Below are positions 1-64,000 of a stretch of 64,000 bases of DNA, piece by piece. Origin of the DNA: an uncultured virus (IMG/VR IMGVR_UViG_3300008111_000027) (lineage: Duplodnaviria > Heunggongvirae > Uroviricota > Caudoviricetes); IMG/VR virus record IMGVR_UViG_3300008111_000027, positions 1-64,000 of that record; one strand, given 5' to 3'. A program made the translations under genes and the position numbers. The notes beneath the pieces were generated by a model. It was not told where the DNA came from. It saw only the letters and a program-made list of their open reading frames with translations, and searched no databases. Positions within the stretch are counted from its first letter, which is position 1; each line of letters starts with the position of its first letter.

Positions 1-3000
1 TGTAACAGTATTAGTAGGTGTATTGGTAGGTGTATTGGTTGGTGTAACAGTATTCGTAGGAGTATTTGTTGGAGTATTTGTTGGACTAACAGTAGCTGCT
101 GGTGTTCTTGTTGGGGTTACGGTATTAGTTGGGGTTACAGTGTTAGTCGGAGTGTTAGTTGGTGTATTCGTTGGTGTAACGGTATTTGTTGGGGTGTTAG
201 TTGGTGTATTTGTTGGTGTTACTGTATTGGTAGGAGTATTTGTAGGACTCAATGTAGGTGTAACTGTATTGGTCGGTGTTAAAGTTGGTGTAACTGTCTT
301 TGTTGGTGTATTAGTAGGTGTCTGAGTTGGTGTAACTGTATTAGTCGGAGTATTAGTAGGCGTAACAGTGTTTGTTGGAGTATTGGTTGGGGTATTTGTA
401 GGAGTTACCGTATTGGTTGGGGTGTTTGTAGGAGTATTGGTAGGGGTGACAGTCTTGGTTGGAGTATTTGTGGGGGTAACAGTATTTGTTGGGGTAACCG
501 TATTAGTTGGTGTGTTGGTTGGAGTATTTGTTGGGGTTAGAGTTGGTGTAACAGTTTTTGTTGGTGTATTAGTTGGAGTAACGGTATTTGTTGGGGTATT
601 GGTTGGGGTATTTGTAGGAGTTACCGTATTAGTCGGGGTATTAGTAGGCGTAACAGTGTTTGTTGGAGTATTGGTTGGGGTGTTTGTAGGAGTTAAGGTA
701 GGTGTAACAGTCTTGGTTGGGGTGTTGGTTGGTGTAACTGTATTAGTAGGTGTGTTAGTTGGTGTAACTGTATTAGTAGGTGTATTTGTTGGAGTATTTG
801 TTGGGGTAACAGTATTCGTAGGAGTATTGGTCGGTGTTAATGTAGGAGTAACAGTTCTTGTTGGAGTATTTGTTGGGGTAACAGTATTCGTAGGAGTATT
901 AGTAGGTGTTAATGTAGGTGTAACAGTCTTGGTCGGAGTGTTTGTAGGAGTATTTGTTGGTGTAACAGTGTTTGTTGGTGTTACCGTGTTTGTAGGAGTA
1001 TTGGTAGGAGTGTTCGTTGGAGTATTGGTTGGTGTTAATGTAGGTGTAACAGTATTAGTAGGTGTTAATGTAGGTGTAACAGTCTTGGTTGGGGTGTTTG
1101 TAGGAGTATTTGTTGGTGTAACGGTGTTCGTAGGGGTAACTGTAGGACTCAATGTAGGGGTTACAGTATTGGTCGGAGTATTAGTAGGTGTTAATGTAGG
1201 TGTAACAGTCTTGGTTGGTGTATTGGTTGGGGTAACCGTGTTAGTTGGTGTGTTGGTGGGTGTTACTGTATTAGTAGGAGTAACTGTAGGACTCAATGTA
1301 GGAGTTACAGTCTTGGTTGGTGTATTAGTGGGTGTGTTTGTTGGTGTAACAGTATTGGTTGGGGTAACCGTGTTAGTTGGTGTGTTGGTTGGAGTATTTG
1401 TTGGGGTATTGGTTGGGGTGACTGTCTTAGTCGGTGTATTAGTTGGGGTTACTGTATTTGTTGGTGTAACCGTATTTGTTGGTGTATTTGTGGGTGTATT
1501 GGTTGGAGTTAAAGTTGGTGTTACAGTTTTTGTTGGTGTGTTGGTCGGTGTAACTGTATTTGTTGGTGTATTTGTGGGTGTATTGGTCGGTGTAACTGTA
1601 TTTGTTGGAGTATTTGTTGGGGTGTTAGTGGGTGTAACAGTATTAGTAGGAGTATTTGTGGGCGTATTGGTCGGTGTAACTGTATTTGTCGGAGTATTGG
1701 TTGGGGTATTTGTTGGTGTAACGGTGTTCGTAGGGGTAACTGTAGGACTCAATGTAGGGGTTACAGTGTTTGTAGGAGTGTTTGTGGGAGTGTTGGTTGG
1801 GGTAACTGTATTAGTAGGAGTAACTGTAGGGGTGACAGTTTTAGTAGGTGTATTAGTTGGAGTATTGGTAGGGGTTACAGTATTAGTAGGGGTATTTGTA
1901 GGAGTTAATGTAGGAGTTACAGTCTTGGTTGGGGTATTTGTTGGTGTAACGGTGTTCGTAGGGGTAACTGTAGGACTCAATGTGGGAGTCACCGTATTGG
2001 TCGGAGTATTGGTGGGGGTTACTGTATTAGTAGGAGTATTAGTAGGAGTATTGGTTGGGGTTACCGTGTTGGTCGGAGTTAAAGTTGGTGTAACAGTTTT
2101 TGTTGGTGTATTGGTTGGAGTTACAGTGTTCGTAGGGGTATTTGTTGGTGTTAGAGTTGGTGTAACAGTTTTTGTTGGTGTATTAGTAGGAGTTACGGTG
2201 TTAGTTGGAGTGTTGGTAGGTGTGTTAGTTGGTGTTACAGTGTTGGTTGGTGTATTAGTAGGTGTCTGAGTTGGTGTAACTGTCTTGGTTGGGGTATTAG
2301 TTGGCGTTACAGTATTGGTTGGGGTTACCGTATTTGTAGGAGTTACGGTATTGGTTGGAGTAACAGTATTAGTCGGCGTTACTGTGTTAGTTGGGGTGTT
2401 AGTGGGGGTAACAGTATTAGTAGGAGTAACGGAATTCGTGGGAGTGTTTGTAGGAGTGTTTGTTGGTGTTAATGTAGGTGTTACGGTTTTTGTTGGTGTA
2501 TTGGTTGGGGTTACTGTATTTGTAGGAGTATTTGTAGGAGTTAAGGTAGGTGTAACAGTATTGGTTGGGGTATTGGTAGGTGTGTTGGTCGGGGTGACTG
2601 TGTTAGTTGGTGTAACTGTATTAGTTGGTGTATTCGTAGGGGTTTGAGTTGGTGTAACAGTATTGGTTGGGGTATTTGTTGGAGTTAAAGTTGGTGTGAC
2701 AGTTTTTGTTGGTGTATTGGTAGGAGTTACGGTATTTGTAGGAGTATTAGTCGGTGTCTGAGTTGGTGTTACGGTGTTTGTTGGAGTATTGGTTGGAGTT
2801 AATGTAGGTGTTACAGTCTTGGTTGGTGTATTAGTTGGTGTTACAGTATTAGTAGGTGTAACAGTATTAGTAGGTGTAACAGTGTTTGTAGGTGTAACGG
2901 TATTGGTGGGAGTCACCGTATTAGTTGGTGTGTTAGTTGGGGTTACGGTGTTGGTTGGAGTAACGGTATTTGTTGGGGTGTTTGTAGGAGTGTTTGTTGG

Positions 3001-6000
3001 TGTTAATGTAGGTGTTACGGTTTTTGTTGGTGTATTGGTTGGTGTAACAGTATTTGTTGGTGTGTTGGTGGGTGTGTTGGTGGGTGTTACAGTATTAGTT
3101 GGGGTATTAGTAGGACTCAATGTTGGGGTAACAGTATTCGTTGGTGTTACAGTATTGGTTGGAGTGTTTGTTGGGGTATTTGTTGGGGTTACGGTATTAG
3201 TAGGGGTATTGGTTGGAGTTAATGTAGGAGTAACAGTCTTGGTTGGTGTATTAGTTGGCGTAACAGTGTTTGTTGGGGTGTTAGTTGGGGTATTTGTAGG
3301 GGTTACCGTATTGGTCGGAGTGTTGGTTGGTGTTAATGTAGGAGTAACAGTCTTGGTTGGAGTGTTTGTTGGGGTAACAGTATTGGTTGGAGTCACTGTA
3401 TTAGTTGGTGTGTTGGTCGGTGTATTTGTTGGGGTTAAAGTTGGTGTGACAGTTTTTGTTGGTGTATTGGTTGGGGTTACTGTGTTAGTAGGAGTGTTTG
3501 TAGGTGTATTAGTAGGGGTATTAGTATTAGTCGGGGTATTGGTCGGTGTAACTGTATTCGTTGGAGTAACGGTAGGAGTTAATGTAGGAGTAACAGTCTT
3601 GGTTGGTGTATTAGTAGGTGTGTTAGTAGGGGTTACCGTATTGGTTGGGGTGTTAGTCGGGGTAACTGTGTTAGTTGGTGTGTTAGTTGGTGTGTTGGTC
3701 GGAGTTACCGTATTTGTTGGAGTATTTGTAGGGGTTAAGGTAGGCGTAACAGTTCTTGTTGGAGTATTGGTCGGTGTAACTGTATTCGTTGGAGTTACAG
3801 TGTTAGTGGGGGTTACGGTATTGGTCGGCGTTACAGTGTTAGTCGGTGTTACCGTATTAGTTGGAGTATTTGTTGGCGTAACAGTGTTTGTTGGAGTTAC
3901 AGTGTTTGTGGGGGTATTGGTTGGAGTATTGGTGGGAGTCTGAGTTGGGGTGACTGTCTTAGTTGGGGTATTGGTCGGGGTAACTGTGTTGGTTGGAGTA
4001 ACGGTATTTGTTGGGGTATTGGTCGGGGTATTGGTTGGAGTTAAAGTTGGCGTAACAGTGTTTGTTGGTGTATTGGTAGGTGTTACAGTATTAGTTGGGG
4101 TATTGGTTGGAGTTAAAGTTGGTGTAACAGTTTTTGTTGGTGTATTAGTTGGCGTTACAGTATTAGTTGGTGTGTTAGTTGGTGTGTTTGTTGGGGTTAC
4201 CGTATTGGTCGGAGTTACCGTAGGACTCAATGTAGGAGTTACAGTATTAGTTGGTGTGTTGGTTGGTGTGACTGTATTCGTTGGAGTGTTAGTAGGTGTC
4301 TGAGTTGGGGTAACAGTATTTGTTGGAGTATTGGTAGGAGTATTGGTAGGGGTTACAGTATTGGTAGGAGTATTGGTAGGGGTTACAGTATTGGTAGGAG
4401 TATTCGTTGGGGTTAGAGTTGGTGTAACAGTTTTGGTAGGAGTATTAGTAGGGGTTACAGTATTTGTAGGAGTTACCGTAGGACTCAATGTGGGAGTCAC
4501 CGTATTAGTTGGTGTATTGGTTGGGGTTACGGTGTTGGTTGGAGTGTTTGTAGGTGTATTAGTTGGAGTAACAGTATTTGTAGGTGTATTAGTCGGGGTA
4601 TTGGTTGGTGTTACGGTGTTGGTTGGGGTTAAAGTTGGTGTGACAGTTTTTGTTGGTGTATTGGTTGGCGTAACAGTGTTTGTCGGAGTATTAGTTGGGG
4701 TGTTGGTTGGTGTATTAGTTGGAGTTACAGTGTTGGTTGGAGTGTTAGTTGGTGTTACGGTATTGGTTGGGGTTACTGTGTTTGTAGGAGTATTGGTCGG
4801 TGTATTCGTTGGGGTTAGAGTTGGTGTAACAGTTTTGGTAGGAGTATTAGTAGGAGTTATAGTATTCGTTGGTGTGTTGGTCGGTGTAACAGTATTAGTT
4901 GGGGTGTTGGTTGGGGTGTTGGTTGGAGTAACAGTATTAGTTGGAGTATTAGTTGGGGTGTTGGTTGGAGTAACAGTGTTTGTTGGGGTTACCGTAGGGC
5001 TCAATGTGGGAGTTACAGTTTTAGTAGGGGTGTTTGTTGGAGTTACGGTGTTGGTTGGGGTATTGGTTGGTGTGTTAGTTGGTGTAACTGTATTAGTGGG
5101 AGTCACTGTAGGGCTCAATGTTGGAGTTACAGTGTTGGTTGGGGTGTTAGTTGGTGTATTGGTTGGTGTAACTGTATTCGTTGGAGTGTTTGTAGGAGTG
5201 TTGGTTGGGGTTACAGTATTAGTTGGTGTGTTGGTTGGAGTTAATGTAGGTGTAACGGTTCTTGTGGGGGTGTTGGTAGGGGTTACGGTATTAGTTGGAG
5301 TGTTTGTTGGGGTATTTGTTGGGGTTACGGTATTAGTTGGAGTGTTTGTTGGGGTATTTGTTGGGGTTACGGTATTAGTAGGGGTATTGGTTGGGGTATT
5401 TGTTGGGGTTACGGTATTAGTAGGGGTATTGGTTGGAGTTAATGTAGGTGTAACGGTTCTTGTGGGGGTGCTGGTAGGGGTTACGGTGTTAGTTGGAGTG
5501 TTGGTAGGTGTGTTAGTTGGCGTAACGGTGTTAGTTGGAGTCACAGTCGGACTCAATGTAGGTGTTACTGTATTTGTTGGGGTGTTGGTAGGGGTATTTG
5601 TAGGTGTTACGGTGTTGGTAGGTGTAACTGTTGGACTCAATGTAGGAGTCACAGTATTTGTTGGTGTATTTGTAGGTGTGTTAGTTGGGGTAACGGTATT
5701 AGTTGGAGTGTTGGTTGGTGTATTTGTTGGTGTTACTGTGTTAGTAGGGGTATTTGTGGGAGTATTTGTAGGTGTTACGGTGTTGGTAGGTGTAACTGTT
5801 GGACTCAATGTGGGAGTCACAGTTTTAGTAGGAGTATTTGTAGGTGTTACGGTGTTGGTAGGTGTGTTTGTTGGGGTATTGGTTGGAGTTACCGTATTCG
5901 TCGGAGTATTAGTAGGGGTGTTAGTTGGAGTTACAGTGTTTGTTGGTGTGTTTGTAGGGGTATTGGTAGGTGTTACTGTGTTAGTAGGAGTATTTGTAGG

Positions 6001-9000
6001 AGTATTGGTTGGTGTTACGGTATTTGTAGGAGTTACAGTTGGTGTTAATGTAGGAGTCACCGTGTTTGTTGGGGTATTGGTGGGAGTATTTGTAGGGGTT
6101 ACCGTATTTGTCGGTGTATTGGTTGGTGTTAAAGTAGGTGTAACCGTTCTTGTTGGAGTGTTAGTTGGTGTAACCGTATTTGTAGGAGTATTAGTAGGGG
6201 TGTTGGTAGGGGTTACAGTATTCGTAGGGGTATTGGTTGGTGTATTCGTGGGTGTGACAGTATTAGTTGGTGTTACGGTTGGACTCAGTGTAGGGGTTAC
6301 TGTATTGGTTGGAGTGTTAGTTGGGGTATTTGTAGGTGTAACTGTATTTGTTGGGGTGTTTGTAGGTGTATTAGTTGGTGTAACTGTATTAGTTGGTGTA
6401 TTCGTAGGGGTTTGAGTTGGTGTAACAGTATTTGTAGGAGTCACAGTCGGACTCAATGTGGGAGTCACGGTCTTAGTCGGTGTGTTAGTAGGGGTAACTG
6501 TGTTCGTAGGAGTTACCGTAGGACTCAATGTAGGGGTGACAGTGTTGGTTGGAGTATTGGTTGGTGTGTTGGTTGGTGTTACGGTGTTTGTAGGAGTTAC
6601 TGTATTAGTAGGAGTGTTCGTAGGGGTATTGGTAGGGGTTACTGTGTTAGTTGGAGTGTTAGTAGGTGTATTGGTAGGAGTAACTGTATTGGTTGGTGTA
6701 TTTGTGGGTGTAACAGTGTTAGTTGGTGTGTTAGTTGGTGTGTTGGTAGGAGTTACGGTGTTAGTTGGAGTATTTGTAGGTGTCTGAGTTGGTGTAACTG
6801 TATTCGTAGGGGTTACAGTCGGACTCAGTGTAGGTGTTACTGTGTTAGTCGGGGTAACTGTAGGTGTATTTGTTGGAGTTACAGTGTTGGTTGGGGTGTT
6901 GGTTGGAGTTACGGTGTTCGTTGGAGTATTGGTTGGTGTATTAGTTGGGGTTACTGTATTAGTTGGAGTATTGGTTGGGGTATTGGTTGGAGTTACAGTC
7001 TTGGTTGGTGTGTTGGTTGGTGTTACGGTGTTTGTTGGAGTATTGGTTGGAGTGTTTGTGGGGGTGTTGGTTGGTGTTACGGTGTTTGTTGGGGTGACTG
7101 TATTGGTTGGAGTGTTTGTTGGGGTGTTGGTGGGAGTATTTGTAGGGGTTACCGTATTTGTCGGTGTATTGGTTGGTGTTAAAGTAGGTGTAACCGTTCT
7201 TGTTGGAGTTACAGTCGGACTCAATGTTGGAGTTACTGTATTGGTTGGTGTTAGTGTCGGGCTTAATGTTGGTGTAACAGTACTAGTTGGGGTATTGGTT
7301 GGGGTGTTGGTTGGAGTTACCGTATTGGTTGGTGTATTCGTCGGTGTATTTGTAGGTGTAACAGTATTCGTAGGTGTTACAGTTGGAGTATTGGTTGGGG
7401 TTACTGTGTTAGTTGGAGTATTGGTGGGGGTATTGGTTGGAGTAACAGTATTTGTTGGTGTCACAGTCGGACTCAATGTTGGTGTAACAGTTTTTGTTGG
7501 GGTATTTGTCGGTGTCTGAGTTGGTGTTACGGTATTGGTTGGCGTATTGGTAGGAGTATTGGTTGGCGTATTTGTTGGAGTTACGGTATTAGTTGGTGTG
7601 ACTGTATTGGTTGGGGTGTTAGTCGGCGTGTTCGTAGGGGTGTTGGTTGGTGTTACCGTATTTGTTGGTGTATTAGTAGGTGTGTTAGTAGGTGTTACTG
7701 TATTTGTAGGCGTGTTCGTGGGAGTCTGAGTTGGTGTTACAGTGTTAGTAGGAGTGTTAGTTGGCGTGTTAGTGGGTGTAACAGTATTAGTAGGAGTCAC
7801 CGTTGGACTCAATGTAGGTGTAACAGTATTGGTTGGTGTGTTGGTCGGAGTGTTGGTAGGAGTTACAGTATTAGTAGGAGTCACCGTTGGACTCAATGTA
7901 GGTGTAACTGTATTTGTTGGGGTATTTGTTGGGGTATTGGTAGGAGTTACTGTATTAGTCGGAGTGTTGGTCGGGGTGTTGGTTGGAGTAACAGTGTTGG
8001 TGGGAGTATTGGTTGGAGTGTTAGTTGGTGTATTTGTTGGGGTTACGGTGTTGGTTGGAGATACCGTATTTGTAGGAGTATTGGTTGGAGTGTTAGTTGG
8101 GGTTAGTGTTGGGGTTACGGTGTTTGTTGGGGTATTGGTAGGTGTATTGGTTGGTGTAACGGTATTTGTAGGAGTAACAGTGTTGGTTGGAGTATTGGTA
8201 GGACTTAATGTTGGCGTATTAGTTGGGGTTACGGTGCTGGTTGGAGTCACTGTTGGACTCAATGTAGGTGTAACTGTATTTGTTGGTGTGTTGGTAGGAG
8301 TGTTTGTAGGAGTCACAGTATTAGTAGGAGTCACAGTTGGACTTAATGTGGGAGTTACTGTATTAGTTGGAGTGTTGGTAGGTGTGTTAGTTGGGGTTAC
8401 TGTATTTGTCGGGGTATTGGTTGGGGTATTTGTTGGTGTAACGGTGTTGGTCGGAGTGTTTGTGGGAGTATTTGTAGGAGTTACTGTGTTCGTAGGAGTT
8501 ACTGTAGGACTCAATGTTGGTGTTACTGTATTTGTTGGGGTGTTAGTAGGAGTGTTTGTTGGAGTCACCGTGTTTGTTGGGGTATTGGTGGGAGTATTTG
8601 TTGGTGTAACAGTATTTGTTGGGGTGTTAGTTGGGGTGTTGGTAGGAGTTACCGTATTGGTTGGTGTGTTAGTTGGGGTGTTGGTAGGAGTTACCGTATT
8701 GGTTGGTGTGTTAGTAGGAGTGTTTGTTGGTGTAACAGTATTGGTTGGTGTGTTAGTAGGAGTGTTTGTTGGTGTAACAGTATTGGTAGGAGTTACAGTT
8801 GGGGTGTTGGTTGGAGTTACAGTATTAGTAGGCGTATTGGTAGGAGTATTAGTTGGAGTTACTGTATTTGTAGAAGTATTGGTAGGAGTATTGGTAGGGG
8901 TGACAGTATTGGTGGGCGTATTGGTAGGAGTATTGGTTGGGGTGACTGTATTTGTTGGAGTATTTGTTGGGGTGTTAGTTGGAGTTACTGTATTTGTAGG

Positions 9001-12000
9001 AGTATTGGTAGGAGTATTGGTAGGGGTGACAGTATTGGTGGGGGTGTTTGTAGGAGTATTGGTAGGGGTGACAGTATTGGTTGGAGTATTAGTTGGGGTG
9101 ACTGTATTTGTTGGAGTATTTGTTGGGGTGTTGGTAGGGGTGTTGGTAGGAGTTACAGTATTGGTTGGAGTAACTGTATTGGTTGGAGTGTTTGTCGGGG
9201 TATTTGTAGGTGTCAGTGTCGGTGTTACGGTATTTGTTGGAGTATTAGTAGGAGTGTTAGTTGGTGTAACCGTATTTGTTGGTGTATTTGTGGGTGTATT
9301 GGTAGGAGTAACTGTATTGGTAGCCGTATTGGTAGGAGTGTTGGTTGGTGTATTAGTTGGTGTGACTGTATTGGTCGGAGTTACCGTCGGTGTATTTGTT
9401 GGGGTTACGGTATTGGTAGGGGTTACTGTTGGTGTATTCGTAGGCGTGTTTGTTGGGGTTACGGTATTTGTTGGAGTATTAGTGGGGGTATTCGTAGGTG
9501 TATTGGTTGGTGTTACGGTGTTAGTTGGGGTATTTGTAGGGGTTTGAGTTGGTGTAACGGTATTGGTTGGAGTCACTGTTGGACTCAATGTTGGCGTTAC
9601 CGTATTGGTAGGAGTATTAGTTGGCGTATTGGTAGGAGTAACTGTGTTGGTTGGGGTGTTGGTAGGAGTGTTAGTTGGTGTTACAGTATTAGTTGGTGTG
9701 TTAGTTGGTGTGTTTGTTGGTGTTACGGTGTTCGTAGGGGTGTTAGTAGGTGTCAGTGTTGGGGATACCGTATTGGTAGGAGTGTTAGTTGGTGTATTTG
9801 TAGGGGTTACCGTATTGGTAGGAGTATTAGTTGGTGTATTTGTAGGAGTAGCAGTATTAGTAGGGGTATTTGTTGGAGTATTGGTCGGTGTTACAGTGTT
9901 TGTTGGAGTGTTGGTTGGTGTTACAGTGTTTGTTGGGGTGTTTGTCGGAGTGTTGGTTGGGGTATTCGTTGGTGTTACAGTATTTGTAGGGGTTACGGTG
10001 TTGGTTGGAGTATTGGTGGGGCTTAATGTTGGGGTATTTGTAGGGGTTACGGTGTTGGTTGGGGTCGCTGTTGGAGTCAATGTAGGTGTAACTGTATTGG
10101 TTGGGGTATTGGTAGGAGTATTGGTTGGGGTAACAGTATTGGTAGGAGTAACTGTTGGACTCAATGTAGGAGTAACTGTATTGGTAGGAGTGTTTGTTGG
10201 TGTATTGGTTGGTGTTACAGTATTAGTTGGAGTATTTGTTGGAGTTAAAGTTGGTGTAACAGTTTTTGTTGGTGTATTAGTTGGGGTGTTAGTAGGAGTT
10301 ACTGTATTGGTTGGTGTGTTTGTGGGAGTATTGGTTAATGTAACGGATGGTGTTACAGTGTTGGTTGGTGTTACCGTTGGAGTATTGGTGGGTGTTGGGG
10401 TGCTCGTTGGAGTTGGTGAGGGTAACATTGTATAATCAATGTCACAAGAAGGTGCTGGTGTTGGTGAAACCGTCACAGTTACACTTGGTGTATTTGTTGG
10501 AGTTACAGTATTGGTTGGAGTTACAGTATTTGTCGGGGTGTTTGTGGGGGTAACTGTATTGGTTGGAGTCACTGTTGGACTCAATGTTGGTGTTACAGTG
10601 TTAGTAGGAGTGTTGGTCGGCGTGTTAGTTGGAGTATTGGTTGGTGTTACGGTGTTAGTTGGTGTTACCGTAGGACTCAATGTAGGAGTCACAGTATTGG
10701 TAGGTGTATTGGTTGGAGTATTGGTTGGTGTTACGGTGTTAGTTGGTGTTACCGTAGGACTCAATGTAGGAGTCACAGTATTCGTTGGTGTGTTTGTAGG
10801 TGTATTAGTCGGAGTTACGGTGTTGGTTGGAGTTACGGTATTTGTGGGAGTGTTTGTAGGAGTGTTGGTAGGAGTGTTTGTTGGAGTTACGGTGTTGGTT
10901 GGGGTATTGGTTGGGGTATTGGTTGGTGTAACGGTATTTGTAGGAGTATTTGTAGGTGTCTGAGTTGGAGTTACTGTATTCGTCGGTGTGTTTGTTGGGG
11001 TGTTGGTAGGAGTTACGGTATTGGTAGGACTTAATGTTGGAGTGTTAGTTGGAGTATTTGTTGGAGTTACTGTGTTGGTTGGAGTATTCGTAGGTGTAAC
11101 CGTATTTGTTGGTGTATTAGTTGGGGTGTTTGTAGGTGTATTAGTTGGTGTCACAGTTTCTGTTGGAGTCACTGTAACAGTATTGGTTGGTGTGACTGTA
11201 TTGGTAGGGGTTACGGTGTTGGTTGGTGTAAGTGTTGGTGTTTCTGTGGGAGTATTTGTTGGTGTGTTGGTGGGGGTATTTGTTGGTGTTTCGGTTGGTG
11301 TATTTGTAGGTGTATTAGTTGGAGCTACCGTATTTGTTGGAGTTACAGTTGGAGTGTTAGTTGGGGTAACCGTTGGTGTAACAGTATTGGTAGGAGTATT
11401 GGTTGGGGTTTGAGTTGGTGTAACGGTTGCAGTATTTGTTGGTGTTAGGGTAGGTGTTTCAGTTTGTGTTACAGTGGGTGTATTGGTTGGAGTTACAGTA
11501 TTGGTTGGAGTTACAGTTGAGGTATTAGTCGGAGTGTTAGTTGGTGTTATGGTGTTGGTTGGGGTATTGGTAGGTGTTTCGGTAGGGGTAACGGTTGGAC
11601 TCAGTGTTGGTGTTACTGTGTTAGTCGGAGTATTAGTTGGGGTGTTGGTTGGTGTTTCGGTAGGGGTAACGGTTAGGGTTACGGTGTTGGTTGGAGTATT
11701 GGTTGGTGTTTCGGTTGGTGTTTCGGTTGGTGTATTAGTTGGGGTAACAGTATTGGTTGGAGTTACAGTTGGGGTAACAGTTGGGGTAACAGTTGGAGTT
11801 ACGGTGTTGGTTGGGGTATTGGTTGGTGTTTCGGTTGGTGTTTCGGTTGGTGTATTAGTTGGGGTAACAGTATTTGTTGGGGTGTTAGTGGGTGTTTCAG
11901 TCGGTGTATTAGTTGGGGTATTGGTTGGTGTTTCGGTAGGGGTTACTGTATGAGTTGGTGTATTGGTAGGTGTTTCGGTAGGGGTTACCGTATTTGTTGG

Positions 12001-12546
12001 AGTTACAGTTGGAGTTTCGGTAGGGGTAACTGTATTTGTTGGGGTGTTGGTAGGTGTTTCAGTTGGTGTATTGGTTGGGGTTACCGTATTTGTTGGGGTT
12101 ACAGTTGGAGTTTCGGTCGGAGTAACAGTTGGTGTCTCGGTTGGTGTAACTGTATTCGTAGGAGTTACAGTAGGTGTGTTGGCTGGTGATTCGGTTGGAG
12201 TTACTGTGTTAGTTGGGGTAACTGTAGGAGTTTCAGTTGGGGTAACCGTTGGGGTATTTGTTGGGGTATTGGTTGGAGTTACTGTGTTAGTTGGAGTAAC
12301 TGTAGGAGTTTCAGTTGGGGTAACTGTAGGCTCGTTTGTTGGAGTATTAGTCGGAGTTACGGTATTCGTAGGAGTATTTGTTGGAGTGATAGTATTGGTT
12401 GGGGTAACAGTAGGTGTTTTTGTAACCGTAGGTGTAACAGTAGGGGTTTTGGTAACTGTTGGGGTTGGGGTATTTGAAGTAAAGGTTGTTGGTGTTGGTG
12501 TTAATGATGGTGTAAGTGTTGGTGAAGGTGTAGGTGAAGGTGTAGG
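1..12546. repeat. Degenerate coding tandem repeat of 12/18-bp units ([10 protein letters not shown]) with scrambled third codon positions
   Basis: Extreme G+T-rich + strand. Exact local duplications include a 30-bp unit at 4331-4404 and an 83-bp identity between 6077-6159 and 7127-7209. Confidence 0.95.
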
Positions 12547-12741
12547 GCAAGGAATCTCAGCCACACAAGTTTTATCAAGTGACGGAAAATAAACTGAGTA
12601 AGTACCTAAGTAGTAGTTTGTGTCGTAATAATATGGCATCACGACAGTACCTAAATTCAAGGTACCGCCAGTACAAGGATAAAATGTGATAACACCAATT
12701 TCACCATCAAAATTACCTGTGTTTATTTTTATTAATGCCAT
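1..12741 (-). CDS. Giant Pro/Thr repeat (mucin-like) protein, >4,247 aa, 3' end outside window
   Basis: ATG at 12741-12739 gives [65 protein letters not shown], then ([12 protein letters not shown])n. All + strand Val/Gly shadow ORFs lie in one frame (start mod 3 = 2), the antisense offset of this frame. Their TGA stops read CAG/CAA (Gln) on the minus strand. No stop seen down to base 1. Confidence 0.93.
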
Positions 12742-12781
12742 TTAAATCTACAGTCTTATCTATATCTATTTTTATTATAAA

Positions 12782-12810
12782 AATATACTCATTTATTCGG
12801 GTATTGTCAA
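12782..12810 (-). promoter_or_regulatory. Sigma70-like promoter upstream of the giant repeat gene
   Basis: Minus strand reads TTGACA-N17-TATATT about 40 nt upstream of the ATG. Confidence 0.55.
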
Positions 12811-12831
12811 CGTCTATTTTTACAGTTTTTA

Positions 12832-15800
12832 TCATGGACAATCAAAAATGGAACTACTTAATTCCTCATTAGTTGGTTCTGTAGGACAATGGTTGGCATC
12901 GATATAATATTGACCGAGGTTGAATCCAATATTTGGATGTTTATCGTATTTGTGTTTCATCAGAATTTGGTCGCTGTTATTTCCATTGAAAACAACAACA
13001 AATTCATCAGTTAGTGGTGTATTGTCTAATTCAAAATTTAGATTGAAGTATAATCCTGTATCGCAATAATTTAAGTCGACATCAATTACTTCTATGGTTT
13101 TACCATATTTGTTTATTAAATAATCCCCATGGTTATATAATTCTTTCGGATGGTCACAACAAGGTTCAATAAAATCTGTTGGTTTTTTTTGTAATTCCTC
13201 TGGGAACCTATCGTCAAAAAAGTAAACACTATTTGTAGGTGTTCCAAAATTTTCAATGATTCTATTTGTATAAACTCTTAGTTGTGTTGTTGGTAAAACT
13301 TCAAAAACTTCATAAGTATTATTTTGGGTTAATCCTGTAATGATACTTTTCTTGATTGATGCTAAACATTCAATGTCTGTAATTTCAAGTTTTTGATAGT
13401 TGTACGTAAATGAATACCCTGATACAGGTCCATTCACAATTTGTTGGTGACTATATTCTGTACATTGTTTGTAAGATGCAGATAAAACATATTCCCCAAC
13501 ATTTAAATCACAAACACTTTTACCACTTATCGTACCACCACTAATATAACTTTCAATATTGTCATCTGTAGTTTGGTTGTCAATGGTTAATCCGCTATCA
13601 ACTACTAAAACTATAGAGTCACATTTTAAACCATAGTTAAAGTTTGATTTGTATTCAACTTTTGGTTGTATTGTGTAACCTGTGTAATTGTCACAATATG
13701 TTGCACCTGAAACAACTGAAATTGGGGATGATATTGTTCCTTGGTAACCAACAATACTAAATAATTCTACGTGACTTTTTCCTGATGGTGTTGGACATGG
13801 GTCATGTTCAATTTTGGGTTGTAGACCTTCAATTTTGAATTTTACTTCTTTATTTGCTGCATCTACAATATTAAAATCTATTACATCATTTTCTGAAAAA
13901 CCAGTTAATTTATATACACAATCACTAACTTTTTGAATGTAAACATCCGCATTTTCATTTGTTCCACTTACACAATTAGCATAAATGTTAAATGGCCATG
14001 TTGAACCTTGTTGGATACCTGTTTTGTATCCAATTACTTCAAAAAACACATCACTCACTAATGTACATCCACTGTTTGAGTCGCAATAAACGGTATTATC
14101 AGTATAAACTTTAACACTGATTCCATTTGTATTTTTTGTGATTTTGTAATCGGCATCAAATCGATAATCAAAATAGTCGACCACTGAACATTCGTTTGGA
14201 CCTAATTTTACGGATGAAAACTTAACTTTTTCAACACCATTTTCATCAGTGTATGTTGTGTATTTTATTAATGGTATTGTTTCTGAAAAATATGTTTGGC
14301 CTGTGGTTCCCGTGAAAGCAGAATAGGGTTCATACCCTGCACTATTTCTTGTAATAGTTACGTCATCAATCAATACAGATAACGCCGATAACCATAGTTC
14401 TTTAATTTTAGTAACATCAGGTTCAAGATAATCTTTATAATCACATATTAAGGAAAGATTTACCGTATCACCACTGGTGACCCCACTTGTACATCCTGTA
14501 AATGGTTGTGCATCAAATAATTTTGCACTGTTTGAAGTGTTACTTGTTCCACTAACAATCACATACATAGAGGATGTTAGACCCGTGTAGTCGGCCCCAC
14601 CATAAACTGTTCCATCAATTTCAATTACAGGATAGTAAGTAACACCTGTAAGGTTTATTAAACCTCTAAAATTATTTTCTTCACCTAAAATATTTTCTAA
14701 ATCTTCCTCAATTACATTTTCAAAATCAGGGTATAGTTCCTCAATAAATTCTAATGGTTGACAATCATATCTATATTGATATTTTGGTCTACCAAACACG
14801 TTATTTTCTATTAAATTACCGCCGGTCCATTGAGTGGTTGATGGTACTAATTGTTCAACTAATTGTGGCCAATAAGGTGATAATTTATTAACAAATTCAA
14901 TAACATTTATTTGATTATATGGTGTAAAACCTGTTGTTTGTGATATATAATCTCTATAGACATCTTCTAATTGAATATAATTTTTTTTGTAACGAATTTT
15001 GTTAGAATTTGTTACAAGTCCATGAATAAAGGTGTCTAAAAATTCAGCAAAAGTTTTACCTGTTTGGGGTAATAAAGTATTTGTACCAAAACTTATTAAT
15101 AATTCTCTACTTTGTCTAAAGATATCATAATCTATACCTCGTGATGGTGAGATATAAATTCCAATGTTTTTTCTATTTAAAATTAATAAATAATCATCCT
15201 CAATTGGTTTTCCGTCTTTATTATCGACCGCGGAAACCAATTCATAACCGGTATCTAAACCTGGTAATGTTCTATATAAATCAAAGTATTCTTCTCCGTA
15301 TGTGTAGTTTTTATTCTTTGTTTTAATTGTTTTGGTGTTACCCGTTAGTATTGAGTTACTACTGTCTAAAACGAGTGGAGTACGGTGTGATAATGTAATA
15401 TCGTACCATCCTGAACCTTTACCAAAGAATATGTTTTCAGTTTCGTTATATGCTCTTCTTGGTAGTCCAGTTTTTTCGTCTACAGGGTAACCCTCTCTGT
15501 CAAATGTTGTTGACGCTGAGTAGTAAACTTTAGAATATGTGAAACCTGTACTATCAAAGGTGGCGTAAGAATATCTTTTGTTACCTTGAATCGCATCGTA
15601 TATGTCTTGTTGTAAATTAAAACTAGATGGAATTGACGTTACTTTATAAATGTATTCATCAATCCTAATCAAAGGCTCGGGTGCCCCCAAAAATTTTAAA
15701 AAGAAATCAATAGAGGATTTTGTTCCTTTTGATTTATAAATGTGAGCAAGATTTATAAGTAATCTTCGATAAAACTCATACTCAGCTTCAATTAAATTCG

Positions 15801-17076
15801 TACCGGTTGATACTCCGTCATAATTTGATTGTAATCTTGAATATAAAACATCATTTAGACTATTTTCATCGAATAAATTTAATGTTGATAAACCTAAATT
15901 TTCTGCTAAGTTTTTTAAAAGTACATCAGGTAAATTATTAATTCCATCATAACTTACGTTTCTCATATAAGCTATGTTGTCTATGTATTTCTTTACACTA
16001 TCAAAGCTTTGACCATATAATTGAAATACACTTTCAGCTCTTTTATCTTCGGTGTCAAATTCAAATAACTGTGGTGCGGCTAAAAATCTAACCATTAGAT
16101 TAGATTTATACACATCTATCTCATCAGCAATATCTTTTAATTTACCAACATATAAATCGTAATCAAAACCGGTTATTTGTATGTTATAACCATCATTAGA
16201 TATTGGCCAAGTTATTACAACATCAACCAAAGATGTTTTTGAATTGTCTTGAACATCTCTCGGTACTTTAAATGATGAAGTATAAATTGGATTTGTTTCT
16301 CTATTTAAAAGTGATTCCTCTAAATCGTCTAACCCTTCGAAAAATTCTTCAACTAAACCATCGTTTGGTCTTATCAATAAATTTTCTGAATATGTTGAAC
16401 CAGTAAATGGTTGTCCATATACCTTTAAGTAAATTCTATTGTTTGTATTCGGTTCGCTGTATTCTAAAATTGGATATGGTGTGTTATTTGTAACAACAAC
16501 ATATTTTGTATAAGACGAATAAAAATTTCTTAATTCGTTTTCAGTTTCTGGTTTAACTACTGAATTAGGCTCAACAAAAACTAAATCAAAAGGATTGAAT
16601 ATTTTACTTCTTTCGATGTAAAAAGTTGTGGTATTGGTGCTATCGTTATATGTTATTCCACTAGCACTGTAATTAGAAACACCTATAGGACTGTCCGATA
16701 AGATTGAAATTCCACCCGGAAACTTGTTTATAATTCTAGTTAATGAAACTAAAATTCTACTTGTTAACGAACCAAATAAAGATTTATCGGCATATTTTTT
16801 GTTGCCCTTAAACCTTACTTCGTCAGTTCTCTTTTTTCTTGGTGTTGCTGATGTTGTTTGAATACCCTCAACCTCTTTTAACGTATCTAATGTTAAAAAT
16901 TGAGAGAATGGGTTACTCGTAAAATTTTTAGAATCTTTGTCAGGGATAGACTTATCAAGCGCAAATACGGTGTTGGTTAGTGCAGATGAACCATCAGTTA
17001 TCTGTCTACCAACTAAGAAATCATTAAATGTTTCCGCTCCGCTTGACGCTTGACTCGGTACTTTTCTCCTTGCCAT
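12832..17076 (-). CDS. Large baseplate wedge/tail structural protein with P2 gpI / T4 gp7-like core
   Basis: 1414 aa. Motifs LPDVLLKNLAENLG and YRRLLINLAHIYKSKGTKSSIDFFLKFLG are typical of baseplate wedge proteins. Cys-rich beta C-terminal region; lies in the baseplate operon. Confidence 0.65.
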   Translation of the reverse strand: MARRKVPSQASSGAETFNDFLVGRQITDGSSALTNTVFALDKSIPDKDSKNFTSNPFSQFLTLDTLKEVEGIQTTSATPRKKRTDEVRFKGNKKYADKSLFGSLTSRILVSLTRIINKFPGGISILSDSPIGVSNYSASGITYNDSTNTTTFYIERSKIFNPFDLVFVEPNSVVKPETENELRNFYSSYTKYVVVTNNTPYPILEYSEPNTNNRIYLKVYGQPFTGSTYSENLLIRPNDGLVEEFFEGLDDLEESLLNRETNPIYTSSFKVPRDVQDNSKTSLVDVVITWPISNDGYNIQITGFDYDLYVGKLKDIADEIDVYKSNLMVRFLAAPQLFEFDTEDKRAESVFQLYGQSFDSVKKYIDNIAYMRNVSYDGINNLPDVLLKNLAENLGLSTLNLFDENSLNDVLYSRLQSNYDGVSTGTNLIEAEYEFYRRLLINLAHIYKSKGTKSSIDFFLKFLGAPEPLIRIDEYIYKVTSIPSSFNLQQDIYDAIQGNKRYSYATFDSTGFTYSKVYYSASTTFDREGYPVDEKTGLPRRAYNETENIFFGKGSGWYDITLSHRTPLVLDSSNSILTGNTKTIKTKNKNYTYGEEYFDLYRTLPGLDTGYELVSAVDNKDGKPIEDDYLLILNRKNIGIYISPSRGIDYDIFRQSRELLISFGTNTLLPQTGKTFAEFLDTFIHGLVTNSNKIRYKKNYIQLEDVYRDYISQTTGFTPYNQINVIEFVNKLSPYWPQLVEQLVPSTTQWTGGNLIENNVFGRPKYQYRYDCQPLEFIEELYPDFENVIEEDLENILGEENNFRGLINLTGVTYYPVIEIDGTVYGGADYTGLTSSMYVIVSGTSNTSNSAKLFDAQPFTGCTSGVTSGDTVNLSLICDYKDYLEPDVTKIKELWLSALSVLIDDVTITRNSAGYEPYSAFTGTTGQTYFSETIPLIKYTTYTDENGVEKVKFSSVKLGPNECSVVDYFDYRFDADYKITKNTNGISVKVYTDNTVYCDSNSGCTLVSDVFFEVIGYKTGIQQGSTWPFNIYANCVSGTNENADVYIQKVSDCVYKLTGFSENDVIDFNIVDAANKEVKFKIEGLQPKIEHDPCPTPSGKSHVELFSIVGYQGTISSPISVVSGATYCDNYTGYTIQPKVEYKSNFNYGLKCDSIVLVVDSGLTIDNQTTDDNIESYISGGTISGKSVCDLNVGEYVLSASYKQCTEYSHQQIVNGPVSGYSFTYNYQKLEITDIECLASIKKSIITGLTQNNTYEVFEVLPTTQLRVYTNRIIENFGTPTNSVYFFDDRFPEELQKKPTDFIEPCCDHPKELYNHGDYLINKYGKTIEVIDVDLNYCDTGLYFNLNFELDNTPLTDEFVVVFNGNNSDQILMKHKYDKHPNIGFNLGQYYIDANHCPTEPTNEELSSSIFDCP

Positions 17077-17993
17077 TATTCTGTTATAGTATCAAAGTTT
17101 AAGGTTTCGTCTACGTCATTTCTTTCTTCACGAATCTCATATAATGTTTCATTAAATTCGTCTTTAACTTCGTAAAGATTGTATTGTCTATAGATGTTAT
17201 TATTATTGTCATAGATGGTATAGATACCTTGTGAAACCGCTTTACTTTGATTACCATAAAGAGCATGTGCCAATGTTGAAGCATCATGTTCAACCATTTC
17301 TACCTCAATTGTGGTGGGATTTAAATATGTGTTTGTTAATATGATTTTTTGTGATGGTACACCAATAAATGGAACCGTATTTGGTTTATTTGTTGGTGCT
17401 GAAGATGGTGTTACTGTTAAAAACATCAAATTGGTTGCCTGTTCACTATACTGATATCTGATAGCTTTTTGTGATGTACTTGTTAAATTTGAAACAATTG
17501 GTGTACAGTAGAACGAAGATGTTACGATTCTATAAAAATTTGGAATTTTTTTATTGTCAGATGAATTAATGTACTCAATTCTATATCCAACAAGTCCTTG
17601 TGGTGTAAATTTATTTCTATCATCAGCAGGAACATTGGATAAGTCAATGACCAATCCTCTAACTGAAGGTAGAGACGCTAAAATTCCACAATCAGTAATT
17701 GAAGTTCTTATTTGTTTTGGTCTTATATGGAGTGTGTATACACCTAAATCCGCAAAATCGGATGCGGTTAATTTTAAGTTGTACAATCCACCTAAGATTT
17801 CAACATTAGGTGCTGAAGTATCATCCGTGGTGTTCGAATTATGATAAACAGGGGTTAATACTTCAGCTGAACTTAATTTCTTAAGAGTAACAGTCGAAGT
17901 GCTATTTCTATCCGCAACGTAATGAAAATAAATTTCAACGTCTTCGGGTGACACATCTGATGGTCTAATTATACCGTAACTACCTACTGCCAT
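17076..17993 (-). CDS. Hypothetical virion structural protein
   Basis: 305 aa, TAATG-coupled to the downstream gene, TATTTAT motif upstream. Confidence 0.75.
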   Translation of the reverse strand: MAVGSYGIIRPSDVSPEDVEIYFHYVADRNSTSTVTLKKLSSAEVLTPVYHNSNTTDDTSAPNVEILGGLYNLKLTASDFADLGVYTLHIRPKQIRTSITDCGILASLPSVRGLVIDLSNVPADDRNKFTPQGLVGYRIEYINSSDNKKIPNFYRIVTSSFYCTPIVSNLTSTSQKAIRYQYSEQATNLMFLTVTPSSAPTNKPNTVPFIGVPSQKIILTNTYLNPTTIEVEMVEHDASTLAHALYGNQSKAVSQGIYTIYDNNNNIYRQYNLYEVKDEFNETLYEIREERNDVDETLNFDTITE

Positions 17994-18004
17994 GTTTTTT
18001 TATA

Positions 18005-18011
18005 ATAAATA
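18005..18011 (-). promoter_or_regulatory. Candidate late promoter TATTTAT
   Basis: 11 nt upstream of ATG 17993; same motif precedes most structural transcription units. Confidence 0.55.
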
Positions 18012-18017
18012 TGAAAA

Positions 18018-19184
18018 TTATTGTTTTCTAATATTAAAATATCCGTTTCCATAAATTGATAATTCACCTGTGTTGTCAATTTCAGATAATCGTAATGTTT
18101 TTTCCATTACACCTTGTTTTCCTCTTTCAACAAAAATGTCAGAATAGATTACTGGTTCATCAATAAATCCTAAGAAATGTTCATTTCTTGTAATAACCTT
18201 ATTGATGACTTCTTCTTTTGTAAATCCTGATGTTGTACCAGTAATTGTAGTGATTCCATCCTCAAAATCTTGATAATACAAATTATCAATTGTGTATGCA
18301 CTGTAAGCCACACCATTTGTTACTCCTGTAGTTACACCTGAGTATGTATTTGAACCGTATAATTTTAATTCGCTAATTTTACTTTTACCAATTGCAGCAT
18401 ATGTAAATGTGGTATAACCTGTGTTGGTTCCATTATAGTCTAAATCGTTTAGATAATTTTGACTTTGACCCGATATGTTGGTGTATGGTATTGTGAACCC
18501 GGAGAATGTCCCTAATGGGTTAGAGACAGTGGTATTTGAAGGTACTTGTACTTTCTTTTTAGTTTCAAACTGACTCCATGGTGTGTTGATTGAAATTGAT
18601 ATGGTTGTTTCGCCGGTGGATGAATATGTTTTTGTTGCGGTAATTCCAGTTGTTGATAGAATACTTGTAGTCCCGTCTCCCCAACTGACAGTAAAATCGA
18701 TAAAATGTATTTCAGAAACTTTACTCGTGTCCACCGTATTGTAAACCTGAACTGTGTTACCGGTCTGAGTATAAGAAAAGTTACAAATTTGTTCAACTTG
18801 TTCAAGTTCCCCATCAAAACCAACCATTACACCCATTTCGTCAACGTGTGTTTCTAAAAATATCGGTAACATGTGTTCACCATACGCCTCCCCTTTTGTA
18901 ATATTGTTCCAACCATATAGTTCTAAAGTTAAATCACAACCAGCGTCTCCGTAAGAGTTGGTTGGTATGGTGGTTCCCGTCCACATGTAGTATCCATTAC
19001 TAACAGTACCACCAGTGACGTTATACACTATAAAACCATCTAAAGGGTCAAGATATTGAGACTCCGACCACGATATTAAACTACCCAAACTATTGTACCA
19101 ATATGGACCATCGTTTGAATACAATTTAACATTAGGAATATTTTTCCTAAGTATTTCGTATTTTGTTGGTGATTTAATATCCAT
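18018..19184 (-). CDS. Structural protein with PKD/Ig-like domain
   Basis: 388 aa. FTVSWGDGTTS...TKTYSSTGETTISI matches the PKD signature (WGDG...Y...G). Confidence 0.7.
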   Translation of the reverse strand: MDIKSPTKYEILRKNIPNVKLYSNDGPYWYNSLGSLISWSESQYLDPLDGFIVYNVTGGTVSNGYYMWTGTTIPTNSYGDAGCDLTLELYGWNNITKGEAYGEHMLPIFLETHVDEMGVMVGFDGELEQVEQICNFSYTQTGNTVQVYNTVDTSKVSEIHFIDFTVSWGDGTTSILSTTGITATKTYSSTGETTISISINTPWSQFETKKKVQVPSNTTVSNPLGTFSGFTIPYTNISGQSQNYLNDLDYNGTNTGYTTFTYAAIGKSKISELKLYGSNTYSGVTTGVTNGVAYSAYTIDNLYYQDFEDGITTITGTTSGFTKEEVINKVITRNEHFLGFIDEPVIYSDIFVERGKQGVMEKTLRLSEIDNTGELSIYGNGYFNIRKQ

Positions 19185-20017
19185 TATTGTTTTCTTTCAT
19201 AAAAATTTATTGGTGCGGTTACTATTCCTTTTCTTGTACCTAATGAACCATTATACGCATAAACTATGTATGAATAATTTGTTCTATCTATAATTACTTT
19301 ATAGTAGACATCTTCTTCTTCAGCATACGGTGTTGTTGCATTTACATTTTTTGATTTATTTACAAAATCAATAACACTTCCGTCTTTTGCATTATAGTAC
19401 TTGGCGGTCATATAAAATGTATTTCCCGTAATATTTGTTTCATCAAATGGTGAATCATCCGCAAACCAAAAAAAGTACATATTTTCCGTATTTCTGTAGT
19501 TTGAACCAGTGAAAACAGGGACATAAACAAAATCGTTTAGAGGTAACGTAGCTCCCGACGGTGTGCCTGTATAATATATTCTTTCACCAAGAGGGAGTGA
19601 TAAATTCTTTGCAAAAACCAATCTTCTATTCGTTTGATTTGGTGATGCGTCATTATTAGTTTTGTAAAACTCTAATCTGAAAAAACTTTCTGTTGACTGT
19701 TTTAACATTTTAGAATTTTCTTCCATTGTTATTCCAACGTCTTCATAATTTTGTGAGTAATTACCAAAACTATTCAAAAAATAAAAATTATACCATATGT
19801 CCGTTTGGTTAAAAGTATTATCAGTTACCGGTGAAACTTGGTCATATGCGGTATGTATGTATCTTACAGTTTCATAATTTTCAGTTGGGTTGATGATTTC
19901 ATATAAAATCTCTTGCTCCATCTGCTCAGCATTATCAGTCCAACCCAAATCTGTTTTAAACATTTGGTTTGATGGAATTATAATTGTTTGGTCATTATTT
20001 TTAGCAAGAATTTTCAT
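19184..20017 (-). CDS. Hypothetical virion structural protein
   Basis: 277 aa, aromatic/beta-rich, coupled within the baseplate operon. Confidence 0.7.
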   Translation of the reverse strand: MKILAKNNDQTIIIPSNQMFKTDLGWTDNAEQMEQEILYEIINPTENYETVRYIHTAYDQVSPVTDNTFNQTDIWYNFYFLNSFGNYSQNYEDVGITMEENSKMLKQSTESFFRLEFYKTNNDASPNQTNRRLVFAKNLSLPLGERIYYTGTPSGATLPLNDFVYVPVFTGSNYRNTENMYFFWFADDSPFDETNITGNTFYMTAKYYNAKDGSVIDFVNKSKNVNATTPYAEEEDVYYKVIIDRTNYSYIVYAYNGSLGTRKGIVTAPINFYERKQ

Positions 20018-20018
20018 A

Positions 20019-21779
20019 TTAACATTTAAACTTGTTTACGTTCTTAACTTTATCTTGTTTATTCCTGTAGATATTTTCGTTTCGTAAATAAAAATCAATA
20101 TCACTTTTTACATAATGTATATTATTAATAAAAGGAAAGTTGGTACCGAAACCATCAGGGTCAATAAATCCATGGTCGTATAAATCTCTCCATTTCCATA
20201 ACGCCTCGTCTTCAAAATATTTTGAATTCTGTGGTAATCCGTATACTTGATTTGTTGTTGAAGTTTCAATATATGGTGACAATTGTCTTAGTTTTACTCT
20301 ATGGTGTGGTTGATAATAAAGACCATACATGTTTGTCATTGAACCACCTGAAAAGGTTACAGTTGTACCCGTTTGTCCATAATCAAAAACAAATAAAGGA
20401 TTAGAGAATCTGTGATATGATTCACTTATAATTCTTTCTTTTAATTCTGAACGATTGTATTCAACAAAGGCACCATGTAAAACTGTACCAACAGGTAAAT
20501 CTACACCTGTTGTAAAATTATAGGTTGTTGCACTAATCGTTCTCGAGAAACCACTTGTTAATATGGACGTTTCAGTAGTTCCTGTACCATTAAAATGTTC
20601 GTCAACCCATGTATCATGAAAATTGAATTTCCAACCAACTTTAGGTGGGTATTCAAAATAACCGTTTCTATTGGCCAAAATGGTACTTACATAAACTTCA
20701 GTTGGTAAATAACCTAAATTATTAGTTAATCCCGTAAGAACAAATGGTTCTTTGAAATCATAAATTAATGATTCCATCATATTCCTTTCAACCAAAACAT
20801 CAGAAACACCAGCACTATTTTCTAAAAGTAATTTTCTTTCGTTTTCCCAAATAGATGACTCAAATCCAATTTTGTCTAATATATAATCTTCCCTTTCTGT
20901 TAGTGTTTTGTGTTTGTGAACGTAATAATTAGATGTGGAACCTGTTATGTCATTTCTGTCAAGACATCGTTTACCAAAAACAACTGTTGAAAGTGTTGAA
21001 CCAGAGGGTAATTCGGATTTAGATATTTCTAAAACATATTTTTCAGAATTATATATTGAGTCACCAACACTTATAATTGTGAATGTTTTACCCGTGACAT
21101 TTACCGCGTTATTAAAACTACCTCCGCTTAGTGTAATAAATTCACCCGATAACATTCCGTGTTCTACAGGACTTGTTAACTTGTATGTGTTACCATTGCT
21201 TTCAACCCTAAAAGGTATTCCATCGCCTGATGTAAAACTAAAATAAGTTCCACCACTTAATGAATATTTCATCGGATAAGCACTGTCTTGACCATAAACA
21301 TATGAAAGGTATATGTTCCAATTGTGATATGGTGCTTGTATGGACGATATTGAGGTGTGTTCAGTTTCTCCTGAATAAGCAAAAATGGGACTGTACGTTG
21401 TTAATGATGAAATAGTTTGTATAGTGTTTATTTGTCTTACCACATCTTTTCTTAAAAAAGCAAATTCTTGGTAGGGTATGAAACCTGTAAAATCATTATT
21501 ACCACCGTCACCAACCAAATACAGTCTTTTTAATAATGGATTATATTCAGATGAACCACTATAAAGATTTCTAAAAACCATTTTTAGTTTACCATGAATT
21601 TTATAGCTATTACTTTCGTTCCTTTCTTTATTAAAGAGCTCCGCGTTACTTAGAATAATTGTTCTGTCACCTTCTCTTAAAAGATTCTCAGTTTCCTCTA
21701 ACCCAACACGAATTGTTTGGTCTTCATTGATTGAACCAAAAAATTTTTTAGATGGTAATATAATCCTTTTTTTATCCAT
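20019..21779 (-). CDS. Hypothetical virion structural protein
   Basis: 586 aa, coupled in operon. Contains a small beta module (YKLTSPVEHGMLSGEFITLSG) of a type seen in phage tail proteins. Confidence 0.7.
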   Translation of the reverse strand: MDKKRIILPSKKFFGSINEDQTIRVGLEETENLLREGDRTIILSNAELFNKERNESNSYKIHGKLKMVFRNLYSGSSEYNPLLKRLYLVGDGGNNDFTGFIPYQEFAFLRKDVVRQINTIQTISSLTTYSPIFAYSGETEHTSISSIQAPYHNWNIYLSYVYGQDSAYPMKYSLSGGTYFSFTSGDGIPFRVESNGNTYKLTSPVEHGMLSGEFITLSGGSFNNAVNVTGKTFTIISVGDSIYNSEKYVLEISKSELPSGSTLSTVVFGKRCLDRNDITGSTSNYYVHKHKTLTEREDYILDKIGFESSIWENERKLLLENSAGVSDVLVERNMMESLIYDFKEPFVLTGLTNNLGYLPTEVYVSTILANRNGYFEYPPKVGWKFNFHDTWVDEHFNGTGTTETSILTSGFSRTISATTYNFTTGVDLPVGTVLHGAFVEYNRSELKERIISESYHRFSNPLFVFDYGQTGTTVTFSGGSMTNMYGLYYQPHHRVKLRQLSPYIETSTTNQVYGLPQNSKYFEDEALWKWRDLYDHGFIDPDGFGTNFPFINNIHYVKSDIDFYLRNENIYRNKQDKVKNVNKFKC

Positions 21780-24700
21780 TATTCTTGAGATGGGAACGCA
21801 CCTTTTGGTCCAAATAATTTTATAAATTTATCAACCGCAGTTGCGCCTGGTCTTAATCCAAAATAAAATAAGAATGGTGTTGATAATATTTGTTTATTAC
21901 CAGTATAATTTACTTGTGTTGGTTTTAATATAAAATCAACATCATTATTCCACGGTTTTGAAGCCCATCCCCCCACCTCTCCAACTCTAATCCACAAAGT
22001 ACCAGCATCCGGTGATAAAGTGGTTCCTGATGTTATATGTAAAACAGTAAACCCTTCCTCTTGATTGTTGTAGTTTAGATGCACGTCGTTTGTATCTTCA
22101 ACATCAAACGAACCATCGTTAACATCAGCACCTGCGATTGTGAATGTATCTCCCGAATATGTTTTTGTCATCGGAAATAAAACATAATTATATGTTGAAT
22201 CACCCGTAAACGCATAATTATACGTCATTCCTTGTAATCTCTGAGAAACAACAGTGGCATAATCCCAAGATTGTCCATATCCTTCACCAAAACCTTGTCC
22301 GTCCTTATCCCAATAAAAAAATGGAACAATTTGTGACGATTCTGTTAACCTACCTGGTTCATTTAGACAAACTCTAACCCTATAACCGTCATCGTCTAAA
22401 ACAAAATTTATCGGCATTGGTCCATTCGTTGTTCCGGATTGTGATTTAAATAATTGAACATAATCATCAGGGTCAAGAATTACAGGACTGTATTGACCAT
22501 AATATCTATTTTGTAAATCAAATTCCTCAATACCGGCTTCATTGTTAATTGATATTAATTGTAAAACGTCACCATTTAATATTTCTTTATTAGTGTTAAA
22601 CGGGTAGTATGAAGTGTATCCATTATTAGAGAAAAAATCTTTATAATTATAATTGGCGTTTGTGTCAAGTCTGTAATTAATGTAAAGACCCAACATTTCT
22701 TTAAAATTTTGATACGATGTTGAACCTATACTTCTAACAATAGAGCAATTTGGGTCTAATGTTGGGTCTACACAAATTTCTTTAATAAATTCATCTCTTG
22801 GACCTAAATCCATTATTGTTGTTGGGTGTCTTAGGGTACTGAATTCAGAACCTGATGCCGTTTTTTGGAAAATCGAGCCGTTCCATTTTGTGGACCTGTA
22901 ATAAAATTTTTTTACTGCGTCATTTGATGTTTTTTCTGAAACTTTATAATATAGTAAATTTTGACAGTAATTGGTCCCTCTGACGTTCAAATCTAAAGTT
23001 TCTTCATTGTCCCATCTCACTCTAGCTTTGAAAGGGAACATATAAAGAGAACCCGCTAACCAGTTGTCAAAAAAGGAATAATTAGCAATACCTTCGCAGA
23101 AAACTTTATTTACCAATTTTCTTCTTGCATATTCTCTGATTAATTTAAATTGTACATCTCTATTGTCTGTATGAGCCGCGGGAATTACTGTGTAAACACC
23201 AAATCTAAATTCAGAAAAACCACTTCTCGTGTCACATTTTATCGAACAAGGGTTTTTGGACAAGTCATTAGCTGCTGCTTGTCCAACTACCATTAAGTTT
23301 AAATTATTACAATTTGTACCAGGGTTTGCCGTTGTTCCACTATAATCGGCAGTAGTACCGCTTGCACAGTAACTTATTTTTACAATACCACTATCGTCAT
23401 ATATTGTATTTTGAGATAAACACCCTTCGGGTAAAGATGTGGAATCAAACGAGCTTGTTGTTGAACCGGTTATCGGGTAATTTGAATCGTATATTTCGTA
23501 AGTGAATCCCGACCAAACATAATCTTTTGGGATTGTTGGGTCGTTCCATTGTAACCACGAATTTGCGGACGCTAAATCTCTACCTAAAACACCTGTTGTT
23601 GAACCACAAGTATAGTTTCTGTAAAGAAAAGTATAACTATTTCCTGTTGTTAATCCACTTAATGCTGTAATATCGGCCGTTTGTGCACCTGAATGAGCTA
23701 GATAAGAAGTAACCCTTATGTAATAATTTCTATTAGGATTTACTATTATATTGTTTATAATTGTTGATAATGATTGTCCATACGTGTAACCCGTATAATA
23801 ATAAGATGTTAAACCACTTGAGGGTGATTCACTTAAAAAATATTCTCTTTCAGTTGGGTCATAGTCACATATAAAAATATCTGTCACCGTGGAATCACAG
23901 GTTCCTGTTACCACGGGTACACCATCTCCACCAGCGTAGGACATAGAACCATCTCTAGCGCAAACACCTGTAACTGATGACCCACTAAATGGTATTGATT
24001 GGGATTGAATTGAGTTATTAGTACAATCTCTCCAAGTATAGGTGGTTGTGCCAGTAGTTGGTGGTGGTAAAGTGTATGTTGTACAATTAACCAAAAAAGT
24101 AAGTTTGTCTCGAACCGCGGTACCACTAGCGACTTTTTGATATATGTTAGAAGGGTCGGTGTCAGTCGACGAATCTTCCGTAAAAACTTGAATTTCATCA
24201 CAAGATTCACATTCGGGATATATTGTTAAACTTAATCTTACTGTTCCCAATGCTTGTAATGGTTCAATAATTGATTCATCCCACCCGTCAAAAGGTGCCC
24301 AATAAAAAGTCCATCCTAAAATATTCCAAGGACCAATTCTAACTTTTTCATAAATTAATTGAAATGGAGCAATGATAATTTGAACAGCACCAACAAAGGC
24401 GGTATATATGACTCTTTCGAACGCATTAATAATAATCGCCAAAAGAATTGCAAAACTAAACTTTCTCCACGCATAATTTATTGGTGGGGTGACAACACTT
24501 GATTCGCAATCTTCTTCCGCTTTTGGTGCAATATCTTTTATACCTAAAAAGTTGTCTTTACCACCTTTAAAATGCCCACCCATGTAAGATGTTACAGTGT
24601 AGACTTTGTTATATGTAAATCTATAGAAATAATCCTCAGGATAATAACTTCCATAAGTCTGATTGAATATTACTGATGAACTTGTGGCTGAAGTTGGGTA

Positions 24701-25903
24701 GTCGTCCCAATTTAATGAAAACGCATATGAACCATCAACGTCGGAATTGTACTCCCTAATGTTTGGTATCAAATAACTAGCAACATATCTAACCCTACCT
24801 AAAGTTTCATTTTTACCTGATATTCTGAATCTATAACAAGCCGATGTTGGTATTCCTTTGTTAGGGTCATTTGTTGTTTCATTTTCACCAAATTCATTTG
24901 TGTACACAAAATCCATGTTCATGGGTAATGGGACCACAAATGAACCATCGTCCTCGATATCTTCTTGTATTTCGTATCTCTCAAGTATTGGTCGACCACT
25001 ACTGTCTTTATTTGGTGTAAACCTTATTATTTCAATAACAGCATCAAATGTGGTTAAATCACATTTTCGACCCATCTCACCTCTTGGTCTACAATTTTTA
25101 TTTATTGTATTTTTACCTTTATCCGAATATATTGAACCTAATAGATACGCTTTTGGCTCTACTTTAACCCCTTTACTTGATAAATCAAAATCAGTTCTGG
25201 TTAATCCAATTTCACATAAATCTTCGTTACCCCAAAAAGGATAAACTTCTATAGTTTGATTAAAAGAAACTATTTGAGGTAAAGTGTCTAAATCATTTGA
25301 CGCTTTGTACGAATATGTATTTTTGAATTTGTCAACACCTAAACCTTGTCTAATAAAATCGTCAGGTCTAAGTGAAAAACACCCAATATCAGATAAATCT
25401 ACATCAACATGAATTGTTTGTGTCCCTACAGGAACACCCCAAATCATGAAGTCACCAGCATCGTTTGTTTTTACAGTGTATTTGTAATATTTTTCATAAA
25501 CCTCAAGAACCTCTTCTCTCGTTAAAATATCTTTTTGGTCAGGGAATGTACCGGTTGGTTCGTGTCCACCGTGTTGTTTTCGACTTGGTAAAAGATTATA
25601 TCTATATCCTTCATCATTTTTACTATCTACCGTGGTAAATGGATATAACTCAGAAATTACGGGGTCGTTTGAATCTTCTTCGGATATTGGAATGAAAATA
25701 GAAACTCTAGCATTTGGAACACCGAATCCATTGTTTACAAAGATTCTTCCACAAACAACACCATAGTCCGCACACATTGAGGAGTATACCTCCGTCTGTG
25801 TGAATTTAAGGGATAATATTTCCAATAAGTCAAAGTCGTTTTTTAATTCGACAACAACTTTTTGGTCTTTACCTATATTTGTGGAAATTCTGTGTTTCTG
25901 CAT
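21779..25903 (-). CDS. Large Cys-rich baseplate/tail protein with N-terminal carboxypeptidase-regulatory-like (transthyretin-fold) domain
   Basis: 1374 aa. Motif GVVCGRIFVNNGFGVPNARVSIF...TVKTNDAGDFMIWGVPVGTQTIHVD; central hydrophobic helix; many Cys. Confidence 0.6.
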   Translation of the reverse strand: MQKHRISTNIGKDQKVVVELKNDFDLLEILSLKFTQTEVYSSMCADYGVVCGRIFVNNGFGVPNARVSIFIPISEEDSNDPVISELYPFTTVDSKNDEGYRYNLLPSRKQHGGHEPTGTFPDQKDILTREEVLEVYEKYYKYTVKTNDAGDFMIWGVPVGTQTIHVDVDLSDIGCFSLRPDDFIRQGLGVDKFKNTYSYKASNDLDTLPQIVSFNQTIEVYPFWGNEDLCEIGLTRTDFDLSSKGVKVEPKAYLLGSIYSDKGKNTINKNCRPRGEMGRKCDLTTFDAVIEIIRFTPNKDSSGRPILERYEIQEDIEDDGSFVVPLPMNMDFVYTNEFGENETTNDPNKGIPTSACYRFRISGKNETLGRVRYVASYLIPNIREYNSDVDGSYAFSLNWDDYPTSATSSSVIFNQTYGSYYPEDYFYRFTYNKVYTVTSYMGGHFKGGKDNFLGIKDIAPKAEEDCESSVVTPPINYAWRKFSFAILLAIIINAFERVIYTAFVGAVQIIIAPFQLIYEKVRIGPWNILGWTFYWAPFDGWDESIIEPLQALGTVRLSLTIYPECESCDEIQVFTEDSSTDTDPSNIYQKVASGTAVRDKLTFLVNCTTYTLPPPTTGTTTYTWRDCTNNSIQSQSIPFSGSSVTGVCARDGSMSYAGGDGVPVVTGTCDSTVTDIFICDYDPTEREYFLSESPSSGLTSYYYTGYTYGQSLSTIINNIIVNPNRNYYIRVTSYLAHSGAQTADITALSGLTTGNSYTFLYRNYTCGSTTGVLGRDLASANSWLQWNDPTIPKDYVWSGFTYEIYDSNYPITGSTTSSFDSTSLPEGCLSQNTIYDDSGIVKISYCASGTTADYSGTTANPGTNCNNLNLMVVGQAAANDLSKNPCSIKCDTRSGFSEFRFGVYTVIPAAHTDNRDVQFKLIREYARRKLVNKVFCEGIANYSFFDNWLAGSLYMFPFKARVRWDNEETLDLNVRGTNYCQNLLYYKVSEKTSNDAVKKFYYRSTKWNGSIFQKTASGSEFSTLRHPTTIMDLGPRDEFIKEICVDPTLDPNCSIVRSIGSTSYQNFKEMLGLYINYRLDTNANYNYKDFFSNNGYTSYYPFNTNKEILNGDVLQLISINNEAGIEEFDLQNRYYGQYSPVILDPDDYVQLFKSQSGTTNGPMPINFVLDDDGYRVRVCLNEPGRLTESSQIVPFFYWDKDGQGFGEGYGQSWDYATVVSQRLQGMTYNYAFTGDSTYNYVLFPMTKTYSGDTFTIAGADVNDGSFDVEDTNDVHLNYNNQEEGFTVLHITSGTTLSPDAGTLWIRVGEVGGWASKPWNNDVDFILKPTQVNYTGNKQILSTPFLFYFGLRPGATAVDKFIKLFGPKGAFPSQE

Positions 25904-25909
25904 TATTCT

Positions 25910-25916
25910 ATAAATA
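25910..25916 (-). promoter_or_regulatory. Candidate late promoter TATTTAT
   Basis: 6 nt upstream of ATG 25903; context TTTCTATTTATA is identical to that at 49170. Confidence 0.55.
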
Positions 25917-25955
25917 GAAAATTATGGATTTCCAGAAAAATAAATAAAAATTAAA

Positions 25956-27788
25956 TTAGAATGTAGTCGTTCCTAATGTTTTTACTCTAACTTTTATATC
26001 TTTCTGAGGAAATCTTATTTGATATATTTGGTTAGATTTCATATAGATAGTCATATCGGATTGAGCAATTTCTTTTGTGGTTGGGTCAATATATGATTGT
26101 AACACTTCAGAAGATGAATATTCTCCACCTACGTTATTGAAAACTCTTATATCGACAGCGTTTACCACTCCATTTACTTCACCTATTGTTTTATATAAAT
26201 CACCAACAAATAATGGGTCACCCATTTTTCTTTTTTCAATTGAAAAATAACTAACAGTATCCTCGATAATAGTTTTAACAATCTCTGTTTGGTTACCATT
26301 TTTATCAATAACAACGTCAATCTCTAGTGTGAAATCAACCACTTCACCGCTTTGAACTTCTAAAAAGTCATTAACCATTCGGTACTCGGCTAAGTAAGAT
26401 AAAATGTTGTTTTTTAATGTGTTTGAAACAGTATCAATAAGATTACCATTCTCATCATATGACAATAATTTAATTTTTATTTTATTGTCTTCTTCCATCA
26501 CGTTTACCTTAGCGGGAGCCCCATATGTTGATGGCATTGTCTCAATTAAAGATTTATAATCATTAAGAGTTACCGCCCTATTTTGTGCAGAGAAGTTATA
26601 TGCTATCATGTTTCTAACTTCTTCAATTGTGGGTTGGTCCGCACCTCCAACAGCTGGTGTTACGTTGGTTACGGTTAAAGAATTTTGTACTTGAGTGTTC
26701 GTTGATGAGTTAGGTCCATTAATAGAAAATTCAACATTATCTACACTTGTAATAATATCAATACCGAGATTACTATCCTTACCTCCTCCAATTCTATATT
26801 TTATGAATAACGTTGTATTTGATTTCGGTAAAGCACCTAATGATAGGTTATTCAAATACGTTCCAAGACTTACTCTTAAAGTACCTTGGTTATAGTTGTC
26901 CAAATTATCCAATGGATTAACATTACCAGAACCAAATGTTACCGAAAAATAATTTTCGGGAGTATATTCTGTAATAAATTTATTTGTAACTGGAACGTAT
27001 GTTCCCGATATGAAATTATCACTATCAGATGCCGATGTTGGGTCGGGCACAAATACTTTATCTTGTATTAATGATTTTACTTCGTACCATTTATTTTCAG
27101 AACTTAAAAATTCAGAGTTAGTTGGATTATTTACAAAGTTTGTTCCCTCTTTATGAATTACTCCACTCACCCCTAATATGTTTTGTTCAGGTAAGAATAT
27201 TTTTAAGAAAGGTTTTTGGTCAACTTCTGTTATAACTTTTCTATATATTCTTGTTACACCATTTACAACAGCTTCTCTTTTTACAATTGAGTATGATATG
27301 AGTCTATTATTACCATCAAAATTTGGGATTTTTAATCTGTTTGGTTCACCTCTTTTATTGAAGGGATTTGAGAAATCAATATCGTCGATGGTTTCAAAAA
27401 CTTGTCCCCCACCCGATACTTGTGCACCTGATTTTATAGTCCCCAAATAACGCTCATCTTCTTTATCTCCTCTAACAGGTACTTGTATTGTAAAATCACA
27501 CAAAGAAACCGATGGTCTATTACCTGGTATTCTCATACCATATGTTTTGGCAATATGATACAATGATTGTCTTTGTTGTGCAAAATCTAGCATTGTCTCT
27601 TGCCAAACCCTATCAATGTGAAAATGTAAATTGTCTGTCACAGCGGCATTTAAATCCAATAAAACAGAATAAATTGATGCGTCATTTGTATTCTTAATCA
27701 AATCGGGATAATATTCCCTTGTGAGATTAACTAGTTCCTGTCTTAAACTCGCAAAGTCTCTGACGGCGTATGATATTTTTTTAGCCAT
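25956..27788 (-). CDS. Baseplate wedge subunit (T4 gp6 / gpJ-like)
   Basis: 610 aa. Motifs RDFASLRQEL, YRIGGGKDSN, AVGGAD and QNRAVTLNDY; follows gp25. Confidence 0.9.
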   Translation of the reverse strand: MAKKISYAVRDFASLRQELVNLTREYYPDLIKNTNDASIYSVLLDLNAAVTDNLHFHIDRVWQETMLDFAQQRQSLYHIAKTYGMRIPGNRPSVSLCDFTIQVPVRGDKEDERYLGTIKSGAQVSGGGQVFETIDDIDFSNPFNKRGEPNRLKIPNFDGNNRLISYSIVKREAVVNGVTRIYRKVITEVDQKPFLKIFLPEQNILGVSGVIHKEGTNFVNNPTNSEFLSSENKWYEVKSLIQDKVFVPDPTSASDSDNFISGTYVPVTNKFITEYTPENYFSVTFGSGNVNPLDNLDNYNQGTLRVSLGTYLNNLSLGALPKSNTTLFIKYRIGGGKDSNLGIDIITSVDNVEFSINGPNSSTNTQVQNSLTVTNVTPAVGGADQPTIEEVRNMIAYNFSAQNRAVTLNDYKSLIETMPSTYGAPAKVNVMEEDNKIKIKLLSYDENGNLIDTVSNTLKNNILSYLAEYRMVNDFLEVQSGEVVDFTLEIDVVIDKNGNQTEIVKTIIEDTVSYFSIEKRKMGDPLFVGDLYKTIGEVNGVVNAVDIRVFNNVGGEYSSSEVLQSYIDPTTKEIAQSDMTIYMKSNQIYQIRFPQKDIKVRVKTLGTTTF

Positions 27789-27789
27789 A

Positions 27790-28242
27790 TTATATGTTAA
27801 TAATTATAAAATCGGACGAAACAAAAGGTTCGTTATTTATGTCATAGTCAATTCGAACTTTTGCGGTATATGGTTTGGTTGAATAATCAGAAACTCTAAA
27901 CAATCTTGAGTCCTCATCTTCTTGTGGGCTCATAGATTCTTCAGGGTCTTGGTCAGCGGGTGTAACTCTAATTGATTTTATTTCTAAATTAGGTATGTAT
28001 AATTTCACCGCAGTTCTTATTTCATCTTCTATCTGACCCCATGTTACAGCGTCATTTGGTTCAAAAATAAATTCATATAATCTAGTCCCAAAATCAGGTA
28101 AATAATATCTTGAACCCTTTCTTGTTAATAACAAGTGAATCAAGTTTGCACGAATCTCTCTCTCAGGGGTTTCGGTCATAACCAAAAAATCACCCTTAGG
28201 ACTAATTCTGAATGGAAAATCTATACCATATGTAATCGCCAT
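27790..28242 (-). CDS. Baseplate wedge / sheath initiator (T4 gp25 / gpW-like)
   Basis: 150 aa. LLLTRKGSRYYLPDFGTRLYEFIFEP signature. Confidence 0.92.
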   Translation of the reverse strand: MAITYGIDFPFRISPKGDFLVMTETPEREIRANLIHLLLTRKGSRYYLPDFGTRLYEFIFEPNDAVTWGQIEDEIRTAVKLYIPNLEIKSIRVTPADQDPEESMSPQEDEDSRLFRVSDYSTKPYTAKVRIDYDINNEPFVSSDFIIINI

Positions 28243-28246
28243 ACTA

Positions 28247-28253
28247 ATAAATA
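28247..28253 (-). promoter_or_regulatory. Candidate late promoter TATTTAT (second copy at 28274-28280)
   Basis: 4 nt upstream of the gp25 ATG. The 13-bp direct repeat ATACTAATAAATA occurs at 28241 and 28268. Confidence 0.55.
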
Positions 28254-28279
28254 TAACTAAAGAACAAATACTAATAAAT

Positions 28280-28306
28280 AAAAAAATCCCAACCGAAGTT
28301 GGGATT
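28280..28306 (-). terminator. Rho-independent terminator after nrdA
   Basis: Minus strand AATCCCAAC-TTCG-GTTGGGATT-TTTTT, with a C(UUCG)G tetraloop. Confidence 0.85.
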
Positions 28307-28392
28307 ATATATTGTTTGATTTTTTTGCTCCTGTATAATCAAACAAAGTAGATGTATGGTTAATTATAAAATATCAATGGAGCCACCTACAG

Positions 28393-30825
28393 TTACGAGC
28401 CACAACCTTCACATTCAAAAGGAGAATCTGTTGGTCTTGATGGTATTGACATCTCCACGACTTCTTCTTCTTTTTGATTATTTTGGTTGTATGAAGTATT
28501 TTGTACTTCTTTAGCTTCAACTGTGGGTTTTGCTGTTGAGGTGTCGATTCCTAAACCCTTTAATGGGTCAACAGCAGCTCTGGTTCGTAAATAATACATA
28601 CCCGTTTTTAAACCAAGTTTCCATCCATAAAGATGTGCGGCTAAAACTTTGGTTTTGTTTGCGTTGTCAATAAATAAATTTAAAGACTGTGATTGGTCAA
28701 TGTAAATTGACCTGTTTGCCGCCATGGTTAAGATTCTTTTTTGAGACATTTCCCAAACTGTTTTGTAAACTTCTTTCACATCAACAGGTACCTCAGGAAT
28801 GTTTTGAACAGAACCATTTTCCATGATTAGTTTTTTCTTTAATTCGTCAGACCACAATCCTCTTTCAAGTAATTCATTTACGAGATGTTTATTGATTACA
28901 ATAAATTCACCTCCTAATGTTCTTCTTGAGTAAAGGTTAGATGTAAATGGTTCAAATGCTTCATTATTACCAAGAATTTGTGCGGTAGATGCTGTTGGCA
29001 TAGGAGCAACTAATAGAGAGTTTCTTACACCATGTTTAACAACATCTTTTCTTAGTGACTTCCAATCCCATCTTCCACTTGTGTCCTTGTCTGTTTTACC
29101 CCATAACTCGTATTGAAATTGACCTTTAGATAACGGAGAACCTTCAAATGAAGAGTACGCCCCGTTTTCAACAGCCAAGTCTTTAGACGATGTGAGAGCC
29201 GCGAAATAAATTGTTTCAAATATTTCTACTTGTAATTTGTCCGAATCCTCACTTTCAAAAGGTAATTTTAACATACAAAACACATCCGCCAATCCTTGTA
29301 CACCTAAACCAACTGGTCTATGTTTCATGTTTGAAAGTTTTGTTTCCTCAGTAGGGTAAAAATTCAAATCAATAACGTTGTTTAGGTTTTTCACAACTTG
29401 ATATACATTATCATAAAGTAGTTCATGATTAAATTCTTTATTAATGATGTATTTTGGTAATGCGATTGACGCTAAATTACAAACCGCTTGTTCTGTTGGG
29501 CTTGAGTACTCAATAATCTCGGTACACAAATTAGATGATTTAATTGTACCTAAGTTCTTTTGGTTTGATTTGTAATTAGCAGCATCCTTGTACAACATGT
29601 ATGGGGTACCGGTCTCAATTTGTGCCGTTAAAATTGCGTCCATTAATTTTCTCGCTTTAACAACTTTTCTTGCTCGACCCTCTTTCTCATACCTTTCGTA
29701 CAATTCTGTGAATTCTTGAGTAAAAGAAAATGGGTCATCATAAGCGTCTGACAAACCAGGAGCTTCATCAGGTGAAAATAGTGACCACTCCCCGTCTTCC
29801 TCAACTCTTTTCATAAAAAGATTGGGTGTCCACATCGCTAAGAATAAATCACGAGCCCTTAATTCTTCTTTACCGTGATTTTTTCTCAAATCAATAAATT
29901 CAAAAACATCTGCGTGCCATGGCTCAAGATAAATCGCGAAAGAACCTTTTCTTTTACCACCCTGATTAATCCAACGAGCGACTTCATTGTATGTTTTCAT
30001 CATCGGGAGTAGTCCGTCTGATTCACCACCTGTTCCTTTAATATATGAACCCTTGGCTCTAACATCATGAACATGTAGTCCGATACCACCAGCCCATTTT
30101 GAAATTTTAGCAACATCTTTAATTGTGTCAAACAAACCATCAATGTCATCACCTTTATTACCAATTAAGAAACAAGAAGACATTTGTGGTCTACGAGTAC
30201 CGGCATTAAACAAAGTTGGAGTTGCGTGAGTGTAAAAATGTTGTGATAAATCGTCATAAATTCTCAAAGCAGTTTCTAAGTCACCATTACAAATACCAAC
30301 AGCAACTCTCATGTACATATATTGAGGTCTTTCAACGATTCTTCTTCCGATTTTCAAAAGGTAAGAACGTTCAAGAGTTTTAAATCCAAAATAATCAAAA
30401 TCAAAATCTCTCTCTTGAACAATCGCACCATCTAAAGATTCTTTGTTTTGAATCACAAATTGATAAACCTCATCTGATATTAAAGATGAATCTTTTCCTG
30501 TTCTTGGTTCAATAAATGAGTGAAGTTCTTTAATACATTGGGAAAACTTTTTTGGTGTCGTTTTATGTAGATTTGACACCGCCAATCTTCCAGCTAATTT
30601 AGCATAGTCTGAATGTGTTGTTACCATAGACGCAGCCGTCTCGGCTGCTAATGTGTCCAACTCAGTTGTAGATATACCATCGTAAATCCCTTGAGTAACT
30701 TTAAGAGTCACTAATGTTGGGTCAATGTATTCTAAATTCAAATCATCACAGAAATATTGTATTCTTCTGGTGATTTTGTCATATCTCATTTCTTCCAATG
30801 AGCCATCTCTCTTTTTTACTTTCAT
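28393..30825 (-). CDS. nrdA: Ribonucleoside-diphosphate reductase class Ia alpha subunit
   Basis: N-terminal ATP cone (VKKRDG), TPTLFNAG, SSCF, SNLCTEI, APMPTAST, GLKTGMYYLR and C-terminal CEGC. Confidence 0.98.
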   Translation of the reverse strand: MKVKKRDGSLEEMRYDKITRRIQYFCDDLNLEYIDPTLVTLKVTQGIYDGISTTELDTLAAETAASMVTTHSDYAKLAGRLAVSNLHKTTPKKFSQCIKELHSFIEPRTGKDSSLISDEVYQFVIQNKESLDGAIVQERDFDFDYFGFKTLERSYLLKIGRRIVERPQYMYMRVAVGICNGDLETALRIYDDLSQHFYTHATPTLFNAGTRRPQMSSCFLIGNKGDDIDGLFDTIKDVAKISKWAGGIGLHVHDVRAKGSYIKGTGGESDGLLPMMKTYNEVARWINQGGKRKGSFAIYLEPWHADVFEFIDLRKNHGKEELRARDLFLAMWTPNLFMKRVEEDGEWSLFSPDEAPGLSDAYDDPFSFTQEFTELYERYEKEGRARKVVKARKLMDAILTAQIETGTPYMLYKDAANYKSNQKNLGTIKSSNLCTEIIEYSSPTEQAVCNLASIALPKYIINKEFNHELLYDNVYQVVKNLNNVIDLNFYPTEETKLSNMKHRPVGLGVQGLADVFCMLKLPFESEDSDKLQVEIFETIYFAALTSSKDLAVENGAYSSFEGSPLSKGQFQYELWGKTDKDTSGRWDWKSLRKDVVKHGVRNSLLVAPMPTASTAQILGNNEAFEPFTSNLYSRRTLGGEFIVINKHLVNELLERGLWSDELKKKLIMENGSVQNIPEVPVDVKEVYKTVWEMSQKRILTMAANRSIYIDQSQSLNLFIDNANKTKVLAAHLYGWKLGLKTGMYYLRTRAAVDPLKGLGIDTSTAKPTVEAKEVQNTSYNQNNQKEEEVVEMSIPSRPTDSPFECEGCGS

Positions 30826-30832
30826 AATCTAA

Positions 30833-31810
30833 TTAAAAATCTATATCTTCAAATGATGTATCCATATCTTCAATGGAAACGTTATTATTCACACCAGCTT
30901 TTTGATATTCAGCAACTCTTTTTTCAAAGAAATTAGTCTTACCTTGAAGAGCAATATTTTGCATGAAATCAAATGGATTTTCAACATTGTAGACCTTTGA
31001 ACAATTTAATGACATTAATAGTCTATCGGTCACAAATTCCAAATATTGAGACATCAAATCTGAATTCATACCAATTAGTTTAACAGGTAGTGCCTCTAAA
31101 ATAAATTCTTTTTCAATCTCTAAAGCTCCACAGATAATGTCTTTAATTCTCTTCTCACTTAATTTATTTTCAATATGGTGATTAAACAAATGACAAGCAA
31201 AGTCACAGTGCATTCCTTCATCTCTTGAAATAAGCTCATTTGAAAAGGTTAAACCCGGCATTAAACCACGTTTTTTGAGCCAGAAAATAGAACAGAATGA
31301 GCCAGAAAAGAAAATACCCTCAACAGCAGCAAAGGCAATAAGTCTTTCAACGAAGGTACCCTTTTCAATATACTTTAACGCCCATTCCGCCTTTTTCTTA
31401 ACAGCAGGGATTGTGTCAATTGCATTAAATAATCTACCTTGTTCTTGTTTATCCTTGATATATGTATCAATCAACAAAGAATAAGTTTCACTGTGAATAT
31501 TTTCCATCATGATTTGGAAACCATAAAACATTTTAGCTTCCGTATATTGTACCGCATTCACAAAATTCATTGCAATGTTTTCATTTACAATACCATCCGA
31601 AGCGGCGAAAAATGCTAATACGTTTTTAACAAAATGTTGTTCATCTTCATTTAGTTTGTTTTCCCAATCATAAATGTCTTGAGCTAAATCAATTTCTTCA
31701 GCAGTCCAAAAACATGCTTCTTGTTGTTTGTAAAGTTTCCAAATGTCGTGGTGTTCGATTGGAAAAAGGACAAAACGTCCTGGATTTTCTTTCAAAATCT
31801 TCTCTGTCAT
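30833..31810 (-). CDS. nrdB: Ribonucleoside-diphosphate reductase class Ia beta subunit
   Basis: [29 protein letters not shown] (radical Tyr), [22 protein letters not shown]. Confidence 0.98.
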
Positions 31811-31824
31811 GGTGATAATAATTA

Positions 31825-33201
31825 TTAATTTCTGTTTAAAGTTTCCTGTCTTTTGGTGAAAGCTTCTCTCACCCTGTCAGCAGCGTTTTTTTGTTTCTCC
31901 TCTTTATGACCAAGGAGTGTTGTTTGAGACTCAGTATCAATGACTAACAGTCTATTGTCAAATTTACAATTCTGCCAAATAATTCCGTCACGACCAATTC
32001 TTGACTTAAGTAAAGTCATGGTTGCTAAGTTATGTTCTTTTTGTTCTATGGTTTTACCTATTGATAAAATTACGTGGGCAATTTGCGCTTTTTTAATTGA
32101 CCCACCCATTTGGTCACTGTTTACAACTTCAGATGAAATAGATTCTCTGTTACCCTGAGTAGCCGTCCATATAACAATTCCAAATTCACTTGTCATCGCT
32201 TCTAAACTTCTCATTACTGAACCTTCACCTTTCCATTCTTCACCGAAATTAGATTTTTCGGGACTGATACAGTCGACATAATCAATAACTAAAAGGTCAA
32301 TCTTTTTACCTTCTGAAATTCTTTTTCTCAATCGAGATTTAATCTCAGATATTGAAACTGAATCACTTGGTAACTTTAAAATATCCAAGGTTCCTTTACT
32401 TTGAGTTTGAACCTCGTTTATCTTTTCTTTTACAAAATCTTTATTTTCAGGTTGTTCATCGGGTGCAATTCCTGACCAAATTGTGTAATGTTTCTTTTTG
32501 ATGTTATCGGGATTGTCTTCAAAAAATATTTGAAGAACATTGTACCCATGTAAGTAAGCAGTATTTGCAAATAATGATAATATGGTCGTTTTACCCGTAC
32601 CTGTTGGTGCTAATACAACACCAAGTTCCCCAATACCCAAACCACCTTTTAAAGCGGTGTCAAGACCCTCTATACCTGTTGGTATTGGTTGTCTATTATC
32701 TTTTTCTAAAGCGGCGTCGATATTGTGAAAAACATCCATACATTCTTCAGGTGGTAATCCGACTTGTAGTGCCTTTTGAATAATACCTTCAATCTTATGA
32801 TACTCTTGGAATTTACCATTTTCAATAATGGTTGTTACCATTTTAAGTTCCTTCTTTAAATTTTGTTGTTTACAAAAATTCAAAGCCTCTTCTCTGACCA
32901 TTGGGTCATCTACGGTATTTTCTTTGATGTCGTGAATTGTATCTAAATGTATTCTCGCGGTTTCTTGTGAACCCATTTCAAGAATTATAGTTTGACACAA
33001 ACTTTGATAATCAGGAATTTTCCCATATTTCTGATAGTACTCTTTGATATGGGAGGTAATAAATCTAAAAGAACTATTATCAAAATATTTGCTCTCGATT
33101 ACATCAATAATCTGTTCACCGTACTTTTTATCCTCTACAATTGATTTAATTAACGTTTGTTGAAATGACGCTCCGAGAAAACCAAAATTTTTTTCTGACA
33201 T
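31825..33201 (-). CDS. dnaB: Replicative DNA helicase (DnaB / T4 gp41-like)
   Basis: IPTG, Walker [10 protein letters not shown], Walker [20 protein letters not shown] arginine finger. Confidence 0.92.
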
Positions 33202-33215
33202 AGTTTTTTATTTTT

Positions 33216-33659
33216 TTATAATTGATAGTTTAAATAAGTTGTTTCCAAATCTCTAGATGATAAAATGTCGGTTAAATCTGACAAATATCTCTTTAAATAA
33301 GGACGAATGTCTACCGTATATCTAACCTTTGGGTGATAGACTTTAGCGGAAAACATCCTTTGAATAAATACATCGTCACCCATCTTAATCTCGAGCAAAA
33401 AGTACTCTTTTTCATTTTGTTCATCGGTTTCTGCACTATCCAAACCGTAAAAATAATCACGATTTTCATGTAGATAATCCAATGTTTTTGTTTTCAAATC
33501 TACACCAATATCGTCACAAATATTTTTAACGTAATAGTGTAAATCCATAGAACGTCTCGACTTTGGGTTATGCTCTCTTACATTGAAGAAGCGCTGACAG
33601 ATAATGTTTCCTTCTAATGTCAAAAGGAACTCGAACTTTGTTACTTCTTGATTACTCAT
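33216..33659 (-). CDS. Hypothetical protein in replication cluster
   Basis: 147 aa, overlaps the exonuclease stop, same strand as neighbours. Confidence 0.75.
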   Translation of the reverse strand: MSNQEVTKFEFLLTLEGNIICQRFFNVREHNPKSRRSMDLHYYVKNICDDIGVDLKTKTLDYLHENRDYFYGLDSAETDEQNEKEYFLLEIKMGDDVFIQRMFSAKVYHPKVRYTVDIRPYLKRYLSDLTDILSSRDLETTYLNYQL

Positions 33660-34674
33660 TGTTTTTGATTTTAATTAATTTTTTATTCTTTTCTTTTCTT
33701 GTTAATCTTAAAAATGGATTGAGGAAGTTTATCCACGCATCATCCGATTTTGGAAGTAATAAAAATATACCATCTTCCATCATCATCTTCATGGTGTTTT
33801 TATATGACCGACCTTCAGGGTCAATCAAATCGTTTATTAATGAAGTTATAGATTCCCTTGCTTCATCAGTTAAGAAAGGATTATCAAGACTTACAATACG
33901 ACTATTGACATCAAAAAATTCCTCACCTAATATCCCATATTTGGTAACACCTGTCAGAAGATTCTTTACAAGACGATTATCGTTGTCTTCCTCAAATAAA
34001 TTGTTAAATCTTTCAAGAATAAATTCAACGGTAATCTCTTCGGTTTTAATTTCAGGAACTAATGAAATTAATCTCCTGACACCTAAATTTTTGATGCCCG
34101 CAATATTATCCGATGGGTCACCACAAATCATCTTGACCAATTTTATATTCTGTATAAGAATTTGTTCATGGTCATAAACGAACATATCATTTGGTTGGTA
34201 TATTTTACTGTGTGAGGGATTAAAGAGTTTGGTATTTTCTGAAACTAATTGAGTCAAATCACCATCTGAAGAAAAAATTATTTTGTTTTCTTTTGGTGAG
34301 TTTTGAACATAATATGCGATTGAATCGTCTGACTCACAGAATTCATATTCACCTTGTCTAACAAATAGTTCTTCAAGATATTGTTTAATTCTGTTTCTTT
34401 GTTTTCCGTAAGAATGTAATTCTTCTTCAGACCTGATACGAGATTTTCTATTCTCTTTGTATTGATGGTAGAACCTTTTTCTTGTTATAGAACCATCTTG
34501 TCCATCCCAAAAAACGACAATCTTATCCAAATGATGGATTTCAATTGTTCGTCTTAAGGTGTTTATAAAATGATATATCCCACCAATATGTTCCCCCTTA
34601 TAAAAGTGATTTTTTAATCCAAAAAAACCAATAGTAAGTAAATTGTCACCATCTACCAATAATACATTAGACAT
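33652..34674 (-). CDS. 5'-3' exonuclease / flap endonuclease (T4 RNase H, Pol I N-terminal-like)
   Basis: LLVDGDN, VFWDG, YKENR, ESDD, SSDGDLTQL and GDPSDNIAGIKNLG (H3TH). Confidence 0.93.
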   Translation of the reverse strand: MSNVLLVDGDNLLTIGFFGLKNHFYKGEHIGGIYHFINTLRRTIEIHHLDKIVVFWDGQDGSITRKRFYHQYKENRKSRIRSEEELHSYGKQRNRIKQYLEELFVRQGEYEFCESDDSIAYYVQNSPKENKIIFSSDGDLTQLVSENTKLFNPSHSKIYQPNDMFVYDHEQILIQNIKLVKMICGDPSDNIAGIKNLGVRRLISLVPEIKTEEITVEFILERFNNLFEEDNDNRLVKNLLTGVTKYGILGEEFFDVNSRIVSLDNPFLTDEARESITSLINDLIDPEGRSYKNTMKMMMEDGIFLLLPKSDDAWINFLNPFLRLTRKEKNKKLIKIKNNE

Positions 34675-34705
34675 TAATCATCACTCTTATAGGGTTAAAC
34701 AAAAA

Positions 34706-35704
34706 TTAATCTTCTTCTTCGAAATCGTAAGTTGTTGATTCCGCTAAATCAAAGTCGCTAGACCCTAATTTTTCTTTCCAAAAACTTGAATATTCTTTTT
34801 TATACGACTCCAAAGCTTCTTTGGTGTCGGCAATATATCCATTATGGACAACGATAACTTTACCGTCTTTGTAACCTAATCCATTAACGTGGTTTTTAAG
34901 GATTGAAATTTTGGTTCTAACAGCGTAAACAATTTTTCTACCGTCTTTGGTTGCATCAATGTGGTTGATACCTGATTTTTTCTGATTACCAAATAAGAAG
35001 ATAAGTGAAGACGCTAATTTTAATGCTTCACCACCTTTTGGTTTGATTTCAGGTTGACCCATTGGATTGTCAGGTAATTCTACCCATGGTTGATTCACCA
35101 CAACCATTGTCAAATAATATGACGAGTCTTTAGATGGGTAATCTTCTTTTTTTGATTTGGTAATTCTTGAGTGAATACCCATACCAATTTTATCGGATAA
35201 TGCACTTGCGTTGTGTTGTTTACCACCTTTACCATCAAAAGTCATCTTACATGGTATTGAACCAATTGAATCCCAACAAAATAAAATGTGTCTTGGGATT
35301 TCACCTTTTTCATGAGCATCAATGATGTCATTTATAAAATCGGTTGCTTGTTCAATATAGTCAAATGAATCATTGAAAATAAAATCACCTGTCCACTCGC
35401 CATTCGCATCTTTTTCAGCTTGGAAACCAAGTTCAATTGCGTGTTCCCATTTCCATTTTCTTTCAGTGATAATAAGTACGGGTAAATGGCCTTTCTTTTG
35501 TGCATCAACCGCAGCTAAAATCATTGCGGTTGTTTTTGATGAGTTTGTATGTCCTAAGAACATATTAATACCTCCCATCACGGGTCCTGGTAATCCACAT
35601 GCGTTGTTAAACGCCTCACCACAATAATAAAAGTTTTCATCCTTATATTTTGTTTTTGATGAGAATTTGGATATATAATCGAATTCTTTTTTCTTGATTG
35701 CCAT
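34706..35704 (-). CDS. uvsX: RecA/UvsX-like recombinase (start moved to MAIKKK)
   Basis: GLPG, degenerate Walker A GHTNSSKTT, WDSIG, VVVNQ, GGEALKLASS, KN. The ORF track's upstream start lies inside a hairpin. Confidence 0.88.
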   Translation of the reverse strand: MAIKKKEFDYISKFSSKTKYKDENFYYCGEAFNNACGLPGPVMGGINMFLGHTNSSKTTAMILAAVDAQKKGHLPVLIITERKWKWEHAIELGFQAEKDANGEWTGDFIFNDSFDYIEQATDFINDIIDAHEKGEIPRHILFCWDSIGSIPCKMTFDGKGGKQHNASALSDKIGMGIHSRITKSKKEDYPSKDSSYYLTMVVVNQPWVELPDNPMGQPEIKPKGGEALKLASSLIFLFGNQKKSGINHIDATKDGRKIVYAVRTKISILKNHVNGLGYKDGKVIVVHNGYIADTKEALESYKKEYSSFWKEKLGSSDFDLAESTTYDFEEED

Positions 35705-35730
35705 TGTATATTTTCTATTGTTTTTAATTA

Positions 35731-35775
35731 AAAAAGAAGAACTTGGACACAATGTCTAAGTATGTGTCCAAGTTC
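35731..35775 (-). terminator. Hairpin/terminator between ssb and uvsX
   Basis: 13-bp stem GAACTTGGACACA/TGTGTCCAAGTTC with an 11-nt loop, followed by TTCTTTTTT on the minus strand. Confidence 0.7.
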
Positions 35776-35782
35776 ATTTTAA

Positions 35783-36640
35783 TTAGAATGGTAGGTCGTC
35801 ATCCCCCTCCATGTCTTCTTGTGGGTCAACTTGAGGAACTGATGTTTTTGTTGGTGAAGATGGTTTAGACATTTCAATTTCTTGAGTGGAATTTGAAACA
35901 TATTTACCAGTTGTTGTATCCCATCTTGGGACTTCACCTTTAGCAATCATTTCTAAATACTCTTCAGGTTTTTTAGAATATACATCAGACCAAACCAATT
36001 CATCATTAATCCAAGTATCTGCAATAACTGAATCAGAGTGTAGTGGTGATTGGTCTTCAGGGATGATAGATGTAATTGTTGTGTATTCTCTACCGTTACC
36101 CGCCTTAGTTAGGTTAAGATTAAGAATCAAATCCCTTCCTTTCTGTGGGTCGGTAATATCACCTTTATTTCTGAAAAGAGGTGCAATTTTATCCAAAACA
36201 CCTTCACTTTTAGTGTTTCTTTTAAATCTCCAAAATTTAACACCATCTTGTTCTCTATCTCTATCAATAACTTTTACGATATAGAACATTTTAGATTTAT
36301 ACTGACGAGCTAAAATAGCATCTTGTTCGTCACCTGTCATTTTTAATCCTTCATGTACTTCGTTCAATGGTGAACGTTTACCTTCTTGATTTGGGTCATA
36401 CAGTTTAACCCAATTACCATCAACCTGTACCTCGTGGAAATACACGGGAACAAATGGGCTACTACCATCTTTCATAGGTAGGATTCTAATTCTTCTTTCA
36501 CCACTTCTTTCACCTTTTGGTAGGAGTGTGGTAAAATACTTCTTCATTCTATCCTCTTGGGATACCTTGTTTGTGTTGCCGCTTGCGACCTGTTTGTCTT
36601 TTTCGTACTGTGCCAGTACTGACTCTGTTGTTGACATCAT
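35783..36640 (-). CDS. Single-stranded DNA-binding protein (T4 gp32-like)
   Basis: RIRILP, FH, VKVIDRD, GVKFWRF, DITDP..GRDL and an acidic tail ending DDDLPF; next to the recombinase. Confidence 0.85.
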   Translation of the reverse strand: MMSTTESVLAQYEKDKQVASGNTNKVSQEDRMKKYFTTLLPKGERSGERRIRILPMKDGSSPFVPVYFHEVQVDGNWVKLYDPNQEGKRSPLNEVHEGLKMTGDEQDAILARQYKSKMFYIVKVIDRDREQDGVKFWRFKRNTKSEGVLDKIAPLFRNKGDITDPQKGRDLILNLNLTKAGNGREYTTITSIIPEDQSPLHSDSVIADTWINDELVWSDVYSKKPEEYLEMIAKGEVPRWDTTTGKYVSNSTQEIEMSKPSSPTKTSVPQVDPQEDMEGDDDLPF

Positions 36641-36688
36641 ATGTTTGTTTTTTAAAAGTTAGAAAATGTTTCTATGTAAAGTATAGAC

Positions 36689-36716
36689 AAAAAAAGTCAG
36701 ATTACAAAATCTGACT
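36689..36716 (-). terminator. Rho-independent terminator separating the late operon from the replication block
   Basis: Stem AGTCAGATT/AATCTGACT with a 4-nt loop, T-run on the minus strand and a T-run on the plus side (possibly bidirectional). Confidence 0.8.
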
Positions 36717-36748
36717 CTCTTTTTTTTTAAAATTGTTTTGGGAAGGGG

Positions 36749-37123
36749 TTACTCAAGAGTTAAAAGATACAGTAATTTATTCAATAAACCAAGCATCTCA
36801 TCTCTTAAATTTAACAAATCAGTGTCTAATCTATCATCTAAGTCATCTGAGAACTCAACAAGAGCTTCAGTACAAACTTTGACCATGTCAACGGGATTGA
36901 CCTCTGAAAGGTTTACTAACTGAATAGTATTTGTATCCTCTTCAAGTGTAAATCTACCATATTTACCCATGGCAACCTCAACAAATTCGTCAATAAGGTC
37001 TGATAAACCATCATAGGTTTTACCAAAAGCGTCGTGCCTGGCAATACCTTTTGTTTGCCAATGGTTTATTTTCATTTGTAATTGTAAACCTAATAAGAAG
37101 TTTACTTTAGAACTTAAATTCAT
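36749..37123 (-). CDS. Ferritin/Dps-like four-helix bundle protein (DUF5856-like)
   Basis: HWQT...RHDAFGKTYDGLSDLIDEFVE matches the Dps-type H-W/H/D/E pattern; C-terminal NKLLYLLTL. Confidence 0.75.
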   Translation of the reverse strand: MNLSSKVNFLLGLQLQMKINHWQTKGIARHDAFGKTYDGLSDLIDEFVEVAMGKYGRFTLEEDTNTIQLVNLSEVNPVDMVKVCTEALVEFSDDLDDRLDTDLLNLRDEMLGLLNKLLYLLTLE

Positions 37124-37736
37124 CTTCCTCTGTTTCTGCGTTAAAACTATCTTTTATTGTGTCGTTTGAATAATCTTCAATATCTTGCTTGGTGAGGACG
37201 TATTCGTTTTTACCTGTTTGTTGCATCTCACCTTGTTTTTGAGCAAAAAACTCTTGGGGATTTAGATTGAAAGGGTATGAATCCAAAGAACGTAACTCCA
37301 ACTTTTCTTGTGGTGATTTTTCTTTCATGGTTTCAACCTTGCTACCTAATTCATCAATTTTGTTCATTACCGCATCCATCTGAGATAATTTTTGTTCCAA
37401 ATCTGTCAGTTTAGTAAATACTGTTTCCATTTTACCAACAACATCATTGTTATTAGATTTGCTATCATCCAAATCCTTTTTAATTGATTTAGTCATATTA
37501 ACTAAATCTGTGATATCGATTTCTTCGGTATCTTCCACGGGTGCTGCCGGTGCTGGTGGGACTTCAGCGGGCATCGGTGCTGCTGGGTCCATAGGTGGTA
37601 CATCACCAGGTGGTGGGGGTGGTACATCTCCAACAGGAGGTGGTACTTCACCTTGTTCCATTAAGGTTTTTGCATATTTGTTAATCGCGTTGTATCTCGC
37701 GAGTTCTTCCATAAGTGATTTTTCTAATTTTTTCAT
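37107..37736 (-). CDS. Hypothetical protein with Pro-rich linker and coiled coil
   Basis: 209 aa. GEVPPPVGDVPPPPPGDVPP followed by a heptad-like segment. Confidence 0.8.
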   Translation of the reverse strand: MKKLEKSLMEELARYNAINKYAKTLMEQGEVPPPVGDVPPPPPGDVPPMDPAAPMPAEVPPAPAAPVEDTEEIDITDLVNMTKSIKKDLDDSKSNNNDVVGKMETVFTKLTDLEQKLSQMDAVMNKIDELGSKVETMKEKSPQEKLELRSLDSYPFNLNPQEFFAQKQGEMQQTGKNEYVLTKQDIEDYSNDTIKDSFNAETEEDEFKF

Positions 37737-37738
37737 AG

Positions 37739-37945
37739 TTAGTCTTGTAAAAGTTGTCTACCGTCTTCGGTTATAAATTTTTTGTTTATTCTTTCTACTA
37801 TACCATCCTTAGACCTGATAACATAACATTCACCGGTTTGAAGGTCGCATTCTTCTGTTTCCATTCCGTCTTTTGAAACGGATTTTACTTGTTTTGGATT
37901 TTTCATGTAGTTATCCAAAGTATTATTCAATTTTTCGTTGTTCAT
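37739..37945 (-). CDS. Small hypothetical protein
   Basis: 68 aa, CDLQTGEC motif, TATTTAT motif upstream. Confidence 0.75.
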   Translation of the reverse strand: MNNEKLNNTLDNYMKNPKQVKSVSKDGMETEECDLQTGECYVIRSKDGIVERINKKFITEDGRQLLQD

Positions 37946-37958
37946 GGTATTTTCTTTA

Positions 37959-37965
37959 ATAAATA
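37959..37965 (-). promoter_or_regulatory. Candidate late promoter (GA)TATTTAT
   Basis: 13 nt upstream of ATG 37945. Confidence 0.55.
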
Positions 37966-37990
37966 TCTAAAAAAGTGGAAAACTTAAAAA

Positions 37991-40900
37991 TTAATCCATT
38001 TTAAAGTATACAACGTCTCCATCGTATAGTCCTAATTCGGACATAAGTTTCGGTGACATACCCATACCAATCTCGGTAGACTTCGGTCCTCTACTAATTG
38101 GACCTTCAACCACTATTGAACCAACAGTTTTGTCTAATTGGTAATTAGGATTTACTGTTAATTGAGTATTGTTTTTAGGGTTCTTAAATGTTGTTTTAGC
38201 AGTTTTTATAACATCATTAGTAATGGTTCTTGACAATTGAAAATCCACATTATAGAATTTATAACTTGAATCCTTAACGTCAGACCATGTAATTCCGTTT
38301 GTGAGATTAAATCCTTGTGCGTCATCTATTGGGTATTTTTCTCCACCCATTTTATATACAATAGTTCTAAACCATTCCTCATTACCGTTTCTAACTTTTT
38401 GTATTAGACGAGTTTCATTATATCCATTATATGGTACACCAAATCTGTTAATACCAACTTCTTGAATAACCGTTTCACCCTGTATATTTTTACCTTGTCT
38501 GTCCGTAACATATGGTATTCCTTGGTATATAACTTCTTGGTCGGTGTCGGTATCGTTAGCGGCTCTCTGTTTGATTTTAGCAATAGCTTTTGCTTGAATT
38601 TTATCAAATAGAATTCGATAACTTGCAACAAATGAGTCTTTAGGGTCAGGTAATGAAGTATATGGTATTCGTGTTCCTGAAAAACTTGTTGAGATGTTAT
38701 TACCCTTGATTTGATGAGAAACCTCAGTAATCCAATATGAACCCCTAAACATAGGTATGTTTTTTAAGTAAAAGAACATTGTTGGTTGAATCATAACGTT
38801 ACCCATGGCAGTTACACCACATTTATATGATGCTTGTTTATAATAATCGAATAAACTTGTGTCTACATTATGAACACCAGCACCTGAAGCCGACCTTGAT
38901 AGATTTTCTAAAACTTGAAAAGACTCTGATGTATTTTTTAGTGTACTTTGGTCTAATGTAACTCCTTTGAATATACCTTGATTTTGGTCACCAAAACTCA
39001 CCTCAAACGCAACTACCCTATTAGATTTTGATAAATCGTTTTGTGAGAAACCTTCTAATGATGTTATTAATAATGGGTTTGGAGTTTGTCCACCAATATA
39101 AAAACTATCGTCAACAAACTTATACGCCTTACTATTGGACATATCAATTCTTTTCGATGTTTGTCCAACTAATTGTATGATAACTTTTGGTGTCGCCTCT
39201 TGATAATCAACCTCTAAGAATGTACCAAATAAAGTTGATGCCACTTTTTTTGATGGTGTTATTTTATTCTTATTTGTCAAGTTATTACCATAAAAATTTA
39301 TATAGGCAGGTAACGCTCTCATATCTAATCCAGTACCTTGTATTATCATAGAAATGGCGTTGTACAAAGGAAGTTTAGAGTTGTTTGGGTCCAATAAAGG
39401 TGTAAACTTATCTATGTTTAAATAAAATTTATCACCAATGTCTCTATTGGCTTTGTCTAAGAATAAAAATTCCTCAAGTAACAAACGTTGACCAATTGAA
39501 TTACCGGCGGTCCATTTATCGTTAAATGATTTGAAAGTGTTATACAATTCTAACTTTGTTTGAGTTGAATTGTAACCTCTAAACATATCAATACTAGCAG
39601 CAGGATTACCCGTGGCGTTACTCGTTAAATTACCTAATAATGGTAAAAGTGTATTCAAATACAAAGCAAGTCTAGCTTCAGCCCCTTTTGGAACATTTGT
39701 TCCACCTGTATTTTTAAGTATTATTGAATCTTGTAAATAAGTTAAAAACGCGGCTTTGGTGTTGGTTCCTCCCGCTTTTCGATATCCACCATATATTTGA
39801 GCCAACGGCCTATGTTTTTTTATGTTATCTTCAGTTAATTTAACGTCCAATAAACTAAAGAAATTAACATAGTAACTATCAATATCTTCACCAATATATA
39901 ATTTAATAAAATTAAGATTTGGGGTTGTTAAATCTGAAGCACTGAAAGGTTGTGGTTTATAAGTTGTCAAAGACTTATAAGGTTGAACCGCTGTCAAACC
40001 ATATAAAGAATTGGCATCAATTTCTTTTGGGTTTGCTAACGTAAATTTTATTAAGTTGTTAGCACTTAATATATCTGTAGTGATAGATTCAGCGTTTCTT
40101 TTTTGTCTTTCTTTTAATGTGTTACCAATTAATAAATCAATATCATTACTATCATCGTCTTTCTTTTCAACAACGGATAATTTCTTTAACATATCTTGGA
40201 ATTTAGGATAACTAATATTCCTAAAAATGTTATACGGTATTTCTTCATTTATTTTTTCACTAGCAAAATCAAGAAAGAAACTTTCAAAATACTCAAGTAT
40301 TTGAGGGCTAAATGTACCGATTAAATCTAACGCCTTTTTGTAATTAGTTGATATTGAATATGTGTTACCTGTTGTCCTAAAATAATCGTACGGACTTGGG
40401 AACGTTTGTCCACTAAAACTAGTTGAAAGAGTGTCGTTTAGGTACCAAAGTGTTTTAAATGTCAACTCCTCAGCTACTGTGAATGTGTTACTATTGGATA
40501 TGTCACTATTTTTATGTCCCCCAAGAGATGGTAATAAAGTGTAGTTTTTGTCTGAGGTTATGTATTTGGAATTATCCATAACCACGTCCCAATAATTCAT
40601 ACCGCTTTTTTGTGTAACCCTATGTAATAATTTACCCGATGTACTTGTGGAAGAATATGAAACATTACCTAAAGTTATATCATAAGTTGCATAGTCATTT
40701 ACTATTTGACTGTACACAGTTTGATAGAACGGTCTAATACCTGCATTAGTGTAACCAGTATATGTAACACCTGAAGTTGAACCTGATGATGTGGAAATTT
40801 TTGGTACTATATCAAAGGTCACATATTCATCATAAACAGCAAATACTGTGGCACCTGTTAGTCCTGTAAGTGGAGTTTGTGAAATTGTAAATCCTGTAGT

Positions 40901-43900
40901 ACTTGTAATATTTGTAATGTACGTATTCGGCGCTGTTTGTCCTGTACCAGCAATAACCGTAACGGTCATTCCTGTTTGTAGTCCTATTGTACTTGGTACA
41001 TTAATCGTAGTACCACTACTACTTGCGTTTGTTGATGTGTATGTTATTAGTGCACCATTATTATCAAATAGGGTTTTACCTGTTAATGGTTTTGTAACAT
41101 AGCTTGAATTTACACATCCATTCAAAATATCGTAACCATCTATTAAGTGTGTTTTATATCTATGATAAATTGAACCCCATTTTAACATTAAATGATATGG
41201 TATAAAATGTGTAGACGATACTTCTCTAAATAAAGAAGATGTTAATATTGACTGACCTCCAAATGTTATTTGTTCATCTAAATCAATGAAAGGTAATGAG
41301 TTTAATAACAAATACGATGAACCAGCGTACTTACCTCGTAAAGTTGATTTATTAAAATCATTAAATAATTGATTATGAAAATATGGTGTGTTTAATATTG
41401 AGGTTGTGTTTCCTGTAACATTAATCGTATTTTTAAAAAAGTCAGTGCTGTCTGCTGATGGTTTAACCCATGATTTAGATTCTATTGGTGAACATATAAA
41501 ACCTTGAGAACTGTTAACTTTTAAAATGCCATTAAATTTAAAATTATCTCTTGTGAAATTTGTTTTACCTAAATAATTCAAATATGTTGTTGAATTGAAG
41601 GGGTATATGTCTGTCCTGTATGTTTCAGGTTCGTAATCAATTAAAATTTTATTTAAATCATCTTCTTTTAAATCACCCGTAGGGTTAGTTGCTGTCTCGT
41701 CATATTTTTCAAATTTAAATGGTTCGTCAATGACTGAAGATATATAATTGGTTGTTGGTAGATGGTCTTTAAAATAATTGAATCTTTCATATGGTGATAA
41801 TCCAGGTAGATATCCATCATAAACCGTAGTGGTCTTAGGTGTCCCATCTTCATTTTTTTGAATAACACCGTTTTCTCTTAATTCTGTTTTTGTAACAGGA
41901 GCAATTAATTGGTCTTTATTGGTTATTTTTTTTGCTAACTCAATAATATCGTTATCGTCTTTTATTAATTCTTGAATATTTTTAAATTCTTCATTGGCCA
42001 ACTGTCTAATCATTTGGTCATTAAAAGAATCAAACAATGTTGAATACAGTGCTCTTTCGTACAATTCGTAAACAAATCCCGCGTAACTTTTATCAATAAA
42101 TGGTATAGATTCATTTATAACGTCAATACCTGATAAGTCTTCAATTTTTTGATTTTCAGTATTTGAATCAAAAACATAATTTACATCATTTCTTGTGGGT
42201 TCCCCATTTACGTTTGTTTCTACCCTATTGGTTACAATTTTAATATACTCTTCAATAAAGTCAATTTCAGGCCAAAGGGTTTTGTCATAAGATTTTAATT
42301 TGTGAACTAATTCTTCATCACCGGGATACGCAATTACATTTTGTTTACCACCACCTTGGGGTTTTTTTACTTCAGGCCATGGATATATGTTTTCACCTTT
42401 TGATTCTTTTGATAAATTTGTTAAAGTCTTTTTTCTATTATTAGCAGCATCAAAAGCCTTGTTATGAACATCTTTCATTAACCTAATAAAAACCTCAGCA
42501 TTAGCTAATAAAACCGCAAACATATTTCTTACGGTTGGTTCGAATCCAAATCCATATTCTTTACTTTTGATGACCTTATTCATTTCTGATTCAACATCAT
42601 CTTCGACTTTTTTTCTTTGTTCCTCAAATGATTTTCTTATTTGAAAAATGTCTTCAAAAATTCCATCAATATGTACAACTACTTTTTTATCATTAAGAAC
42701 TTTATAATATGAACTTACGTTTTTAACATTCCTAATTGAAATCCTTTTGAAGTCTCCACTTGTTTGATTTAATAGTTCTTGAGTTAAAAGTTTGGTTTTA
42801 CCCATAGCGGCATTGAAACTAGATAAAAGGAGTTCAAGAGCACCCGCTCCGTTACCTAATATATGTTTTGTCTCTGTCTTATCTTTCGCGTTCAAATAAA
42901 ACCATAAATCACTAATTGTTTCATTATTGGTTGCAGTTTTAGTAAATGATGTATATTCTTGTGATAGATATTGTTTACCCCAAGCCTTAATTGAATTTTC
43001 AAAATCATTGAGAAGGGTGTCCATTTCTTTTATACCAGAAAAGACATCCATACTGACTTTACTAAAAATTTGTTGTTCAAGTATTTTATCAAGAGTTTCA
43101 GCGATGTAACCAATTTCTTTTAGGGTACGAACAGGAAAACCTTTTGGGATTAAACCTTTTTGTTCGTATTGTCTATACACCGATTTTAATATCGTATAAC
43201 CTCTTGATGATTGTTTTACTCTTTTTTCATATAATCCTGTACTTTCATTAAATTTTGTATTGTCTTTTTCTTCGACCAAAAACATATAAGGGCAGTTGAT
43301 AATTGCAGACAATGGGATATCGTTTAACCATGCAAAAGTTGAACCAACAAACTTTGTTGTTATTTCAAAATTACCATTAGATTCATTAAATCTCGATTTA
43401 AAATCGGTCATATGTAATCTATAACGAATGGCTTTACCGTAGTAACCTTTAACTGTTAAATAAAAAATTGGCCACGGTAAATGGAAGAAAGCTCGATAAG
43501 GTGAGTTTTCAGAAGATTCGAAAAGAGTTTTACCTCTTACGTCAACAAAGTTTATAGTGATTTGTGGAACAAAGTTGGCACCTTTTACGTCAATATTAAT
43601 TGAATCAATACCAAAAGATTGTCCTGTTGGGTCTTTGAATTGGTCCTCACCGAATGTTACGTCATATCCATCTTTATATGTAGATTCTTGACCCTGAATT
43701 GGTTTGGGAACAAAAGCGTCAGTCCATGTGGCATCAAAGTTCCCATCACCACTTGCGTTTCTTAAAAAATTGAGATTACCTTTTGCAACTTGAGTTAGTG
43801 TATTTCCTACGTTATCGTCAGCAATAAGAGTCGTTCTTGGAATCAAATCAGCTTCCAAGTTCACATACATGACTAAGTTTTCTTGTTTATGTCCTCTTGG

Positions 43901-44014
43901 TTGAACTTCTCCGTTTGCATCAACAACACTATTTGGGTCAACATAAATAAGATTGTTTTGGTCAACTTTTACAAGTATGTTTTCATTATTTGGGTAATCA
44001 TTATTGCTCGCCAT
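37991..44014 (-). CDS. Very large baseplate hub protein (T4 gp27 / gpD / VgrG-like scaffold with long insertions)
   Basis: 2007 aa. N-terminal GIDSINID...PQITINFVDVRG; C-terminal YKCGVTAMGNVMIQPTMFFYL..IPMFRGSYWITEVSHQI..STSFSGTR hub motif; follows the gp53-like gene. Confidence 0.7.
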   Translation of the reverse strand: MASNNDYPNNENILVKVDQNNLIYVDPNSVVDANGEVQPRGHKQENLVMYVNLEADLIPRTTLIADDNVGNTLTQVAKGNLNFLRNASGDGNFDATWTDAFVPKPIQGQESTYKDGYDVTFGEDQFKDPTGQSFGIDSINIDVKGANFVPQITINFVDVRGKTLFESSENSPYRAFFHLPWPIFYLTVKGYYGKAIRYRLHMTDFKSRFNESNGNFEITTKFVGSTFAWLNDIPLSAIINCPYMFLVEEKDNTKFNESTGLYEKRVKQSSRGYTILKSVYRQYEQKGLIPKGFPVRTLKEIGYIAETLDKILEQQIFSKVSMDVFSGIKEMDTLLNDFENSIKAWGKQYLSQEYTSFTKTATNNETISDLWFYLNAKDKTETKHILGNGAGALELLLSSFNAAMGKTKLLTQELLNQTSGDFKRISIRNVKNVSSYYKVLNDKKVVVHIDGIFEDIFQIRKSFEEQRKKVEDDVESEMNKVIKSKEYGFGFEPTVRNMFAVLLANAEVFIRLMKDVHNKAFDAANNRKKTLTNLSKESKGENIYPWPEVKKPQGGGKQNVIAYPGDEELVHKLKSYDKTLWPEIDFIEEYIKIVTNRVETNVNGEPTRNDVNYVFDSNTENQKIEDLSGIDVINESIPFIDKSYAGFVYELYERALYSTLFDSFNDQMIRQLANEEFKNIQELIKDDNDIIELAKKITNKDQLIAPVTKTELRENGVIQKNEDGTPKTTTVYDGYLPGLSPYERFNYFKDHLPTTNYISSVIDEPFKFEKYDETATNPTGDLKEDDLNKILIDYEPETYRTDIYPFNSTTYLNYLGKTNFTRDNFKFNGILKVNSSQGFICSPIESKSWVKPSADSTDFFKNTINVTGNTTSILNTPYFHNQLFNDFNKSTLRGKYAGSSYLLLNSLPFIDLDEQITFGGQSILTSSLFREVSSTHFIPYHLMLKWGSIYHRYKTHLIDGYDILNGCVNSSYVTKPLTGKTLFDNNGALITYTSTNASSSGTTINVPSTIGLQTGMTVTVIAGTGQTAPNTYITNITSTTGFTISQTPLTGLTGATVFAVYDEYVTFDIVPKISTSSGSTSGVTYTGYTNAGIRPFYQTVYSQIVNDYATYDITLGNVSYSSTSTSGKLLHRVTQKSGMNYWDVVMDNSKYITSDKNYTLLPSLGGHKNSDISNSNTFTVAEELTFKTLWYLNDTLSTSFSGQTFPSPYDYFRTTGNTYSISTNYKKALDLIGTFSPQILEYFESFFLDFASEKINEEIPYNIFRNISYPKFQDMLKKLSVVEKKDDDSNDIDLLIGNTLKERQKRNAESITTDILSANNLIKFTLANPKEIDANSLYGLTAVQPYKSLTTYKPQPFSASDLTTPNLNFIKLYIGEDIDSYYVNFFSLLDVKLTEDNIKKHRPLAQIYGGYRKAGGTNTKAAFLTYLQDSIILKNTGGTNVPKGAEARLALYLNTLLPLLGNLTSNATGNPAASIDMFRGYNSTQTKLELYNTFKSFNDKWTAGNSIGQRLLLEEFLFLDKANRDIGDKFYLNIDKFTPLLDPNNSKLPLYNAISMIIQGTGLDMRALPAYINFYGNNLTNKNKITPSKKVASTLFGTFLEVDYQEATPKVIIQLVGQTSKRIDMSNSKAYKFVDDSFYIGGQTPNPLLITSLEGFSQNDLSKSNRVVAFEVSFGDQNQGIFKGVTLDQSTLKNTSESFQVLENLSRSASGAGVHNVDTSLFDYYKQASYKCGVTAMGNVMIQPTMFFYLKNIPMFRGSYWITEVSHQIKGNNISTSFSGTRIPYTSLPDPKDSFVASYRILFDKIQAKAIAKIKQRAANDTDTDQEVIYQGIPYVTDRQGKNIQGETVIQEVGINRFGVPYNGYNETRLIQKVRNGNEEWFRTIVYKMGGEKYPIDDAQGFNLTNGITWSDVKDSSYKFYNVDFQLSRTITNDVIKTAKTTFKNPKNNTQLTVNPNYQLDKTVGSIVVEGPISRGPKSTEIGMGMSPKLMSELGLYDGDVVYFKMD

Positions 44015-44327
44015 AATATAGGTTATACAATTCTACACTTCTTTTATAATCTTGTAAAGACGTTGTGAGAGGAAAAGGTATTCTAATAACAAAATTATCA
44101 GGTATCTGAAATTCAACACTACCAGCGGTTGGATTTGCTTGTAATATTAACCAACCAAATACTGGTGAACCATAATAATCTTGAGATATCTTATCGAATC
44201 TATCTCTACCTTTTTTATAAAACATATATCTGTCAGAAGGTTTTATTGGGATTTCAATACCTGGTACAATCCTAAATTTACCATCTTCAACAAAAAACTG
44301 ATATCTATCAAAATACTGTCTACTCAT
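44001..44327 (-). CDS. Baseplate wedge protein gp53 / LysM-like (P2 gpX-like)
   Basis: DRFDKISQDYYGSPVFGWLILQANP...IRIP signature. Confidence 0.85.
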   Translation of the reverse strand: MSRQYFDRYQFFVEDGKFRIVPGIEIPIKPSDRYMFYKKGRDRFDKISQDYYGSPVFGWLILQANPTAGSVEFQIPDNFVIRIPFPLTTSLQDYKRSVELYNLYYGEQ

Positions 44328-47300
44328 TATTGTGGTCTATAATAATTTAATTTATCTTTTACTTCGTTTGATGTTGAAAAGATTTGGTTCGCTTCATCTA
44401 TTATTGTTTGGTTTGTTTCATCTGTTGTGGATGAAATTCCAAACTTAATTTCTTTATCACTTTTCCTTTTTTTGAATTTGGTTAATTTAAATTTCTTTTC
44501 TTCTGGTTTTTCAACAAATTTATTTAATCTCTTTTTCAATTGATTTTTTAGAGGGTCTTTATATAACGAAGGGTCTTTTAGCTCTGATATAAATGCATCT
44601 ACTTTATCGTATAACAATTGTTTCATCATAAATTCAAAATCCGCCGATTGTATTGTTGGATTTAAAAATGTAATATTGGTAGATAGACCATCAACTAATT
44701 TCGGTGCATTTGTCTCAATATAATCAATACAGGTACTATATTCATTATATAATAAATCAGAAGTAAATCCACTAATTGCCACAGATTTAACAACACTGTC
44801 TTGTACTGTTGAATCCTTACCATTTTTAATAACGAAATTAACTCTATCTAAATCAGATATTAGTTGGTTTCTTGATTTTTCAAGTTCATCTAATATTTGA
44901 GTGGAAACGGTAAGTTCATTTATTTTATTTTCAATTATCTCTTTAGTTATAAAATCTTTTAATTTAACATTCGTATCTGTAAGTATTGAGCCGGTCATTT
45001 CTTTATTAAAACCAACCATATCAACTAAATAAGTTGATGATGAATTGTTAAGAAAATTAGCTAATCCTGTTTTTAATCCAGTTGTGTAAACTGTTAATTC
45101 TTGTGTCTTTTTATATAAACCAAGTAATGATAATGTTTTACCCGGTGTTGGTGATGTTGAGGTGTAAATGTCGTATTGATTTATTGGTCTATATTCACCC
45201 TTAAATAAAAGAGCGGTAATATCTTTACCGTATTTTGTATAAACTTTGTTATACGTGTCTTGGTACTTATCAAAATAACTTTCTGTTGAGGCGAAGACGG
45301 ATTTAATTATGTCCGTATATTTTATACTGTTACCATCAAGGGCTCCCATATAATTTCCACCTTTTACATTTTTAGTATTTTGAGATTGATTGGTTTTGTT
45401 AATGGCATTACCATAAGTTTTGTTCAAATCTTCTAAAAATTCACGAGTAAATTCTTCGGCCTTCTTACCACCGATTGTTTCATTTGTTGCAATTGACCTT
45501 TCATCGTACATTTCGGTGTTGGCATAAAAATTAGATGATAGAGCGTTTTGAAGTCGTTCAACAGGTTTTGAAAGACCTTGACCACCAATAAAGTTTATCG
45601 ATAGTGTGACCGAAGCAATCATTGGTTGTACACCAATACCTTCAGGGTTTAAATCCCACAATATTTGACCTCCGTCATCAAAAGATATGTTCACATCTCT
45701 AATGACTATTTTTGAATGGTAAAAATCACCGATTCTTAATACACAAACAGGTGGTGGACCAAAAGAGGTATTTCTTGCTCTAACATCCGAATCTTCTGAT
45801 ATACCTTTAATTGGTATGGTATCACCCGGTCTTATACATTGTTGTAAAAATGTAAGTCTCGCATTTAAACCTTCAGGTGTTGTTGAGTGAAACGCGGGAT
45901 GAAAATATTTTAATTTTTCTTTAAGTGATGAAAAAACAACAGGGTCACTATCTTCTAATTTTTTAAAGTAAAAACATTCAGATAGTGTTTTTGCAATGAT
46001 TCTTTTTAATGGGTCAATTGCCGGTTTCCTTGTTGGTGGATTTACAACAACTTGTCCATTTTCCTCAATTTTTGTTATGGGTGGTTGTGGTGCGGGTGTT
46101 TCGGGTTGTTTCTTCTCTGATTTATTATTGTACTTTAAAGACATTGCAGTTTGTCTACAATAGAACGCAATTGGTGAGTATTGTTTTAATTTTGGTACTC
46201 TAACGAAATCTTTATTAACACAATCTTTATCAGGTTGGGTTCCAGTTAATGTTTCACCATAATTGACCGATTCTACAATAATTTTAGTATCATGTTCAAA
46301 ACCAAAATCTTTTGTACTATATTCTTTTACAATTACAATAGGTTCTCCTTTTTGAATTATTTCTTTGTCGTTATCAGAATTATTTTTATTTACTAAATTT
46401 AAATTTGTTGGCCATTTTATTTGCCATTCTTTTTTTCCTCCGACAGCCGATAATCTATCAAAAATATCTTGAATTACGGAGTGACTTCTTCTTAGTGATA
46501 ATCTTTCGTTGTAATCATTGGTTGCAACTGATGAACATGAAGATAAAATTTGAAATCTAATTGTTTCCGCTGTTTTACCAGATATGTCTGATATTAAACT
46601 ATTTAAACTAGATTCATATTTATTAAATGACACATCGGCTTCATCAAAATAATCACCGATTTTTGTTTTTTGAGCATCAATGTCGGATTGTGTTATAACG
46701 TGATTAGCATCACCAAAAATAAAAGATTTTTCTGTTTTTACTTGAGTGTCTGTTTGAGACAAACCAGTTAAAGTATTTAACGCGGCACCTAATTCATTAA
46801 TATAAGCTTGTTTTTGGTCTTTGTAAGCTTTGTATAATTGTGTATAATTTTGTGTGGTATCAACTTTATCTCTTGGTCCCGGTATATCGTTTTCATACTT
46901 TAATTTAATTATAACCTCATCAACAGCTTTAGAATCTGCTTCGTTACCTTGTGTTGTTGTGTTTGTTGGTGTTGTTTCTGTTGGATACTCAGTGGTTACC
47001 TTATATTGTTTGATAGTTTCGGGGTCTTGTCCTTGATTTAAGAAACTTTGAATTAGTTTTATATCGTTTGTATCTAATTGAGCGAATCTTCTGATTAATG
47101 CGTAGAAATCTAATTCCTCACACCCCGCAAAAAATGCGTTGATATAATTTTCCGATTCTTCATCGGACATTCCTTTAAAGTATTCTCTAACCAATAAATT
47201 TAAAATACTTGGGTGGTCCACTACAACCTTAAATGATAATTGACCGCTTCTAGAAGTATCTTGATAAGTATATATTGGTTCAGGTCTACCTAAAAACGTA

Positions 47301-49162
47301 TTGTCTTGCCATCTAGCTTGGTTGTTCTCGCTAACTTTCAAATCATACGGAGGAAACCACATAACCCTACCTCCATTATTACCTCTCTCACAGAATGGTA
47401 AATCATTGTATGTGAAACCAGGTGTATTAGATGTTCTCCATGCTAAGTTCTCAATTGAGAACATATATTTTTTAGCGTAAAATCCATCACCTGTGGGTGA
47501 TTCAAATATGTTTGTTGAATTCTTTGCACCAAATGAGTTTTTAAAACTATTTTTTGCATCATAGTTTCCGCTTGACATTGGTGCGATATTAATATTCCAA
47601 GGTCTGCTCTCACCACCCATTACACTATCATCAAATTTTCTGATATTAGCGGTTCTTTTCATTGTGTCTGAATAGTTCATATAAGACCTATCTTTGGTCC
47701 ACACCCTACAATATTCAGCACCTGTTTCTTGTTTATACTTGTCAACAAATTTAATTGCGGAACCTCGAGACAACATACTGTCACCTTCTTTAAAAATTCT
47801 ACTTGTTTGGTCAATAACATTACCAACGTGTGTTCTTGTGGCTTGACCATCTTTAGGCATTGAATCCAAGATTTCTTGAGTTTTACCCAAAATTGAATCT
47901 TCTCTAAATCCGTATTTTGTTGAAATTGAATTGTTGTACGTATCACTTTCTCTTGATTGGAATTCCTCGTTCCATAATCCAATTTTGTTTTGTGAGTTCT
48001 TACTAATCCACGTCAGTTTACCACTAATTGGTCCACCTTGGGAAATATTTCTTTGTCTCTCGAATAACGCGGCTTGTACCGGGTCAAACATTAAACTTAA
48101 GAAGTAACTACTTTTAACCATGTTGTCATTAAAGTCTGACATGGTATATTTCACGTCTTCACTTCTATCGTCTCCAATATATGCGACACCTTTTGGTGCT
48201 TCTAATCCTAAAACAGTTTTTACCCCTTGAGCAAAACTATTCGCAAAATTGAAAATTTTTGATGACTGTTGTGACCTCGCTGTTGTTGTATAATTTGGAG
48301 CATATGTTGAATATGTTAATTGGTCAAATAATATTTGTTTCTGACCCTCTCCCATGTATTCAATCATTAAATCGGAAGGTTTTCTTCCGAGTTTAGGTCT
48401 TCTTTGAATACCAACTAAACTTCCTAAAACACCAGTAACGTCTTGTAAAATAGCGCCGGCTTCTGTTTTTGGTGTTGGTCTATTTTCAATAGGGTTTCTT
48501 GGGTTGGTTAAATAATCGCCAGGTATTTCACTAAAAGGGAATTCAATACCTGCAACTGTTTGAAGAAAATCAACACCCTTTCCTAATAAACTTTTAGCAA
48601 CGGTAATCTTATAATTTTTTTCAACTAAAGGTTCTCTACCTGTAACAATATTAATTGCAGTCGCGGTATTTCCACCTAACGCATCTAACGCCCTAACCCT
48701 ACCTAATGTTGCGGATTCCAAATTTTGTTGTAATCTAGCAAAGACAGGTCCTTGTTTGTTTTCTCTAATGTTTTGTGTGGCGAATTTCATTAACCTCGAA
48801 TCACTATCGAAGTTTTGGCCCGCCATAATACTAATTAAATTTGTTGTTTGGGGTTCGAATGAATTTACATATCCAGCTGGATTTATACCACCTAATAATA
48901 AAGCTAAAGACGGTAAAGATGTGTCAGTATATTCTTCAATTGTGTTATTGGGTGGAACATATAAATTGATAAAATTTTGTCCAAAATAAACCGCCCAATT
49001 TGTTTTAACGTCACCGGGGTCGACATTAGCAAAATTATTTAGATTCTGAACACTATAATTCGCATCCGTGAACGTTTGAGGTCCATTCGGTCTATTCAGA
49101 GTTTTTGAAATTAAAAAGTCCCTGAAAGTTTTGGTGTTATTAAAATCTAAATATGTTGGCAT
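44327..49162 (-). CDS. Tail tube initiator-like baseplate protein (gp48/gp54-like) with inserted OmpA-like domain
   Basis: 1611 aa. Tube-initiator motifs FLGRPEPIYTYQDTSRSGQLSFKVVVD and PPVCVLRIGDFYHSKIVIRDVNISFD flank YNERLSLRRSHSV...NYGE. Confidence 0.65.
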   Translation of the reverse strand: MPTYLDFNNTKTFRDFLISKTLNRPNGPQTFTDANYSVQNLNNFANVDPGDVKTNWAVYFGQNFINLYVPPNNTIEEYTDTSLPSLALLLGGINPAGYVNSFEPQTTNLISIMAGQNFDSDSRLMKFATQNIRENKQGPVFARLQQNLESATLGRVRALDALGGNTATAINIVTGREPLVEKNYKITVAKSLLGKGVDFLQTVAGIEFPFSEIPGDYLTNPRNPIENRPTPKTEAGAILQDVTGVLGSLVGIQRRPKLGRKPSDLMIEYMGEGQKQILFDQLTYSTYAPNYTTTARSQQSSKIFNFANSFAQGVKTVLGLEAPKGVAYIGDDRSEDVKYTMSDFNDNMVKSSYFLSLMFDPVQAALFERQRNISQGGPISGKLTWISKNSQNKIGLWNEEFQSRESDTYNNSISTKYGFREDSILGKTQEILDSMPKDGQATRTHVGNVIDQTSRIFKEGDSMLSRGSAIKFVDKYKQETGAEYCRVWTKDRSYMNYSDTMKRTANIRKFDDSVMGGESRPWNINIAPMSSGNYDAKNSFKNSFGAKNSTNIFESPTGDGFYAKKYMFSIENLAWRTSNTPGFTYNDLPFCERGNNGGRVMWFPPYDLKVSENNQARWQDNTFLGRPEPIYTYQDTSRSGQLSFKVVVDHPSILNLLVREYFKGMSDEESENYINAFFAGCEELDFYALIRRFAQLDTNDIKLIQSFLNQGQDPETIKQYKVTTEYPTETTPTNTTTQGNEADSKAVDEVIIKLKYENDIPGPRDKVDTTQNYTQLYKAYKDQKQAYINELGAALNTLTGLSQTDTQVKTEKSFIFGDANHVITQSDIDAQKTKIGDYFDEADVSFNKYESSLNSLISDISGKTAETIRFQILSSCSSVATNDYNERLSLRRSHSVIQDIFDRLSAVGGKKEWQIKWPTNLNLVNKNNSDNDKEIIQKGEPIVIVKEYSTKDFGFEHDTKIIVESVNYGETLTGTQPDKDCVNKDFVRVPKLKQYSPIAFYCRQTAMSLKYNNKSEKKQPETPAPQPPITKIEENGQVVVNPPTRKPAIDPLKRIIAKTLSECFYFKKLEDSDPVVFSSLKEKLKYFHPAFHSTTPEGLNARLTFLQQCIRPGDTIPIKGISEDSDVRARNTSFGPPPVCVLRIGDFYHSKIVIRDVNISFDDGGQILWDLNPEGIGVQPMIASVTLSINFIGGQGLSKPVERLQNALSSNFYANTEMYDERSIATNETIGGKKAEEFTREFLEDLNKTYGNAINKTNQSQNTKNVKGGNYMGALDGNSIKYTDIIKSVFASTESYFDKYQDTYNKVYTKYGKDITALLFKGEYRPINQYDIYTSTSPTPGKTLSLLGLYKKTQELTVYTTGLKTGLANFLNNSSSTYLVDMVGFNKEMTGSILTDTNVKLKDFITKEIIENKINELTVSTQILDELEKSRNQLISDLDRVNFVIKNGKDSTVQDSVVKSVAISGFTSDLLYNEYSTCIDYIETNAPKLVDGLSTNITFLNPTIQSADFEFMMKQLLYDKVDAFISELKDPSLYKDPLKNQLKKRLNKFVEKPEEKKFKLTKFKKRKSDKEIKFGISSTTDETNQTIIDEANQIFSTSNEVKDKLNYYRPQ

Positions 49163-49169
49163 TTATATT

Positions 49170-49176
49170 ATAAATA
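49170..49176 (-). promoter_or_regulatory. Candidate late promoter TATTTAT
   Basis: 7 nt upstream of ATG 49162. Confidence 0.55.
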
Positions 49177-49190
49177 GAAACTTTTTAATT

Positions 49191-51146
49191 TTAATTAAAT
49201 TGAGGTGGTAAGGTAAAAGATGTGTAATCTAAATCCGATGGTATAAAACTTTGAGACATATCATTAGCCAATGATGGACTATTATTAATCGCCCTAACAA
49301 CATTATCAACAACGGCTCCGTCTGATTTAACAGTATGTGTATGGTTAACATTTACTGTTGAAGTTGTTGGTGTGGTAGATGATTCTTTTCCTTTTAATCT
49401 GTTCTCTAAATCAGATTCACTCACACCCATACTTTTAGCAACTAAAGCTTTAGCAGGTGCAACCGCTTCGCTAACCATTTTGGAAAATAAACCTTCGTCT
49501 GTTTTTTGTAAACCACCTAAACTTGTCTTTTCTTTTAAATTTCTAGATAATTCTAAACCTTCAATGTATTTGTCAAACTCAGCCAGAGGTTTTCTTATTT
49601 CTGCGGCGGCTTGTACTTTAGCAACCGTCAATAACGCACTTATGTCTTTTTGCATATTTTGAGTTACCGTGTATTGGTCTCTCGCAATATCCTCAACAGA
49701 CATTTCTTCAAACGCTTTTTGATTCTCCAATAACCCTTTTGCAATCGTAGGATTTAGTTCATCCAAAGCGACTTTGGTATCTTTTAATCCCATCTTATCT
49801 GCTAAAGATTGAGGAATATCTATAACCATTCTACCACCTTCCATTTTGGAGATATTGGTTAAGAATTCTTTTTCTTTTTCATCTATTTGTAAACCTGAGG
49901 ATAATAACGCGGTAGCCGCCGATGACCTTTCCGCAGCTTTAATTGCGGTTTTGGACATTTCCTCCATACTCATACCCATTTGGTCAGCTAAAGCTTTAGA
50001 TTTTCTTAAGTTTGCACCTGTAATTTCAAATCTACCTAATTCGGAATTATATGTCGCTAATGAACCCGCAACACCTATCATCGCATCTTGTAGACCACCG
50101 GCATCATTTGTTGCCATATACATTAGTTTCAATGGGTCGTTGAAATCTCCAATCGCTCCACCTATAGCTTGTAATTCTGCGGACAACGCAATTGCTTGGT
50201 CGGGGTCAAAAAGTTTCTCCGCCATTGATTTAACCTTTTCAATGTTCATGTTAAATTCAATAGACTTCTGAACCATTCTGGTTAATCCCTCAACACCATT
50301 TTTAAATCCAATAGTGTTTAATTTGTCCATATTAGCACCAACATCTGCTACCACCTTTCTCGCGTTTAAACCAAGAGTTAATGAACTTTTACCCGCCCTG
50401 TCAATTTCTTTGATTGCGTCTTTTGCTCCAATACCTACTTTTTCAAACGAATCCAGTGCAGCTCCCAATTTAGATAAATCACCGTAAAAAGCTCTAGCGG
50501 TTTTTTGTGATTCTTGTAAAACATCACTACCAAATGTTGTCATCTTACCTGTTTGTTCAACCATTTGTACCGCATAATCTTTTACATCCTCAAATCCAAA
50601 TCCCATAGCGGTAGCGGCTGGTAATGTTTCAAATATATTGTTTCTAAATTCTCTTGATAATTCACCTGTTAATCCAAGTTCAGAATTAATTTTATTTCTT
50701 AACTCTACTTCTTGTGTTTGTATTTTTATTAATTCATCACCAAGAAAAGATACCATCTCTTTGGCGCCTTTAACACCTAATTGAACCATAAAATCAGGTA
50801 GATTTTTTGATTCTCTTGCAATTTTACCTATTGTTTCAGATATGGTACTAAATTGGAATACAGTATCTTTTGATAATGATAATGATGAAACGGGGTTTGA
50901 ATACCCTAAGTCCGCAATATTTTGAGTTTTAAGTAGGTCTGTAGCAAAAGCGGCTGTTTTACTACCACCACTTCCTGTATTTCCTCCACTTGATGGTTCT
51001 TTTTGATTATAAAATGACCAATAAGTATCTACTTGACCCATTAAAGAACTGTTATTCTTCACGGATTCAAATTTCAAGAACTCGTTTTTGAATTGAGTAT
51101 AATTTAAACCTGCTCTTAATTTGGATACTTCTTCGTTAATTGTCAT
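49191..51146 (-). CDS. Tape measure protein
   Basis: 651 aa, Ala/Gly/Met-rich and helical (ALADQMGMSMEEM); canonical position after the tube and chaperone genes. Confidence 0.75.
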   Translation of the reverse strand: MTINEEVSKLRAGLNYTQFKNEFLKFESVKNNSSLMGQVDTYWSFYNQKEPSSGGNTGSGGSKTAAFATDLLKTQNIADLGYSNPVSSLSLSKDTVFQFSTISETIGKIARESKNLPDFMVQLGVKGAKEMVSFLGDELIKIQTQEVELRNKINSELGLTGELSREFRNNIFETLPAATAMGFGFEDVKDYAVQMVEQTGKMTTFGSDVLQESQKTARAFYGDLSKLGAALDSFEKVGIGAKDAIKEIDRAGKSSLTLGLNARKVVADVGANMDKLNTIGFKNGVEGLTRMVQKSIEFNMNIEKVKSMAEKLFDPDQAIALSAELQAIGGAIGDFNDPLKLMYMATNDAGGLQDAMIGVAGSLATYNSELGRFEITGANLRKSKALADQMGMSMEEMSKTAIKAAERSSAATALLSSGLQIDEKEKEFLTNISKMEGGRMVIDIPQSLADKMGLKDTKVALDELNPTIAKGLLENQKAFEEMSVEDIARDQYTVTQNMQKDISALLTVAKVQAAAEIRKPLAEFDKYIEGLELSRNLKEKTSLGGLQKTDEGLFSKMVSEAVAPAKALVAKSMGVSESDLENRLKGKESSTTPTTSTVNVNHTHTVKSDGAVVDNVVRAINNSPSLANDMSQSFIPSDLDYTSFTLPPQFN

Positions 51147-51150
51147 ATCA

Positions 51151-51157
51151 ATAAATA
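51151..51157 (-). promoter_or_regulatory. Candidate late promoter TATTTAT
   Basis: 4 nt upstream of ATG 51146. Confidence 0.5.
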
Positions 51158-51320
51158 TTATTTAGGAGTGTTTTCTAATTCAATAATGTACTCCACGTAA
51201 TATCTACGTATGAAAACTGGCATGGTGATAATGTCACCATAACTAAAACCTCTTTTGATTAAAAATAAAATTTCGTCTAACTGTCCTTTCTTATAAGCCA
51301 TAGAAAGGGCGAAAAAACTC
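51158..51320 (-). CDS. Tail assembly chaperone second part (T4-like gp51 / gpT-like), possibly a frameshift extension
   Basis: FSYGDIITMPVFIRRYY motif; overlaps the chaperone 3' end in the +1 frame. An alternative own ATG (MAYKK) lies at about 51301. Confidence 0.65.
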
Positions 51321-52040
51321 AACCCCGAACCCAATTTCAACTTGGGTGTCTTCTCCTGACGGGGTTTTTACTGTTTTTGTTAAATCTAATCCTGGTTTAT
51401 TTTCTTTTAGAAATTTTCTGAAATCTTGAGAGTCTTTAATTGGTAATCTCTCAACAAAATTATGTATGTTCATCATATCTCTATTGCCGGCAACAGACTT
51501 AATCATCATTTCTAATTGTTTGGTGACAACAGGTGCAACACCTTGACCATTCCAACTCTTTCTTAAATCATCAAGTTCTTTCTCTTGTTTTGGTGTTAAA
51601 AATTTAAATGTGATTTGAACTTTTGATTTTTCCATAAAATATGGATATTCACCGTTTGAATCTGATTCTAAATTAAAATCTTTGAATTTTAATTCACTCA
51701 TATCAACAGAAATCTCAAAATCCTTTTCAGTTTTTGGGTCAGTTAAATAAAATTTATATTCGGGACCAAAAGCGGTGTTTCTTAAAAATATTAACACTGC
51801 TTGTCTATCTTCTTCAACAATGTCTTCAATTTGAATATCTCTATCTAATATTTTTCTTCTAAGTAATTCATCAATTACACCATTTGTCGCAATTAAATTT
51901 TGCGCGGATAAAATATTTTCATCCGCAGCCGTTAAGTATGCAACTTTAAGTGATTTCTTTTTATTTTGATAGTGTATACCTCTTGAAGGTAGTTCAACAA
52001 CATCATAAGCGATTGTTGGGTCGACTCTAAATTCTTCCAT
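51291..52040 (-). CDS. Tail/baseplate assembly chaperone (T4 gp26-like)
   Basis: VELPSRG..Y, LTAADENIL, DRQAVLIFLR..AFG, PGLDL and C-terminal GVEFF; lies between tube and tape measure genes. Confidence 0.8.
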   Translation of the reverse strand: MEEFRVDPTIAYDVVELPSRGIHYQNKKKSLKVAYLTAADENILSAQNLIATNGVIDELLRRKILDRDIQIEDIVEEDRQAVLIFLRNTAFGPEYKFYLTDPKTEKDFEISVDMSELKFKDFNLESDSNGEYPYFMEKSKVQITFKFLTPKQEKELDDLRKSWNGQGVAPVVTKQLEMMIKSVAGNRDMMNIHNFVERLPIKDSQDFRKFLKENKPGLDLTKTVKTPSGEDTQVEIGFGVEFFRPFYGL

Positions 52041-52082
52041 ATTTGTTTTATTTAATAACTAGTATAATTTACAAAAACTTAT

Positions 52083-52116
52083 AAAAAAAGTAAAGGTCTC
52101 CTTTTGAGAGACCTTT
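52083..52116 (-). terminator. Terminator after tail tube gene
   Basis: Stem AAAGGTCTC/GAGACCTTT followed by ACTTTTTTT on the minus strand. Confidence 0.7.
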
Positions 52117-52141
52117 TATTGACAGATTTTTTATTATTTGA

Positions 52142-52525
52142 TTAGTAAACTAATATACATCTATCCATAACCCCCGTTGGGTCTAACATTTCTAATTCAA
52201 TATCTTTTTTGTAACCAGCTGCGTAACCCATACGACCTGTAACTGATTCAGCGTGTAGACGGAACCACTCCATCAATGCTTGTGCCGCTGAAGGACCAAT
52301 AGGGTCTTTGAAGGTTACTCTTATTTCATTCCATTCAAATCTACCAGCTACGTATGTTGATGTGTTGATGAAAGGAATTGCAACTGAGTTAATTTTTGCA
52401 CTAGGTCTTGCACTTGAGGTTACGTACCACTCGTTAATACCCAATGATGATGGGAATCTAAGTATGAATCGGTTAACTCTCTTCGGTTCGTAAGGAACCG
52501 GCATTTTCATTAATAAATCTGCCAT
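52142..52525 (-). CDS. Tail tube protein (T4 gp19-like), apparently short
   Basis: EPKRVNRF, RPS, YVAGRFEWNEIRVTFKD, ALMEW, YKKDIELEMLDPTG; next gene after the sheath; only 127 aa. Confidence 0.88.
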   Translation of the reverse strand: MADLLMKMPVPYEPKRVNRFILRFPSSLGINEWYVTSSARPSAKINSVAIPFINTSTYVAGRFEWNEIRVTFKDPIGPSAAQALMEWFRLHAESVTGRMGYAAGYKKDIELEMLDPTGVMDRCILVY

Positions 52526-52567
52526 GTCAATATTTGTTTTTTAATTTTTTTATTTTTAATCTTTCTT

Positions 52568-52574
52568 ATAAATA
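52568..52574 (-). promoter_or_regulatory. Candidate late promoter TATTTAT for tube gene
   Basis: 42 nt upstream of ATG 52525. Confidence 0.5.
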
Positions 52575-52647
52575 TGTTGTATATGAAAAAACAAAAAAAA
52601 TCTTCTCAATACTTGATTTTGTGAAAATTATTTCGTATTTTTTCCAT

Positions 52648-52765
52648 ACTAGTACTAGATGCTAGTAAATTAAGAACTAGATTAAAGAAACTAGAATAAC
52701 TATAAAGAAATAAACTAGATAAAAATAAACTAGAACTAGAACTAGAATACTGGTGCATATACTGG
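52648..52765. repeat. Array of nine CTAG (mostly ACTAGA) motifs, origin-like
   Basis: CTAG at 52649, 52655, 52662, 52677, 52691, 52715, 52730, 52736 and 52742, plus ACTGG variants at 52749 and 52761, in A-rich intergenic DNA. Confidence 0.8.
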
Positions 52766-52824
52766 GTAATTTATAATTTTATTTTTTTTATATTTGGTAA
52801 TTCCGTAGGTCACACTATATTATA

Positions 52825-52842
52825 ATGTTCCACGTGGAACAT
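52825..52842. promoter_or_regulatory. parS: parS-like ParB-binding palindrome
   Basis: Perfect 18-bp palindrome ATGTTCCACGTGGAACAT. Its 16-bp core differs at one position from the chromosomal parS consensus TGTTNCACGTGAAACA. Confidence 0.8.
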
Positions 52843-52870
52843 AAAATAGGGAGGGTTTCCCCTCCCCTTT
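52843..52870 (-). terminator. Terminator after tail sheath gene
   Basis: Minus strand GGGAGGG-GAAA-CCCTCCC-TATTTT immediately after the sheath stop. Confidence 0.8.
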
Positions 52871-52873
52871 TTA

Positions 52874-55729
52874 TTAGATATTATCAAATGATGCTCCTGT
52901 TGGTGTGATTATGAATTCAACATCGATAAATTCAAGAGCTCTTGTTGGTTTAATGTAAATTTTACCTCTCAAAGTATTAGCGTCAATATCTTCAGGGTCG
53001 TTGGAAACCGTTACACGGAATTCATACAAACCTCTTTCTCTCTTAATTGCGTCTAATATCGGGTTAACCAATCTCAAAAACTCATTACGAACTTGTTCGT
53101 CGTTTTGTTCAAATAACAATCTTACCGCTACTGCTGAAATTAATTTTCTTGCTCTTAACAGTAATCTTCTTACGTTAATTCTATCCAAAGCTGATTCACG
53201 TACTTGAAGTGTTTTATTACCCCAAATGATTGTACCGGTATCCGCAAATGTTGCGATAGGGTTAATTCTCGCTTTGTAAAGGTCATCTCTCTCATCCAAA
53301 GTTAATTTCTTATAAGCTTTGATTGAGTTTACTAAACCTCTTGAATAACCCGCTACCGCGAACCAAGGGAAAGATACGTTATCTGTTAATGCTATATTTC
53401 TCAATACTTCACCTGTTGGTGGTAAGTATAATTGTGTAGCGTTGTCTGCGTCTCTAACTTGAATCCAAGGCCAGTAAACCGCTGAGTAGTTACTATCAAT
53501 TGCTACGCCGTCCAAAGCGTCTATTACTTCATCCGCTGTACCGTAGTTTGGTGATGAAATCACATAAAGTGAATCCGCTCTATCTTCTTCAATCATATCA
53601 ATTGCGTAAGATGTTAATGAACTGTGGTCATAGAAGTTGATACCTGGTGTTGCGAAGATGTTTACATCAACAGCTTCAGGGTTTGCGAAGGTATCAATAC
53701 CTTGAGTGTAAGCGTAGTAGTCAGAGTTTCCTGATACTGTACTAAATACACCACCATTATTAGTGTTACCACTTGTGTAAGTATTTTTACCAAAGATGTA
53801 TCCATCACCGTAGGTTCTCACATTTCTGTAGATATCCCAACCGTCAAATCCACCAGCCGCTGCGAATGTGAATTTACGATAATTGATATTTGTTAATACG
53901 TTATTCGCTCCACCTGTTTGACCCTCTAAATCATACGACGTGGTTAAGAAGGTTGTTCCTGTGATTGTAGATGCGTTTGTTGATAAGTGGAAACCCTTAG
54001 TTGTTCCAGCTGCTGATGTTCCTTTGAATTTAAACAAGTCTCTATCGTATGTTACTGCGTTTGTTGGACTTGATAAACCAAAGTATGTTCTTCTTACTTT
54101 GTCACCTGAAGATAAAACAGGTGTTCCATCGGCTTGATAAGATGTAGTATCACCAGCGTTATAGAATGTAGTCTTGTACATCACCGAACCTAAAGTACTT
54201 GAACCAAAAGATGTGTTGTTTGTAAATCCTTTAAATCCTGCAGGATATGCGTCGGTTGGGTGATTATCAGCCATTGACAACATAATGTATCTTGAACGTA
54301 ATTCATATTCACCATCAGATGTACCAACTTTTTTAGCAACATATCCTGGTAAATCTGGATTCATATTACATCTACCAAATTTTTCAAGTACAACTAAATT
54401 ATCGTCTGTATCATTAAAGTCTCTAACGATTAAGTCAAAGTCACCAGTGTTTACATCAATATTAATAATTGAAACTTTTACTTCGTAGTTTGCAGAATCA
54501 CCATCTGATACTGTGATTACATCAAATAAATCATCAACTTCACCACCTCTAACCTCTGATACAACAGTTGGTGTCATTGGGGTATCCCAAGATGTTTTAA
54601 AGTCGTTACCAACATGTTCGAAAACTTCTGTTAAACTTAAACCTCTAATTAAACCTTGTTCATATGCTCTTTGTAAGTAATTTGGATAAGATTCAAAAAC
54701 ATACACAGGTACATCACTTTTTAATTTGTCATAAACATCGGTACCAAAAACTTTTGTTACATATTTTGATGACGAAGAGTCCATACTACAAGTGAATGAT
54801 TTTGGTCCACTTGTTGAACCTGTAACATTAACTGTAAATTCAGCTAATGGATTTGTAGTGATTCCTGAACCTGTAACCACAAAATTTACATCTGCGGTAG
54901 TTTCCAAGTTTAATGTTTGTCCATTGTAAGAACCTCTTGGTCTGAACGCTAAAACCACTTGTCCATCATACGCCGTGTTCAATGTTCCATAGTATGTGTA
55001 CTTAGTCACATCAAATCTACTCGCACCGCTGTTATAAACAAATAAGTAAGAATATACTTCAGAACCTGTGGTGTTACAAAGTTTATTGAACCATTCCTTA
55101 TTGTTGTAATTACTTGCGTTATTCAAACCTGTTAAAGGAGAAACTTCTTCAAGTGATGATGTTTGACCACTTGTTCCTGAAGTTGGTACTTCACCCATCA
55201 CAAACCATTGTCCATGGTTAGATGATGTGTTACCACTAAAGTTTGCTACAATATATTCTGTAATATAATTTCCATCTACAGATATTTTATCTGATAGTTC
55301 ACTATAAATCGTACTTGCTGTAATTGTTGTGGTCGATGCTGACATTGTTAAACTTGTGGTTGTTCCACTAAGAGCCCCCAATGTAACCCCACCAATTGTT
55401 TTAACACCATAAGTTTTGACAGGTAAATAACCCGTTAAACCTAATATTCTTGTTACAAACATTTGGTTAGATTCTTCTAAATAAGATTTTGCGAAATAAG
55501 GTAATTCATATTTTGGATTGTTATTGTTGTCTTTTAACGGACTTGTTCCCCCAAAATATGACTTGAATTCGTCAAAATTAGTTATTAATACAGGTTCAAA
55601 AGCGGGACCTTTTAAGGTTTCACCCACCAAACCTAATGTGCTCACACCAACACTTTGTGCTACGAATGTTAAGTCTTTTTCAGATGTATATACACCCGGA
55701 GATACAAAAACTCTATTTGAATTTGCCAT
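52874..55729 (-). CDS. Tail sheath protein (T4 gp18-like)
   Basis: FVSPGVYTSEKD, LVGETLKGPAFEP, YSAVYWPW, PWFAVAGYSRG, RDDLYKARINPI, WGNKTLQ, RINVRRL, FEQND, IKPTRALEFI. Confidence 0.97.
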   Translation of the reverse strand: MANSNRVFVSPGVYTSEKDLTFVAQSVGVSTLGLVGETLKGPAFEPVLITNFDEFKSYFGGTSPLKDNNNNPKYELPYFAKSYLEESNQMFVTRILGLTGYLPVKTYGVKTIGGVTLGALSGTTTSLTMSASTTTITASTIYSELSDKISVDGNYITEYIVANFSGNTSSNHGQWFVMGEVPTSGTSGQTSSLEEVSPLTGLNNASNYNNKEWFNKLCNTTGSEVYSYLFVYNSGASRFDVTKYTYYGTLNTAYDGQVVLAFRPRGSYNGQTLNLETTADVNFVVTGSGITTNPLAEFTVNVTGSTSGPKSFTCSMDSSSSKYVTKVFGTDVYDKLKSDVPVYVFESYPNYLQRAYEQGLIRGLSLTEVFEHVGNDFKTSWDTPMTPTVVSEVRGGEVDDLFDVITVSDGDSANYEVKVSIINIDVNTGDFDLIVRDFNDTDDNLVVLEKFGRCNMNPDLPGYVAKKVGTSDGEYELRSRYIMLSMADNHPTDAYPAGFKGFTNNTSFGSSTLGSVMYKTTFYNAGDTTSYQADGTPVLSSGDKVRRTYFGLSSPTNAVTYDRDLFKFKGTSAAGTTKGFHLSTNASTITGTTFLTTSYDLEGQTGGANNVLTNINYRKFTFAAAGGFDGWDIYRNVRTYGDGYIFGKNTYTSGNTNNGGVFSTVSGNSDYYAYTQGIDTFANPEAVDVNIFATPGINFYDHSSLTSYAIDMIEEDRADSLYVISSPNYGTADEVIDALDGVAIDSNYSAVYWPWIQVRDADNATQLYLPPTGEVLRNIALTDNVSFPWFAVAGYSRGLVNSIKAYKKLTLDERDDLYKARINPIATFADTGTIIWGNKTLQVRESALDRINVRRLLLRARKLISAVAVRLLFEQNDEQVRNEFLRLVNPILDAIKRERGLYEFRVTVSNDPEDIDANTLRGKIYIKPTRALEFIDVEFIITPTGASFDNI

Positions 55730-55768
55730 TTTTAATTTGTTTGGTTAATTAATTTTATTTCTTTATCA

Positions 55769-55775
55769 ATAAATA
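55769..55775 (-). promoter_or_regulatory. Candidate late promoter (GA)TATTTAT for sheath gene
   Basis: 39 nt upstream of ATG 55729. Confidence 0.55.
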
Positions 55776-55866
55776 TCTTTGTTTTTAGCAAAGATTCCCT
55801 TGATTTTTTTAAAAATGGCACTTATGGATACTAATTTATCCTTTAGTATCTATATTTATCTTTATC

Positions 55867-56043
55867 ATGAAAAACACCCTAAAAAACATAAAGGTTAGTG
55901 AAAATCACCACCAAATGTTAAAAGAATATTGCGACAAAAATGGATTAAAAATTTATAAGGTTGTTCAGAAATGGATTGATGAAGTTTGTAAAACAGGAAA
56001 GGTGAATGATTCACCTAAGAAAAAAGATATCTATGGAGATTAA
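55867..56043 (+). CDS. Small ribbon-helix-helix-like DNA-binding protein (58 aa, absent from ORF track)
   Basis: MKNTLKNIKVSENHHQMLKEYCDKNGLKIYKVVQKWIDEVCK...: alternating beta strand, helix, Gly turn, helix. TATTTAT at 55853-55859, 7 nt upstream. Confidence 0.7.
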   Translation: MKNTLKNIKVSENHHQMLKEYCDKNGLKIYKVVQKWIDEVCKTGKVNDSPKKKDIYGD

Positions 56044-56047
56044 TTTT

Positions 56048-56275
56048 TTATAACATACTAATCTCCGTCATATCAACGGTAATGTTATTACAAATTAATA
56101 AATTACCATCAATTATAAAATTGTCAGTTCTTTCTAAAACCAATAATGATTCAAGATGACTAGTATCAACACTAAGACCATAGATGTCATTATCAACAAC
56201 CAAATTGATTATTAAATTTTCATATATTTCAATATGAGATAATGTTTTTTCGTATAAAAATTCTTGTATTGTCAT
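56048..56275 (-). CDS. Small acidic hypothetical protein
   Basis: 75 aa, starts 5 nt after the upstream gene's stop. Confidence 0.6.
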   Translation of the reverse strand: MTIQEFLYEKTLSHIEIYENLIINLVVDNDIYGLSVDTSHLESLLVLERTDNFIIDGNLLICNNITVDMTEISML

Positions 56276-56280
56276 GTTGT

Positions 56281-58815
56281 TTAATTTATTGGGGTTACTG
56301 TTGTGATTGTTGCTCCAGAACCAAATCCTGTACCGGTATTAAGTGTCGTGTCTAAAGTTCCATCTGAAAATAAACGTACAATGTTTCCTACCGATGTGCC
56401 GTTATATGATGTAAAATTACCACTAATTAGTATTTTACCATTTGTTTGAACAACAATACTGAGTACATGATTATTAAATCCGGTTCCAATACTAAATGTA
56501 TTATCAATAGTTCCATCAGAATTTAGTCTAACTATCCTATTAGATGTTACACCACTATACGATGTGAAAGCTCCCCCGACCATTATTTTACCACTTGAAA
56601 GAGTCGAGACAAAATAAACACTATTATTAAATCCGGTTCCAATAATAAATGTATCATCGATAGTTCCTCCGGAATTTAATCTAATTATTCTATTAGATGT
56701 CACTCCACTATATGATGTAAAATCTCCACCAACGACAATCTTACCATCTGATTGTACCGATGACATGTATGTGTAGGCATTAAATCCCGTACCGACTGTA
56801 GTTGTAAAACTAGAATCGTGACTCTTATCGGAATTAAGTCTCTCAATTCTTCTTGTGGTCATACTACCACAAAGAATCATTTTACCATCTGATTGTAAAG
56901 AAACATCTTGAACAGTTGAGTTTGCATCATAAGTAGTAGACGTTGAACCACTAAATGTATTATCAATTGTTCCGTCAGAATTTAACCTAATAATTTTATT
57001 CGCCGACGTGCCATTATATGATGTAAAATATCCACCGATTAATAGTTTTCCATCAGATTGGGGTACAACAAATTTTGTGATACTATTGAATCCCGTTCCG
57101 ATACTGAATGTATTATCGATTGAACCGTCTAAGTTTAATCTAATTATATAATTGGACGATACACCACTGTATGTTGTAAAATAACCCGCACCGTAAATTT
57201 TGTTATTATATATTATGTGATTTTCTAAGAAATTATCAAATCCGGTTCCACCGCTAAATGAACTATCAACTGAACCATTTGAGTTTAATTTAATTATGTC
57301 ATTATATAATGTGCCATTGTATAATGAGAATCCACCAGAAATTAATAGTTTATCATCCACCATCAATGATGGTGTTGGGGTGGCCGATGGTGTGACAGAA
57401 CTATTGGGAGTAATGGATGGTGTTACTGATTGAGTTGGTGATGGTGTCGGTGAAGACTCAATTGTTACCGAAGGGGTAACTGTGGGTGTTGAGGTTAAAG
57501 TAGGGGTTGGTGTAACCGATGATGTAAGTGACGGAGTAATTGACGGTGTTACTGAGGGGGTAACTGAAGGTGTTACAGTTATGGTTGGGGTGATAATAGA
57601 GGTTGAGGTTAAAGTAGGGGTAACCGTAGGTGTTGATGTTGGGGTTATTGATGGTGTTACAGATGAAGATGGTGTTATTGAAGGTGTTGGGGTCGGTGTT
57701 ATTGGTATTGTAAAAGTTGATTGTGTTGTAAAATCATATCTAAATTTTGTTTTAGACGACGTATTAATATCTACCGAACTAAAATTATTAACCAAAGTTA
57801 AATTACTAAACGTACCATCGACAGTATATTGTGTAGTACCACTTAATTGATTTGGTTCAATAAAAATTTTAACAGGAATTGATATTGAACTACCAGTCAC
57901 AGTTAATAAAGTGTCAGTAAATGAAATTTCAACCGTCTTATCTACCTTATTTGTTGCAGTTGCGGTGTAGTCCGCAACGATTGAACCACTACTATAATTT
58001 GATGATATTGTTATTGAGTTTTCAATTTTTTTTATAGATGGAATTGACCTTAAATCGGGTTCCACCATGGTAATACTTCTGTTAATTGCAGGAGAAACTT
58101 CAAATTCTTCATCATCAATTAAGAATCCTAACATTGTAAACCCGTAATTTTGAATGTAGAATCTTCTACCATCTAAAGTATCCATCGGAGTATTATCTTC
58201 GATTCTATCTAATACAATTGGGATATAATGACCTTTTACTCGAGTGTATGCTTGACGAGATGAAAACTTTTGTAAAACCTTTTGATTGAACTTATTTATA
58301 TCTCTAAATTTTGTACAAACAATAGTTACATCAAAACTAATATCAACCGCAATTGGTTGAGGTATTTTGTATATGTCCGCACCCATTTGATTTCCATCCC
58401 AAGTCGGAACCGATGCATAAAAAAAGTCTCTTCTATCAGGAATAGTTCTTTGAATAGATGGGTTTGTACCTAACTGAACTTCAGGTTTTCTTACAACAGC
58501 AATAAATGGTAACTTAATATTTCCATCTTCATCACTAAAAGACCAATTGTTGGTATACTCACCCCATCTTTGAATTGTGAGAATTTTTGGAATCATTGGT
58601 ATTTGGTCCCCGTCAGATATTACTTTAAAATTTTCTTTTACAAATTCTAACATACCCAAATCAAGGTCGTCGTGCAATATCGAATCAGGAAGAAAAGTAT
58701 CAGATTTAATTATTTCTTCTAATAATTCTTTTCTTCTACCGGTAATTGCAGGACCATCCGCGTTTTGGTTTACACCGTATACTTTAATATCTTTTTTTCT
58801 TTTTGGTAATCCCAT
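56281..58815 (-). CDS. Tail terminator/completion-like protein (gp15-like) fused to an Ig-like domain, Pro/Thr linker and delta-60-type beta-propeller repeats
   Basis: N-terminal [10 protein letters not shown]...[18 protein letters not shown] tract; about six repeats of QSDGKxxxGGxFTSYxG...[12 protein letters not shown]. Confidence 0.7.
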
Positions 58816-58817
58816 AA

Positions 58818-59330
58818 TTAAATTCCTCTAAATTCAGATTCTTGTGCAATTGCACAGGTGATAGTTCTATAATGAGGTCTAAAACCAAACATATTATGTT
58901 TATTATCGGAAGTAACTTTTCCATCGTTTACCACCGTATAGTATCTAATTCTTTCTTCCGATTCGGGGTACCCAATAAAATCACCATATCTAATATCAAT
59001 ACCCATTTCTTCTAAGTGTTTTATATAAACTGAAATGGTCATATTACCGGGTTCCAAATATCTATTTACACCTTTAGTATATGAATTGTTTTTAGGTTCT
59101 TCAATTTTAACCAATCCGAAAAATTCGGTAGGTGGTAAAAATTTAATTTGGTCTTTACCAACTTCACCGTATACATCATCAGTGTCGGTTTTTTGTCTAT
59201 CTACTCTAAATAAAACTAATTTCATACCTAAATCACCATGCAAGTATTCTTCCCCTAACTGAACATTTAAATCAAAATCAGTTTGAGAAAAAAATTTACT
59301 TAATCTGGTTATCGGTAGTTTATTCTTCAT
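58818..59330 (-). CDS. Neck / head-closure protein (T4 gp14-like)
   Basis: 170 aa. DDVYGE...F, GDFIGY, YYTVV; upstream of the tail terminator gene. Confidence 0.6.
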
Positions 59331-59335
59331 TTACT

Positions 59336-59342
59336 ATAAATA
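59336..59342 (-). promoter_or_regulatory. Candidate late promoter TATTTAT
   Basis: 5 nt upstream of ATG 59330. Confidence 0.55.
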
Positions 59343-59383
59343 GTTCATTTATTGATTCTATTTTACTATATTTAACTTATTGT

Positions 59384-61138
59384 ATGCAGAGTAAGATTCC
59401 TGAGATAGAAGCAAGGGAAATTTTGTCCACTTACGAAGGTTTTAACAACCAACTAATTGAGTGGAAAAGAAAGTTATCTGAAGTTAAAGGTTTTCAGTTA
59501 ACAAGACCCCAAGCTGAGTATGTTTTAAAATACCATGAGGTAGTTCCTCGGGTTGCAAAAAAATATATCAGTATTGTTGATGGATTTGCAGACAAGTTAA
59601 TGGAATCTAAACATCTAACAAAACCACCCGAAAAAATATGGTGTGAAAAGTTATTATGTGAAAGTGATATGGCATATCACATATGGGGTAAAATTTTTGA
59701 AACTGAAAAAAATTCAGCTATGTGGGTTCCTAAATCCGCAATCATCCAAGAGGAAAAAAAATTAAACAGAGAGATTGATTATTCATCTTACGATAACCGA
59801 CCTCCATTACCTCACCAAAAAGAAGCTATTGAGAAATTATTGGCCAACGACAAATATATTCTCGCTGATGATATGGGACTGGGTAAAACCACATCAGCGA
59901 TTATTGCCTCTTTAGAAAGTGGAGCAAAAAAGATTTTAATAATATGCCCAGCATCTCTAAAGATTAATTGGCAGAGAGAAATTGAAAATTACTCAGATAA
60001 GAAAACTTTAATTGTTGAAGGTCGTAAGTGGGGTTCAACATTTAATTACTATATTATAAATTATGATATTGTAAAAAACTATCACTCAACTGAAACACCT
60101 GAAATTGGTCAAGAAAATACTAATTTAATTGCCAATGAAAAATTTGATTTGGCAATAGTAGATGAAGCTCATTACATATCAAATACTACCGCTCAAAGAA
60201 CTAAATTAATAAATGATATATTAAAAAATATACCAAAAGTTTGGTTACTTACAGGTACACCCATGACCTCAAAACCAATCAATTATTATAATCTATTAAG
60301 AATCGTAAATTCAAATGTTACGTTAAATTGGCAAGGTTATGTTAAAAGGTATTGTGGTGGTTATCAATTCACGGTAAACAAAAAGAAAATATGGAATACT
60401 AACGGTGCAACAAATTTAGATGAACTTAGAATGAGAACTAAAAATCTTGTTTTAAGAAGAATGAAAACTGACATATTAGACCTTCCCGATAAAATTATCA
60501 CACCAATATTCTTAGATTTAAAGAGTACATACTATGATGAAGAACTTGAGGACTTTTTAAGAATTACAAGTGAATCTAAAAACAAAGAATCATTATCTGT
60601 TACTATTAATCGTTTAATGAAAGTTAGACAAATTATCTCTCAGGAAAAAATTGATTATACTTGTGAGATTATTGATAGATGTTTAGAACAAGGTAAAAAG
60701 GTTATTGTGTTTACGAACTTCACCATGTCTTTAGATATGTTACATGAGAAATACAAAAAGAACTCGGTGGTTTTAGATGGTAGAATGTCTAAAGAAAAAA
60801 GACAACAATCTGTTGACCGTTTTCAAAATGAAGACAAAGTAAAAGTGTTTATTTCAAATATTATTGCAGGTGGAGTTGGTATCACCTTAACCGCTGCGGA
60901 ATGTGTGATTATGAATGACTTATCATTTGTTCCTGCACATCACAGTCAAGCAGAAGACAGAGCGTTTAGATACGGACAAAAGAAAAATGTATTAGTGTAT
61001 TATCCGATTTTCGAAAATACTATTGAAAAGATAGTGTATAATATGCTTCAAAAGAAAAAGAATATTATCGACCAAGTAATGGGTGATGGAGATTTCTCAG
61101 AAAGTTTTGCACAATCAATTCTTAAAGAGATTCTTTAA
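59384..61138 (+). CDS. SNF2-family (SMARCAL1/HARP-like) DNA helicase/translocase
   Basis: LADDMGLGKT, CPASLKINW, DEAH, LTGTP, RRMK, GVGITLT, QAEDRAFRYGQ. Confidence 0.95.
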   Translation: MQSKIPEIEAREILSTYEGFNNQLIEWKRKLSEVKGFQLTRPQAEYVLKYHEVVPRVAKKYISIVDGFADKLMESKHLTKPPEKIWCEKLLCESDMAYHIWGKIFETEKNSAMWVPKSAIIQEEKKLNREIDYSSYDNRPPLPHQKEAIEKLLANDKYILADDMGLGKTTSAIIASLESGAKKILIICPASLKINWQREIENYSDKKTLIVEGRKWGSTFNYYIINYDIVKNYHSTETPEIGQENTNLIANEKFDLAIVDEAHYISNTTAQRTKLINDILKNIPKVWLLTGTPMTSKPINYYNLLRIVNSNVTLNWQGYVKRYCGGYQFTVNKKKIWNTNGATNLDELRMRTKNLVLRRMKTDILDLPDKIITPIFLDLKSTYYDEELEDFLRITSESKNKESLSVTINRLMKVRQIISQEKIDYTCEIIDRCLEQGKKVIVFTNFTMSLDMLHEKYKKNSVVLDGRMSKEKRQQSVDRFQNEDKVKVFISNIIAGGVGITLTAAECVIMNDLSFVPAHHSQAEDRAFRYGQKKNVLVYYPIFENTIEKIVYNMLQKKKNIIDQVMGDGDFSESFAQSILKEIL

Positions 61139-62269
61139 GATATTCATCATGAAATCAATGTCCTCTTGTTTTTGAGAAATACTCTGAATTATTTCAACCC
61201 ACACATCGTGGATTTTATCAATATCAAAATTTTCACTACTTGAAGGCAAACTCACACAAACTTTTCTTTCTTCTTTTATAAAATTTAAGTTTGTGTCTTC
61301 AGAAACTTCAAGAGAAAACTCTACATCGTTTTTTGAACAATACATGAAAAACTCAAAGAAAATTTTTGAGTTAAAAATATCATCAATTTTTTCTTCCATT
61401 AGTATATTATTTTTGTTATATGTATACCAACCATTTAATTCGGTTATAATGGTATCTTCTTTAAGATGTAAAAAAATCATTCTCGTTGGGTTCACAGTAT
61501 GAAATCTAAAATCATAGTTCAATGATACCAAAACTAAATAATCAATATTTTTACCAATGTAATCCCTTACATCTATAATATTTTTAAAACTATCACCTTG
61601 AAATTTAACAACCTTGCTTTGGATTCTTTTAACTTTTGTATTATCATCGTTGTTGACCGTGAATAAATCACAACCGTTAACCATGTCAATCGAAGAACCC
61701 CTCACCAATGATGTCCTGTAAATCTTAGCTGTTTTTACATTTTTTTTAAAATAATGTTCAATACACAATTCACCATATGTACCCGTACCAATCGTTTTGG
61801 ATGCAATATGAAAAAGTTCATATAAAAAATCGCTAGGACCAACAGTCCTATGGTCTATCAATATTTTGTCTTTGTATACTCGAAACCATTTAAAATAGTT
61901 TTTTATTTCTTCTTCAATATAACTTGAACTATTACCATCAAAAGTAATTTCTTTTAATGGTACGCCATTTAGATTGTTTATTCCCTTAAGAAAATAATCT
62001 TGAAAAATCCATTCGTTTAATTTCTCAACAATTTTTATGTTGACAATATAGTTCGTATTAAACTGATTTACAGGAGACCACGACCCCCTTGGGGTTAAAA
62101 CACCATATGTCCCATTTTTTTGACAAAAACCATATTGGTTTTTACTCAAGTAGCATTCCTTAAAAACCTCTCTCCATTCACTCAAAAAAAGGTCCTTGAT
62201 AGGTCCCTTTATTGTGCAAATCTTTTTTACGTGGTTTTCTATGTTTCTTAAGTTTCCGGTGGAATACAT
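61115..62269 (-). CDS. Hypothetical protein with putative PD-(D/E)XK nuclease core (start moved to MYSTGN)
   Basis: GTYGE...DMVNGCDLF...RIQSK fits E...D...QxK. Bacteroidota-type promoter 20 nt upstream; overlaps the SNF2 3' end convergently. Confidence 0.55.
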   Translation of the reverse strand: MYSTGNLRNIENHVKKICTIKGPIKDLFLSEWREVFKECYLSKNQYGFCQKNGTYGVLTPRGSWSPVNQFNTNYIVNIKIVEKLNEWIFQDYFLKGINNLNGVPLKEITFDGNSSSYIEEEIKNYFKWFRVYKDKILIDHRTVGPSDFLYELFHIASKTIGTGTYGELCIEHYFKKNVKTAKIYRTSLVRGSSIDMVNGCDLFTVNNDDNTKVKRIQSKVVKFQGDSFKNIIDVRDYIGKNIDYLVLVSLNYDFRFHTVNPTRMIFLHLKEDTIITELNGWYTYNKNNILMEEKIDDIFNSKIFFEFFMYCSKNDVEFSLEVSEDTNLNFIKEERKVCVSLPSSSENFDIDKIHDVWVEIIQSISQKQEDIDFMMNILKNLFKN

Positions 62270-62289
62270 TAATATTTGGAATATTAAAA

Positions 62290-62320
62290 CAAATATACAG
62301 ATATTTATTGATAAATCAAA
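62290..62320 (-). promoter_or_regulatory. Bacteroidota primary-sigma promoter (-33/-7)
   Basis: Minus strand TTTG-N19-TATATTTG, a full match to the TTTG...TAnnTTTG consensus. Confidence 0.7.
62302..62308 (+). promoter_or_regulatory. Candidate late promoter (GA)TATTTAT for neck gene
   Basis: On the + strand 16 nt upstream of ATG 62325, so the motif follows gene orientation. Confidence 0.55.
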
Positions 62321-62324
62321 GTTA

Positions 62325-63443
62325 ATGTCAACAACTGTCATTTCAAATACTGAAAAACAAAAATTGTACACCCAAGTGTTTCATTTATTGGGTTTACCCG
62401 TTAGGGGAGTTGAACTCACAGAAGAACAAATGGACACCTTTTTAGAGTTGTCAGTATCTGAATATGAACAATATGTAAGTGATTGGTTGATTGAATCACA
62501 GTGGTCAGCACTCGCTGGTCTTAATGTGGATACACAATCATTAACAAGAGCGTTTACCACAAGGAGTTTAGATTACGAGACACAATACACCCATTCTTAC
62601 TCTAAGATTGTAGGTCTACAGACGGGTGGTAATAGTGAATTAAAAAAAGATTATATTTCATTATCTGCGAACACACAAACTTATGTGATTCCTGCTGGTA
62701 GAGAGATTAATGAATTATTGTGGTTCTCAAGAGCGGAATTAACAGACTCAATTGTTGACCCATTTTTAGGCGGTTTTGGTGGTCTTGGGGGTGTTGCTTT
62801 TGGTGGTGTCGGTGGATTTGCACAACAAGGAGCTTCGGGTTCTTATTTCTTATTACCAGCTTATGATTTATTATTAAGAATGGGCGATAGAAATATTAAA
62901 AACCGATTAATTGGTGGTGACTTAACATATAGAATTACGGCAGGACCAAACGGAACAAAAATAGTTCACCTATACAATGTACCAGGTGGTAGATTTGATT
63001 TTGGTTCGATTCAAAACAATAGACAAAAAGTGTGGTATTGGTATTATGATACCACAGACCCCGATACTTGTTTAGACAAAAATAGTGGTATTGTAAAATT
63101 ACCTTCTGATGTTGAAACCGAAGAACTTACTTGGGACATGTTAAATAAACCAGCACAAAACTGGGTTAGGAAATATCTTATCGCATATTCAAAAGAAGGT
63201 TTAGGTAGAATATGGGGTAAATTCTCAGGTGATTTACAAGTACCTGATAGTTCTGTTAAGTTAGATTATTCAACATTGTTACAAGAAGGTAAAGATGAAA
63301 AATTAAAACTTATTGAGGAATTAATGAATCGTTTAGAAAGATTAAGACCCGATAAGTTAATGGAAAGAAAAGGAGCGGAAGCGGAAAACCTAAACAAAGC
63401 ACTTAAGTACAGACCTTTCCAATCACCATTTAACGTAATCTAA
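62325..63443 (+). CDS. Neck protein / head-tail adaptor (T4 gp13-like), start moved to MSTTVI
   Basis: LGLPVRGVELTEEQMD and WVRKYLIAYSKEGLGRIWGKFSG...LQEGKDEK motifs. Confidence 0.85.
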   Translation: MSTTVISNTEKQKLYTQVFHLLGLPVRGVELTEEQMDTFLELSVSEYEQYVSDWLIESQWSALAGLNVDTQSLTRAFTTRSLDYETQYTHSYSKIVGLQTGGNSELKKDYISLSANTQTYVIPAGREINELLWFSRAELTDSIVDPFLGGFGGLGGVAFGGVGGFAQQGASGSYFLLPAYDLLLRMGDRNIKNRLIGGDLTYRITAGPNGTKIVHLYNVPGGRFDFGSIQNNRQKVWYWYYDTTDPDTCLDKNSGIVKLPSDVETEELTWDMLNKPAQNWVRKYLIAYSKEGLGRIWGKFSGDLQVPDSSVKLDYSTLLQEGKDEKLKLIEELMNRLERLRPDKLMERKGAEAENLNKALKYRPFQSPFNVI

Positions 63444-64000
63444 TTAGATATTGGTTGCGTGATAAGCGTAATCATTACCGTTGGTCTGAATAATCTCATC
63501 CTCATTACTCTTGATACTTTCAGCTTGTAGAGATACCACTTTTCTATTCAAATCCACCCAATAAGGGTCTGCTAACTTCAAACTGTCCTCCACATACATA
63601 AAGAAAGGGTCTCTTTTTACTCTATTCCAAAATAGTACTTCACTATCAGATAGTGTCATTACCTCATCGTACTTATCTTGACCATCTTCCTTAAGAGGAA
63701 ACCCACTTACTAATTCACATTGAGCTCTTGTAAAATATTGTCTGTCTTCGGGTTTTTCAACCAAAATATCGTGACGTATTTCAGGGTTGAAAACAACTAA
63801 CAATGGTTCTATTCTCTTATTAAAATTAGTCAAGTATCTCGCCACGTTATAATCACCAGTCATGTCGGGATTGTTTGTTAACTCCTTTTCAGAAATCATG
63901 TAACAATTAATCTGTATGTAATTATCTGGCATTGGTTTACCGTGTAATTTAGTAAACTCCTCTTGTTGTTTTTTGGTTGGTTTTGTTATTTTCTGAACAT
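63444..64000 (-). CDS. C-terminal part of a larger protein, probably family-B DNA polymerase (5' end outside window)
   Basis: Frame is open to the window edge (VQKITKPTKKQQEEF...). YNVARYLTNFNKRIEPLL resembles the PolB thumb end; catalytic motifs are not in the window. Confidence 0.5.
   Translation of the reverse strand, partial: VQKITKPTKKQQEEFTKLHGKPMPDNYIQINCYMISEKELTNNPDMTGDYNVARYLTNFNKRIEPLLVVFNPEIRHDILVEKPEDRQYFTRAQCELVSGFPLKEDGQDKYDEVMTLSDSEVLFWNRVKRDPFFMYVEDSLKLADPYWVDLNRKVVSLQAESIKSNEDEIIQTNGNDYAYHATNI

Follow-up and report, generated by a model that had tools for sequence, protein, structure and literature searches.

A giant Thr/Pro-rich gene at the end of a baseplate gene run

The stretch of DNA analyzed here (the window) comprises 64,000 nucleotides, that is, positions 1–64 kb of a 125.3-kb contig of an uncultured virus. 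On its minus strand, positions 1..12741 are occupied by one frame that begins with ATG and, in the ORF listing, extends over 4,247 codons to base 1 without a stop. A sequence-only reading had described this unfinished frame, its short head followed by a (Thr-x)n tract and its site at the end of the baseplate genes, and all three descriptions hold. Since the window starts where the contig starts, the contig end truncates the ORF. The start codon and the N-terminal head (residues 1 to ∼63) lie at 12553..12741 (minus strand), the head reaching residue ∼60–63. The other 4,184 residues in the window (1..12552, minus strand; the gene continues past base 1) are the first part of a tract of 4,757 residues. 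This part is composed mainly of T (48.7%), P (21.1%), N (15.8%) and V (8.8%); its longest unbroken run of T-x dipeptides is 184, and it includes a short non-PT island of 10 aa (residues 765–774; 10420..10449, minus strand). GC content is 0.42–0.45 and GC skew +0.70 to +0.77 in the tract region, compared with 0.29–0.35 and near 0 in the remaining window.

The gene is the last of a minus-strand run headed by baseplate wedge genes at 25956..28242, which encode a gp25-like protein of 150 aa and a gp6/Baseplate_J-like protein of 610 aa (GPW_gp25, E=1e-14; Baseplate_J, E=4.5e-4; phrog_6, E=1.7e-22; phrog_261, E=4.3e-19). Five unknown genes and a gene for a 1,414-aa protein without a family match (12832..17076, minus strand) follow, then the giant gene, beyond which lie three further Cys-rich PT-linked genes. 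For the region of the 1,414-aa neighbor 67 related loci were found, and in all 25 of those holding the head, the head gene comes after the 1,414-aa gene. A sigma-70-like promoter match (TTGACA, 17-nt spacer, TATATT; 11/12) is located at 12782..12810 (minus strand), 41 nt upstream of the ATG; it is a consensus match only, one site having been found where shuffles of the region average 2.9. The T4 late-promoter motif TATAAATA was not enriched (5 matches versus 10.3 expected). Elsewhere in the window, a second PT/PS linker of ∼127 aa (57358..57738, minus strand) joins the N-terminal domain of an 844-aa ORF (56281..58815) to a DUF5122 beta-propeller (E=5.6e-82).

A tail tape-measure protein was considered and rejected: the gene stands after the wedge genes and far from the tube/hub genes (window 51291–52525), and a tape measure is expected to be helical, whereas Thr and Pro make up 70% of the composition here. 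The neighborhood DNA had no match among cultured phages. The source is taken to be an uncultured jumbo myovirus of fresh water, whose genes for head, tail and baseplate are T4-like.

The complete gene in other assemblies

The stop codon and C-terminal domain, sought beyond the contig end, were found in six other assemblies, in which the complete gene measures 16,416 nt and encodes 5,472 aa. Direct comparison showed the coding sequence (CDS) to be identical across 16,416 nt in three records (G001, G003 and G004). The 12,741 nt of CDS in the window agree base for base with the beginning of the 16,416-nt CDS in loci L074, L075 and L076. Three more records (L007/L099, L008/L096 and L012/L106) have the same CDS length as judged from coordinates. 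The 16,416-nt form was thus present in 6 of the 10 records having both gene ends. The other four carry out-of-frame versions shorter by 253, 268, 310 and 430 nt, which we read as assembly joins, one of them (G002) having been inspected. What lies at the contig's other end is a tRNA array plus a tmRNA, so this end was rejected as a place for the remainder of the gene.

Assemblies break at the giant gene: no fewer than 10 of the 25 related loci terminate within it, as does the window's contig. Such terminations and the four out-of-frame records could be taken to mean that the tract is an assembly artefact or a decaying, untranslated repeat. In the same direction, a search among giants (3,009–9,576 aa) of a 5.8-billion protein collection, which is weak evidence, returned none with the head, nor the full-length protein itself; because the product is missing from this collection, such genes appear to be systematically under-reported. 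On the other hand, the CDS was identical in three records and equal in length by coordinates in three more, and each of its 127-mers is unique, so that the tract is no exact DNA repeat. The longest exact repeats (101–126 nt) lie at CDS 12,627–13,030, which is the exact point at which the window's contig stops; continuity over this repeat (CDS 12.6–13.0 kb) has assemblies only as its basis. In 16 sequencing runs, 83% or more of the words sampled from a 4-kb stretch spanning the point where the contig stops were present, and 13 studies account for all runs in which such words were found. Two of the runs are metatranscriptomes, containing 44% and 26% of these words, although RNA runs may carry DNA over. 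Together with the open frame, its saturated synonymous sites and the conserved in-frame C-terminal domains described below, these observations largely refute an artefact or a decaying repeat, which we regard as highly improbable.

Protein-level selection and structure of the tract

In the five alternative frames of the full tract, 16 to 727 stops were counted and the longest open stretch was 703 codons; shuffling the mononucleotides 200 times never produced an open frame of more than 334 codons. The open frame of the giant gene is far beyond chance. At the repeat lag of 42 nt, mismatch at codon positions 1, 2 and 3 was 0.19, 0.19 and 0.65, respectively, in line with the scrambled third positions noted from sequence before. 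Third-base identity between Thr codon pairs was 0.29–0.33, where independence predicts 0.30. In the tract, synonymous sites are saturated whereas codon positions 1 and 2 have been conserved, a pattern indicative of selection at the protein level, as had also been proposed. Codon use resembles that of other genes of the same phage. Two orthologues have shorter tracts of 2,539 and 2,001 aa with different compositions (S/T/P/V and T/P/S/V/I), and both still encode, in one frame, the head, Cys domain A and the C-terminal domain. Given the randomized third positions and a C-terminal domain kept in frame in orthologues, we conclude that the gene is real and read to its end; the window ORF is the 5' three quarters of it.

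The full tract is T 48% and P 21% (Thr and Pro together ∼70%), uncharged and hydrophilic, and hardly any Lys or Arg is present. Thr occupies alternate residues, and Pro recurs roughly once in five. Its dominant period is 14 residues (42 nt, 116 copies), and other periods of 10, 24, 28, 34 and 38 residues also occur because 4- and 6-residue blocks are mixed. The strict T-x alternation and the dominant 14-residue period would suit a regular beta-solenoid with Thr-lined faces, such as the TxT arrays of ice-binding proteins. However, the periods are inconstant, Pro at such density is unfavorable in stacked beta strands, and orthologues swap the pattern for S/T/P/V with a different period. A solenoid thus seems quite unlikely, and ice-binding-type readings, like the tape measure, were ranked low. 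If the tract is instead an extended thread, its contour would be ∼1.5 μm at 0.31 nm per residue. The length of more than 1 μm claimed in the sequence-only reading therefore stands as a contour but not as a mean span: polymer physics suggests, by reasoning rather than computation, that a flexible chain of this contour would span roughly 0.05–0.2 μm on average.

A head module shared by hundreds of proteins

The head was modeled by AlphaFold2 as a six-stranded beta-sandwich with a mean pLDDT of 91.2 (36 sequences). Because residues 2–63 form this sandwich, with no hydrophobic leader, the N-terminus is not signal-peptide-like, as had been claimed; the cell-surface location that had been offered as one option is unlikely for a phage-encoded protein that has no export signal. 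The head had no match among Pfam and NCBIfam models or, by tblastn, in 50,697 phage records. Fold searches gave only generic Ig/FN3-like matches, in a flat list whose Z scores rose no higher than 6.3, and Foldseek returned nothing at E≤1e-3.

On the basis of sequence clusters at E≤1e-3 (293 in total), the head module defines a domain family that has no name yet and is found in hundreds of modular metagenomic proteins. The module was N-terminal in 145 of the 150 best members. Of the 129 members that reach 120 aa or more, 108 have a PT/PS linker directly after the module. These head-adjoining linkers have a median of 42 aa and a maximum of 227; the tract of 4,757 aa is thus an extreme expansion of a linker that is usually ∼42 aa long. 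The cargo of the family includes DUF285 as well as weak matches to PKD, PA14 and F5/8-C domains. A paralogous head, of the kind that the sequence-only reading had proposed to look for, occurs in the same phage. It is 51% identical and belongs to a 308-aa protein, in which a linker and then an F5/8-C-like domain come after the head. Since the same head begins hundreds of modular phage-type proteins, it is most likely a common plug that would fix them to one site on the particle.

We infer a virion location for the giant protein, and it is conceivable that the protein is made yet remains outside the infectious particle, as a lysis-released matrix, a decoy, a means of progeny protection or an intracellular scaffold. 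Mucin-like polymers can gel, and the Cys-rich modules would oxidize only after lysis, both of which fit such a role. Phage fibers, however, typically combine a conserved N-terminal module with variable cargo, which is the pattern seen in the head family, and the head gene closed the baseplate gene run in every related locus holding it. A product outside the particle appears rather unlikely on these grounds.

Cys-rich modules at the C-terminus

In the 5,472-aa product, the head and the tract are followed by three Cys-rich regions (four modules) separated by PT linkers of 128 and 155 aa. The C-terminal domain contains 14 invariant Cys residues in five orthologues at 34–43% identity. Its model, built from 5 sequences, was of moderate quality (pLDDT 78), and the fold search gave no fold relative, only generic beta-sandwich rows with Z up to 3.9. 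Sequence searches with this domain found no match among longer proteins and one near-identical fragment among proteins of similar length; in the ESM Atlas the best score was 0.86 and all matches were viral hypothetical proteins. Neither the head nor the C-terminal 672 aa matched Pfam at E≤1, and the sole PDB sequence match of the C-terminal region was a PT linker in 8zvk_A. Because the model is moderate and has no fold relative, a binding role is argued from architecture, by which the Cys-rich modules most likely form an adhesive tip.

Alternatively, the giant protein might coat the particle as a brush that provides shielding, colloidal stability or drag, the Cys modules having no task beyond folding or cross-linking it. 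In favor of this, the tract carries no charge and is hydrophilic, and glycan shields are known on mycobacteriophage virions according to available parts of a paper that cites them (PMC12619734). Yet other head-family members bear distal domains of adhesin type (the DUF285 and weak PKD, PA14 and F5/8-C matches), and the C-terminal modules are kept across orthologues. We therefore consider a coat improbable, and an adhesive tip at the end of the tract remains the preferred reading.

Phage-encoded glycosyltransferases and TPTxTPT tracts

Two PF11397 proteins were identified in G001 (E=3e-72 and 7e-48; 244.4 and 164.3 bits against a curated cut-off of 21), a family that we take to be CAZy GT60. 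Members of GT60 add GlcNAc to Thr of Trypanosoma cruzi mucins and to hydroxyproline of Skp1, as described in available parts of the sources (PMC9472816, PMC6939170, PMC3769586). The phage PF11397 protein has no leader, shows a D-x-H motif by eye and had no match in the PDB by sequence. Sugar-nucleotide and methyltransferase genes adjoin the PF11397 genes in G001, and a second cluster there holds four GT2 genes, an epimerase/dehydratase, a UDP-GlcNAc 2-epimerase and two FkbM methyltransferases. PF11397 was also detected in G002 and in the sister lineage G005, which has a pair, and in none of 14 control genomes.

Among 50,697 phage records, only four contain a homologue of the enzyme, and all four are jumbo phages. 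TPTxTPT sites numbered 51, 51 and 22 in the three enzyme-bearing phages that were scanned (0 for the reversed pattern), and there were none in five other large phages without the enzyme. TPTxTPT tracts were found in 4/4 genomes with the enzyme versus 0/5 without it, the association resting on four positive and five negative genomes, of which the negatives were chosen as the nearest sheath matches. One of the three enzyme-bearing phages scanned is the Xanthomonas jumbo phage XacN1, whose ORF334 is a homologue of the enzyme (47.8% identity) and whose 51 TPTxTPT sites include those of ORF369, 370 and 372 beside a tail gene and of the ORF232–237 series. XacN1 virions contain 'at least two glycoproteins' by Schiff staining, in the part of the report that was available (PMC5852040). 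Unlike the giant protein, its linkers are 8–24 residues long rather than thousands, and the head module is absent.

The two GT60-type enzymes and their association with TPTxTPT lend indirect support to the idea of a mucin. It should be noted that the PF11397 genes lie ∼145 kb away from the giant gene, that at least six other G001 ORFs have PT linkers and offer alternative possible targets, and that DNA is a frequent substrate of phage glycosyltransferases, according to available parts of PMC12619734. The tract could then be a bare, unglycosylated entropic spacer on the particle, with the enzymes serving DNA, the host envelope or other virion proteins. Against this stand the polypeptide acceptors for which the enzyme family is known and the way in which TPTxTPT tracts track the enzyme, and a bare spacer seems to us a fairly unlikely alternative. 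Most likely, the GT60-type enzymes that the phage itself encodes O-glycosylate the Thr residues of the tract in the cytoplasm.

Comparison with known systems

In animal mucins (for example, MUC2/MUC5), PTS tandem-repeat domains alternate with small domains rich in Cys. The phage protein shares with them a Pro/Thr tract of thousands of residues with imperfect, codon-diverse repeats, small Cys-rich modules that flank or interrupt the tract (here three regions after it) and a polypeptide-type glycosyltransferase encoded in the same genome. In contrast, it is made in the bacterial cytoplasm without a signal peptide or secretory pathway, lacks VWD, CysD and SEA homology (no Pfam match) and shows strict T-x alternation with Asn and Val; moreover, glycosylation of the phage tract is predicted only.

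The serine-rich repeat (SRR) adhesins of Gram-positive bacteria (Fap1, GspB and PsrP) are glycosylated in the cytoplasm by dedicated enzymes, and their stalk keeps a binding region at a distance from the surface. They are of comparable size and likewise have a hydroxy amino acid at every second residue over thousands; cytoplasmic glycosylation by dedicated enzymes and a stalk function would be further likenesses, both presumed in the phage. The phage tract, however, uses Thr with Pro instead of Ser, the protein has neither an accessory Sec signal nor LPXTG and ends in Cys-rich modules, its presumed binding end is C-terminal, and the enzyme is PF11397, not GtfA/B. No match to a GT4-type family was found in the set scanned, which comprised 165 G001 ORFs (at least 150 aa and, apart from nine, all that lie within one sequence piece) and 30 window ORFs.

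PT boxes of cellulases and modular glycoside hydrolases (for example, in Cellulomonas fimi) are extended O-glycosylated spacers of 20–100 residues in secreted enzymes. They too are PT spacers between folded modules, and the 8zvk_A match of the C-terminal region is such a linker; their short length and their occurrence in secreted enzymes set them apart. With phage fibers and whiskers, such as T4 gp12, gp34–37 and fibritin, the giant protein shares a gene position at the end of the baseplate module and a conserved N-terminal module with a variable distal part. Its shaft is a low-complexity thread, whereas theirs is a trimeric beta-helix or coiled coil, and searches against fiber families gave no Pfam/NCBIfam or fold match, the fold rows being generic beta-sandwich.

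Literature searches did not turn up any account of a giant Thr/Pro protein in phages, and the words 'threonine' and 'proline' are absent from the available text of a 'moraphage' paper on freshwater jumbo phages (PMC12619734). A thread between a small anchor-like domain and Cys-rich end modules is a build undescribed for phages in the literature searched.

A putative mucin-like capture tether

Taking these observations together, we propose that the giant protein is a mucin-like, glycosylated capture tether on the virion, composed of plug, thread and adhesive tip, and we assign this reading a probability of about 0.5. The N-terminal 60-aa Ig-like beta-sandwich would plug the protein into the particle, and the ∼40-aa PT linker would have been expanded to a flexible, extended thread of 4,757 aa. 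The GT60-type polypeptide glycosyltransferases of the phage would O-glycosylate Thr residues of the thread in the cytoplasm, and the three Cys-rich beta regions (four modules) would act as the adhesive tip. Such a tether, with its contour of ∼1.5 μm, would let the virion make its first contact with host cells or particles over a larger radius. A broader reading is more tentative, and we hold it to be somewhat doubtful: a PT linker turned mucin in a lineage of freshwater jumbo phages, in which a glycosylated single-chain thread is carried on an Ig-like universal socket that also takes hundreds of different adhesin cargos, would be the first phage mucin-type appendage and among the longest phage proteins. 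The thread and the GT60-type enzymes would then define a phage-encoded system of protein O-glycosylation, which cultured jumbo phages of Xanthomonas and Stenotrophomonas would have in common with this lineage.

If the proposal is true, it would provide a second, independent case of glycosylation of a phage virion protein, here by enzymes whose family is elsewhere known in protists. Phages could then reach for hosts with lines that are disordered, coated in sugar and far longer than the particle, many times over, in addition to rigid trimeric fibers, and estimates of encounter rates in dilute waters would change.

Complete form of the giant gene

The source contig of the window is 125.3 kb long (viral, estimated 41% complete), the window being its first 64 kb. 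In the ORF listing the giant gene occupies 1..12741 on the minus strand; it begins at an ATG and is still open at base 1. The encoded protein opens with a head of about 60 residues, Cys and Tyr included, beyond which Thr occupies nearly every second position. Within the window the tract is composed of T (48.7%), P (21.1%), N (15.8%) and V (8.8%), with unbroken runs of up to 184 T-x dipeptides and a lone non-PT island of 10 residues about 700 residues in (10420-10449, minus strand). The region is also distinct in base composition from the rest of the window. Because the other five frames of the full tract hold 16 to 727 stops and shuffled sequence never opened beyond 334 codons, the frame is not due to chance. 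Outside the window, the same contig carries an array of 25 tRNA genes (114.8-125.3 kb), in which the four main residues of the tract are all represented (Thr(UGU), Pro(UGG), Asn(GUU), Val(UAC)), and a tmRNA gene at its end.

The upstream 1,414-aa neighbour, used as query, returned 67 related viral loci. Five longer records contained the head: three with an open frame of 5,472 aa, one with 4,267 aa, and one, from a 97%-related lineage, with 2,940 aa. The sequence-only reading had left the gene open at base 1 and called for its stop codon and C-terminal domain; both are reached in the 5,472-aa versions, which are identical in DNA across 16,416 nt and of which the 12,741 nt of the window are an exact prefix. 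Coordinate subtraction gave 16,416 nt in three more records (L007/L099, L008/L096 and L012/L106), so that the full-length gene is present in six assemblies, three by direct sequence and three by coordinates.

Four records of the same phage are shorter, L010/L105, L011/L101, L017/L097 and L016/L107 losing 253, 268, 310 and 430 nt, respectively; none of these deficits is a multiple of three, and all are thus out of frame. The first of them (G002), the one of the four whose sequence was inspected, follows the window to its very last base and continues with sequence from 253 nt further on, which causes a frameshift and a stop 20 codons later. Two contigs appear to have been joined end to end in this record. 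The longest exact repeats in the gene (101-126 nt) lie at CDS 12,627-13,030, exactly where this junction and the contig end of the window fall, whereas all 127-mers of the gene are unique. We attribute the short forms, on the basis of the one inspected, to the way assemblers behave at these repeats, and likewise the point at which the window's contig stops. A 4-kb stretch across that point was represented by at least 83% of sampled words in 16 public runs, and the runs holding its words came from 13 studies in total. It is highly improbable that the full-length gene is itself an assembly artefact or a decaying, untranslated repeat. Two metatranscriptome runs contained 44% and 26% of the sampled words of this stretch, which is only consistent with transcription since RNA runs can contain DNA.

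Architecture and selection

The full protein consists of the head (residues 1-59, 59 aa), the main tract (60-4816, 4,757 aa), Cys domain A (4817-4880, 64 aa), a first PT linker (4881-5008, 128 aa), double Cys domain B (about 5009-5166, about 158 aa), a second PT linker (5167-5321, 155 aa) and a C-terminal Cys domain (about 5316-5472, about 157 aa), which overlaps the linker boundary set by the mask. The head was confidently modelled as a six-stranded beta-sandwich (pLDDT 91.2, 36 sequences), and its fold matches were generic Ig/FN3-like entries in a flat list (Z up to 6.3). The C-terminal domain was modelled as an all-beta, two-part structure (pLDDT 78, 5 sequences), for which the fold search returned no convincing relative (Z up to 3.9). 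Neither domain has a model in Pfam or NCBIfam.

The observation that third codon positions are scrambled while the amino-acid pattern is kept was borne out: at the main repeat lag (42 nt), mismatch was 19% at codon positions 1 and 2 versus 65% at position 3. Third-base agreement among Thr codons (0.29-0.33) was close to the 0.30 expected by chance, and codon use equals that of the phage's other genes. The best paralogous DNA segments inside the tract are 76-87% identical along its entire length and only slightly more alike toward the C-terminal end, so no part of the tract stands out as sharply younger. That this repetitive tract folds into a solenoid appears very unlikely. Orthologue tracts in related phages measure 2,539 aa (S/T/P/V) and 2,001 aa (T/P/S/V/I), and in both orthologues the C-terminal domain, like the head and a 63-aa Cys domain downstream of the tract, is retained in frame. 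Among five orthologues the C-terminal domains are 34-43% identical with 14 invariant cysteines; a conserved domain behind 14 kb of tract shows that the whole frame is translated.

The head-module family

A search of the head against 1.84 billion representatives yielded 293 clusters at E<=1e-3, of which 72 remained at E<=1e-10. It was N-terminal in 145 of the 150 best clusters, the five exceptions including two long proteins with many weak repeats that resemble ordinary Ig-like repeats. Of the listed members, 129 reach 120 aa or more, and 108 of these have a PT/PS linker directly after the head. Linkers in the family have a median of 42 aa and a maximum of 227 aa; relative to this median, the giant tract is an expansion by a factor of about 100. 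The far ends are varied (DUF285; weak PKD, PA14 and F5/8-C matches; many Cys-rich modules). The same phage encodes a 308-aa paralogue whose head is 51% identical and whose 82-aa PS/PT linker leads to an F5/8 type C-like end (E 3.1e-5, short of the curated Pfam cut-off); it is located at L079 295-1221 (G001 52194-53120), or about 68.1 kb on the window's own contig and outside the window. Phage fibres that use a common attachment site likewise pair a conserved N-terminal module with exchangeable distal parts. By this analogy, we take the head as the probable anchor and the C-terminus as the putative working end.

Genomic context and possible host

The giant gene ends a minus-strand run of gp25-like and gp6-like genes, five genes without any family and the 1,414-aa gene, with sheath, tube and hub genes further upstream. 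Ribonucleotide reductase, helicase, exonuclease, UvsX-like and gp32-like genes (28393-37123, minus strand) are inserted between two baseplate-gene blocks. Directly upstream of the sheath gene, an 844-aa protein (56281-58815, minus strand) repeats the build of domain, linker and domain: about 127 aa of PT/PS linker connect its N-terminal domain to a DUF5122 beta-propeller (E 5.6e-82). In G001, a 288-kb record of the phage (92% complete) with T4-type portal, gp23-type capsid protein and terminase, three genes lie directly after the giant gene and before replication genes (854, 282 and 973 aa; L074 16613-19000; G001 124412-131189); each encodes small Cys-rich modules connected through PT linkers and has no family match. 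The position of the giant gene is that of phage fibre genes, but the giant protein matches no fibre family; it is unlikely, though worth weighing, that the protein is made without being part of the particle.

The closest cultured phage by sheath is a Microcystis phage (33% identity). One phage ORF ends in a type-IX-secretion C-terminal sorting domain (L080 6674-8587 in G001, E 3.2e-8), a hint that this phage protein may be exported by host machinery; together with the DUF5122 propeller, it hints at a possible Bacteroidota host. G001 (L080, L087, L088) also encodes a ClpB-like ATPase, ClpP, a sigma-70-type factor and glutamine synthetase, the last being also described as a trait of freshwater 'moraphages' (PMC12619734).

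Glycosylation genes and the enzyme/tract association

The family scan of G001 covered 165 ORFs of at least 150 aa plus 30 ORFs of the window; ORFs below 150 aa and nine ORFs crossing piece boundaries lay outside it. Two adjacent PF11397 glycosyltransferases (E 3e-72 and 7e-48) are adjoined by a HAD phosphatase, TylF-type methyltransferases and a nucleotidyl transferase. A separate cluster contains an epimerase/dehydratase, two FkbM methyltransferases, four GT2 genes and a UDP-GlcNAc 2-epimerase, and one further GT2 gene lies elsewhere. A RuBisCO large-chain-like gene (PF00016, E 1.1e-31; L093 12967-14193, G001 272967-274193) sits within the sugar-modification cluster after the two PF11397 genes. 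The PF11397 pair recurs in G002 and the sister lineage G005. Two fragments whose sequence does not extend to this genome region lack it, as do all 14 control genomes. The phage protein has no leader and, by visual reading, a D-x-H motif. We take PF11397 to be GT60. A GT60 enzyme is reported to add GlcNAc to Thr of Trypanosoma cruzi mucins, and Gnt1, also GT60, to hydroxyproline of Skp1 (PMC9472816, PMC6939170, PMC3769586); T. cruzi is also reported to have a glycoprotein in which a tract of this style (PTVTPTP...) is heavily glycosylated (PMC3630849).

Among 50,697 phage records, homologues of the enzyme (45-48% identity) were confined to four: two Xanthomonas phages (XacN1, Xoo-sp13) and two Stenotrophomonas phages (CM1, RAS14). 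TPTxTPT sites were counted in XacN1 (51), Xoo-sp13 (51), RAS14 (22) and the incomplete G005 (28), CM1 standing outside the count, whereas five large phages without the enzyme, picked as nearest sheath matches, had 0 in each; the reversed-pattern control was 0 throughout. The contrast is complete, but the sample is small (4 genomes versus 5). In XacN1 the sites lie inside linkers of 8-24 residues, and their holders are a series of paralogous proteins, three of four large proteins beside a tail gene, and a 2,823-aa protein. ORF334 of XacN1, the homologue, is named a glycosyltransferase in the phage's paper, where Schiff staining indicated at least two glycoproteins in virions (PMC5852040, including the legend of Supplementary Figure S4), the bands carrying no names in the text. 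Against this background, a bare, unglycosylated tract is an improbable alternative.

Proposed function

The model with most support is a putative flexible tether that would be carried on the particle, glycosylated, and adhesive at one end. In all, its three PT segments comprise 5,040 residues, which at 0.31 nm per residue corresponds to a contour length of about 1.56 micrometre. The earlier proposal of a chain over 1 micrometre long thus holds for contour length but not for mean span, which polymer physics would put far shorter for a flexible chain, at roughly 0.05 to 0.2 micrometre depending on stiffness. A brush that shields the particle, also proposed, seems a distinctly weaker candidate than the tether. 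The cost of the tether would be modest for a jumbo phage if few copies were carried.

The giant protein resembles mucins and serine-rich-repeat adhesins in build, but lacks the signals, anchors and domains of both and therefore belongs to neither. A literature search for a phage protein of such build found no description. What this window adds is the longest such protein, with a complete sequence backed by six assemblies, together with the statistics of the head family and the enzyme/tract contrast in cultured phages.
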